Source: Antedon mediterranea
Lineage: Eukaryota; Animalia; Echinodermata
NCBI RefSeq assembly: GCF_964355755.1
Contig: NC_092676.1
Coordinates: forward strand, 4,999,888 to 5,063,887
Reading direction: 5' to 3'
DNA: 64,000 nucleotides
The notes under the pieces: generated by a model
What the model saw: only the letters and a program-made list of their open reading frames with translations
What the model was told of the DNA's origin: nothing
Database searches by the model: none
Position numbers and translations under genes: made by a program
In this document: positions 1 through 64,000 of the stretch, one piece after another
Layout: each line of letters begins with the position of its first letter
Numbering within the stretch: the first letter of the stretch is position 1

Positions 1-3000
1 AGATAAAGACCAATTGTACGCAATCAAAGTGATGCATAAACAAGAGATGATCCTAAAAAATATGGTAGGGCAAGCAAAAGCTGAGAGAGACGCCATGGCG
101 TTATCTAAAAGCCCATTCGTTGTCCACATCTACTACTCCATACAGACAGACAAAAACATCTACCTGGTTAGTATTCATGTTGTTCATTAATAACCTAAAG
201 CTGGGCTACCTTGTCAACTCAAATGAAAGAATAGTTGCGATAAGAGTGCTTATGTTGAACAATGTAACAGAACTGAAAGGAACCAGTGTGCGAGCGCTTA
301 TGTCAGTTGAGTTCCGTGTCAACATAAGGCGGGATTTCCCTTAATAATAATAATATCCTGGATTTATATAGCGCCTAACGTTGTAAAACCTCTAAGCGCT
401 GAACATTATTACCCCAGTCAAACACATGGAAACATACTCCCATAATGCAGCGAGTAATCATCATCGCAAAGTTGTGTCTTGATCTAACCGGGTTCCCATT
501 TATACACCTTGGTGGAGAGAGGCAAACGTAAGTAAAGTATCTTGCCTAAGGATACAAGCAAAGCGCGAGTATTGGATTTGAACACATTGCGCCACACGCC
601 CTTAATTGAATAAAATGTGGTATAGGAGAGGTTTAAGTCGTTTCCCTTTAAGCTTAAGTGTGATTATTGGTGAATGCGGTCACTGGTGTTCAATTAAATG
701 TATCCAATTACAGATAAGAGGTCCTAATTTAAAATTTAAATGAAATATCGGGATACGTGTGCTCTTTTGAAGGTGATGGAATACATGATTGGGGGCGATG
801 TCAAGTCTTTGATCCACATGTGCGGCTACTTTGATGAAGAAATGGCAGTCATGTACACTGCCGAGGTTTGTCTGGCACTAGAGTATCTACATAAAAGAGG
901 AATCATTCATAGGTATTTATTTCAATCTAGCTTTGTTCTATTAGAACTTTTTTTCCTGAATTAGCATTGACTAATATTAATAATAATAATTTATTAAGCT
1001 ATGTCTACACTGTCAAACTTTATGTGACAAAAAAATGTGATGTGCCCATATATGGACATGATGATGTAAAATCACTACCATATTTAGGCAAATCACTACC
1101 ATATTTGGACACATCACACTTTTTTGTCAAACTAGTTTGATAGTGTAGACATAGCTTTTGTAACGGTAGTCTTGTCGAGGACCAACCCAATAATGATGGC
1201 ACAAATTTATTCAATGTACAAAATATAATATTTATTCAGTAATGCTCTGTCTACCCTATCAAACTAGTTTGACAAAAAAGTGTGATGTGCCCAAATATAG
1301 TAGTGATATGCTTAAATATGGTAGTGATATGACATCATCATGTCCATATATGGGCACGTCACATTTTTTTGTCACATAAAGTTTGATAGTGTAGACAAGG
1401 CTTAAGATTATAAAACAATGTGAAAATGTAGTGATTCCATGATGTTATAGTCTCAAGAATCAATACCCAAACTAACTAACTTAACTACAAAACATATTAA
1501 GGGGACAGGATGGATGTCTAATTAAATGGTACCACATACTGATTAACTTTCCTTGGAAGACCCACCTCAGGAATGTAGTGTTCCAAGTTAAGTAGGCATC
1601 GGGGAGAGTAAGGGGTGAATAGCCTGTGTGTGACTAAATAGGGTTTGGTCCCACCAGGTTACAACTTTATAATTTGTTTTTCAGAGACATAAAACCGGAT
1701 AACATGTTAATAAGCGCAACTGGTCACATAAAACTCACCGATTTTGGTTTATCCACTATAAACCTCCAAAGAAGTAAGTCAATGTAATTGTGTTATAAAA
1801 TTTGTATGCAAAGAAGACAGCATTTAATAACTAATAATAGTATGCCATACTTTTTTTCCATCTGGTGATTTTAAAAATGTCTCTAAAAAAGTTGTAGTAA
1901 GAAATGCGCTATTTTGACGGCTAGACAAGGAACATTCAATCCAGCCGAAAAACATTTCACTACAATACTCAGCCTTCTGTTATCATATTAGTTTTTCTTC
2001 TTCACAGACCTTCCAGATGTTTTGTATCTGTTATCCTAATACTTTGTCTTCTTCACAGACCTTTCAGCATCTGACCTCCAAACACCTGGTGCCATGAACA
2101 CTAAGCCACCAACTCATTTTTATAGGACCCCAGGTCAAATTATGTCACTGACAACTAATTTAGCATTTGTAAGTAAAGAGGTTAAGTACAGCAGAAATAT
2201 ATCTTTTAACACTAAATCCTACCCAAGATGACAGTTGTGGGAGTCATGAAGGTGTCCCTAATAGCCTACTGGGGGGAAACTAATTTAAAATTTAATTCAA
2301 TTATTTATTTAATGTGTCTTTTTTCGCTGTTTATTCCTTATTTTTCTTTTTTACAGCAATCGCCAATCTTATCAGATGTAACGAACAAGAAAGACAATTC
2401 TGAAACACCAGCAGTTGCTAAAGCATCCACCGGTGGTCACCAGTTGACATGCACTCCGTTAACTAGCAGTATGAAATCAGGTGTCCGAAATATAAACAAT
2501 AAAACAGTACCATCACTGTCAGTAGAAGGGACAAATAGGCTTGCTGTAGAAACGACAAATAGCCCTGCAGTAGAAAAGACAAATAGTCCTACAGTAGAAA
2601 GGACAAATAGCCCTACAGTAGAAAGGACAAATAGTCTTGCAATAGAAAGGACTAATAGCCAAAGTGATCTAGCTAATTTGGAAATACCTGCCAAATCGGC
2701 TAGAGGCATCTCACCCGAAATTACTAACGATTACCTGAAGATCAGTCGGCAGATTCAGTCGACTCCTCTGTCAGGAACACATGGTATCAAAAGAAAACGA
2801 ATTCCAGCCAATTCAGATTCTTCTTCTGTTGACGGAATAGAATCCATCGAACCGTCAAAGAGCTCTGGATTAACGCAGATCCTTAATGTCGTTAACATTC
2901 ACGGTACACCTGTATGTCCACGTTTCCGGTTACAGAAACTCCCGAAGATCCGGCGACTGGATAGTGACAATTGCGAAGCATTCAATTCAAGTTTTGAATT

Positions 3001-6000
3001 TGAGGAAACCTCACCAGCTAATACATCAGACCTTAGTGACATGGATGGCAACTCGTTTCAAGAGGCATGCAGTGAAAAGAATGGCTGTTCTGAGGTTGAC
3101 AGAGGGGAGACATCGAAGGTGGATGTCAAACAAGTGTCTTCATGTTCAGAACTCACAGATGATGTACTTAGGAAAGACGGTACTTTATATTGTTTAAGTG
3201 ACGTTTCCGGAGTTCTAAGTCCAAATCCAGTGACTGTCGGTTTCTGTAGGAATGTACGAGTGCACGAAATATCAAGAGCAAGCAGCGACATCTCCATGAA
3301 CCTGTTTCACTCTTTTGACGACAGTCCAGAATCTAGTCTGGATAAACAGAGTAGACTGCCACAGTTGGAATCCACTCCGTCTTTGCCATCAAAAAAGGGT
3401 GCCAGGTGCCAACAAAGAGATGGCGGAGTACAGTCACCATTAAAGATTGATTCATGTGAATGGCAGTCCAAATCAAACATGACGATTGAATCTTCTATGG
3501 ACTCAAGTTATGCTTTTAAAACACCTGCACAGAACCGGCTCTCAAAAACACCATATAAGGTAAAGTGATGTCCAGCATTTTCAATGATGAGACAAGAGAT
3601 TAACAAATTTCGTTCTGTTTTTTATCGGAATTCAAGAACTCTTTTCAGAAATATCTAATTGTTTTTCAGACACCATCAATTCCAAAAACCTCATCATGGA
3701 CTCCAAAAACTCCCTACAGGACACCCAAAAGTTGCAGAAAAGGTGTCAGTGTCGAAAAACGTATTCTTGGAACGCCAGATTATCTTGCTCCCGAGATTCT
3801 AAATCGGCAAAACCATGGTTAGTCGGGATCATGTTTAAATTAGTCTACTGCAGTAACTACATTTCTACTGCAGTTACTTCAGTAACTTTCATATGGTTTT
3901 AGTTTGTTTTAATGTAAAAGTTTATAATGAAGTAGTTATTGCAAAAGATTGCTAAATAAAAATTTGCATGAAAAAGTTAAATAGTTTATCAAAATGTAAT
4001 TACTGCAGTAACTGAAGTAAAATCATTTTGACGTGTTTCTCCAATCAGATGTGCCATTTTGAAGCCCCGCCTCTTGTCACACATTACTACACTTACATAC
4101 ACCAAACAATTGCATTGCTATTCTCAAAATACTCATCATCAGCCGTTATCAGTCCACTGCTGGACGAAAGCCTCAGCATGTTTCTGCCATAGTGAACGAT
4201 CTCTAGCTGCTCCCTGCCACTGCACTGTACCCCAATACTTGTCTATTTCATCTCGCCATCTCACTCTTTGTCTTCCTCTATTTCTGCTCCCATCCCTCAA
4301 AACACTACAAAATAGCAAATTACTTAGCCAATTGCTATTCTGAAAATACAAAGTTACTAAATTTAACTAAAGTTAATATACTTTGCTAACATTTTTCTCA
4401 GGTGCGGAGGTAGATTGGTGGGCCCTTGGTGTGTGCCTCTTTGAGTTCCTCACAGGCGTTCCACCGTTCAATGACCAAACACCCCAGCTCATTTTTAAGA
4501 ACATCCTTAATAGAGGTAAGTACTTAATACACACAAATTCAAAAAATGTAATGAGGTATGGAAATTTACATTTTGCATACAGCAAAACCGCTATTAAAGC
4601 CAATTTATTCCATAGATGATTGGTAATGGTAATAAAAATATATAATCTATGTTATTCCTTATGACTATTTACACACAACATGGACCAGACCGGCAGTTTT
4701 TGCTCAGGATTTTTTTATTTTTTTATTTTATTCAATTTCCAGGTAACATACAAAAATCGCCTTCAACACACAATTTAGAAACCGTTTTAATGACTTGTTA
4801 ATAGCTATATTATGTTGTTTTTGATGTGGATCCCAAACAGGAGCACCATATTCAATATTCAGGTCGACATAGTGCATTAAAAAGTCGTAGTAAAATTTCG
4901 GTGTCATTGAAACCTACAAACCGTTTGATAAACCCAGGCATTCTCATAGATTTCATCGATACATCATTAACGTGAGCAGACCATGTTAAATCACGTGAGA
5001 AGTTTACCAAGATATTTATGTGAATTAACAGCTTCAAGGGGATAGATAAAGGTTCTACGTGGGACAACTATGAGGTGTTCCGCTTACCGTTACCGCTTGT
5101 GTAATTTGGCCTTTGACCCAACAAAGTGTCCCTTAATATAGGTGTCCTCGTTAAGGATTGAATGTAGTGTTAAAAAATATATTTCTTCACTGGATGGAAG
5201 TCTCCTGAATAGGGGCGTCTAAAAGGAGGGAAGAGCAAAAAAGAAACTTAAGCTCTGTGTACACTATCAAACTCTATGTGACAAAAAAATGTGATGTGCC
5301 CTTATATGGACATGATGATGTTATATCACTACCATATTTGGGCACATCCCTACCATATTTGGGCACATCAAACTTTTGTTGTCAAATTAAGTTTGGTAGT
5401 GTAGACAGATACAGTAAAATAATATCAATGATAGTAACTGTATCTATATATAAATTTACGTAAGGGCAAAATTCGGTAAATCGCGCCTTACTTCTAGAAT
5501 TTTTACTCGATGGTATATAAAGTTGGTTCGTACTTTCGGTACTGATTTTAACCGCCTGATGTAACCCTGTTTACTAATTAAATTGAGTTAGATAATTAGT
5601 TATTGACGATTAAAACGAATTTAGGTTCAACGATTTGCCCCAAATAGGGGTGTTTTCCGATCGTGGTATACACTGTCTAATGGATGTCCAACTTGAAAAA
5701 TACCCGCACACAATAATACGAGGACGCTTCGCATTTTCCTATCTCCTCCTACGATAATTGTTTTTAATAGCTGAAAACCGGTTGAACTGCTCGAGTACAG
5801 CATCATAATGTTGAAGACAGGCCGATTTTCTTTAAAAAATACTATTTTGATAGATTTAATTTACGTTTTTACAAATGTATTGATTTGCGTTGAATGGAAC
5901 ATTCCAATCTCTCAGTCTGCCAGTTTGGTTTAACACAAGTAGGTAAATTTATGAGCCCTTGGAGAATAAACTTGCAATACTTTGACAATACTACGAAAGC

Positions 6001-8554
6001 CCATTAATGCCATTTTAAGTATATGTTTTTCGAACGTAATCCGTTATAACGAATTAGTAATTCGTTTGAACAGATTAATAATTCGTTTGAACGGATTAAT
6101 AATCTGTTAATTACTAATTTGTTTAAATGGATTACTAATTTGTTCAAACGGATTACTAATCCGTTCAAACGAATTACTAATTTGTTTAAACGGATTACCA
6201 ATTCGTTCAAACGAATTACTAATTTGTTTAAACGGATTAGTAATCCGTTCAAACGAATTACTAATTCATTCAAACGAATTAGTAATCCGTTTAAACGAAT
6301 TAATAATTTGTTTAAACAAATTAATAATTTGTTTAATTTGTTTAAACGGATTATTAATCTGTTTGAACAAATTAGTAATTCGTTTGAACGAATTAGTAAT
6401 CCGTTTAAACAAATTATTAATTTGTTTAAACAAATTAATAATTTGTTCAAACGGATTACTAATTCGTTAGAACGAATTATTAATTCGTTTAAACAAATTA
6501 GTAATTCGTTTGAACGAATTAGTAATTCGTTTGAACAAATTAGTAATCCGTTTAAACGGATTAGTAATTCGTTTGAACGGATTAGTAATCCGTTTAAACG
6601 AATTACAACATATACTTTAAATGGCACTTGTTGTATATGTTGCAATTCGTTTGAACGGATTACTAATTCGTTTGAACAGATTATTAATCCGTTCAAACGA
6701 ATTACTAATTCGTTAGAACGGATTACGTTCGAAAAACATATACTTCAAATGGCATTAATGGGCTTTCGTACAATACAGTACTGCAAATACCTATTAACCA
6801 TTTTTGGTCGTCATTTGAATCGAACATTTGTTACTGTGAATAGATGTAAAAAAAATATAATACAAACATTTCTTACTGTGAATACTGTTAGATGTAAAAA
6901 AATATATACAAATAAACTTTATTACTGTGATTATGGGTAGGCTCTACTGTTAGATATATAAACACGTAATATACAAATAAACTTTATTACTGACAGTTGC
7001 TTCTCAATGTTTGTATTAATTAATAATTACAAAAAAAATGTCGTAGTGGTGTATCGTTACATGTACTTTACTATTTCAATCGACTATGACAGTAACAGTT
7101 TTAACAAAGTATTAAATCGCAAATGTTTTACTATATTTAGTCACCGTTAATAGTGGTATATTATTTATAGGCCTATAAAAAATGAAAACAATATTTCGTT
7201 ACTGACGTGGATAAAGAATATATTTAAAAATGGTTCCTCTTTGTACCTATCCTCTTTCCCATCCCTCAACCATAATTGGGTTTCTTTAAATGAATAAACA
7301 ATTTGGACTCATTTTGTGGTAAGTTTCTCTTTCGGAAGTAATTCCCAGGGTGCTAATTTTGGTTGACTACATAAATCATTGTGTCTACTTATTCGTTTCT
7401 GTAAACGACAATGTATTATAGTCCTGCGGTACGTGCATTTGAAATCGCCAGATTTTTTACCCTGAAATTACTGTGTATTCGAGAACCATCTGTGGGCACG
7501 ACCTAGATGGTACGCGAGCGAAGCGAGCGTACCATCTAGTCTGAATAAAGTAAATTAATTAGAAAATTGTTCATATTATTATTTGTGCAGACATTCCCTG
7601 GCCAGAGGAGGATGATGAATGCCTATCAGAAGAAGCCATCGATGTAATTAGTAAACTGTTAACAATGGACCCGTCAAACAGAGTCAAAGCATCTGGTATG
7701 TTCAATATTATTTTCATAGGTCACAAAAAAAGGTCATTTGGTATGTACTGTATGTTCAGTTGCTTTGATATGGGTCACAAGCTCACAAAAGGAGGTCAAG
7801 ATTATACTCAGATGTTGTCATGAATTATTTTGGGCTCGGGTTTACTTCTCATCTTAAAATAAACAAAAACATATAACTGATCATAGGAAGAGCTAAAAGG
7901 TAGTTAAAACTAATCAAGTCCAGCACCATTCATTGGATTGTTTCAAAAATAGGTCTTAATAGCAGTCTTTTGTTTTCACCATGCACTACTAGACTACGCA
8001 TCTATTGAGTCATAAAGTCATTCTGTGCACGCTCATAACTAAACAAGACGTTTAGACTCAATAGCTGAATATTCATTTGGCTCAACATTAAAACCGATCA
8101 ATTTTTTTTATTACTGAAGTTTATAATTATTTTGTATTTATGTTCTTGTAGATTTACGGCAACATGCTTTTTTTTCTAACATTGAATGGAATTGTGTTCA
8201 AGATTTGTCGCCATCTTTTATTCCGAATCCCGACGATGAAACGGATACCACTTATTTTGATGGTAATCTTCTTTTTTTTTCTTTTTTTTTTTCTTCATTC
8301 AAGTATGTAATTGTATTTATGGTATAGATAAAATCAATAGACTTTTCCCCAAAAAACTTATTGTTTAACCCTAACCCACCCCCTTCCTTGGCTAAATTTC
8401 TTAAGATCTGTATTGCCGAAGTTTCCATTATGACTCTAAAATTACAAAAATTTACACAATATAACACTGCGTTTTGAAGAACATATTTTATGTAAATTTT
8501 TTTTTAGCTCGTAACAACATGCAACATCTGCTGATGTCTTCATTTAGCATGTAA
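1..8554 (+). CDS. MASTL: Greatwall / MASTL serine-threonine kinase (10 exons in window; 5' end upstream of window)
   Basis: Exons <1-166, 773-912, 1685-1773, 2059-2168, 2357-3559, 3670-3817, 4402-4515, 7591-7695, 8152-8262, 8508-8554, all GT-AG and phase-compatible. Translation: [63 protein letters not shown], long non-conserved middle insert, [61 protein letters not shown] long insert splitting the kinase domain is the Greatwall hallmark. Confidence 0.97.
342..601 (-). mobile_element. SINE-like remnant in MASTL intron
   Basis: (TAA)n tract followed by CCATTTATACACC..GGTGGAGAGAGGCA..GTAAAGTATCTTGCC, resembling a common invertebrate SINE body. Recognised from memory, not aligned. Confidence 0.5.
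997..1156. mobile_element. ~140-160 bp MITE (PIF/Harbinger-like), multi-copy in window
   Basis: TIRs AGCT(A/C)TGTCTACACT(A/G)TCAAAC...GTTTGATAGTGTAGAC(A)(T/G)AGCT, usually in TAA/TTA context. Further copies at about 1243-1402, 5251-5410, 10354-10465, 12650-12920 (interrupted), 17080-17212, 51736-51877, 57026-57094, 57665-57803, 59802-59943, 60415-60560. Confidence 0.85.
2522..2662 (+). repeat. 24-bp coding tandem repeat in the MASTL middle region
   Basis: Six units of GTAGAAAGGACAAATAGCCCTACA-like sequence encoding [47 protein letters not shown]. Confidence 0.9.
4133..4300 (-). mobile_element. RTE-type LINE 3' end fragment
   Basis: Minus strand reads [33 protein letters not shown], a typical RTE ORF C-terminus, followed by a short (TGA)n tail. 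Confidence 0.75.
4760..5000 (-). mobile_element. CR1/L2-type LINE fragment (post-RT region)
   Basis: Minus strand [34 protein letters not shown], the region following RT in CR1/L2 ORF2. Confidence 0.65.
5443..7539 (+). mobile_element. Non-autonomous Helitron in MASTL intron
   Basis: Starts TC after A (5442) and ends CTAG before T (7540). Terminal hairpin CTAGATGGTACGC..GCGTACCATCTAG, no TSD. A related copy lies in opposite orientation at 52831-53759, with fragments near 40320-40580 and 41930-42200. Confidence 0.8.
5992..6770. mobile_element. TIR element with internal 21-bp satellite, 6-bp TSD (IS3EU-like), nested in the Helitron
   Basis: ~55-bp TIRs TACGAAAGCCCATTAATGCCATTT.../...AAATGGCATTAATGGGCTTTCGTA. 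TSD CAATAC at 5986-5991 and 6771-6776. Interior is about 30 units of ATTAGTAATTCGTTTGAACGA-like 21-mers. Confidence 0.85.
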
Positions 8555-10621
8555 ACGGAGCGACCACCAGTACCAGAAAAGGGTCATAGATATTGAATCT
8601 TGATGACTTGGTGTTACGCAATACATACATGAAGGTTTTATCATATAAAAAAAATAAACATAAAAACTACAAACACAAAAAAACAACAATGTTATGTTAA
8701 TGAAAACAACAATGTTATTTGAACCATTTGCAATGTGCTAAAAAATTATCACACGGTACTAAAAATATGTATACAGTACGCACAAATATAGTTAAAAATT
8801 ATATAAGAAAACCATTAACATTTTTAGCCTCACCAGCCCAGATAAAAAAAAAAACTTACATTTGCTCAACATGCTGGAAAAAAAATGTAGCTAAATTAAT
8901 TTAAATCCATATAATAGTGACCTTTCTTTTTCACAATTTACCATATGACTGTCGAGTCAAAGTCATCCTGCACACACTTGGAAGGATATGCGTGTGTGTA
9001 GAATGACTGTTAGACTCAATAGCCGCATAGTCATAGAAGATTTTATAACGCACCAATTCAAACATTATTTAATGGAGTAAATGCAGTAAACAGATTAACC
9101 TTTTGGAATTGAAGAGTTGATTAATTTTAAATAAGTTTACCTTTGCAAATTGTTGAACAGAGATAAAAAGAGGTACAAATATTCCAAAAGTGAGGTGTCT
9201 CAATAAAGAGAAAAATAATCTTAGAATAGAAAATGTTGAGACCCATCTCGTATTTCAATTTGGTGAAAGTTGAAAGGTCACCCATGTCGTAAATATTATG
9301 TTTATACTACAGTTTAGTTTACATTGGTTCTAGAAAAGGCTGTAAAAATTATTTGTATTTTATTTCAATTTGGTGAAAGTTAAAAGGTCACATTGTATGA
9401 AAATATAACCTTTCATCTTTGACCTCTTGAAAGTATTTGTACCATCGCACTCATAAACCTTCATTATTTCTATATTACAGGTATATATTATCTTATTCTA
9501 CAAAAAATAGTGAAATCATAATTTTACTCTGTTGCTATCTTACGATCGATTTAAACAAAAAAATTCAGGGTAGGTAAGGGTGCATCCACATGTGGAAATG
9601 ACATCTAAAAATAAATAATAAAGTGAAAAAGTATGCATATTGGTAATTTTGAGATCATAAACCAAAATCTTCTCAATTTAGTTGACAACCATGTTAAAAT
9701 TATTCCCAATAAAGGTTTTATTTAATTATGAAAGATGAAAAATTACACATTTTTTTATTTTGATGAATTGATTTATATAAGCAATGTATTACCAAGAAAT
9801 TATTTGTTATTGTGTATATCAAGTATACTCTGTATATAAAGCAATATAATGATTTGAAATTTAGTAGTTTATTTAGTTCAAACAAAATAGTTTGACATTT
9901 TAACACAATGTAAATGAAAAAATGTTGTCAATTTTGGTTGGTTTGTTTATTTAATTAATGTTAATAATGATATAAAAATACCATAAACATAATAAATTAC
10001 CTTAACAATAATTATGGAAATTTACTAATATAAAATTTGCTTATAAACTTAAAAATTAATATAGAAAACATTTTTATTGACTATAGGTTCCATTAAAAAA
10101 AATTTTCTTGAATGAAATATCCTGTGAAACTTTCAAAACACTATTACTGCCATTTTTTTTTACTAAATCAGAAGCAAAAATAAAAAACACTTCCACACAT
10201 CAATATTTTGCAAGATCTGTTGTATTCAACCAGCCTTTTTTAAGGCTATTTTATTTTGTATTTTTGTCAAGTAGTTTGATAGTGTAGACAGAGCTTTATT
10301 TTCTGAATCTAAGCTTAAATCGTGGATACCAATGGTTTCCCTTACTTTTCTAAAGCTCTGTTTACACTATCAAATAGTTTGACAAAAAAATATGATGCAA
10401 TGTGCCCAAATATGGTAGTGATGTGACATCACATCATCAAATAAAGTTTGATGGTGTAGACAGCTTTAATGTTTCCTTTAACCTCATCTATAACAAAAAC
10501 TACAATGTGCAGACTACAAACCAGACCAAAGTTCTATGTAGTTTTCCATATAATCTTGGATATAAGAGCTGGCATAAGAGCTGTTTTAAAACTAATTTTA
10601 ATATAAATTATTATTTTCGCA

Positions 10622-12452
10622 TCACGACCTCCAAAAATACAAATCTTGCGACAGTTTTCTTTGAAAATTTTCAAACCATTTCTGAATGACATCGGTTGGA
10701 ATAAATGTTGCGTTCGGCTGTGGTACCATTTGGCCTTGCGTTATTGCAAATGAAGACGCATAATTGAAAAAACTCTCAAGCATTTTTTGGCTGAACTCTC
10801 GAAAGGACTCCACCTTGGAAGCCTAGTGTATAAAGAAAAACATTTTTTTTTTAAGTAAAACAATATTAGGCATGCTGGGTAATTTGTAGAGGGGTTGTTT
10901 TCATTTTTTAAAAAGGGTTTATGAAAATAAATGCTCTGCTGTATCAAATATTCTGCAAGTTGGACTTAGGCAAAAAGCCCATTTCTCAACTCCACCATAC
11001 AGGCCTTAGATTGTAGGTCAAACGTAAGCTTGGAGGACGACTACATGACCATGTACAGTTGAAAATACTTGAGCCCCAATTTCCTGCTTTTTACACTTTT
11101 AAGGACCACGTGACATCCATATTGTGTATTTGAGTACAGTAGACACAATCCTGGTTTCAATTCTTAAGATCAAATCTAGTGTCCTGGGGTCAAATCCAGG
11201 GTCATCCTGGGATAAAATCCAGGGTCATCCTGGGTTCAAATCCAGGGTGCTGGGATAAAATCCAGGGTCCTGGGAATAAATCCATGGTGCTGGGTTCATA
11301 TCTAGGGTTAAAATCGGTTGCATGTTTGTTGAAATATTAGTACTGTGCACTGCTCTACCTGTGTGTTAACGGCTGGGGTTCGTTGTGATATTTCATTCAT
11401 ATTCTCAACAGAGATCCCAATTTGGGCTTCTGTCATTGGTCCACTCATTAAGTTTGCTCCGAAACCACCAACTGCAGAAGTTTCTATAAAAAAAATATGA
11501 ACAATTAAATATATATATATATGATACGGCAATATGTTAAAGAAGGCGTAAGTTTGTTTCATTGCCTCGTCCTTCAGATGGGACCACGCACGCTCGTTCT
11601 GTTTGTGCATAATAACATTTAATTAGAACTACTAGTACCTGGTTTAGCTTTACAGATCTTAAATATAGCGCTTGGTTTATCATTTGAGATGTGGCCCAAG
11701 TACTGCCATGATAACCCAGATGTCGTTGGCCAACCGAAGTAAACAGCGCCACCAAGTCCATCTGGAAACGGCACCGTGCCAAGCATAAAAATCACAACGT
11801 GGCCTATGTTGTCTGTATCAACCAGATTGAAAATAAAGTGCGTCTCGTCTACTTGTTGTGGTTCCCCTTGAACCTGCAAGTATAAATCCTGTAACTGTAT
11901 ATTTTATGCATTATGTTTACACGTCATAATCCAGCTCGCAATAGGACACACTGATCCAACACGCAATAATTAATAAGATAAGTTAAAGTCATTAATAATT
12001 AATTATCCAAGCAAACAAGATTTTTAGTTGTTTTTAAAAACTAAACAACAGCCCCCCCCCCCCCCCCCTTCATCAGGAACAGCCTATCAAAGTTTAAAAA
12101 AATGGCAGGATATGATATGTCATAACTAAAAACAGTGTGCTTTTTCTTGGGGTAGCATAATCCCTTGAATGAAATATTCTAGAGTATTCACCATAACTCC
12201 CTACTCTGGCATCCCTCTGATCCAGGTATACCGACCGGTGCTAGGCCTATTATTACTATTAGGCCTAGGCTATATTAGTTTAGCCCAGCCTAGCTACTTC
12301 TAAGTTCTAGGCCTAAGAAGTAGTAGAGTACTAAAACTAGGCCTAGGCTAGGATAAAAAAGAATGAATGAATCATTGGTTTAATAGTCTATCAACACACG
12401 CTAATTTAAATCGTATACTTACTAAGCGCCCTGCTACTAAACATCCAAACAT
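10622..12452 (-). CDS. HIKESHI: Hikeshi (OPI10 family, Hsp70 nuclear import carrier), 4 exons
   Basis: Exons 12452-12423 (MFGCLVAGRL), 11873-11639 (VQGEPQQVDETHF..HVVIFMLGTVPFPDGLGGAVYF..WQYLGHISNDKPSAIFKI), 11483-11359 (AQIGISVE), 10822-10622 (QKMLESFFNYASSF..QKWFENFQRKL..FWRS*). All GT-AG and in phase. Confidence 0.96.
11180..11310. repeat. ~20-bp minisatellite in Hikeshi intron
   Basis: About six imperfect units of TCCTGGG(T/A)T(C/A)AAATCCAGGG. Confidence 0.8.
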
Positions 12453-13255
12453 TGTCGTTATGCTTTTAATTAGTTAAAATTATATTTAAAATACACGATC
12501 GAACCATGGAGGTATGCAATCATCTCAGCTCTACTACTAACATTCTCCACGATACGCTTCAATGCATTTAGAAATACACATTCGTTCGGACATGGTATGG
12601 TACGCCAAAAGATTGGATCGGAAAAAAGAATTGTTTACATGTATAGATTTATAGGCCTTTATCAAACTTTATGTGACAAAAAGTGTGATGTGCCCAAATA
12701 ATGGCAGTGATATACAGTATTATGTTTTGTTGGGTCTTTCTGAGACAGGCCTTGGCCTCTAAGTCTGATCCAAATTAATGAAATCTTTATTTGTTTATAT
12801 TGTTTACATTGTTTTAAGTTAATTTTCATTAATTGAATAAATGTGAAATGAATTAATGAAATGAAATATGGTAGTGATATATGACATTATCATGTCCATA
12901 TATGGGCACATCACATTTATTTTGTGTGTGTTTTTTTTTTAGTATCCATTTAGGTGTATGAAAGGGGCTAATTTTACTTGATTCTGGTAGGCAGGGTGTA
13001 AACTTACCCCAAAAAGGTGAGCTTGGGTGGAGTGGGAAAAGGTAATTTTATATGCCAAAAGTCATTGACCCCTAAAATCAATAAAATGAGAGGAAATTTA
13101 ATTTTAACCTAGACAATGTAGTTTATATTATTTTTTGTCATGATGCTTTTGTGAGCTGTCAGAATAAATGAAATACATAGCACTGTTTAGTATATTTCAC
13201 GTTTGTTTTTTTTTTGTTTTTTGTGTAAGCTATAGTGAAACTCTCTCAAAGATAA

Positions 13256-13350
13256 TTATATGGTCTTACCACGTTGGAACACCGGTTCTCATCTGATCAC
13301 CGGAGCTGCTTCCTTAGATGGGAGATCATCTGGTCACATATCGGGTGCAT
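13256..13350 (+). pseudogene. Degenerate 5S rRNA copy / 5S-derived SINE head
   Basis: GGTCTTACCACGTTGGAACACCGGTTCTCATCTGATCACCGGAG..AGATGGGAGATCATCTGG..ATATCGGGTGC resembles invertebrate 5S rRNA with a central deletion and many substitutions. Confidence 0.7.
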
Positions 13351-13563
13351 GATCATTCATAGAGCAGTATCCCAAAAAAATTTAACGTTCAAATAACGTT
13401 AGATGAATGTTACCGTTTGAATTTTTTTAAATAACGTTCAAATAACATTAAGTTGTGCACCCTTCTTACGTCTGCTGAATGTTATAACTAACGTTAATTT
13501 AAACCATCCATCAACGTCCAGCGAACGTTGATGGATGGTTAAGCCCGCTTTCCAGTCGACGTT

Positions 13564-13914
13564 ATGATGATGATGAAAACGCTTGTGCAGACGATTCAAT
13601 GGATCATAAATAACGGAGCATACGCGCGCGAAAAGCCTACTTTCCATTGGGCGAATTTATTCCCACGAATCTAAAGAGTTGACTAGTGCGCATGATGCGC
13701 ATTAGTATTTTCATCCACTTGTTAGGACGTAAAAAACTGCGCAACCAATCAAAACTAAACAATGTTGATCGCGCTATTATCGAAGCGTTTGTTATATAGG
13801 CCTATACTGTAGAGCAATTCTAAATTATTTGTCGAGTGAAAACAGGCTGTATGAATACTTAGGCCTAATTAAGTCTTTACCGACGTATTACCTGACCGTA
13901 ATAATTGCCAACAG
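13564..13914 (+). pseudogene. Orphan duplicate of the SLC46-like gene's last-exon end and 3' UTR
   Basis: GATGATGATGAAAACGCTTGTGCAGACGATTCAATGGATCATAAATAA and downstream sequence match 50452-50881 colinearly. The MITE at 50648-50855 is absent from this copy. Confidence 0.85.
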
Positions 13915-14754
13915 AAACTCGTGCGCATGTATGAGGAGCAATATTTTATTCACAGTATGTGAAGTTATGATACTTGTACATTCTTACATAATCGTTTGTC
14001 TAAATGTAGAATTCTTTCACAATTAAAAGTAAGTATTTATTTTGCCCCAAATTGCGCCCCGTATAAATGTCGTTGCAACGAACACCACATGGTCCCTTGT
14101 CGTCAGTCAGCGGGAAAATCCAGCTTGCAAAAGGCTAATTTACAGAGACGAGCAGTAACACAGTAAACGCGTGAAGAGAACAAAAACGTAGAATATATTA
14201 TTTCTTATGAGCTTGGTGTATCGCAAATATTTAATTTCGCGAGGAACGCCATTGCAAAATATCTGATGTGAATATGGTTTGGGAGCAAACGCGCGTACGA
14301 AAAACAACAAATCACGTACGTACGCGTCGTGTGGCGTTTGTTGCTCCCAAATCCTTCCCACCATGCGTCGCGCACGATATTTGCGATAAACTTTTTTATA
14401 CACAAAACGTGAGAATGTACAATATTCAAGCAATGCAATTCAACACCTCGTGTTAAGATATTCAATTTAATTAACCAATATTATTAAGAATGTAACATGT
14501 TTCAGTTCTAATGTAAATTTAGAATTTACGTTTTCTGACATTGTTCTTTCCATACATATCTATATATGCAATCATCACCATATTTGGTTAAACTGAAATT
14601 ATCTTATATACCAGAGGCGTCTGATTGCTGTCTGGAGGGGTGCTAAAATTGTAAATGTGAAACTAACAAATATGAAACAGTCTCTCCGGTGCCTCAGCCC
14701 CACCACCATGCTTGGGGCTTTAGCTAAGCACATTGCAAATTGCACTTATACATT

Positions 14755-15565
14755 GGGCCTGTTTCTGCTGCAACTGCTCAAAATACGGTATAAAAATACG
14801 GTATAAAATACGGTATTTTTTATACCGTATTTTTTAGTACCCCGTTTCTGCTAACAATACTTCTTGGGTGGTCGTGTTAAATTTCATCTTTTTTACCCAA
14901 ATTGCCATTCATTTATTTGATCGATAATTAAAGGAAGTTTTACGTCTCACTTTCAACAGCCTAGCCCTAGTGATAGAGATGTTGTGAGAGCACAGAAAAC
15001 ATCGTAATGGGGACAATTAATTCGTTCCCTCCCCGAGTTATTGTATTTTGCAATGTTGTACTGCTTTCGCAGGCTCTTCAGCTTTGAGTTTACTTGCTTT
15101 GGAGACAAGTCTATTCCATACTCCTGCTTTATTTTTTTAGAAATGTCTTTATAAATGTGGTTGTCCCTTTTATTACCTTTTAGTTGGCCAGACATTTTAG
15201 CTTCCCCACACAAATTTATTTAGTAAAACTGTGACGTCTTCGCTCCACATTTTCGCCGAATATATATATACACGTGTGTAAAACAGCTGACAGAGACAGA
15301 AAATCAAAACACGAATGTTGACCTTTTGTCATGTAAAAAAAAAATACGGTATTTTTTATTGGTAGCAGAAACGGGTACAAAAAATACGGTATAAATTTGT
15401 AAATACCGTATTTTATCCACAAATTTTGTGGGGAAAATACGGTATACAAAATACGGTATATTTTTTATGAGCGCAGTTTCTGCTGCCAAAAATATACCGT
15501 ATATATACGGTATTCAAAAAATACCGTATAATATACGGTATTTAGTTGGCAGCAGAAACAGGGCC
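14755..15565 (-). mobile_element. PIF/Harbinger deletion derivative with Myb/SANT-like ORF remnant
   Basis: TIRs GG(G/C)CCTGTTTCTGCTGC(C)AACT, 3-bp TSD ATT, subterminal AAATACGGTA repeats. The internal minus-strand remnant QLKGNKRDNHIYKDISKKI..SPKQVNSKLKSLRKQY..NSGRERINCPHYD is typical of Harbinger Myb/SANT proteins. Confidence 0.82.
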
Positions 15566-16151
15566 ATTGATATATGAAACAAAATATATAAGTCTCCAGG
15601 ACCAGCCCTATCATGGTTGGGACTGAGCTAAGACAATTTTGAAAACTAGAGCTGCTAGTATTCGAATGAAAGTTCATATGTGCTGGTAAAAAATATAAGT
15701 TTGTTTTTAAAACACTTTAGAGCTGCAAGGTCTTCATAAATTGCAATTATACTTTTAAATTGTCAGGCCAAGAGCCGCACTACTCGCAATGGAAATAATC
15801 AAATAACATTTGATGAAACCTTAATGATCCCATTTCTAGTACACACGTATTGCATGTAATTATCCTGTTCTCATACATTTTTCTTGTTTTTACCAAATAA
15901 AATGAACGAATGAATAACTTCCATGATGCCTATTTAAACGTTACAATCTTTCGTACAGATGTCAATTCAAACTAACTCACAAGATAACACAATAAATTAA
16001 ATAAATGTTCATGTGTATTATTTTGAACTAGTGAATGTACAATTACTGATAAAATCTTAAAAACGAACTTTAAACTTGCAGTGTGATAATTTTAAACAAA
16101 AATGGATTATACAATTTAAGTTACATCATTGTGATCACAAATATATACAGT

Positions 16152-16610
16152 ACCGTAATTATTTGAATAAGATAAAGGCCTGGGTGGGGCGCTTTGTGTT
16201 CAGGTTTATTTAGGGAAGGCGTTTATTTTTGTTGGGTGTAATATGGTAACATATGTAATAAATAAATAAATACCCCCTGGATATGAAAAAATACAACACA
16301 ATTAATATTGATAAGTGATAAAATACAGTAAAAATTGTATGAAAATGCTTGGTAAATTGTAGATCATGTCAATCAATGAATTCTACCTATACAAATAGAT
16401 GTTGTAATACAATATTGTGTATATGCATTTGACGGGGTTTTTATTCGAGGAAATAAATAAATGCCCCGGGCGTTTATTTGAGGGTATTTTTATTGGGGGA
16501 GGGGGTTTGGGCGTTTATTCAAATTAATTTCTAAGGAGGAGAGGGGGGAGGAACGTTTATTCAAGGGAGGTGTTTATTGAAAGCTGGGCCTTTATTTCGA
16601 ATAATTACTG
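16152..16610. mobile_element. Tc1/mariner-like MITE remnant
   Basis: Ends (TA)CCGTAATTATTTGAATAA / TTTCGAATAATTACTG with internal GGCGTTTATT repeats. A related short piece lies at ~19075-19200. Confidence 0.5.
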
Positions 16611-16741
16611 CAATCAAATATTTTTAGATGCTGAAGATTACATACGAATACGATAGATACAAATTTTATAAGCAAAACCAGAAATAGAGATTGCGAAATT
16701 AAATTGGATTCAGAGGAAACCAAATTGAGACGCACTTTGCA

Positions 16742-17058
16742 CTTAAACATATATACAATTGTGTATGAGGATAATGAATGTCGCTGCCCAAACATTATAT
16801 TTCCTCAGGAATCCCCATCCAATCCATCTCAGAACCAATTGCCATTACGATTATCCGGAACCAGTAGCATCATCAAGCCTTGCTTTCTTTTCGTTTTTAT
16901 ACATTTCATATTCCGTTGAGATTTCCCTGTCATTTCTTACTGGACACGAATGTCTTGAAGTAACACACTGCAATTACAATAAACCAAATGCTGTTAAATG
17001 CAATAAAATGGTAATAAATGACATATCAGCCTGTCAGTGACTTCAGAGGCAGTGCAAT
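16742..17058 (-). pseudogene. Decayed 7TM remnant (ECL2-TM5-TM6-TM7) of a GRL101/RXFP-type LGR GPCR
   Basis: Minus strand reads IALPLKSLTG*YVIYYHFIAFNSIWFIVIAVCYFKTFVSSKK*, then across frameshifts CYWFRIIVMAIGSEMDWMGIPEEI/VWAATFII/YTI. These match the family motifs CLxLPL..GWxYS..FxxxN..CY, CWxPI, YxWxAxF and LYT. Stop at 17028-17026; the NSxxNP motif is deleted. Confidence 0.8.
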
Positions 17059-17950
17059 CTTAAGATTGTCTGGTTGTAAAGCTCTATCTACACAATCAAA
17101 CTTTATGATACAAAAAAATGTGATGTGCCCATGGACATGATGATATCACTACCATATTTAAGAATATCATCACTACCATATTTGGGCACATCACACCTTG
17201 TTTGATAGTGTCTTAATGATTATAGTGTCATATTATTATGTTGTGATTCTCTCTGTTTAGAGAAGGATGCTTTAGACCAGGTCCGCCTTATTATTAGCCA
17301 ATCAAAATCGCATAAATTTTGGAGGGAAAATGTTATCCTCCTCTGAAGCCTAAAATTAATATCCAGTATAAAAGTAGAATGTAATAGATATTAGAGGAGA
17401 AGAGAGAATAAGATCAGAGTAGATAAACGGAAAGATGATAAAGAATATAATAAGGCTTGACTGGTAGTGGTAGAAAGATGTATTAATCGAATTACAAGGA
17501 ATAAAAGTTCTAGTTGAGTTAAATATACTTTTTGTATGAGTTATCATTCAGTGACAGCTGTGTACGTCGCGTGGAAATATATACGCCCGAGAAAGCTCGG
17601 AACGACAGCTGTGTACGTCGAGTGGATATACGCCTGAGAAAGCTCGGAACCAACTAAAGATAAATTCACTACAATTATCCAAAATATGAAGTTTAGTTTG
17701 CTGTTTATTTTTAGTTTCATCATCTAAAGGTAGTTTAGTTTGTGAAGGAAAGGGTCAAAGGTCAAGGTCACAATTAAAAACCGTAATTATAATTTCATTT
17801 GTACAGGCTAGAGAATGATTTATTACAGACTTCAATTAAATCTAATTACCTTAATTACTAAGTGGCCTGTTTAGGTCTAGTATATAAAACCCCTTTTTTC
17901 AGGTGTTGGGGCATAAAATTTAGAGTCAGATGTCACGTCACACAAATATT

Positions 17951-18530
17951 TTAGTCGTGTGCAACGCGACTCTACAGCTCACTATGTCGGTCGGTTGGTC
18001 GGTAAACACTAACTTACATATGGCCTTGTCTTGATATCGGTTTCATCTAGCTAGGTCAATTTTTCAGAGTATATTCCTTATGGCCAGGACTCGATGTGGT
18101 TATGTTTTTGACGCGTCGGTGCGCAATCAAACATTACGCGGTCTACGCACGATTTAACGAAATCACGTTTGTAATCATATTTTCACAAGCATGAATCACA
18201 ATTAAGTAAAATTTGGTACTCATAAATTTCAGGTCATATTTCATCATTATGGAAATACAATTCCGTGCTTAGCGCATATAACGCATGTGTACGCGCGCTT
18301 AAAATTGTCAAATTTATTTTCGATGAAATTAGAGTACGTTTCAGGCAATTTTAAGCGTTTAAAAAATTGCAATGAGTGCGCAGATTTTTGCATGCGCACT
18401 GCACGTTAAACGTTAATACGCACTCTTTTTGCTCGATTTCTATTTTACAACCTTTCTTTAATAATGTCATATTTGATTCACTTTCCAACTCGAAATTACG
18501 TTATATGAGCACGTCAAAAACGCACATGTA
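17951..18530. mobile_element. Helentron/DINE-like element
   Basis: TTTTAGTCGTGTGCAACGCGACTCTA start followed by a (GTCG)n microsatellite. A short complete-looking relative at 44259-44368 has subterminal IRs AGTCGCGTG/CACGCGACT. Right boundary is approximate. Confidence 0.6.
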
Positions 18531-18762
18531 AATTAATAAAATAAACATTTTCAACATTTTTAAAAATGTTCAGAAAGACAGCAAACTAAATAAACATTTT
18601 TCGGAAGCAGATTTTTATGTAGACAAATTATACTGTTATGCATTCCCAGATTTCTCTCTAGTTTAATCATGTGTTTTCTTGCCCATTTCCACTTTGGGAG
18701 CAACTTGAGTGATTCATGTTGTTTTCGTGTGGATTTTGTTGTTTTGTTTTAGGCCAATGTCT

Positions 18763-18883
18763 TTATTTTTCTTCAACGAAATATATGAAAATCAATACTT
18801 CTCTTGTTTCTACATCTTCACATGGAGGTTCACACTTTCTAATATCTCCAACGAGACAACACAGTCTTGAACAATCTGATTGC
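18763..18883 (-). CDS. Hinge exon, terminating early
   Basis: Strong acceptor TTTTTCTCTCATAG, then QSDCSRLCCLVGDIRKCEPPCEDVETREVLIFIYFVEEK*. Matches the xDxxxxCC..CxP..CED hinge of GRL101/RXFP receptors. Confidence 0.72.
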
Positions 18884-21800
18884 CTATGAGAGAAAAACCA
18901 AACACACAGCAAATGAATGTGAATGATTTTAGTTGCATTTTAACAAATTTTAACAATTGAAGGAAATTTATTAATATTAATAATTTATTTATAGTTGTTT
19001 TGCGTGCTTGCTGCTCTTCGATCATAAAGATGATGAGTACAAGTTTAGAAAATTCAAAGATTTTGAAGGTACAATACCGAATTTATTGCTCAAGAGAGTT
19101 TATACAAGGGAGGTGTTTATTCGCAATGATGTTCTATGGGGAGAGTTTATTCGAGGGAGACGTTTATTCAAAGCCGAGCGTTTATTCGAATAAATGTGGT
19201 AATTGATACTTTCTGATAAATTCTATTCAGAATATCACGATTATTATGTGTAGTCTCATAATAATTACACAAAGAATAAGAACATACTATGAACTGTAAC
19301 ATTTAATTGGAATTACTATATATTAATTTTAATGTTGATTTTAAATTGAACATAAACTAACATTTAAATTATTAATGTAGATTATTTGACAGCTTCCTAA
19401 AATTAAAAACCGAAAATTCAATTAAAAAAATTGAAACTGGTTAAACAACAGCGCCAACATTTTTTTTAAAAAGGTTTAGCAGCTGAAATTTTTTATAGCA
19501 AGTTACCTCCGACGTGATGCGAGTCAGAACATACCCTTAGACGTAAAGTTCACCGAAACATTATATGATAAATTAGTGTATAGAACGCCGATGAATAATA
19601 CACATTAATGAAATTAAAGGACCAATCAAAACTTAAACCAAGAGACACTTAAGACAATTGACCTGAATGCAGTAGTACGAATTAAATGAAATTCAAATTA
19701 TTAAATATTGATTTTCCTTTGAAAAATAATAACAGTAACATTATGTATGCACACCTGTCATACTTACAATTCGACTAAGTTGGTTAATTCTTCAAAAGTT
19801 TTATCTTCGTAAAACCGTAATCTGTTCCCATCTAAACGTCTAAATGATAATATTCAACGATGATTAACCATAGTAAATTTTGAAAATAGTAACATTTTGA
19901 AATAAAGGCTATGTAATATTCCATGAGTATAGGTTGTATAGGATGTGAATAACCAGAGGCTCATGTGAAATAATGGGCGAAGTCAGAATGAAAATTGGAA
20001 TGAATTTAATCAACGACTAATGTCATAAATGTTTTTTTTTTTATTTATTTATACGTAACCATTCCAGTGTTGCAAAAACCAAATACACACATACACATAC
20101 AAGTTTCTCGTTCAATTCAAGTTGCATTTATATTTATACTGAATCTTACAGCAAATAACTAACTTTGTATCCTATAATTTTTTTTTTTTAATTTTTTTTT
20201 TATTCCGGTATATAAAACATTACAAAAAGCAGAACAAGTCTGAAATTATTGTAGTACATATAATAAAAAATTTACATTACAGATAAAAAATACAAAACAA
20301 TTTACAATATGCATAAAAAAAATAAATATACTGTACATTAATCATTAAAATTTATCCAATAGAGCAAAAATGCATAATGACATGTTTAACCTAACAGTAT
20401 CAATTATTTTCCAAATAGCTACTTCATAGTATGTTGGGGAATATTTAAATCGTAATAAAATCACATAGTGTTAACTTACAAATATGTAAGTGATGAAGCA
20501 AAAGAAGAAAATGCATCTGGTTCTATGGTAGTTATAGCGTTGTTGTATAAATACCTGTTAAGATAATCAATATTTATTTTATTATTACTACTGTTTTTTT
20601 AAAGCAATATTTGTTTTCTCTAGTGCATATCATACAGTGTGTATGTTATAGTAACTATCACTATCAAGTGATAATAGCATAATACTAATACTTTCATGTG
20701 AATTTTCTTCAATGTTAAATTGTTATCTAATTAATCTCTTTAGGCCTAATTAAAGACAAAAATGAATGATTAAGTCTAAACGATTTAAACAAAATGAATG
20801 TATTGATTACAATGCATAATATTCATTGTTATGAATTTAATTTTACATTTAAATATACATCAACATAATTTGATGGTTCAGTAAAATTCATCAAAATGCT
20901 ACATAGTTACATAAAAATGTGTGTGGTTGCAATGACATCATTATATTGTTTTCAGTGTGTTCCTATGCACTCATGACATTTATATAATCATAAGCTTTAA
21001 TTTGATGTCAGACATAAAATAGAAATGACTTTTAAGATTTAAAAAAAAATTACGTAATACCTGACTATATAATAGTATGGCTTAAATGATGTCATTACAT
21101 TGTTAAAATACTATTTTTACATATGCTCGTGTTGTTACACATGTCATAAGCTTTAATTTGATACCAAACTTTACATGTTCATTTTTTTTTTCATTTTTCA
21201 GAAAATTATGTAATGTATTTATATAATGGGTGTGGCTTAATTAATGGCATCTTTCAACTGTTCAAATTATATTTTACATAGTTCCGTGGTGTTTACATGT
21301 CATAAGCTTTAATTTAATACCAAACTTTCCATATTTATTTGATTTCTTGAATATTTCAACAAAGTTATGTAATATATAATGGGTGTGGCTTTGATAATGT
21401 CATTATATTGTGAAATTATATTTTCTCATTCTCATCTTACATGTCAAATTATAATTTGATACCAAACTTGACATACATTTTTAATATATATTTTTTTACA
21501 TAGCTACATATATATTAAAAGGGGCGTGGTCAAAATGAGTCATTAATTAGAAGAAGGTTTCCGTCAAGTTTCATGCTTTTGTCACGAAGTGCACAAAAAA
21601 ATTGCTCAGCAACCAACTAATATATATGTTAACTAAATCAGAGAGAGAAAAAAATAACTCTTTAAATGTTGTTTTAAAACATTTACTTAGTCAACCACTG
21701 ACAGCGTAGAGCAGCGTTCCGAAACCTTTTTTGACCACGACCCCAATGATTATATTTTGGGAGTTCTAGCGACCCACCAAGTTTTTGAGCCACAAGCGAT

Positions 21801-24800
21801 TGTATATAAAATTCATAATAATGCGACCTCGGCAAAACGATCGTATCTACTTTCTTTCCGGTGAACACCGCGACCGACGATTTAAACATTTTGTGTTCAA
21901 ATGTAAACGTCATGGGGAGTTCGCTATAAAATGGTGAGGGAGCCCTCCCCTGGCCTGGCTATTGAAAAAGAACATTTTAATTCGAAAACCAGTTTTGTCA
22001 TAGTACTGTTGTCAGACATTTATTATTCCTAATACATACCGGAAGTGCAAGTGCGCAGAGTTAATGATTATAATTATTAGAAATCAAATGTCAATTGGCA
22101 ATTACTCTGATTGTTGGGTTGTACCTTTAGATTTGCAAAAAGCATTTGACACAGTTGACCATGATATATTGCTCGAAAAACTAAAGGATTTGGATTGGAC
22201 CAATAGATTGGTTCCAATCATATCTTAAGAATAGGCAACAATTAGTATATAAAGGTAAAATCAAGCCACTTGGAATTTCTCATATTGTGGCTCAAGGAAG
22301 CATAATTGGGGCTCTATTATTTCTATGCTATGCTAACGATATGAAAATAAGTGTAAATTGTAATTTTATTTTAAACGCTGATGACAGCGTTCTTTTAGTA
22401 TCTGGTAAGAACCCATATAGCTTCAAGACTGAGTTCAGAATTGTCAACCTGTAGTGAATGACTCATTGACAACAAGTTATCCCTCCATATGGGAAAGACT
22501 CAGGCCATGGTGTTTGGACCCAAACATAAAATGAAAATGGTCAGGGATTTTAAAGTATATTGTGATGAAATCCAAGACAGTGTCAACAATCCAATACTGG
22601 TTCTCGGTCAAGTTGTCCTTCAATGTATTTAATGAAATAATAATTAAATATCTTTAAATTTTAATCTTAAAAATGGTTATTTGGTTACTGTATAAATGCC
22701 TTCTGTATGTATTGATCACATTATGAATTGATACAATGCATAATATTCAATGTTTATAAATTTTTATTTAAATTTATTTTAAAACTATCAAAATACTCAT
22801 AAACACAATTCCTATAGAAAATTATAAATATTTAATATCATCCTAATTATTCATTTTATAAATATCTTAATTTTTTATTGGTCATTATTTAAAAAAGAGA
22901 TTTATTTATTAATTAGGATGATATTAAATATTTATAATTTTCTATAGGAATTGTGTTTATGAGTATTTTGATAGTTTTAAAATAAATTTAAATAAAAATT
23001 TATAAACATTGGATATTATGCATTGTATCAATTCATAATGTGATCAATACATACAATGGCTGGCAATGTACTTATTTGGTTACTGTACAAATCCCTTCAA
23101 AGTAAAAACAATGTACAGTAACAATTACAATATTCAAGCTGTTTGATATGTAAATGCTGATGAGTATACTTTAATTAGGCTACAGTAAAATAAACTATTA
23201 AAATATGAAAATGTTATTGTCATGAAAACAATTTATATAGAAAATGTTAAATATTTGTATTACTCTTGTTTTTCTTATTGTCACTTGTATATTTATAATT
23301 ATTTTTATATGAGAATGCTGAATATTCTCTATCAGCTTACTGTTTATGATGATATAGTAATTTTAAAGTCTCTTAAATGACCAATTGTAAAACTATTAAT
23401 ATCTTTAACCAATTCATCCTGATAAGTGCTTAAAGAATGAATAATTTATTATTTATTTAGAAAAAAGTTAAACATAGAAATTAATATTTAGTCCTTCAGT
23501 TTTGTCATTTCTGTCAATCTATCAAACACAAGGGTTGGCAATGCACTTATTTTGTTATGTTCTTCTAGGCTTATAGGTACAGTGATGTAGTGATGGGGTT
23601 GGGGTATAGAAACTGATCCCACGAAATGAAATTATTTCTGATATTTTAATCAATAGGTGCCAGTAATAATTATATATTCTTGATTTACATATTCTTAAAT
23701 ATATTTTTAAAATTCCAAGTTATAAATAGACTTGAAAGTGTTATTCTCAACATTTTGTTATCATCTTAATGTATTATTTTTTATATATTTACAGTATGTA
23801 TTGATCACATTTTGAAATTATACAATGCTTATTATTAATTATTATTTTATTATTTATTTTTAAAACAAATGAAACAAAGAAATAAATATGTGCAAAATAC
23901 TTACAGGTATTTCAATGCTGTCAATTTATCAAATACATTGGTTGGCAATGTACTTATTTTGTTATCCCTCAAATTCCTTCAAAGTAAAAACAATGTACAG
24001 TAACAATTACAATATTCAAGCTGTTTGATATGTCAACTTTTACTTTTCATATTCATTTTGATTTTTTTGTAAAGTCTTTCAGTCAATGATAGGGACATTA
24101 TCTACATAGTAAATACTGATGAGTATACTTTAATTAGGCAAACATAACTAATAAAATATGAAAAGTGATTTTTAAAATATTATGTATTGATCACCTTATT
24201 CAATGATACTATGCATAATATTCAATGTTATAAATTATTATATTATTTATTTTCAAGACAAATTAAACAAAGAATTAAAATACTCATGAACACAATTTCT
24301 ATTTTAAATATTTAGTATCATCTTAATGTATATAATAATAATTGTTAAATAAATCTCTTTTTTAAATAATGACCAATTAAAAATTAAGATTTTTATAAAA
24401 TGAATAATTAATATTGATAATTGTTAACATTTTACTAAACCTTTAAAAAAATAATTATATACATATACAGTATGTATTGATCACATTATGAAATTACACA
24501 ATGCATAATATTCATTATTATTTTTATTTTATTATTTATTTTTAAAACAAATTAAACAAAGAAATAAAACAAATTAAACATGACCAAATACTTACAGTGT
24601 TGTCAGTGCTGTCAATCTATCAAATACATTGGCTGGCAATGTACTTATTTGGTTATTGTACAAAGACCTTAAAAGTAAAAACAATGTACAGTAACAATTA
24701 CAATATTCAAACTGTTTGATATGTAAATGCTGATGAGTATACTTTAATTAGGCTACAGTAAAATAAACTATTAAAATAAGAAAATGTTATTGTCATGAAA

Positions 24801-27800
24801 ACAATTTATATAGAAAATTTTAAATATTTGTATATTTTTATTACTCTTGTTTTTCTTATTGTCACTTGTATATTTTTAATTATTTTTATATGAGAATGCT
24901 GAATATTCTCTATCAGCTTACTGTTTATGATGATATAGTAATTTTAAAATCTCTTAAATGACCAATTGTAAAACTAGTAATATCTTTAACCAATTCATCC
25001 TGATAAGTGCTTAAAGAATGAATAATTTATTATTTATTTAGAAAAAAAGTTAAACATAGAAATTAATATTTAGGCCTACAGTTTTGTCAGTGCTGTCAAA
25101 CTATCAAATACATGGGTTGGCCATGCACTTATTTTGTTATGTTGTAGGCTTATAGGTACAGTGATGTAGTGATGGGGTTGGGGTATAGAAACTGACTCCA
25201 CGAAATGAAATTATTTCTGATATTTTAATCAATAGGTGCCACTAATAATTATATATTCTTGATTTACATATTCTTAAATATATTTTTAAAATTCCAAGTT
25301 ATAAATAGACTTGAAAGTGTTATTCTCAACATTTTGTTATCATCTTAATGTATTATTTTTTATACATTTACAGTATGTATTGATCACATTTTGAAATTAT
25401 ACAATGCATAATATTCAATGTTATAAATTATTATATTATTTATTTTCAAGACAAATTAAACAAACAATTGAAATACTCATGAACACAATTTCTATTTTAA
25501 ATAATTAGTATCATCTTAATGTATATAATAATAATTATTAAATAAATCTCTTTTTTAAATAATGACCAATTAAAAATTAAGATTTTTATAAAATGAATAA
25601 TTAATATTGATAATTGTTAACATTTTACTAAACCTTTAAAAAAATAATTTATATACATATACAGCATGTATTGATCACATTTTGAAATTATACAATTTAT
25701 AATATTCATTATTATTTTTATTTTATTATTTATTTTTAAAACAAATTAAACATGACCAAATACTTACAGTCTTGTCAGTGCTGTCAATCTATCAAATACA
25801 TTGGCTGGCAATGTACTTATTTGGTTCCTGCTCAAATCCCTTTAAAGTAAAAACAATGTACACAAAGAATTACAATATTCAAGCTGTTTGATATGTAAAT
25901 GCTGATGAGTATACTTTAATTAGGCTACAGTAAAATAAACTATTAAAATAAGAAAATGTTATTGTCATGAAAACAATTTATATAGAAAATTTTAAATATT
26001 TGTATATTTTAATTACTCTTGTTTTTCTTATTGTCACTTGTATATTTATAATTATTTTTATATGAGAATGCTGAATATTCTCTATCAGCTTACTGTTTAT
26101 GATGATATAGTAATTTTAAAGTCTCTTAAATGACCAATTGTAAAACTATTAATATCTTTAACCAATTCATCCTGATAAGTGCTTAAAGAATGAATAATTT
26201 ATTATTTATTTAGAAAAAAGTTAAACATAGAAATTAATATTTAGTCCTTCGGTTTTGTCATTTCTGTCAAACTATCTAACACAAGGGTTGGCAATGCACT
26301 TATTTTGTTATGTTCTAGGCTTATACTGTAGGTACAGCGATGTAGTGATGGGGTTGGGGTATAGAAACTGACTTCACGGAATGAAATTATTTCTGATATT
26401 TTAATCAATAGGTGCCACTAATAATTATATATTCTTGATTTACATATTCTTAAATATATTTTTAAAATTCCAAGTTATAAATAGACTTGAAAGTGTTATT
26501 CTCAACATTTTGTTATCATCTTAATGTATTATTTTTTATACATTTATTGTATGTATTGATCACATTTTGAAATTATACAATGCATAATATTCAATGTTAT
26601 AAATTATTATATTATTTATTTTCAAGACAAATTAAACAAAGAATTAAAATACTCATGAACACAATTTCTATTTTAAATATTTAGTATCATCTTAATGTAT
26701 ATAATAATAATTGTTAAATAAATCTCTTTTTTAAATAATGACCAATTAAAAATTAAGATTTTTATAAAATGAATAATTAATATTGATAATTGTTAACATT
26801 TTACTAAACCTTTAAACAAATAATTTATATACATATACATTATGTATTGATCACATTATAAAATTATACAATGCATAATATTCATTATTATTTTTATTTT
26901 ATTATTTATCTTTAAAACAAATTAAACATGACCAAATACTTACAGGTATGTCAATGCTGTCAATCTATCAAATACATTGGCTGGCAATGTACGTATTTGG
27001 TTATTGTACAACCACCTTCAAAGTAAAAACAATGTACAGTAACAATTACAATATTCAAGCTGTTTGATGTGTAAATGCTGATGAGTATACTTTAATTAGG
27101 CTACAGTAAAATAAACTATTAAAATAAGAAAATGTTATTGTCATGAAAACAATTTATATAGACAATTTTAAATATTTGTATATTTGTATTACTCTTGTTT
27201 TTCTTATTGTCACTTGTATATTTTTAATTATTTTTATATGAGAATGCTGAATATTTTCTATCAGCTGACTGTTTATGATGATATAGTAATTTTAAAGTCT
27301 CTTAAATGACCAATCGTAAAACTATTAATATCTTTAACCAATTCATCCTGATAAGTGCTTAAAGAATGAATAATTTATTATTTATTTAGAAAAAAGTTAA
27401 ACATAGAAATTAATATTTAGTCCTTCAGTTTTGTCATTTCTGTCAAGCTATCAAACACAAGGGTTGGCAATGCACTTATTTTGTTATGTTCTTCTAGGCT
27501 TATAGGTACAGCGATGTAGTGATGGGGTTGGGGTATAGAAACTGACTTCACGGAATGAAATTATTTCTGATATTTTAATCAATAGGTGCCACTAATAATT
27601 ACATATTCTTGATTTACATATTCTTAAATATATTTTTAAAATTCCAAGTTATAAATAGACTTGAAAGTGTTATTCTCAACATTTTGTTATCATCTTAATG
27701 TATTATTTTTTATACATTTATTGTATGTATTGATCACATTTTGAAATTATACAATGCATAATATTCAATGTTATAAATTATTATATTATTTATTTTCAAG

Positions 27801-30800
27801 ACAAATTAAACAAAGAATTAAAATACTCATGAACACAATTTCTATTTTAAATATTTAGTATCATCTTAATGTATATAATAATAATTATTAAATAAATCTC
27901 TTTTTTAAATAATGACCAATTAAAAATTAAGATTTTTATAAAATGAATAATTAATATTGATAATTGTTAACATTCTACTAAACCTTTAAAAAAATAATTT
28001 ATATACATATACAGTATGTATTGATCACATTATGAAATTACACAATGCATAATATTCATTATTATTTTTATTTTATTATTTATTTTTAAAGCAAATTAAA
28101 CATGACCAAATACTTACAGATATGTCAATGCTGTCAATCTATCAAATACATTGGCTGGCAATGTACTTATTTGGTTATTGTTCAAATCCCTTCAAAGTAA
28201 AAACAATGTACAGTAACAATTACAATATTTAAGCTGTTTGATATGTAAATGCTGATGAGTATACTTTAATTAGGCTACAGTAAGATAAACTATTAAAATA
28301 AGAAAATGTTATTGTCATGAAAACAATTTATATAGAAAATATTAAATATTTGTATATTTTAATTACTCTTGTTTTTCTTATTGTCACTTGTATATTTATA
28401 ATTATTTTTATATGAGAATGCTGAATATTCTCTATCAGCTTACTGTTTATGATGATATAGTAATTTTAAAGTCTCTTGAATGACCAATTGTAAAACTATT
28501 ATATCTTTAACCAATTCATCCTGATAAGTGCTTATATAATGAATAATTTATTATTTACTTAGAAAAAGTTAAACATAGAAATTAATATTTAGTCCTTCAG
28601 TTTTGTCATTTCTGTCAATCTATCAAACACAAGGGTTGGCAATGCACTTATTTTGTTATGTTCTTCTAGGCTTATAGGTACAGTGATGTAGTGATGGGGT
28701 TGGGGTATAGAAACTGACTTCACGGAATGAAATTATTTCTGATATTTTAATCAATAGCTGCCACTAATAATTATATATTCTTGATTTACATATTCCTAAA
28801 TATATTTTTAAAATTCCAAGTTATAAATAGACTTGAAAGTATTATTCTCAACATTTTGTTATCATCTTAATGTATTATTTTTAATACATTTACAGTATGT
28901 ATTGATCACATTTTGAAATTATACAATGCATAATATTCATTGTTATAAATTATTGTATTATTTATTTTCAAGACAAATTAAACAAAGAATTAAAATACTC
29001 ATGAACACAATTTCTATTTTAAATATTTAGTATCATCTTAATGTATATAATAATAATTATTAAATAAATCTCTTTTTTAAATAATGACCAATTAAAAATT
29101 AAGATTTTTATAAAATGAATAATTAATATTGATAATTGTTAACATTCTACTAAACCTTTAAAAAAATAATTTATATACATATACAGTATGTATTGATCAC
29201 ATTATGAAATTACACAATGCATAATATTCATTATTATTTTTATTTTATTATTTATTTTTAAAGCAAATTAAACATGACCAAATACTTACAGATATGTCAA
29301 TGCTGTCAATCTATCAAATACATTGGCTGGCAATGTACTTATTTGGTTATTGTTCAAATCCCTTCAAAGTAAAAACAATGTACAGTAACAATTACAATAT
29401 TTAAGCTGTTTGATATGTAAATGCTGATGAGTATACTTTAATTAGGCTACAGTAAGATAAACTATTAAAATAAGAAAATGTTATTGTCATGAAAACAATT
29501 TATATAGAAAATATTAAATATTTGTATATTTTAATTACTCTTGTTTTTCTTATTGTCACTTGTATATTTATAATTATTTTTATATGAGAATGCTGAATAT
29601 TCTCTATCAGCTTACTGTTTATGATGATATAGTAATTTTAAAGTCTCTTGAATGACCAATTGTAAAACTATTATATCTTTAACCAATTCATCCTGATAAG
29701 TGCTTATATAATGAATAATTTATTATTTACTTAGAAAAAGTTAAACATAGAAATTAATATTTAGTCCTTCAGTTTTGTCATTTCTGTCAATCTATCAAAC
29801 ACAAGGGTTGGCAATGCACTTATTTTGTTATGTTCTTCTAGGCTTATAGGTACAGTGATGTAGTGATGGGGTTGGGGTATAGAAACTGACTTCACGGAAT
29901 GAAATTATTTCTGATATTTTAATCAATAGCTGCCACTAATAATTATATATTCTTGATTTACATATTCCTAAATATATTTTTAAAATTCCAAGTTATAAAT
30001 AGACTTGAAAGTATTATTCTCAACATTTTGTTATCATCTTAATGTATTATTTTTAATACATTTACAGTATGTATTGATCACATTTTGAAATTATACAATG
30101 CATAATATTCATTGTTATAAATTATTGTATTATTTATTTTCAAGACAAATTAAACAAAGAATTAAAATACTCATGAACACAATTTCTATTTTAAATATTT
30201 AGTATCATCTTAATGTATATAATAATAATTATTAAATAAATCTCTTTTTTAAATAATGACCAATTAAAAATTAAGATTTTTATAAAATGAATAATTAATA
30301 TTGATAATTGTTAACATTTTACTAAACCTTTAAAAAAATAATTTATATACATATACAGTATGTATTGATCACATTATGAAATTACACAATGCATAATATT
30401 CATTATTATTTTTATTTTATTATTTATTTTTAAAGCAAATTAAACATGACCAAATACTTACAGATATGTCAATGCTGTCAATCTATCAAATACATTGGCT
30501 GGCAATGTACTTATTTGGTTACTGTACAAATACCTTAAAAGTAAAAACAATGTACAGTAACAATTACAATATTTAAGCTGTTTGATATGTAAATGCTGAT
30601 GAGTATACTTTAATTAGGCTACAGTAAGATAAACTATTAAAATAAGAAAATGTTATTGTCATGAAAACAATTTATATAGAAAATATTAAATATTTGTATA
30701 TTTTAATTACTCTTGTTTTTCTTATTGTCACTTGTATATTTATAATTATTTTTATATGAGAATGCTGAATATTCTCTATCAGCTTACTGTTTATGATGAT

Positions 30801-32316
30801 ATAGTAATTTTAAAGTCTCTTGAATGACCAATTGTAAAACTATTATATCTTTAACCAATTCATCCTGATAAGTGCTTATATAATGAATAATTTATTATTT
30901 ACTTAGAAAAAGTTAAACATAGAAATTAATATTTAGTCCTTCAGTTTTGTCAGTGCTGTCAATCTATCAAATACATTGGCTGGCAATGCACTTATTTTGT
31001 TACGTTCTAGGCTTATAGGTACAGTGATGTATTGATGGGGTTGGGGTATAGAAACTGACTTCACGGAATGAAATTAGTTCTGATATTTTAATCAATAGGT
31101 GCCAGTAATAATTATATATATAATCTTGATTTACATATTCTTAAATATATTTTTAAAATTCCAAGTTATAAATAGACTTACAAAATGCCAGTGTTATTCT
31201 CCACATTTTGTTATCATCTTAATGTATTTATTAAAATAATATTTTAAATCTCTTTAAATATAAACTATCAATATTAGTATCTTTTAAAAGAATAATTTAT
31301 TGATAATGGTTTAGTATTTACTAATTCTTTTAAAATGTATACTGTATGATTGTATTGATTACTGGCAATGTACTTATTTGGTTCCTGCTCAAATCCATTT
31401 AAAGTAAATACAATGTACACAAAGAATTGAAATATTCAAGCTGTTTGATATGTAAATGCTGATGAGTATACTTTAATTAGGCTACAGTAAAATAAACTAT
31501 TAAAATAAGAAAGTTGTATTGTAATGAAAACAATTTTTATAGCAAATTTTAAAATATTTGTATATTTTTATTTTTCTTATACATTTTGAATAATTTTGAT
31601 GTGAGAATGCTGAATATTCACTATCATCTTATAAATGTTTATGATGATAATTAATAATAGTAACTTTAAAGTCTCTTAAATGACCAATTGTAAAAGTATT
31701 AATATCTTTAACCAATTCATCCTGATAAAAAATGAATAATTTATTATTTATTTAGAAAAAAGTTAAACATAGAAATTAATATTTAGGCCTTCAGTTTTGT
31801 CAGTGCTGTCAATCTATCAAACACAAGGGTTGGCAATGCACTTATTTCATTATTCTTCTTTCTTGGAGATCCAAGAAACATTTATTATATATGGCCTTTG
31901 GCCTAAATAATATACAATGTAATACAATATTAAATAAACATCAGTTGTTATATTATGTTAGGCTTATAGGTACAGTGATGTAGTGATGGGGTTGGGGTAT
32001 AGAAACTGACCCACCAAGAAATTACTTCTGATATTTTAATCAATAGGTGCCACTAAAAATCATATAGGCCTATATAATCTTGATTTTCATATTTTTAAAT
32101 ATATTTTTAAAATTCCAAGTTATAAATAAACTTATAGCAATGAAATGGTCGCCTCACAATAACCCTATACTTACAATTCTGCTATTGGAACATGATCATT
32201 ATACTTGTTGATAGTTGAGATGTTATTAATACTCCATGGATGATTACATGTCACTCGTTGACCTTCAGTATACCACCCAGTCCCACATATGCAGTTGGCT
32301 GGACATTCTGCTTCTC
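18763..32316 (-). CDS. LRR ectodomain gene derived from a GRL101/RXFP-like receptor: LRRNT + 9 LRR exons + hinge, then stop (5' exon not located)
   Basis: Eleven exons with canonical splice sites: 32316-32175, 30533-30462, 29361-29290, 28189-28118, 27015-26944, 25839-25768, 24667-24596, 23976-23905, 20554-20480, 19839-19768, 18883-18763. They total 914 nt and join in one frame with no stop until TAA at 18765-18763. Confidence 0.8.
19768..19839 (-). CDS. LRR exon, 72 nt, phase 2-2
   Basis: tttag|A RLDGNRLRFYEDKTFEELTNLVEL |gtaagt. Confidence 0.85.
20480..20554 (-). CDS. LRR exon, 75 nt, phase 2-2
   Basis: aacag|G YLYNNAITTIEPDAFSSFASSLTYL |gtaagt. Confidence 0.87.
20960..21620. mobile_element. 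DNA-transposon remnant with ~120-150 bp internal repeats
   Basis: Four recurrences of CATAAGCTTTAATTTGATACCAAAC-like and GGGTGTGGC motifs. Family not determined. Confidence 0.45.
22075..22580 (+). mobile_element. Degenerate LINE reverse-transcriptase fragment (L2/CR1-like)
   Basis: LDLQKAFDTVDHDILLEKL, WFQSYLKNRQQ, QGSIIGALLFLCYANDM, ADDSVLL, NKLSLHMGKT, with frameshifts and stops. Confidence 0.85.
22704..23055. repeat. Fold-back inverted repeat at array edge
   Basis: Arms 22704-22849 and 22910-23055 (~146 bp, near-perfect by eye) with a 60-bp loop. Both arms and loop are array intron sequence. Confidence 0.9.
23905..23976 (-). CDS. Array LRR exon A1 (72 nt)
   Basis: tgaag|G NLRDNKISTLPTNVFDKLTALKYL |gtaagt. 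Confidence 0.9.
24596..24667 (-). CDS. Array LRR exon A2 (72 nt)
   Basis: ttaag|G SLYNNQISTLPANVFDRLTALTTL |gtaagt. Confidence 0.9.
25768..25839 (-). CDS. Array LRR exon A3 (72 nt)
   Basis: taaag|G DLSRNQISTLPANVFDRLTALTRL |gtaagt. Confidence 0.9.
26944..27015 (-). CDS. Array LRR exon A4 (72 nt)
   Basis: tgaag|G WLYNNQIRTLPANVFDRLTALTYL |gtaagt. Confidence 0.9.
28118..28189 (-). CDS. Array LRR exon A5 (72 nt)
   Basis: tgaag|G DLNNNQISTLPANVFDRLTALTYL |gtaagt. Confidence 0.9.
29290..29361 (-). CDS. Array LRR exon A6 (72 nt, identical to A5)
   Basis: tgaag|G DLNNNQISTLPANVFDRLTALTYL |gtaagt. Confidence 0.88.
30462..30533 (-). CDS. Array LRR exon A7 (72 nt)
   Basis: ttaag|G YLYSNQISTLPANVFDRLTALTYL |gtaagt. 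Confidence 0.9.
32175..32316 (-). CDS. LRRNT (N-terminal cysteine cap) exon, phase 1-2
   Basis: tttacag|GA EAECPANCICGTGWYTEGQRVTCNHPWSINNISTINKYNDHVPIAEL |gtaagt, a CPxxCxC...VxC cap. Confidence 0.88.
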
Positions 32317-32538
32317 CTGTAAAGACATAGACTTATACTCTAAGGCCTACGTATAGCATATAGCAATAATAGCGTATATCTGGTAAGAATAATCACATAC
32401 CGGTAGGCCTAAACGTTGTGCAAAATTGGGAGAGAGGGGTAAACTCTTGTTTTCAATAACAATGCATTATTTCAAATGCATTATTAACATTTATATATAT
32501 ATATATAGCTAGCTGTTCCAGTAGAAGTAGGACTGTCC

Positions 32539-34030
32539 AGGCCCGTAACCAGGGGGGGATCGGGGGGATCGTACGATCCCCCCGCTGAACAGCGAGTTCC
32601 GCTTGGCCTCCCACTTTTTTTTTGCTGGGCATACCATGGATTAAAGAATATTCTATTCTTTAATCCATGGGCATACTAACACAACACGACGATTGTTCAC
32701 TACAGGCCTAGTCAAGCCTTAATAAATTTAATTAATATATATATATATATATATATTTTAACTAAAATATAAAAACCTAACACTAAAATTTACATGATAA
32801 GTTCTATTTGATAACTGCTGAACATCGTGGTTCTGGAGCTAGCGAGCTGTACACAGAGCATAGTTGTTGTTTGGTTGACATAACAGGGTATTCCCCTACA
32901 CAGGTCTCCGCGTGCGTGTGACGTGTCCAGCCAGCTGCTTGATAGAGAAAGCATGCAGCTCACAACGCAAGTGCAAGATGCAATGGTTGAGTGAATTCAG
33001 GGATCATCTTAATTCCATGGTTTTTACCTAAACACCACCACATGATGGTGAATATGCCTGTTAAAGTCTCAATGATACGATCCCTAATGAACCATGTTGT
33101 TGCTAGGAGGCTTGAAAGGAGGAGTACCCTAGCCTAATTTCGGTCGGCAAGAGAATGCCGTCCTTATTAAGTACAATAAAAACAAAGGCTAGGACTGTAT
33201 AGTGCCTATGAAAATTATCCCGTTAGGGCTAAATTTTATTAAAACGTATTACTATTAAAATATTAACAATGCTGCAGCATTTCATGACCCTTGTTGTTTT
33301 ATTTGCTTTCCCGTCGATGATTCTCATAAAACACATCGCGATGACATCATGACAAAAGAGGTGTTTTGTTTTTTTCAAAATCACTAAATATAATGTAATC
33401 GAGCTGGACCGCTAATTTTTAAACGATCGTTTAAACCAGGTCGTTGAATTGAATATGCCGTGATTTTAATTGTCAAAAACATGACCGTCAGTCGATGGCT
33501 CGGAGTTTCGATAAATCTCGCGTCGCATGTGTTGCGTGGTGAAAACACTCTCAGCAAGTTTGCTTCATTAATATTCATGAGACTCTGTGACGACCCGCTT
33601 TAACGTGACGTCATTTTACTTTAGCTGCATGCGAAGTATAGTGACCGCAATCGACCCGGCGCGCGTGTAAAAAAATAATACCGGCCTAGGTATTAAAAGA
33701 ACAGGCAAGTTGTTAGCTTGCTTTTGGTACCCTAGGTAAGTATCAGCTGCATATTCCACATGTCGTAATTTGCGAGCTTTAGAGTGTTTGGTAAATGACA
33801 TTATGAGATGTTTGTAAATCGTTTTAAACGACTTACAATGCGCTAGAACGCCAAAATTTCCAGGGGCCGTCGGCCCCTGGATCCCTTGGCGGCCCCCTGG
33901 CCCCCAGCCAATGTTTGCTCGCTTCGCTCGCAAAGCTACGCCACCCCTATTTCAATATCCTGGATCCGCCCCTGGGTTCCACTAAACAACTTAACGATCC
34001 ACCCCGCCGTCAAACCTGGTTACGGCCCTG
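32539..34030. mobile_element. Non-autonomous TIR element (hAT-like), apparent 5-bp TSD
   Basis: Ends CAGGCCCGTAACCAGG / CCTGGTTACGGCCCTG, flanked on both sides by CTGTC. Confidence 0.7.
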
Positions 34031-34894
34031 CTGTCACGATAAATATGGTCCGGGGCCAAATCGGTCCGGCCGGACCAGTTTTGGCTCTAAAGTTGTGGCC
34101 AAAAGCAGTCCGCCACTGTCAAAATGGGTCCGGGCTTTTCTTCTGTCGATTTTAATTGCATTACTAGGCCCATGATGCTGTTTTAAGTTGTTTATGGCTA
34201 GAAAAATATCCCATGATATATATTAGTAAGTTATCTTGTCGTATAAATACTATAAATAAATGTATATTATCTAAAAACATGACTTTTAGGTGTTCACTCA
34301 TATTTCAGCCTGCCACACACTCACATGAACGGGTATGAGACGCTGATATTGCCAGCAACTAGATTTTTATTTATGATTGGCCCTTTTTCCTTCCTCAACC
34401 TATATTGGATAGTTGTTTTATAATAATTGTATTGAATTTATATATTGATTGATTAACTATAAATAATTAATAAATTAAATTGTTTTTAACATCATGGGGA
34501 AACGAAGATGTTAAAAAAGAAAAATGGAAAACAGGCAGAGATACATTGTATACAATAAGCAATTAGTACTGATGAGTTACTACTAATAATGATAATAAGA
34601 AAACAGGCTTAATTTATAATATTAAAATAACAAATAAAACCCTGTAGTTTTCAATATAAATGACTAATCATGGCCTTTTTTTTAATGGTATATACATTAT
34701 GACTCATTTTGCGCACCATTTATTATTTGTAAGACCGGACCTTATTTGGCGGCCAAAAACAGGCCGGACCAGTTTTGGCGGCCAAAATTGGTCCAGCCGG
34801 ACAGGTTTTGGCAGCCATAAATGGTCCCCCGGACTGATTTTGGCAGCCGAAACTGGTCCGCCGGACTTGGCCCGGACTGATTTTGGTGTGACAG
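34031..34894. mobile_element. TIR element with GC-rich subterminal repeats
   Basis: Ends CTGTCAC / GTGACAG, with repeated CCGGACCAGTTTTGGC motifs at both ends and an AT-rich interior. Confidence 0.7.
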
Positions 34895-35389
34895 GGCCTA
34901 ATTGCAATCTACATTCATCACAGAGCTTGCGCAATTTCAAATTGCGCAAGATCTGACGTTTAGACATAAAAATGACTAGGCTAGAGTAGTATAGCCGCCC
35001 GCCGCGCCCGCCCGGCGGAACACCACCGCGCCCGCCGGAACACCACCGCGCCCGCCGGAACACTACCGCTTCGTTTTCCTTCGTCGAGTCTTCGACGGTA
35101 TGCTAACAATAACAATATTTTCACTACTAAAATAAGGAAATGCGATATTTTCTTTAATTTTGAATCATTCTTAGAAATTACTATAAAAATATGGGTGTTC
35201 ATGATTTCACAATCTGTCGAAAAATCTTGCGCAATTTGATACGAATTGCTTGCCCAATTTGAAACACATTGCGAAAATTGCGCAAGGAATTGTTTGCGCA
35301 AATCGTTTAAATTGTGCATAACACATGCATTATTGCCAGCGATCTAACTAAACAATTCAGGGACCGAAATGTGTAATGTGGTTAATTTC

Positions 35390-37790
35390 AGGCAAAGTTT
35401 ACCGACGTGTACTGCGTATCGATGTACGCTTCAGCAAAAGTGTACAAATTATTTTCGAGATCTATTGTTCGTGACGTATGTTCACCAATTTTAAAATTTA
35501 CGATTAACCCTCTGGAGTAGGCCTACCTCAATTATTACTGCATGTAGGCCTACATTCCTAAACAATAAGAATGCCATTTTTGTTTAGCCAATATTTTATT
35601 ATTGTCGAAATAAACTGATTTCTCCGACGGAAATTGGTCTACGCTTGCGGACGCATTCCCCTCCAAATAAAAGACAAAAAGGCCATTTTTAGGCCTCTCG
35701 GACTGATATTTTTAAGTTAAAAGTATAAGTGTAATTTTTTAAACCTGCAGCTCTATTTTTCACAATTTTCTTCTCAGCCCAAACAACTTTAGAGCTGGTC
35801 ATGGATACTTATAATTTCGTTTAATTTATCAATAGGGTCTATATAATAAAGTTTTAATTGAATTGAATTGAATTGAATATATAAGTGCAATTTCCAGGGA
35901 CCTATAGCAATTCTATTTTTCACAATTTACTTAGATCCACCCAACCATCCATGGTGGGTCCTGTAGACTTATAATTTCGTTTCATTTATCAATAGAGGTC
36001 TATATAAGTGCATTTTCCTGAACAGCTATTCTATTTTTCACAATTGTCTTAGCACAGCCCTAATGATAGGGCTGGTCCTGGAGACAATTATATATTTTGT
36101 TTCATATTTCAGTATAATTTACGGGGACCTAGCAACTCTATTTCTCTCTAAATAATTGAGTTAGATAATTAGTTATTTTTTGGTAAAAATCATGTTCAAT
36201 TCAATATATTTTGTCACTGTCAATACAAATAAAATGTTACTGTTGATACACGGTTTCGTTAACTTTAAAATAAAATCGACAAATTCATCATATCCCCTTA
36301 GGTCGCACTTATGACTGGGTCTAGGGTAAGTATTAGTGATGCTGATTTCAAGATCGATTAATATTCTTTGAAAATAGAAAAGTATCAGCAGTATAAAATA
36401 TTACAGCATTTTTATTGACAAATTAAACGTGCATTTCAACAATAAATGAATTAAAATGTAGACGCATTCCATCGAGTTTTTAGCCCTCTATTATGGATGC
36501 TTTTTTTGAGCTCCATAGAAACGAAAATATTGAAAGTTTTGAGTATGCGAAAGTGTGCAAGAAACACGTCTGTAAAATCACCAATTTTTATTTATGAATA
36601 ATAAATAATAGTATTTATTTGTTACTTTTTATGTGAATCTTTTTCATAAAAGTACTTATGAGGCCTAATTCTAAAGTGTTGTATTCAGGATAAAGTTAGT
36701 TGAATTAATTTGGAGTCAAAATACAATAATGCAGGTGCAAAAGGGAAACACCCACTGAAACCAACACAATGGAGTAAATATATATCAACAAACAAACCGT
36801 CCAGTTTGTTTGTTGTGAAACAAAGGTAAATATTTATTCAACGGGCGAAAATATTGTGAGTTTATTTCTGTTTGGGATAATTATTTAATTAAATTTATTG
36901 TAAAAAGCATTAATAAATGAAACCTACTATGTTTAAAATTGTGTATAGATAAACAATTATTGTTTTTAAGCTGTCGTATATCTTAGAATTTGTAATCTTA
37001 GGTTATTGGGTCTTAGGTTTTGTGATCTTAGGTCTTACGGGGTCTTAGCTTTCGTGATCTTTCGTGACACCCTGCAAAAATTGTAAATGCGCGCCTTGGG
37101 CGGATCTGTAAGAAAATTGTGAAAAATAGAGCTGCTAGGTTGCAATATACATACAATTGATACTATGAAACGAAATTACAAGTCTACAGAACCAGACAAC
37201 CGTGGTTGGGATGGAGCTAAGAAAATTTAGAAAAATAGAGTTGGAGGTCCCGGAAATTGGACTTCGAAACATTAAACAAAATATATAGCCTAAGTCCATA
37301 TCCTGGTTGTGACTGAGGTAAGAAATTTTTGAAAAATAGAGCTGTTAGGTCCTGGAAAATGCACTTATTGTACTTCGAAATATGAAATGAAATATATAAG
37401 TACCTATGCTTAAAGGTGGTCCGTTTTGCCTTTATTTGGGTGGGGGCAGGGGTGCGTCCGCAAGCGTAGACCCTTTTCAGTCGGGGAAATCAGTTTATAC
37501 CTCAAAAGTGTATGCGTGCGTACCATCTGGACTTCCGAGTGGTGAAACGTTCATGACACAGGACATTGACAATTTAATAACTTAGCTATAAAAAGATGTT
37601 GGCTAAGCGAAAATGGCATGTTTATTTTTTGTTTAGTAATGTATGAAATATTTATTTTATGTGCCCAACGGTACAGAAGGTAATTACTTGTAAATTAAAA
37701 AAATTGGTGAACATACGAACAATTAACATAATTCGATTTTGCTGTAGCGTACGTCGACACACAGTAACTACACGTAACAGTCGGTAAACT
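35390..37790. mobile_element. Old fold-back-like element with long degenerate inverted arms
   Basis: 35390-36150 and 37100-37790 are inverted relatives (shared GGTCTACGCTTGCGGACGCA, CGTATGTTCACCAATTTT and ~120-bp subrepeats containing GCTCTATTTTTCACAATT). Confidence 0.65.
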
Positions 37791-38231
37791 TCTTTAGTCC
37801 CTGGATGGAACATGATATCACGCATCTGGACCCAACGTTGAACGACGATTCGTACAAAGGGACATCGCTGGCAATAATGAATGCATTTAAAGTGCATAAT
37901 AGCCCTCTGACGTACTCACGGTCAATGGAACGTCGCGGTTTTCTAGCGCTGAAGCTACGAAGTGAACGCCAACGATTTTTACTGTATATTATATTCCCGA
38001 CAAAAAGTAGCCTACCCGTGTTCCCCGACGTGGGCAGGGGAATATGCTCCCCGACGAGGGGGCTGCTGCCCCCTGTCTCCCCAGCCTAGTGATGCTCGCA
38101 TAGCCCCACCCCGCACCCGCTTCGGAAAAATCTTGGCGCCACCGCTGGCTGAGTCAGACATGTCTACCTAGCTGTGACGAGTAAATGCAATATATCTAGT
38201 TGTGTGCCAGCCCAATTAATAACAATTAAAA

Positions 38232-38651
38232 CTAATTAGCAAACACATTAAGTAAAGCAATCATACCGAGAACGGTGACAGGATTGGTCTTGGTAACCGG
38301 ATTGGTAACACGATCAACAGAATCGGTAACATCATGATCGGTAACCGGATTGGTAACACGATCAACAGAATCGGTAAAATCATGATCGGTAACAGGATTG
38401 GTCGCGGTAATCGGATTGGTAACACGATCAACAGAATCGGTTACAGTACGATCAATAGAATCGGTAATATCATGATCGGCAACTGGTTTGGTCTCGGTAA
38501 CCGGAAAGGTGACAGGATCGATAACGGAATCTGTGACATGATCAGTAACGTTAACGTCAGTGAAGCTGATACTAAAACAGCGAGAAAATAACAATGCAAT
38601 CAATATAGCAGCAATAGAAAATAGTAGTATAATTCCTCTTAAGATGAACAT
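38232..38651 (-). CDS. Hypothetical 139-aa protein: signal-peptide-like N-terminus, T/V/D/P-rich repeats, short hydrophobic C-terminus
   Basis: ATG at 38651. MFILRGIILLFSIAAILIALLF, then repeated VTDSVDRVTNPVT, ending VLGMIALLNVFAN*. No homolog recognised. Confidence 0.4.
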   Translation of the reverse strand: MFILRGIILLFSIAAILIALLFSRCFSISFTDVNVTDHVTDSVIDPVTFPVTETKPVADHDITDSIDRTVTDSVDRVTNPITATNPVTDHDFTDSVDRVTNPVTDHDVTDSVDRVTNPVTKTNPVTVLGMIALLNVFAN

Positions 38652-39069
38652 CTTAACTTAATTCACTCGTAAACTTTACTTCTGCGAGTTCGCTCAGCAT
38701 ATGAACAATATACTTTGTTACTATCTTCATTTACCTGTAGATATTGCTTTTAATTATTTAGATGATGCATTAATACAATTAAGAATTGTTAATATTTAAT
38801 ACTATATTGATATTCATGTAATAAGCACAAGATTTACAAAACACATGGACTATCAACTAGGATTTTTGAAAGGGAATACTAAACTGAACTCTACAGTTCA
38901 ACTGACGACGTCATGACGTCATGTCATACATACAACCAACTCCATCCATGTGCTATTACTAAAAACCCGGACCATACTAAATAGTTAATTTCATTATTAA
39001 TCAGAGAAGAAGTTTTTTTAATTTAAAAACAAAATTTACAGTGTACACACCGTACCCTTTTAACGTAAT

Positions 39070-39345
39070 TCATTGCATATTGCTGTTTACATGTTATTGC
39101 ATATTACTGTTTACATGTTATTGCGTATTACTGTATACATGTTATTGCATATTACTGTATACATGTTATTGCATATTACTGTATACATGTTATTGCATAT
39201 TACTGTATACATGTTATTGCATATTACTGTATACATGTTATTGCATATTACTGTATACATGTTATTGCATATTACTGTATACATGTTATTGCATATTACT
39301 GTATACATCTTATTGCATATTACTGTATACATGTTATTGCACACT
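39070..39345. repeat. 24-bp tandem minisatellite
   Basis: About 11 near-identical units of ATGTTATTGCATATTACTGTATAC. Confidence 0.95.
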
Positions 39346-39374
39346 GTAAATGTGGAATACAGTGTAAGTTTTGG

Positions 39375-42300
39375 AACAATAAACAGATTATAACAATTGT
39401 ATTTTTGACTGAGCGTTTTAGTTAATTAAAACTTATTTTACATTTTCTGGTTTAAAAAGGAATTGGTTAGCAGTAATTTTGCAAAACTGGTTGGCAAGGC
39501 GAACCTCAAACCTTCGATAACAAAAAGGAAAGGCGAACAAGTTGAATTCAATATAATATAGTTGAAACAATATCAATAATCATCGTGTATTTCTATAATA
39601 ATATTATAAGTATTGTTATGAATTATGCATGGATTTGATGCAACAACGATCGTTGTACAGGAAGTTCAAAATACGCAAGTTGAACAACATTGCCACGTCA
39701 GTCAATCAACGACTCACAACAGTTACCAAAGATTCAGCCAATCAAATCTAAGCCGAAGCTTGTTAATTTTTCAGTGAAATAATTATGTTACGATCATTAT
39801 CAAAGCCACTATGGCATATTTATAATTGATAACAATGTACTTAGGCCTACATTATTATTGTTTCTCCTGTGTCACAACTGTATTAAATCGATATATTGTT
39901 ATTGATTGATTGATATATTAAATGAATTGTTTTCATGCTTAGAGCTTTTGTTAGCAAACATTCTAGATAGTCTTTTCAATTACCATAGTTTGTCTTTTAC
40001 ATCTAAGAAAGACAAGCAATTGTTCGTCTATAATAAAAAGACCGTAACAAACTATTATCTGTCTTTCGATGAAAATACAAACCACAGTTTGTCTTGTTTT
40101 TAGAAACTAATACAGGCCAACTCGTACCCACAATTTGGCTAACAGGACTGGCTCGTAATATATAAATAAAATATATTTATAATTATATTTGTCTTTTGAT
40201 GAAAAGACAAACCGGACTATGGTTTGTCTTTTTATCGAAAGACAAGCCATGGTTTGTAAAAAAAAACAAACAATTTGGTTTGTCTTTCGATAAAAAGACC
40301 AAATATTTGTTTCCGTATTTACAGTATTTTCAAAGTGTTGCAATACTATATCTTATGGTTTTAAGTTTATTCTCCAAGGGCCCATACATTTTCCTACATG
40401 TGTTAAACCATGGAGGTATACCTCAATGGTTAAACCAAATAATTTGGAATGTTCCATTCATCGCAAATCAATACATTTGTATAAACATATATCAAAAACA
40501 ATTATCGTAGGAGGAGATAGGTAAATGCAAAGCATCCTCGTATCATTGTGTGCGGGTATTTTTCAAGATGGACATCCAATAAAAGACAAACCATAGTTTG
40601 TCTTTTACATCTAAGAAAGACAAACAATTGTTCGTCTATAATAAAAAGACCGTAACAAACTATTATCTGTCTTTTGATAAAAATACAAACCACAGTTTGT
40701 CTTGTTTTTAGAAACTAATACAGGCCAACTCGTACCCACAATTTGGCTAACAGGGCTGGCTCGTAATATATAAATATATATTTATAATTATATTTGTCTT
40801 TCGATGAAAAGACAAACCGGACTATGGTTTGTCTTCTTCTCGAAAGACAAGCCATGGTTTGTAAAAAAAAACGAACAATTTGGTTTTTCTTTCGATAAAA
40901 AGACAGACCATAATTTTGTCATTTACAAACCACAGTTTGTCTTTTTATTATAGACAAACGTCTCCTTTGGGAACGTGAATGCCACCACTCAAGTAACGTA
41001 CTGTACAACAATAATACAACATCACAAATAATAGTACAATAATAATTACCCTCTTGGTAACTAACTGAAAATTCTCGTCACAAATACAAAATCCTATAAT
41101 TGGTTTCCGTCACCTTTCCTCCACTTTTACTCTTCATAAACCAATTTACGTTTTAAAACATATTAAATACTATATAATAATAATTATTATATCTGCAATC
41201 TAAATGTAATATAATTTCTATGAATTGCTGTCAATTGTTGTTTTAAAAAGGGTTTGGTTATTTTTTTATAAAGTTATATGGCCAATAAAAGTACAGTGAA
41301 CATAACGATTTTTCTGTGAAAAGATGGAATATGAAAATTATTAGGGCAATAAACAGATTATAACAACTGTATTTTTTACTCAACGTTTTTAGTTATTTAA
41401 AACTTATTTTATACTTTTTACTTTAAAACAACGGTTCCTGTCTGAAAAGGGAAGTAATTCCAAAAAAAAGCCCAAAACTGGTTGGCATGGCAAAACTCAA
41501 ACCTTCAATAACAAATATTAACAGAAAAGGCAAACAAGTTGAATTCAATATAATAAATATAGTTGAAACAATATTAGTAATCACACGACGTGTATTTCTA
41601 AGTATTGTTATGAATTATGCATATATAATGGATTTGATGCAGCAACGGTCGTTGTACAGGAAGTTCAAAATACGCAAATGGAACGACATTGCTACGTCAG
41701 CCAAACTCACAGTTACCGATCGTTATCAAAGCCACTGTGGCATATGCATAATTGGTAACAATGCACTTAGGCCTACATTATTATTATTTCTCCTGTGTCA
41801 CAACTGTATTAAATCGATATATTATTATTGATTTGATACATTTAATGAATTGTTTTCATGCTTAAGATAAAATAAGAGCTTTTGTTAGCAATTCCTAGAT
41901 GTGTGTACTTTAAATTGTAAATTTTTGATTTGGACTCATTTCAACAAACCCAATTTGTGTTTTGTGTGTAACATTAGGGTTAAGGGATGGGAAAGAGGAT
42001 GGGTACAAAGAAGAACAATTTTTAAATATATTTTTTATCTACTCATTAACGAAATATTTTGTTCATGTTTTATAGGCCTATAAATAATATACCACTTGAT
42101 ACAGTAACACATTTGCCATTTAATACTTTGTTAAAACTGTCACTGTCATAATTGATTGAAATAGTAAAGTACATGTAACGATAAACCACTACAACAACGT
42201 AATCAATTAGCCACTATATATTGGTTAGAACAGATGGTGTCGTCGGCGTATAAAGCAACATATTCATTTAAGGTGAGTACAGTACTAATTTATCATACTT

Positions 42301-45115
42301 GCACGAACTGCTTTGACATATTATACTGGGGATAGAATTGGATTGGGGGCGCTATTGGATGATGCTTTGAATTAGGTTCGGCTGTTGTCATCGGGGTGGA
42401 AGTTACAGGAACTGGGCATGGTAAAGGACAAAGAGGGACAGGAGAGATCGATTCTGTTAAATTTGGTGGGCAACTAAATGGGTCTTGAGCTGGGTCGGGC
42501 GGTAAAGTGGGGCTTATTGGCTGTAATACGGGCATACTGGGATCGTACTCTGGAATATCTATTAGTGACATACCGTAACTTAATATATGGTCCACAAAAA
42601 ATATAATTTAAAAAAAAAGGGGGAAATGCAGATTTTACAAAAAAACTATTACAACAAAATTATTTTCATAAAATACTGTAAATTATACATTTCACAAAAG
42701 CGAATTTAAAATGATAAATAATCCTGTGAACAATAGACTGCTGATAAACAGTGGTAATGCTTTGATAAAATGTACAGAAACTATTCAGTCGCAATTGAAT
42801 GATAATAAACTATAGAAATTAAATTTAAACAATATAAAAAAAATTAAAAAAAAAACGTGTGATGCTTTGCTGCTGGTGGAATTGAATCCTGACTCCAAAG
42901 TGTCTAAAAAAAATTGCAATTTTTGTATGCCAGGTCCCTTATTGGGCGCCAAAAAGATGTAGCGGGTGTTCACTCTCCTTAGCAAGCGTTTTGCGCAATG
43001 CTAGCACCGCGTGCCACAAATAATACATTTACTCGGACCTGGTCTCTCGAACTTCCGAATGAAGGTTAACCACTCAGCCGGTATATGAGCTACGTCACAC
43101 AGCAGGAAAGCAATACACTAAACACAACAACTAAAATTGTATAACTTTAATTTATTCTGTTAAATAATAATTAAAAGAATACAGTACAATTATGCAAAAA
43201 AAGATAATACTTAATTAAAACCTACACCTAGTCTAACCTAACACTACTCACGTGAGGTAATTTGGGGATGTGCACAAAATGTTTCGATCAAAGTAAATGT
43301 AGTCCAGCAAACGGCGAAACAAAAGAAAATCAAATACGATAACAGGAACAGTCCAATCCAAAATGAGTTGATAAAAAGTTGAAAGTAGTCTTCTTCTTAA
43401 TTGTTGACAATAAGACAGGATCAAATTCTTAAATAATACCTGGTTCTCGGTTTTATGGCCAAATAATTTAAAACAAAAAAAAACAAAGTCTGCAACACAC
43501 TGTTTCGTTCGGATAAATTTCTAAACGATACTTCTTGTGTTCAGTTCTGAGTGTTCCTCAGCTCTCTGTATAACTTGTCGATTCTTGAATCTTCTCTGTT
43601 CTCCTCTCCTTTTCCTGTCTTTCTATCTTATAAGGGGGCTAGACTCCACCCATATAATTCGATTGATTGGACTTGATTGGTGTCACTTCACCTTCACCTC
43701 AGTTAAAGCTAGGGCAAACTGGACCACTGGACAGCAACACTTGTTTACAGCAACGCCATTAGAAATCCCATTAGGGCAGTTATAAATTCCACAATTAGTG
43801 TAATTAGTGAACAGTTGATAGATTATCATATTCTTTCCAGATGTTAGGAATTGGGGGTCCTAACTACAAACTAAGAATTAATTAAGAAAACTTAACATTT
43901 AAGTTATTAAAAAATAAATGGTAAAAGAATTATAAAATTAAATTGAAACAAATCAAAAATGCACACTATTACATCGACAAACGTCTCCTTTGGGAACGTG
44001 AATCCCACGACCACACCCAAGTAACGTACTGCACAACAATGCAACATGACAAATAACAATAATATATACCCTGTTGGTAACTAACTGAAAAGGCTCCTCA
44101 CAAATGCAAAATACTATAATTGGTTTCCGTCACCTTTCCTCCACTTTTACTCTTCATAAACATATTTACGTTTTAAAAAATATTAAATACTTAGGAATAA
44201 TTATTATATCTGGCAATCTAAATGTATTATAATTTCTATGAATTGCTGTTGTCAATTGTTTTTAGTCGCGTGGACGCGACTCTATAGTTCACTATGTCGG
44301 TCGGTCGGTCTGTCGGTCCGGTATCACTATGTGGTTTAGCACGCGACTTATGGCTGTTGGCCTTGTTTGTAAAGGGTTTGGTTATTTTTTGTAAAGTGTT
44401 ATGGCCAATAAAAGTACAGTGAACATAATGATTTTTCTGTGCAAAGGTGGAATACGAAAATTATTGGAGCAATAAACAGATTATAACAACTGTATTTTTT
44501 ACTCAACGTTTTTCGTTATTTAAAACTTATTTTATACTTTTTACTTTAAACCAACGTTTCCTGTCTGAAAAGGGAAGTAATTCCAAAAAAAGCCCAAAAC
44601 TGGTTGGCATGGCAAAACTCAAACCTTCAATAACAAATATTAACAAAAAAGGCAAACAAGTTGAATTCAATATAATAAATATAGTTGAAACAATATTAAC
44701 AATCACACGACGTGTATTTCTAAGTATTGTTATGAATTATGCATATATCATAATGGATTTGATGCAGCAACGGTCGTTGTACAGGAAGTTCAAAATACGC
44801 AAGTGGAACGACATTACTAAGTCAGCCAATCAACGACTCACAACAGTTACCGAAGATTCAGCCAATCAAATCTAAGTCGAAGCTTGTTTAATTTTTTAGC
44901 GAAATATGTTACGATCGTTATCAAAGCCACTGTGGCATATGCATAATTGATAACAATGCACTTTGGCCTACATTATTATTATTTCTCCTGTGTCACAACT
45001 GTAATAAATCAACATATTTATTATTATTGATTTGATATATTTAATGAATTGTTTTCATGCTAAAGATAAGAGCTTTTGTTAGCAAAAATTCCTAGAATAG
45101 TGTACTTTAAATGAT
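39375..45115. repeat. Rearranged block of locally duplicated, partly Helitron-related segments
   Basis: One ~550-bp segment occurs three times (~39375-39980, 41345-41900, 44470-45110). 39984-40305 repeats at 40591-40905 and 40952-41345 repeats at 43976-44470. Pieces match the Helitron at 5443-7539 in reverse. Confidence 0.75.
42300..43973 (-). mobile_element. Truncated LTR retrotransposon (Gypsy-like): 5' LTR, tRNA-Lys-type PBS, start of gag-like ORF
   Basis: LTR 43973-42958 with TGTA...TACA ends, two CCAAT boxes and TATAA near 43630-43680. PBS TGGCGCCCAATAAGGGAC at 42951-42934. The proline-rich ORF from ~42595 is cut off at 42300. Confidence 0.78.
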
Positions 45116-46117
45116 ATTCTTTTCAATTACATTATTTTCTTAGTCCTTACGAGCTTTCCTTTCTTTTATAGGTGATAATATTCCAGTCCTGTTGGAAATT
45201 AGTTATTATGTACTTGTATAGGTTGTCTTGACATAACATCCGACCCCCCAACCCCTCCGACGCTTGTCTTTGTCTACATAGCGCCCTCATTTATTTGTTT
45301 TGAGTTGCTCTGTCACTTTGCCAAAGTTTAAATGTCGGTGTAGATGATATTCTTAACCTAACTCATTTAATTGTTGTTGAATCATTTTCAACCATGTCAG
45401 TTTGGGTTTTTTGGATTGTCATTCTGCTATAATAAATCATTATTTCTTAATAGAATATCATTAAGAAAACATCATTTAATGAAGACAATCAAAAACAGTC
45501 AAAAAGTCGAGCGGCGTTTTTGGTAAGAAATATTTCTTGTTTATTTTTTTGTTAATGTGTTTGTTTAGTATTTTTTAAGCATTATTTTTGTATTCTTAAT
45601 GTTCATTCAATCTTTTATTTCGGAATCTCTGGTCCATTTCATATATGCAACAACATTCTTAACCTATTATTGAATGTAGCATACCTCAAGAGATCGCAAG
45701 GTACCCTGATTATTTGCACCATAATGTAGCACAATACATATTTACACAATATGTTCTAAATATAACACATTTCAGATCGACAGAACACATACTAAATTTT
45801 CTGACCAATGAGTAATTGGCTCTGATACACTGTATTGCCGCTTTATATCTAACTCATCACCTAGATCTATTTGCCGCCGTATAATGTCACACAACATTAC
45901 ATTGACCTGCTGGGGATTAGAAAAAAAAAATCACTGAAGCCTTGTTGTCTAGGCCTAACTGGTTGATGTTTAAGCCTATCTTTTTATAAGCGAAATATTC
46001 AATGAATAAAGTGAATAACTAGGCCTATTGAAACTAAAAAAAATCACGATCTATTCGAAGATGGTCAGATCTTCACCTTATTATCCATGTTTAGCATTAT
46101 CAGAATTTAGTATGAAC

Positions 46118-46385
46118 TACGGAGCGCCGTCCGACACACTCTGTCCGAAAAACTATTGGTTGTAAGACAAACAAAATGGTTTGTAAAAGACAAATCATTG
46201 ATTGTAAAAATAGTTTGTTTATAAAGACAAACTATATGGTTTGAAAAAGACAAACAATGATTTGTTTTTTACAAACCATTATCTTTTACAAACCATTTTG
46301 TTTGTCTTTTATATTGTCTATATCTACATATGTCTATGTTTTGTATGACAGAATAATTATGTAGTGTGTCGGACGGCGCCCCGTA
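46118..46385. mobile_element. IS3EU-like MITE
   Basis: TIRs TACGG(A/G)GCGCCGTCCGACACACT, with imperfect 6-bp TSD ATGAAC/ATTAAC. Confidence 0.72.
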
Positions 46386-47434
46386 ATTAACAACGCGGAG
46401 CGACACACGTTGTCGAATGATTGCTTCTAATTAAATGAACCATGACGCATTATTCTCGGAACAAATTTTACTTCCTCATTAAAAAGTACAGAACCGTTGA
46501 CTGCGTCAGGTTGGAAAATGTTACGTAGCTGGCCTGGTCTTATTGATATTAAATATGATGAGGCCAAAACAGATGAAAACATGACCTAGTTCTAGTGAAC
46601 CCGAGGTTAGTAGGCCTGTACTTTAGACAAGTCTGTATCCATTTTTTTTATAAATATTTTATTTGTTTTTGTTTCGATTTTTTTCTGAAAATATCCAAAA
46701 TCAAGTAGTATACGTATGAAACGCCATATGTGCCAAAATATTTATCTTTTTACTAATATTAAGACAAAACTCCGTCTGGAACCCAGACTAGCCTGCACCT
46801 GCTAGCCTGTAATGTATATACAAACAATCTGTGTTAATTAACTATTTAAAAGTGCATATAGTTGTCTTGTAGCCTATTTTTTTATCTGAATATTTAGTCT
46901 GCATCTTAGTAGCAATCTACTAGACCAGAGTTTTAAAATTATAAAAAAAATAACTCCAATCATTCATTCTAAAGCTATATGTCTACACTATCAAACTAGT
47001 TTGGTTGTTGGTTGGCGATTGAATAATACATCACACTTTATGCGTTTGCATCGGCTTACAGCTCGACGATATCACACCATCCGTTTTGAACATGTGGGCC
47101 TAGGATTTATATATAAAACATCTGGCCGTTTTGTAGCATTGTTTTTCCTTGCCCATCATGTATTACTGTAAACTACTAGTGTATAGTCAAATGAGATTGA
47201 GGTGGGGTGGGGGTTGGCGTTGGTCGTCGGAAGGCAAATTGAGAATGTGTTGAGACATTCTCGTACCTGATTGGGATTCAAAACATGATATCTCGCATGT
47301 GTGCAAATCTGTATTACTGTATACAGTACTTAAGCAATAAAACACATGTGCAGGTATCACATGTTATTTTATAGGTAGGCATACTCATGTGTCATGGAGG
47401 CTTACAGGTAGGCCGACAAAGCTCGATGCATTCC

Positions 47435-47533
47435 ATCAATTAGCCGCTATATATTGGTTAGAACAGATGGTGTCGTCGGCGTATAAAGCAACATATTCAT
47501 TTAAGGTGAGTACAGTACTAATTTATCATACTT
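47435..47533 (+). promoter_or_regulatory. Candidate promoter / non-coding first exon of the SLC46-like gene
   Basis: ATTGG, TATAAA and a strong donor AAG|GTGAGT at 47505. An acceptor (TTTCTTGCAG, 48005) sits just before the ATG at 48017. Confidence 0.45.
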
Positions 47534-48016
47534 TCTCGAACGAGATGGGGAGTCACAAAATAAGAAAGACCTTTTGTGGAAGTTTAGAATAATTAGCACG
47601 TAACTAAAGCACGTGCGTACACATTACATACGGTGTTTTGCATCGTAAGTGTGTTACTTTATTGTGAATATTATTATAATTCGTTTATATATAAATGTGG
47701 GAATATCCCGTGTCTTACAGCCTACTGGGCTGACGTACAGGTCAATGGTTATTCGTTTCGTGCTGGCAAGTAAACGGCGCTCATTCGTCTACACTGGGAT
47801 AACCCATACTATTCCGAAAGATGGGTTCTTTAAGGCACATTCGACCTCCAGTCTGTTTATGTTCTTTATAAAGAAGACCTACCACCAGCATATTATGGAC
47901 ATGGTCGAGGAGAGTCTTGAGCCCGGTGCTGATTTCATGCTATGACTTGGCCGGCCTAGCGCTTACGCTAAAACACTATTTGTATTGTCACTTTGTTTCT
48001 TGCAGGAACTTCAATT

Positions 48017-50500
48017 ATGGATACGACAGAAAAAGAACCGCCAATTGTCAGAAGACCTGGTGCCAATCGACCACGTCGTGTCTTTATCGAACCAGCTATG
48101 CTTCTTGTAATGATCGGTGTTGTTGGGCTAACTGCGCCAATCACAATACAGTATGTTAACCATCGAGTACGGCAAAAATACAACCTGACATCGGAGACAA
48201 GCAAATCGAATTGTTTGAACGATTCAGATGATGCCAATGATAGTTCACTACAGGACCAAGTACAACAAGAGGTTACAGCATGGAGCCTAGCATACGGAGC
48301 ATGTGGCGCGTTCCCTTTGCTAATTTCAACAACAATATTCGCCACTATTAGTGATACCATCGGACGGAAAATACCTCTATTATTATCAAATTTTGGAATA
48401 ATTGCCCAATGTCTGATTGTTATAACTGTGGCATATTTGTCCTTGCCTTTGACATATCTGGTGATCGGAAACTTTATCTGTAACTGTTTCGGTGGATACC
48501 AGTTGTTCTTTTCCGTGTCTTTAGCCATTGTGGCTGACACTGCCAAAAAGCGCCAACGCACTATGAAATTTATAAAACTACACACGTTAATAATGTGTGG
48601 CTCTGGCCTTGTACAAGTTGGGGTCGGATACTTGGTCGATGCTACAGGATTTATTCCGCCATATTGTCTTGCAGCTGGCCTCTTTATGATAGTTGTTCCA
48701 TACATAATATTTATTATACCAGAAACGGTCACAACAAAACAATCTATTTGCTTTGGCCTTACCAAGTTCTTTTATTCTGTGAAAATATTGTTTACTTCCA
48801 ACAAATCTCGGAGACGAATTAAGATTATTTTGCTGTTTCTTTGTCATTTTCTTGTGTTTACTACCGTCATATACTTCATGCCTGTCGTGTATTTGAAGGT
48901 GCTTTCAAAACCGTTTTGCTGGAACTCCGTTTTGATTGGCTACTACTCTGCGTCACAGCCGATATTTGCAGGAATTGGTAAGAACTGTGTGCTTGCCCTT
49001 TCAAGGCCATTGTGGGGGACGTTCAGATTTAGTTATTGTTGGTTTCATGAGCCAATTATCGCTAACTTGTGGGTAGGCAACCAATTTAGCCGGCTAAATA
49101 ACTAAGCTAGAACGGGCCATTATGTGCAATTGTATTCATTTAATATGAGTCGAGATATACTTGGATGATAGAAAGATAGTCTAGTTAATTTTACGTGTAA
49201 TTGCCGTATCACGATGCAGCTTGGTGCTCTCGTTACGGAAGTACGTACTGCGAACTATTAACGTAAATATTTTGAACAATCAACAAACCGCTTGTGATTG
49301 GTCAAATTACTTTCCATTCATGAAAGTGGCAGCTAACCCGGATGACAAAACACTACATAGCGATCGAGACATTCACGCAAATAAAACTCTGATTAACAAC
49401 TTTTATCTTCATTAGGTCTGCTTTGTGGTGGTTATATCTTAAAACAGTGCCTAGGAGACTATGGAATGATAATCGTAGGCCTGTTTTCAGGTATCCTGTT
49501 AATGATTGGAGTCGGAATTGCCACAACGACTGAAGAGCTGTTTATTGGTAAGGAAGAGGACAATTATTCTAAAAGGATATCGTAAGCCTATACACTAGAT
49601 ACTACATTATTCCATGCAATTGCGTATCAATGTCTCTAGCCTTTCTCTTATTTAATTCGTAGTGGCTGGAATCGGAGCTCTTCGAAATATTCCGTTTGCT
49701 GTTTTAATGGCATTACTTTCTAAGACGGTTGATGACAAAGAACAAGGTAAGAGTTGATGTATGTTTACGTTTCTAGAGATAGGATTTTGTCTGTTAAAGG
49801 ACTTGGTGTATTTGTACGTTTATATAGATAGGATCCATGACGTAAGCGCACCGCAAGTAATTTGTGGAATTACGACGCGATAGATCACCCGAGCTGTCGC
49901 TTGTGATTGGTCAACTCACTTGCGTTGGCCTACGTCGTTCTGTTGCGTCCAATTCAGCATTTATTTGGAAAAATTTAGCATAATAACACAAAAACATAGG
50001 ATATGCCTTATTTTATAATAGTGTATACGCATGTTAACTATGGTTTTGACATTGTAACGACTTTTCGCCAATATTAACGATGGTCATTTTTGCACGCAGG
50101 TACGTTGTTTGCATTTGTCGGCGCATTGGAAGGCCTGGGATTGTTTCTAGGCCCCATAACCCTTGGTAGTCTGTACAAGATGACTGTTGAGACGTATCCT
50201 GCAACTGTGTTTATCACCATGACTGGGATATTGCTGATAAACATGTGCTTAGTTTGGTAAGTAGGCCTAATTAGCAAGTTGTAGAAAAAGTAATAGGCGT
50301 AAAAGGAAGAAGTTCCAATTTGCTCACTACGTTACTAATTACAATTTTGTTCTTACTCTTAATTAGGCGTATTGAAATATTTAGAATTACGTCATGGATC
50401 ATACTATACACGACTAGATTCGTCTGATAATACTATTCAAGCGGAGGAGGATGATGATGATGAAAACGCTCGTGCAGACGATTCGATGGATCATCAATAA
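48017..50500 (+). CDS. SLC46 family (proton-coupled folate transporter-like) MFS transporter, 5 coding exons
   Basis: Exons 48017-48977, 49416-49547, 49663-49746, 50100-50256, 50367-(50427 or 50500). Motifs IEP, QDQVQQEV, SDTIGRK, GGY..AIVAD, IPET, PFCWNSVLIGYY, SKTVDDKEQGTLFA, YPA, and multiple hydrophobic helices. Last-exon frame is ambiguous (see findings). Confidence 0.9.
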
Positions 50501-50647
50501 CTGAGCATACGCGCGGGAAAAGCCTACTTTCTATTGGGCGAATTTATTCGCAAGAAACAATGTTTACTCGCGCTATTATCGAAGCGTTGTTATGCTGTAG
50601 AGTAATTCTAGATTTGCCTAGTGGAAACAGGCTGTATGAATACCTGA

Positions 50648-50855
50648 AGCGTGGTTCCCACTAGAGACGCAATGCAGCGACGTATCGACGCAAAGTACTG
50701 TATTACGCAATCACAAGTGGGAAACGACGGCGCATCAGTGCTGGAAACATCGCAGGTTTGATTTCACGTAGGCGGGGGCAAACACAATTATCGAAAGGGC
50801 ATTTTCTTTCGTTGCGTAGATTGCGTTACGTTGCGTCGCTAGTGGGAACCAAGCT
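50648..50855. mobile_element. Harbinger-like MITE in the SLC46 3' region
   Basis: TIRs AGC(G/T)TGGTTCCCACTAG, flanked by TGA/TAA. Absent from the paralogous copy near 13860. Confidence 0.8.
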
Positions 50856-50999
50856 TAAGTCTTTACCGTAATTGCCAACAGGTAATGAATAGAGGTTATT
50901 TGTCACTATCTTCTTCTTCGTATTTGGAGCCAACTTCAGATGTGAACTCTGTTTTGCTAGCTCTAACAGTATTTGGTTGTGTGAAACTGACTCTCTTAT

Positions 51000-51215
51000 T
51001 TATTTATTATTATTATTATTTATTTTTTTTCCCCTTTCTTTCTCTTTCTTTTCTTTCTTCTTCTCTTCTTCCTCCCTTTTCTCTTTCTTTTTTCTTTCTT
51101 CCTTCTTTCCCTCTTTCTTTTTTCCCTTACTTCTCCTTTCACTTTTCTTTCTCCCTTCACTTTTCTTTCTCCCTTTTTTTTCTTCTTTTTGTTCCTTTCC
51201 CTTTTCTCTTTTTTT
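51000..51215. repeat. Polypyrimidine (CT-rich) low-complexity tract
   Basis: About 200 bp almost exclusively C/T on the + strand. Confidence 0.95.
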
Positions 51216-52830
51216 AAAACTTATATAAATATATATACATGTTAGTACGAATATATATTATTATTTAATCTCTCCTTTATATAATTGTATTGTATAAAGA
51301 AGAGTCCTGGATTTTAGCTTAGTGCAAAAGACATTATTTATTATAAAGAATGGATACAACTTTTAGTACTACTGTACAATTACTATTTTATCTTGTTTGT
51401 TAGAATTGTATATTTTATATATAAATAAAGGTCGTTCCAGATCAGTTTGATTTGATGAACAATTATTTAGTTTTTAACGATTTACCAGCCGACTCGTCCT
51501 GTATTATGGCAAATTCCGTGACACATCGTCACATGTGTAGGCCTATCACATTGTCTGACTCATAATCCATGACATAACCTTCCATGATACACTACAGTCA
51601 CATGTGACGCACACACGTGCTATATTACGGAATATACCTGATACTTTACAAACGTATGTAGACTCGTAGATAAATCCGAGAATCTGGAGCATTATCTAAT
51701 TAATCGCCCTATATTACTTGGTAAGTGTGTCGTAAAGCTATGTCTACACTATCAAACTAGTTTGACAAAAAAGTGTGAGTGCCCAAATATGGTAATGATA
51801 TGCTCAAATGTAGTATGACATCATCATGTCCACATTTTTTGTCACATACAGGTGGCTGATAGTGTAGAGACAGAGCTTAATGATTTTAAAGATATAAAAG
51901 CGTACCTTGTCAGTCCCATTGGAATCCAACACAGAACTATTTTTCAAGTTCCGCAACGGGTTTAGGTGAGAAACTATAGAGGGCCTTGATTTGGCCAATC
52001 GGATAATCACACATTGTGGTATGGTCTGCATTGCCGAATCCGCGAGACACAGGACGACTCTCGCCAACGCAATAGACACCTTGTAGTTTGCAAAAAGGCA
52101 AGAAAAGCCAGCAAGATTCACGTTGCTGGATGATTAAATAATACAGTACTATGGCCTGACTATGCGTCGCTTGGATCGACTCCACACCGGCCTACACTGT
52201 AACATCTATTTGTACCCACTTTTTCCACACAAAGCATGTTTAGATATGAATACATTCTAAACATGTAGTCTGTATCCAACTCAACATATCAGTGACGTGT
52301 TGATTGTTGAAAATGTGGAGCAATATAAAGACACGTTTAGGTTTTATGCGTGTTTAATTTGCCATGTGTGGCACGCAACGCTAAACACGTACCTAAAAAC
52401 ATGTTGACTGAACATAATAGTGACATGTTGACTGTGTCATATTTGTAGTGTATCGTTACAGGTGTCCTGTTGACTTAAAAAATAATTACGGTTTTTTATT
52501 TCAATTGGTCAATGTAAAATATATCGAGTTGCTTTTGATTTAATTTTCTTTGATATAGATATAATTGAAAATGTATTGTCCTCCAAAAACATAAAAATGA
52601 AGATTCATAGAGAAAAAGACCATTTTTCGCTTTTCGCTTATAAAATGACAAAATAAACTGTTAAATTCAACCAAAACCCCTTTGGTTTATTTTTTTTCGA
52701 TCGAATGTTTTGCCAATTAATTGGCATATTCAACAAAAACATTTAAAACAATTATTTGTGATGAGGTGATGTTTTTTATAAAACTACTCTTTATTTCTAA
52801 GAAATAAGTGGATACGATAATTAATATTAA

Positions 52831-53759
52831 CTAGATAGCACGCTCGCTTCGCTCGCGTACCATCTAGGTCGTGTCTACAGATGGTTCTCGAATACACAGT
52901 AGTTTCAGCGTAAAAAATGTACGTACCGCAGGACTATAAATACATCGTCGTTTTCAGAAACGAATAAATAGACACGATGATTAATGTAGTCAACTAAAAT
53001 TAGCACACTGGGAATTAGACCTACTTCCGAAGGAGAAACTTGTCTTAAAATGAGTCCACAAAACTAAAACTGTCCCTGTTATAGTCATTTATATTTTTTA
53101 TAATTACTAATTAATACAATAAACAGTAACCACATTCACAGTAAGAAAATTTCGATTCAAATTAAATGGCGACCAAAATAGTTATTACGTTCAGTATTTA
53201 CAATATTGTCAAAGTATTGAAATGCCATATCTCAGTGTTAAGTTTATTCTCAAAGTAATTTACCTACTTGTGTTAAACCATGGAGGGCACATAAATTTAC
53301 CTACAAACTGGGAGTCTGAGAGATTTGGAATGTTCCATTCATCGCAAATCAATACATTTGTATAAACGTATATTAAATCTATCAAAATAGTATTTTTTTA
53401 AGAAAACCGGCCTGTCTTCAACATTATGATACTGTACTCGAGCTGTTCAACCGGTTTTCAGCTATTAAAAACAATTATCGTAGGAGGAGATAGGAAAGTG
53501 CGAAGCATCCTCGTATTATTGTGTGCAGGTACTGTATACTATGGTCGGAAAACACCCCTATTTGGGGCGAATCGTTCAACCTAAATTCGTTTTAATTGTC
53601 AATAACTAATTATCTAACTCAATTTAATTAGTAAACAGGGTTACATCTGGTGGTTTAAATCAGTACCGAGATTCTAACCAACTTTATATACCATCGAGTA
53701 AACATTCTAGAAATAACGCGTGATTTACCGAATTTGGCCCTTACGTAAATTTATATAGA
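52831..53759 (-). mobile_element. Non-autonomous Helitron, second copy
   Basis: Reverse complement of the 5443-7539 element, without the nested 21-bp-satellite element. The CTAG end with hairpin is at 52831. Confidence 0.8.
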
Positions 53760-53953
53760 AAACAAAATTTAATAGAGCCCCCTCTATAACGAACAACATT
53801 TTAACTTATCTTACGCATGCGCTAATCGTTGGGTGCAGCAGTTCTCCAGCAGTGCAGCATCAGCTCGCTCTCTCTCTCTCTCTTCGTTTTGTTTACAAAT
53901 GTTATAAAAACAATCTAATTTTGTATTTCGTTTCTTTCAACAATAAAGTTATA

Positions 53954-56900
53954 ATGGATCAATCGTGGCAGCATCGTCCACTTCCTCCCAATTGGGAAGC
54001 AAAATATGATCCAGGTCTTGGTCGTTAGTAAGTAAGGCCTACTATAGATAGGCCTAGCTAGTAGCTAATTATAGCCTTAGGCTTAGGCCTAGAGGCCTGG
54101 CCTACATTCTATCTAGGCCCTACTAGTACTAGGCATAGGCCTAGTAGGCCTAATAACTAGGCCTAGTACTAGTCTAGCCTAGTAGTAGGCCTAGGCTACC
54201 TTATAGCCTATTACTAGTAGTTAGGCCCTATCCTGTCTACCTACTCTAGGCCTAGGCTTGTTAGGCCTACTAAGCCTAGCCTAGGCATTTATTTCGTCTC
54301 AAAATTTGTTAAGTAACTTTAGCTAGAAAGTGCTAGCTAGGCCTAGCCTAGTAAGCCTCTAGGCTAGGCATATAAAGTAAATATAAGGACTCAACTCAGG
54401 AGGAGCCTACTACCTGTGTAATGCTGTGTCACACACCCAGCAGATTCGGTGCTAAAAATGCACTCTCAAGCTTACCCAATTTAAAAACATTCACCCGCTG
54501 CGCGGCGGTGATGGTACATAACCATGAAGTCTTATGCCCAGTTTTAGTTTTAGGCTAGTTTTAGTTTTAGAGTCGGCACTACTGCTGTTTCGCACTAACC
54601 CGAATTAAACTTCGTTCTCCAACTCAAAACATATATAACCATTTATTTTTTAACCATTAATTTAACAATCATCAATGATTGAAGCAACCATACTAGCAAA
54701 TCTTCCTAAAAAAAATTCCTATGATTTTATAATTACTACAGTACACCTACCCAGCCATCTAAATGCACAGACGGTACAGTAGTGGAAAATATTATATTAT
54801 TTGTTTAAATTGTCAATTTTCACAGCTTCTATGTAAACCATGCCACCCGTTCTACACAATGGAATGATCCACGACCCGATTATTATGCCAATCAAGTGAG
54901 TTGTTCATTTTTTTATATTTAATCAATCTAGATAAATATATCAAATAATACATATTTTTGTCTTAGTGTGTGTGTTTAAAGACCTCTTCCCTACAATTGG
55001 GTTAGTTGCTGCATTAATTGTCTTTCTATTTTTGCCAGACTTTGTTAATACAAATTGGGGAAAACCCGGTATTTTCCCTGAAAAGTTAGGAGTCTTCCAT
55101 TTGTTTTGGCCTTACGATCGATCGAAAAGTGAGTGAATTACAGAAGAAAAACAAAAATATCAATCCACGCGCAATGCATTTTGGGATTTATAGCAGGCCG
55201 CTAAAATTACTAGAATCAACTTATTTCTCACATTTTAACCGTATAAAGAAAAAAAAGTTATCTTAATAGGATTATTTTTACATTCAATGTAGTTTGTGAC
55301 CTTAAATTAGATCTAAAAAACGTAGGGAATGGGACTTTAAACAGGTTTTTTGTTTGCATGTTGTTATGTTTTATTTAATTACTTATATACAGTATATATA
55401 AATCCAAAGGCAAATTAATGAAAATATGACAATGCTGTGGGTATCAGTGGCTGGATCTCAATGGAGATGCAAAATAAAAGCGAAAAGCTAAATCGAAACG
55501 AGAAGTAAAACAGCCAGAAAAGTTAGCAGAGCTTTTGGGCAAAACTAGCCCTTCATCAGTGCAAGTGAAGGAATTTGGATCGTCATAGTATAAAGCTGGC
55601 AAGTGCTGCCTGGGTGGACAGGAATAAAAGAAATATAAGAAAGAGAGCCAGGGTGGAGTCTCAGTATATAAATATTTTTTAACAATATTTTTTAACATTG
55701 AAATATTGAATAAATCATAGGTGGCCTCATTTTTTGCCTTATTGTTACCCAATTTTTATTAAATTGTTATTGTAATTGGTTTTCTCGTTACAGCAAAGGA
55801 TGGCTCAAAGCATTCCTATGACCGTAATGGTTAAACCCAAGTGCGCAACATGTCGTACCGTTGAAGTAAGACTTTTAATTTGTGTACATTACAATGCTAA
55901 CTGTTCTAAATACAGTTTGCCCGTGTCTGCCACATTAAGGCCCATTTACACTAGGACGATAAATAGATAAACACACATTTTTCTTACATAAAATAAAAGA
56001 AACAAGAAAAGTTTTCGTTCTAGGATAACCATCTACCGTAAAACCTCGAAAAGATAGTATGGGCTCTTTTCGAGATAAACTACTATACTGTATTAAGAAT
56101 GTAGGTTTATTAACTGAACGTCAAAGGAACAGAAATAAACAATACAGTACAAACACGTGATTAAGAGTTACTGTAGTAGGATAATTTAATGCCAGATACT
56201 TGTGATGCAGACTGATGATAATAATTAATATGTATGATCGTGTTTATCATACATTAATATTTTACAGTTTATTGTCGTCCAAATGGTGCTCTGATCGCAT
56301 CTTGTACCTTTTTCATGTCTGCTTCGTTGGCAAATATGTAAAATTGGCAGGGAATTTCCACAAATGATTGTATTTGACGGTGAATCATAGGACTGTTTTT
56401 TTTTTCTTTTTATATTGTTTTTTGATTTGTCCAGGATATTAAACATAATTTCATGATTGAAAAAATGTCTCAAAAGTCATAATATTGTAGTAGAAATTCA
56501 CAAAATTTACAGCATTCATTTAAAAAAGAAGCCCCCCTCTACAGTTTGCAAAACTACTCTCTAAAAGAATCTCTCCCTTCTCGAAAAGAAGCCCATCTCG
56601 AAAAGAAGCCCATGGGCTTCTTTTCGAGGTTTTATGGTATGCTTCCTTTGTCATTTGATGAAAATAATATTTTCACACGCCCACATTAAAATGATGTCAT
56701 GATTAGTAAAAGCAATAATATCGTTATGATTTTATTGTTTTTATTGATCATGACGTCATTTGTTTGGGTTTTTAAAAATATAATTTTTATCAAAGACAGC
56801 AATGATCATCATCATTCTAGAACGAATACATATCTTGTTTCTTTTGTTTTATGTAAGAAAATTGTGTGTTTATCTATTTATCGGTATGGTCCTAGTGTAT

Positions 56901-59900
56901 ATGGGCTTTTACACTGTGCCTATCACACAAATAAAATAGCATCTTCATATTCAGCATGATATTCTATTCTTTTTGTGTAAAGTATTCTTCTATCCATGGT
57001 ACCAAGGACACAACCTTGAGAGTAAAGCTCTGTCTACACTATCAAACTAGTCACATTTTTTTGTCACATAAAGTTTGATAGTGTAGACAGAGCTACAATT
57101 AGGTCGAAAAAATCATGCCTTAACCACACAAGACTAATTACTTAAGGCTCTTTTTGAAGGTTGCTAAAGCTGGTGATACCTGTACATCTTGTACAAATGA
57201 AAAGAAGGAACGAGAAGCAGCAGCTAGGCTTGCCAGAGAAAGGCAAGAGGCAGAGAAAAAGAGACGTGAAGAAGCAGCCAAAAAGAGACGAGAAGAAGCG
57301 GCGAGAATAAAAGCGGAGGAGAATCGTCGCAAGGCCGAAGCCGCTGTAAGTTTGTTTCTGTAAATAAAGTTGACACTGTTTATGAGGCAGTCACTGCAAT
57401 AAACAATATGTATTCAAAAACTCTTGCTAAACAAAATGTAGTTGCAGTGCTGCAGTAACTGCAGTAGAATACTGTAGTTTTGATGTTCCTTAACAAACAT
57501 ATTATCTATGGAATTTGACCTTTTTTATCTATTTTGTCATCAACTGAACAGTAGTTTGTTTCACAACAAACTAGTAGTTGTCTTGTGATCTTGTGGATAG
57601 TACATGCATGCATTGATCTTGCAAGTGTATGCTTTTTCTTTTCTATTTGAAACCTTTATCCTAAAGCTCTGTCTACAGTGTCAAAGTGTATGTGACAAAA
57701 AAATGTGATGTGCCCATATATGGACATGATGATGTCATGTCACTACCAAATTTGGGCACACCACATTTTTTTGTCAAGCTAGTTGGATAGTGTAGACAGA
57801 GCTTTATAGATTTAATCTCAATATAGTAGGAGTTTCCTTTATTTTGAATGGGCTACAATCTCTTTGCCTCAACCGTTGAAATTATAAGTTGACATTAACG
57901 GATTAAACTACTTTTTCTCAGAAAGTTCCAGCGAAACCAACAGAAGCAATGAAAAGAGATGGTGAGTATTGCGCTTTTTAACCTCTCGCAAAAACTAAAT
58001 TAAATGTATTACTGTACTATCAATTGTCTGTTTAACTGGAAATTGATGGATTTTGAAATAGGGGCCAGCACTTTTACCGCAGCGATGTGTCTACTTTTCA
58101 TTCATAATGATATATTTATTAAAATTATCTTTAAAGATGTAATTGTTCCCTAAAACATGAAAAATGAAGATTATTATCAGACTTTAAATAGGCCATTTTG
58201 CAGTTTTAATAAAGTTATTCACTTCTGTAAAAAAAACAACAAATATCATTATTTCACTTTAATATAAAAACCATTGTCTGACAGAAAATTTATTTTTTTG
58301 CTCTAACTTACATTTTTTTCAGGTAAATAATTTTTTTTTCGATCCAGTTTGGTCAAAGTGAATAACTATTACCTGGCATTAAAATGGCATATTCAACAAA
58401 CAATTTGAAAAAAAAAATTAAATTTTTAGGGGGCAATATATCTTTAAATAATACTGAATTGCGATGATTTAAAAGATAATTTACAACAATAATCAACGAC
58501 AATCATTTACGCTTATTAATTTTAGTGAAGAGGAAGTTAACACAACTATATCCTAAAGTATCCAGTTTGTTGATTGATATGGCCATTGAAACTACAAACT
58601 GCGACTTCACAAAAGCTTCTAACGTCCTCAAGATGATGGCAGAAGACGATGAACGACCGCGGCCTAAAAAGGAAACTGCAAAAGCAAAAAGTTCACCAAA
58701 GAAAGAAACGACCCTTTCTGCTGGTTCATCAGGTGTGTATTTGAATATTATGATGCCGCAGCTCCCCGCAGGGATCTGGTTTTTAAAACCATTCAAGATT
58801 TTCTTTGGTTTAATAGTAAGCCTTTTTTCCAAAGAGCAAATTTATTCGTGGCGAATCAAAAGCGTTGACTTACTCACATGCATACCGTATATTTCGGTGT
58901 ATAAGTCGCACTTTTGACACGCAAATTTGACCTCTAAATTAAGGGTGCGTCTTATACACCGAACATAAATGCCTCACCACACAGATTGATAGGCCTAGGC
59001 TAGGCTATCGTCACCTCGTTTGCTAGGCCTGAGTAGGCTAGGCCTAGCTACAGTAACTAACTAACGTAACGGCAACCTGCTTCTGCCTAGTTTTCAAGGC
59101 ATTTTAGCATAATGTTATACTAAATATGATGAAAAGATTTGTTCATTATGGCGTTAAAATTTCATTTGTAAAAACGTTTACGTACGATTGGAATAGTATT
59201 TATTTATACAGTAGTTATACGCACGATCGCCGTACCCCCAGCGCAAGCCCTCTTGGCGGCCACATGGTGTACGGTATTCGACTAGTATATTCTCCAGGTG
59301 ATTATAGCATGGACCTAGCGTACACACTTCAATTCTCGGATACATACATATAGATACTAATCGAATACGATTGTCCGTGAAAACGTGCGCCCTCTCGAAA
59401 TGATCGAGCGAGGCTATAGCCCACACGTACATGTTACACACACGGTCATGCACTCGATGTTGCGGCTGTTGAGGCTGGGCGCGGCCGAGCCTAGTTAAGA
59501 AAAAACCTAAATAAAGGACGCCGTTGCAGATATAACAAAATATATTATTACAATAATATTGATTAACAATTTAAAAAAACATGTTTTGATGAAATATAAG
59601 GTGCGTCTTATACACCGACGATATAAAAAATACCGATATTTTACTCTCAGTTAGGGGGTGCGTCTTATACACAGGTGCGACTTATACACCGAAATATACG
59701 GTATTCATATTTATTGTCGTCCGAATCCCTTTCTGCAATAAATTCTAGTAGTTCGAATGTATGGGAATGAGCTGATAGGATCTCATTGTTCTATTGCCTA
59801 AAGCTCTGTCTACACTATCAAACTAGTTTGATAAAAAAAAGTGTGATGTGCCCAAATATGGTAGTGATATGACATCATCATGCCCATATATGGGCACATC

Positions 59901-61876
59901 ACTTCTTTTTTTTCACATAAAGTTTGATAATGTAGACAGAGCTTTAAGCATTTATGTGGTAGAGTGGCCATTTCTGTTCCATGTTCACTTACCAGCTTCA
60001 CAACCCCCAGTCCACCTGATAGATATTAAGGCCTAAATAAAAATATTTTTATGTATGTACTATTATTATGTGTGTTAGAATAGTAACTATATTTTGTTAT
60101 TTCTTTTTTTTTTTTTTCATTCTTGCTGTTGCTTGTTTCTGTAAACTCATCAGTAACTCGTGGACTTTCGCCCAGTGCAGTCAGCTTTGAAGTCTCACTC
60201 TCTAATGTTTCAGGTCCGTCTGTTTCCAGTACATCATCAACACCTCAACCAGCTAGGTAAATAAAAACACTTTATTTATAAATAAATTGGATATTTGGTA
60301 CAATTATATAAATTATAGATAAAAAATGTAATTTCTTTTTATTTTTTTTCTCATTTTGCTTGTTTGTAATTTCAGCTTATTCTATTGTAAAAATGTTATG
60401 TTGTTTTGAGGTGAAGCTCTGTCTACACTATCAAACTATAGTTTGACAAAAAAGTGTGATGTGCCCAAATATGGTTATGATATGACATCATCATGTCCAT
60501 ATACAGTTTGGGCACATCACATTTTTTTGTCAGATAAAGTTTGATAGTGTAGAGAGAGCTTAAAGATGTATTGTCCCCCTGAAAAAATATTTTTTTTTTT
60601 TTCAATTTTTTTTTGTTGAATATGCCATTTTAATGTCACATAATAGTTATCAACTTTGAAAAAAAATTGAATAAAAAATCTGGGAAAAAAATGTAATTTA
60701 AAGCAAAAAAACAGTCAAATTTGGCTGCCAGCCAATGAGTTTTTGAATTTGACCATTTATTTTGTCATTTTATATGAGAAAACATTTTTGTTTTTTTTAA
60801 GAAAGGAATTAACTTTATAGTCAAATTTGGCTGCCAGCCAATGAGTTTTTGAATTTGACATATTTATTTGGTCATTTTATATGAGAAAACATTTTTGGTT
60901 TTTTTTAAGAAAGGCATTAACTTTATTAAAACTACAAAATAACATTCTGATTTAATTAATCTTTGTTTGTTTTTTTTGGGAAAAATACATCTTTAACATT
61001 CAATTATTTTTGTAGTAGTACCCGACCAAAGCAGGAACCGAAGAAAAGCAGTCCCAAGAAATCCAAACTGGCTGACAGTAGAGTGAAGTTTGCTCCAGTT
61101 GTAATTAAATCACAAACTAAAACGTTCAACTCTCACCTAGCGGTTGGACCGGATCCTAACCTTATTAAGGGTCACAACGTTGACTTGCTCATGTAAGTAA
61201 AACTATAGAGAAAATCTGTGAGAATGAGAAAAAGCCACCCCAACCGAGATTCAAACTTGGAACCCTTTGCTTGATATGCAGATGTCCTAACCATTAGACC
61301 ACTGAGGCTTTCATGGTATTGTTCAAATTCAATTGGATTGCAACCCTCTGTGTGGTCCAACGAAACAGCACTTATAGTTCTCAATTGTGTGCGTGCACAA
61401 CAGCTATCAAATTGATACGCGCGCCCTGTATTATATATCTATCCAAAGGCAAAATACTGAAAATAATGACAAAGCTGTGGGTATTAGTGGCTGGATCTCA
61501 AGGAGATACAAAAATAAATGGAGATACAAAATAAAATAAGCAAAAAGCTAATTCAAAACATATAAACAGAAACAGCCATAAAAATTAGCAGAGCTTTCGG
61601 GCAGCACTAGCCCTTCATCATGTTATATCATTTGTATGGGATGTTAATTTTTATTCATATGTTTCTTTTTAAACTTTTTCTAGTGATAAATATGTGTCAG
61701 AAACTGGGCAAGATCCAGCTTTGAGAAAAGGTCCCAATAAAGAGTATGTCACAGGTCAAGATAAACAACTCATCAACGGCAAAGAGAATCTAGCTGTAGG
61801 CCCTGACTCTGACAATCGAAGTGGGCCCCAATGGTTACTCTACCAAGGGCCTATGTCAGTGGGTACGGCATTGTGA
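53954..61876 (+). CDS. Uncharacterised protein with WW domain, CxxC-x11-CxxC motif, charged coiled coil, CUE/UBA-like domain and C-terminal GP repeats (9 exons)
   Basis: Exons 53954-54027, 54826-54895, 55794-55865, 57160-57345, 57922-57961, 58526-58732, 60154-60256, 61016-61192, 61684-61876, all GT-AG and in phase. WW: [33 protein letters not shown]. CUE-like: LTQLYPKVSSLLIDMAIETTNCDFTKASNVL. Confidence 0.9.
55526..55562 (-). ncRNA. Minimal type-I hammerhead ribozyme motif (mutated G12) in a Penelope/retrozyme-like repeat
   Basis: Minus strand GCA-CTGATGA-AGGGC-TAGTTTT-GCCC-AAAA-GCTC-TGC. The sister copy at 61588-61620 has the canonical GAAA. Confidence 0.65.
56036..56637. mobile_element. 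Tc1/mariner-pogo-like MITE
   Basis: TA|CCGTAAAACCTCGAAAAGA ... TCTTTTCGAGGTTTTATGG|TA. Confidence 0.75.
58135..58443. mobile_element. Kolobok-like MITE (TTAA target)
   Basis: TTAA|AGATGTAATTGTTCCC...GGGGCAATATATCT|TTAA. A related copy lies at 60564-60992. Confidence 0.65.
58885..59701. mobile_element. pogo/Tigger-like non-autonomous transposon
   Basis: TA|CCGTATATTTCGGTGTATAAGTCGCAC ... GTGCGACTTATACACCGAAATATACGG|TA, with perfect TIRs. Confidence 0.88.
61230..61620 (-). mobile_element. Repeat combining a hammerhead motif and a tRNA-like Pol III cassette
   Basis: Hammerhead-like TGATGA-AGGGC..GCCC-GAAA-GCTC-TGC at 61620-61588. Body shared with 55390-55560. tRNA-like segment 61310-61233 has an A box (TGGTCTAATGG) and a B-box-like GTTTGAATC. 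Confidence 0.65.
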
Positions 61877-63037
61877 AAAGAATGGTGTTTGATGCCTAAA
61901 AAAACCAGGGGTAAAGTAGTTGTTGCCGTATATACAAGTTGATATATTTAATACTTTTCAATTGTTTTAATGTAAGTGTATAACAGCCTGGAACTTGCAG
62001 GCTACTAGTATGGACAGTTTTTATCTCCCCTTCTGGTTTTACAGCTGCCACCAAATAATATTCATTTGTCGGCTTATAACAACAGAGGCTGTGCACACAT
62101 ATATTGTTACGAGTCCCTATGCTATTTATATGTTCATATCGACTGAACTGTATATTTTAATGGAAATTTCAGTATATAACAAGGTAAATCTCTTTAAAAT
62201 GTTTGTACTGTATTGTGGATGGATATAGAAGTCATTTCTGTGTATAGTGGATCCATAGGCAAATGCAACATACTCTAATATATCTCAATGGGGTTTTTTT
62301 TCTGCAATATATAATAATAATATATCACTGTAAAACAATAGCTGTCAATGTAATGTTTGAATATTGAATGCATATAACAGTTTTAATTGGTAACAATTTT
62401 ATAAAATGCGTTTTAAACTACTTTATGCAGTATAAACTAATTTGAAAATATATTTTGAGAGAGGCGTTTGTCTCGTCAGTGTGAAAGGGGGTTATCCTTC
62501 TACATACATTATATGGAAAGTTCCTTTCCTATCTATAGATGATTTTAGTCAACGAGAAAAATTAATAATAATATACATGTACAGGGTTGTTTTTATGATT
62601 CATTTCTTTATGAATTTTTATGTAATGTGAATTGTATAATATTTGTAAATAAATTGCATATTTTTTATTACATAATTCTTTGTTTTAAGTGAACTGAAAT
62701 TATAATAGTAGTAGATATAGTATGTGTATTAAGAATGTGAATTTTTAGCATTTTTTTTTTAAATTAAATAGAGTATATTAAATAAATTTTATGTGACTGT
62801 AGAATCAAGTAATAATATTGTAATGGCATTTAATATACTTGTTTTTGTTGTATAATGTGTTGCACATAAGCTTAATTCTCGTACAAATTCTTTTGTTCTG
62901 AGCATGCTATGTTTTTTAGCATTCGAAGAATGACTTTTTGACTCAACAGGCACATAGTCTAGTGGCCATCGCGAAAATGCCAAACCATTGAGAGGGTTAC
63001 AGTCACAGCAAATTTTCCTTTGACAAAGAAGTACTTT

Positions 63038-64000
63038 TTTGAATTGTCTATAGAAGAGTTTCATATCCCTGGTTTTCAGATGTTTTTGCCAAATGAAAAG
63101 CTTTCATCTGGTAGAGGAGTTGTTATTTATGTTCGAAATGGGATGTCTGCCACTCCGGTTTTGTTTAAAGATATTTTGTTTGAGGAATCCATGTTTGTTG
63201 AGATTGAAGTCAAGGATCGCACCTTTTTAATTGGATGTGTGTATAGAAGTGACGCCGGATCTAGTGTCAATAATTCTGCTTTGTGTTCTCTGTTTAGAAA
63301 AGTGGCATCCTTTTCTTGTTCTGATTTTATTATAGTTGGAGATTTCAATTATAGGAGTATTAATTGGGAGCTAGGATATGTGACTGGTGAAGATGGTAAA
63401 AATAGTCATAATTTTTTTGACACCATTAATGACTTATTTTTAGCTCAGCATGTACAAGACCCAACCCGTTACAGAATAGGAGAACAGGCCAATGTTCTGG
63501 ACCTGGTACTTACATCTAATGAGGATTCTATTAGTGAGGTCCTTCAAGCTCCACCATTAGGTAAGAGTGATCATATGGTACTTCGATTTAAAATTCCAGT
63601 TAATTTAATCAAAGAAGAGGTAGTAGGGGTCAGAAATTATTTCCATGCTGATTATGATAAGTTTCGTGGTTTTCTTGATGGTGTCGATTGGGACACTGAG
63701 TTATTGGATAAGGACGGGTTACACTCGCACGGTTCTTTTGATGAGATCTTATCTAGAGGTATGGAACAGTTTGTTCCAAAGAGTAAGAAACACTTGTCTG
63801 GAAATGTTAAGAGACCTTTGTGGTATACTAAGGAGGTTGATAAGTCTATTAAACAGAAGAATAAATGCTGGAAACAGTATATCAAAGCAAAACGTAAAGG
63901 GCATGACTGTGCTAGTGTCAAATGGAACACGTTTATTAGAGTAAGGAATGATACTGTCAATTTGATTAAGAGTTCTAAAAGCATCTTCGAAAATAAGATT
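63038..64000 (+). mobile_element. CR1-clade LINE ORF2, apurinic endonuclease domain, running off the window
   Basis: FHIPGFQMF..GRGVVIYVR..IGCVYRS..IVGDFNY..INW..QHVQDPTR..LDLVLT..PPLGKSDH. No stop seen through these motifs. The 5' end appears truncated. Confidence 0.9.

Follow-up and report, generated by a model that had tools for sequence, protein, structure and literature searches.

The LRR exon array and its host gene

The window, that is, the whole 64-kb stretch of DNA analysed here from the feather star (crinoid) Antedon, carries on its minus strand seven intact LRR exons, each 72 nt long, of phase 2 and bounded by AG..GTAAGT, which are repeated in tandem units of ~1.17 kb. These are A1 (Y-L-Y-S-N; 30462..30533), A2 (D-L-N-N-N; 29290..29361), A3, which is identical to A2 (28118..28189), A4 (W-L-Y-N-N; 26944..27015), A5 (D-L-S-R-N; 25768..25839), A6 (S-L-Y-N-N; 24596..24667) and A7 (N-L-R-D-N; 23905..23976), the furthest diverged among them. 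An earlier note on this DNA had reported seven 72-nt exons and listed their residues at positions 1, 3, 4 and 23; all seven were located on the minus strand with their splice sites, and the residues agree in 28 of 28 cells. Its description of near-identical introns of ~1.1 kb holds for the five full introns (1,100–1,104 nt), but not for the last one, which measures 619 nt and is only partly homologous. The array is also larger than the seven live exons claimed, since it includes eight pseudo-exons and two truncated copies. The pseudo-exons are intronic, B-type LRR copies on the minus strand (within 23498..31864), at about 31793–31864, 30943–31014, 29771–29842, 28599–28670, 27427–27498, 26251–26322, 25080–25151 and 23498–23569; seven of the eight have no GT donor, and the one at 25080 keeps its GT but lacks an AG at the 72-nt distance. 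The truncated copies are of A type and lie on the same strand, one (D-L-S-R-N; 31362..31396) with a dead acceptor, the other (D-L-Y-S-N; 23056..23094) with an intact acceptor and the remainder cut off by a hairpin. The array ends in an inverted repeat of intron-derived sequence (22704..23055) that is 91.6% self-complementary, beyond which lies an additional exon fragment (~22678–22699), and it contains one exact repeat of 1,363 nt.

Besides the pseudo-exons, the earlier note had missed several parts of the host gene, namely an LRRNT exon, a candidate signal and stalk exon, two divergent LRR exons, a GRL101-type hinge and TM5-TM7 remnants. Under the predicted splicing, a single open frame of 432 codons passes through 12 exons, and neither the LRRNT exon nor any of the nine LRR exons is damaged, splice sites included. 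The LRRNT exon (32175..32316, minus strand, phase 1 to 2) encodes a candidate cap with four cysteines and a first short LRR, and matches Pfam LRRNT at E 0.074, which is under the curated cut-off. Upstream, a candidate first exon (38267..38651, minus strand) with a phase-1 donor encodes a hydrophobic N-terminus, either signal peptide or signal anchor, followed by a stalk of Thr/Asp/Val-rich repeats. It is the only signal-like ATG..GT phase-1 exon within 32330–44000 and is in frame with the LRRNT exon; we infer from this frame linkage that it belongs to the gene, and it could instead be a non-coding minisatellite. The hydrophobic N-terminus is the one such segment of the 432-residue product, the best 19-residue hydropathy past residue 40 being 0.72. 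Downstream of the array on the minus strand are a divergent LRR exon of 75 nt (20480..20554; phase 2; Pfam LRR_8 E 0.0035) and the last LRR exon (19768..19839; phase 2; LRR_8 E 0.086). Protein searches with the LRRNT exon alone found no true relatives, and a search with one LRR exon and its in-frame intron residues gave 15 candidates, none at E 0.001; these empty single-exon searches weigh little because the queries had only 40–48 residues.

The frame closes in a hinge exon (18763..18883, minus strand) with the GRL101-type pattern Cys-Cys...Cys-x-Pro...Cys-Glu-Asp, six residues short and followed by a TAA stop. By eye, the exon matches echinoderm GRL101-like proteins in the PMC8286064 supplement, with 10 of 21 residues identical, gap-free, to the Amphiura sequence; the motif, picked after this match was noticed, occurs once in 64 kb and in none of 200 shuffles. 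The hinge exon had no Pfam, PDB or Atlas match, and the six repetitive matches from a protein search with it were judged spurious. A reading of 18814–18883 as a phase-1 LRR exon does not fit the donor before it, which is of phase 2, and was therefore discarded. Further downstream, a frameshifted remnant (16750..16990, minus strand), spread over three frames with stops, resembles TM5-TM7 of a GRL101-type GPCR; its two motifs occur once each in 64 kb, against 0.015 and 0.01 expected, and the hinge, TM5 and TM7 motifs follow in the order and strand of the receptor. None of 94 downstream ORFs matched Pfam 7tm_1, a phmmer search gave no support for LGR ancestry, and a pattern search of the minus strand at 32300–47900 found no LDLa-like pattern. 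From the by-eye match and the post-hoc motifs, the scaffold of the gene is likely that of an LGR type C (GRL101-like) GPCR with a decayed 7TM part, an old receptor of hormone type and an unexpected parent. The several frameshifts in the 7TM part imply that its decay came long before the 3–4% divergence among the introns.

Variation, exchange and transcription of the exons

The differences among the seven near-identical exons are almost confined to the predicted binding-face residues. Six concave codons were fixed a priori (x2, x3, x5, x7, x8 and x10). Across the five full introns, aligned as background, 66 of 1,097 gap-free columns are variable (pi 0.029), while in the five matching exons the concave codons vary at 10 of 18 sites (pi 0.27) and the other 17 codons at 2 of 51. 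The Fisher value for concave codons against introns, 3e-8, assumes independent sites and is overstated because the changes occur in tracts. The earlier note had asked for this unit alignment, and divergence at the binding-face codons is indeed higher than in the introns and nearly all non-synonymous; its view of exon duplication with selection on solvent-exposed beta-strand residues gains support from counting tests, in which pN is 0.40 at the six concave codons vs 0.022 at the remaining 17. At the concave codons pS is likewise raised (0.14), which we count against selection. At codons 1, 3 and 4 all nine sites vary, while the three interleaved silent sites are invariant (Fisher 0.0045). The youngest unit pair differs at four of 1,172 sites, three of which are amino-acid changes at these same codons. 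In a count robust to tracts, using 16-nt windows, five distinct haplotypes among six units are confined to the 5' ends of the exon and of the pseudo-exon, and only one of 52 non-overlapping intron windows attains five. As the pseudo-exon 5' end is as haplotype-rich as that of the live exon, part of the signal may need no selection acting on that copy. Intron site -4 carries three alleles.

Exchange among the copies is apparent in the four-gamete test, failed by 126 of 300 informative-site pairs, and in A/B mosaics, found in three of the eight pseudo-exons and three of the seven exons. Pseudo-exon variation falls on scaffold codons 10, 13, 15, 20 and 21; the binding codons of these copies are poor in useful variety. 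Hypermutation by cytidine deaminase is unsupported: C>T and G>A are absent among the 16 differences from the majority base, and number six when polarity is reversed. The germline diversification that had been proposed is supported.

Reads from four sequencing runs, X1 and X5 (DNA), X8 (presumed RNA) and X10 (kind unrecorded), were aligned on a single repeat unit, that of exon A6. In the RNA-like runs X8 and X10, exons meet at seven joints of exactly 72 nt, and no such joint is listed for X1 and X5; this bears out transcription of the exon family, at the level of the family and not of this exact copy, and the joints could instead come from an intronless paralogue. Codon 2 is TTG in six of the seven spliced joints, codons 1, 3 and 4 account for 17 of the 26 rows of exon variants, and the binding-face codons vary in all four runs, which represent two organisms. 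Six exon variants of the RNA-like runs are absent from the window, and a contig of X8 links an A-type exon to the exon at 20480–20554 (29 of 30 loose letters identical). On 591 bases, X1 has 444 contigs and X5 421; the DNA runs show an apparently large exon family, in which alleles and paralogues are indistinguishable. In X1 the exon core is ~270 times as deep as a single-copy intron marker, and X5 yields one unbranched intron contig; although depth is not a copy number, these values are a hint that the family numbers tens to hundreds of exons and that the array is shorter in organism B.

A probable germline recognition protein and its alternatives

The array is intact and differs at the predicted binding face, and the locus probably codes for a recognition protein, secreted or anchored at its N-terminus, that descends from a GRL101-type GPCR of which the ectodomain was kept and the seven-helix part lost. 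The 1.17-kb unit, made up of a live exon and a dead pseudo-exon, was multiplied in tandem. As the mosaic pattern shows, unequal crossing-over and short gene conversion keep the introns and LRR scaffold 96–99% alike and trade short tracts between copies. Selection may favour or preserve differing residues at LRR positions x3, x5, x7 and x8, so that each repeat would give the concave surface a strip of its own. Head-to-tail splicing of the exons, which the joints indicate for the family and which is unproven for this exact copy, would give a 432-residue product that might bind non-self ligands that change fast, most probably the surfaces of microbes or parasites, with a repertoire drawn from many germline family members and not from somatic rearrangement. 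The gene's 3' end in a broken GPCR also counts against this freed-ectodomain reading, as pseudogenes may look alike.

It is possible, if rather unlikely, that we are looking at a dying or dead copy within a family of full-length LRR-GPCRs, whose variable codons came in short conversion tracts from working paralogues under selection; the broken 7TM part, the eight pseudo-exons and two truncated copies, the large genomic exon pool and the variable pseudo-exon 5' end would all suit such a history. It would leave unexplained why the LRR and LRRNT exons, their splice sites and the 432-codon frame have stayed intact despite the far older 7TM decay, and why run X8 has an A-type exon linked to the one at 20480–20554. 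We give a smaller chance to a germline-diversified protein for self/non-self, gamete or chemical-cue ligands in place of pathogens, for which two articles offer precedents, namely fungal het genes that evolve alike in allorecognition (PMC1805685) and a starfish GRL101-like gene enriched in sensory tentacles (PMC6267866); the product has no signalling domain, and an opsonin or decoy would fit it better than a sensory receptor.

A VLR-like somatic system, in which immune cells would rewrite the binding-face codons with pseudo-exons and paralogous exons as donors, seems improbable. The module is nearest to VLR among solved structures, each unit holds an unspliceable LRR copy, the A/B mosaics attest short-tract exchange and six variants in RNA-like runs lie outside the window; yet the germline gene is complete, the pseudo-exons are poor in variety at the binding codons, the deaminase signature is lacking in the 16 changes and the many genomic copies in the DNA runs account simply for the extra variants. 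We would stake only marginally more on the broadest form of the idea, an anticipatory crinoid system in which a large GPCR-derived, VLR-shaped family has its binding codons rewritten by pseudo-exon or paralogue conversion, also somatically in coelomocytes; if true, an invertebrate deuterostome would possess a repertoire like that of VLRs. Germline against somatic diversification is directly testable at this single locus. Least credible, and already largely refuted, is an artefact of assembly or a neutral mutational hotspot beside the splice acceptor: the tri-allelic intron site and the 1,363-nt exact repeat would be expected of these, but silent sites within the variable stretch are invariant, as is codon 2 in all but one joint, and the same codons vary in every run of both organisms.

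Comparison with known systems

The literature search, whose coverage mostly excluded subscription journals, found no paper on a crinoid LRR exon family, and the parts of PMC11863921, PMC5100051, PMC6408891 and PMC13428168 seen are background containing nothing on it. Convergence with VLR modules, as the earlier note had suggested, is upheld by the 24-residue consensus and by the repeat profile, for which 25 of 49 PDB matches are named VLR and eight more repebody. Agnathan VLRs share this consensus, a variable concave surface and the LRRNT cap predicted for the Antedon gene (PMC12264053). [quoted passage not shown] It is not a VLR, because its germline frame is complete and there is no LRRCT or C-terminal anchor. 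The locus bears on whether invertebrate deuterostomes possess diversified LRR binders comparable to lamprey VLRs, and offers a concrete, apparently large crinoid family with VLR-shaped modules, a strong binding-face signal and expression from RNA-like runs. Amphioxus Bf66946 is likewise a germline LRR solenoid of an invertebrate deuterostome, VLR-like and binding bacteria with its concave face; it has a true LRRCT, and the part of its description available mentions no homogenised exon array (PMC4731796). LGR type C2 or GRL101-like receptors share LRRs followed by a short Cys-rich hinge, and the region that the TM5-TM7 remnants recall (PMC4079206, PMC8286064); the Antedon locus differs in having no detected LDLa repeats, a hinge six residues short, a broken 7TM part and expanded, hypervariable LRRs.

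Array evolution of this pattern has been described before, in the LRR exons of brown-algal ROCO genes and in the fungal het genes with WD40 repeats. The ROCO arrays, proposed to be immune receptors, have one LRR per 72-bp phase-2 exon and four concave sites under positive selection whose spacing is that of the Antedon sites, 14, 16, 18 and 19 as against 23, 1, 3 and 4 in Antedon, that is, n, n+2, n+4 and n+5 (PMC11378527). They are intracellular LRR-ROC-COR GTPases of stramenopiles (PMC11378527), unlike the Antedon protein, which is predicted to be extracellular and LRRNT-capped on an LGR scaffold, with intronic pseudo-exons; a ROC-COR GTPase domain is absent among the 94 downstream ORFs. The NWD WD40 genes het-d and het-e of Podospora share concerted evolution within and between family members and, in every repeat, four surface residues under diversifying selection, but are intracellular, of a different fold and without one repeat per exon, and their function has been shown genetically (PMC1805685). 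The solution known from ROCO exons and het repeats would have arisen anew in animals.

Architecture and ancestry of the gene

The seven 72-nt LRR exons placed by the earlier note between 23905 and 30533 are all found there, on the minus strand and in phase 2, each flanked by AG and GTAAGT, and its 28 listed residues are correct (28/28). They lie in tandem units of 1,172–1,176 nt with a mutual identity of 95–99.7%, the last being shortened, and no segment of the array recurs in the rest of the 64-kb window. Every unit also carries a second, dead LRR copy, and these B pseudo-exons (eight in total) had been missed, as had the LRRNT exon and the flanking LRR exons. The GT donor is absent from seven of the eight; in the pseudo-exon at 25080–25148 (minus strand) a GT donor is paired with an AG lying 69 nt upstream, and this copy could be spliced in frame as a defective repeat. 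The array is flanked by a 350-nt hairpin and by two truncated copies of the live exon.

Upstream lie the LRRNT exon (32175–32316, Pfam E 0.074) and a candidate first exon (38267–38651), whose start is hydrophobic and whose stalk is rich in Thr, itself preceded by a Pro-rich open frame of 104 codons (42296–42607, minus strand); downstream are two divergent LRR exons and a Cys-rich exon at 18883. Joined by coordinates, twelve exons give a single frame of 432 codons with one hydrophobic segment, at the N-terminus, and the encoded protein would be a binder, either secreted or anchored at its N-terminus, with no signalling part of its own. The Cys-rich exon, in frame with the last LRR, matches by eye the echinoderm GRL101-like hinge (PMC8286064, supplement 3), with 10 of 21 residues identical ungapped and six residues fewer before Cys-Glu-Asp, and pieces at 16750–16990, spread over three frames, look like TM5 to TM7. 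Hinge, TM5 and TM7 motifs, picked after the match, each occur once in the 64 kb, on the correct strand and in order (expected from 200 shuffles: 0, 0.015 and 0.01); Pfam 7tm_1 was found in none of 94 downstream ORFs. On this sequence evidence the gene is likely a derivative of LGR type C, a class of LRR-bearing GPCRs, with its 7TM long dead, and not itself a member of that family.

On the 3' side the gene is bounded by a Hikeshi-like exon (11640–11873, minus strand, Pfam E 3.6e-28). Plus-strand ORFs at 740–7820 are, from their motifs, presumably Greatwall/MASTL-like kinase exons, and an SLC46A3-like transporter exon (47972–49102, plus strand) has 99% identity to an Antedon mediterranea protein. 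A Myb/SANT-like ORF (14956–15219, minus strand, Pfam E 9.5e-13) is probably a transposon fragment; a decayed LINE reverse transcriptase (22185–22451, plus strand, Pfam E 0.0076) adjoins the array end, and a further LINE fragment at the window end (62963–64000, plus strand) holds an ORF that is endonuclease-like by its motifs. Two further tandem arrays occur: one of 21-nt palindromic units (6037–6726), in which either strand can be read through in long open frames, and one of 24-nt units (39072–39341) with 97% identity.

Variation and transcription of the exons

Six concave-face codons, which we take to be LRR consensus positions x2, x3, x5, x7, x8 and x10, were fixed from that consensus before variable sites were counted. 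In the exons matching the five full introns, 10 of their 18 sites vary, against 2/51 in the remaining 17 codons and 66 of 1,097 gap-free intron columns (pi 0.029), which upholds the earlier claim of excess codon divergence over introns. Fisher's test against introns (3e-8) presumes independent sites and is hence overstated; haplotypes counted per 16-nt window sidestep this assumption. Across the six units, five distinct haplotypes are confined to the 5' ends of exon and pseudo-exon, and among 52 intron windows a single one attains that number. With the full set of seven exons, the concave codons have a pN of 0.40 vs 0.022 elsewhere and a pS, from very few sites, of 0.14 vs 0.04. Between units 1 and 2 there are 4 differences in 1,172 sites, and three of these change the amino acid at codons 1, 3 and 4. 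The variation in the array is real and appears to be under selection. In the B pseudo-exons it falls on scaffold codons 10, 13, 15, 20 and 21, as should be expected of decaying copies. Intron site -4 of the acceptor (24671 and equivalents) is tri-allelic in window and runs, likely swept along with codon 1. A/B mosaics occur in 3/8 pseudo-exons and 3/7 live exons, and the four-gamete test is violated by 126/300 pairs of informative sites; the array is therefore subject to recombination and short conversion.

Ten sequencing runs, none recorded as RNA, contain part of the locus, and four were aligned to the unit around exon A6 (24596–24667). In X8, which comes from organism A and is guessed to be RNA, and in X10, from organism B, coverage lies mainly on the exon, and seven joints return by exactly 72 nt; the other two of nine joint-table rows are intronic (X5), and X1 has one unresolved joint. 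Six of the seven carry new variants of the binding strip, the first five residues (YLRSN, DLSYN, YLTVN, DLRYN, ELDGN, GLWGN; codon 2 constant), the seventh a more distant subfamily. In one X8 contig an A-type exon runs directly into the 20480–20554 exon, the junction falling on the splice site (29/30 letters). On 591 bases, X1 has 444 contigs and X5 421; among the 40 of 41 variant rows covered, 26 lie in the exon and 17 of those in codons 1, 3 and 4, alleles and paralogues being inseparable. Joints, contig numbers and variant rows together place the A6-type exon in a large family that is transcribed and is present in both organisms. X8 and X10 contigs ending at 24621 and 24638 hold distant LRR subfamilies and a different terminal exon around a common exon core, which suggests that the family includes other gene architectures.

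A working model and its rivals

Tandem duplication would have supplied the repeats, crossing-over and conversion would homogenise introns and scaffold, and selection would keep or create differences at four residues lining the concave sheet, like the peak-of-divergence pattern described in PMC3924837. For the product, defence is the likeliest role, and we favour, with moderate confidence, the whole reading of a duplicated, homogenised and selected LRR binder, secreted or N-anchored, serving most plausibly in defence. That the locus is a decaying copy which receives its variants from functional paralogues is unlikely, and recognition of a non-immune kind somewhat less probable again. Somatic conversion in the manner of VLRs seems improbable, and a hotspot or artefact is the least credible: at codons 1, 3 and 4 all nine sites vary, and none of the three interleaved silent sites does (p 0.0045), which speaks against both a regional hotspot and old sequence imported as a block.

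Comparison with known systems

No published account of the crinoid exon family was found in the literature searched. Against solved structures the repeat profile matches VLRs best (25 of 49 matches named VLR, 8 repebodies), in keeping with the convergence proposed earlier. According to PMC12264053, however, a germline VLR gene is not complete, and its 3' part encodes an LRRCT, a stalk and an anchor; the crinoid gene differs on both counts. For amphioxus, PMC4731796 describes a germline VLR-like protein that binds bacteria. The closest working analogues are brown-algal ROCO genes, whose 72-bp phase-2 LRR exons carry four selected concave sites with the same spacing as in the crinoid (PMC11378527), and fungal het WD40 repeats (PMC1805685). 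The crinoid gene has converged on VLR modules and probably derives from an LGR that is now broken.
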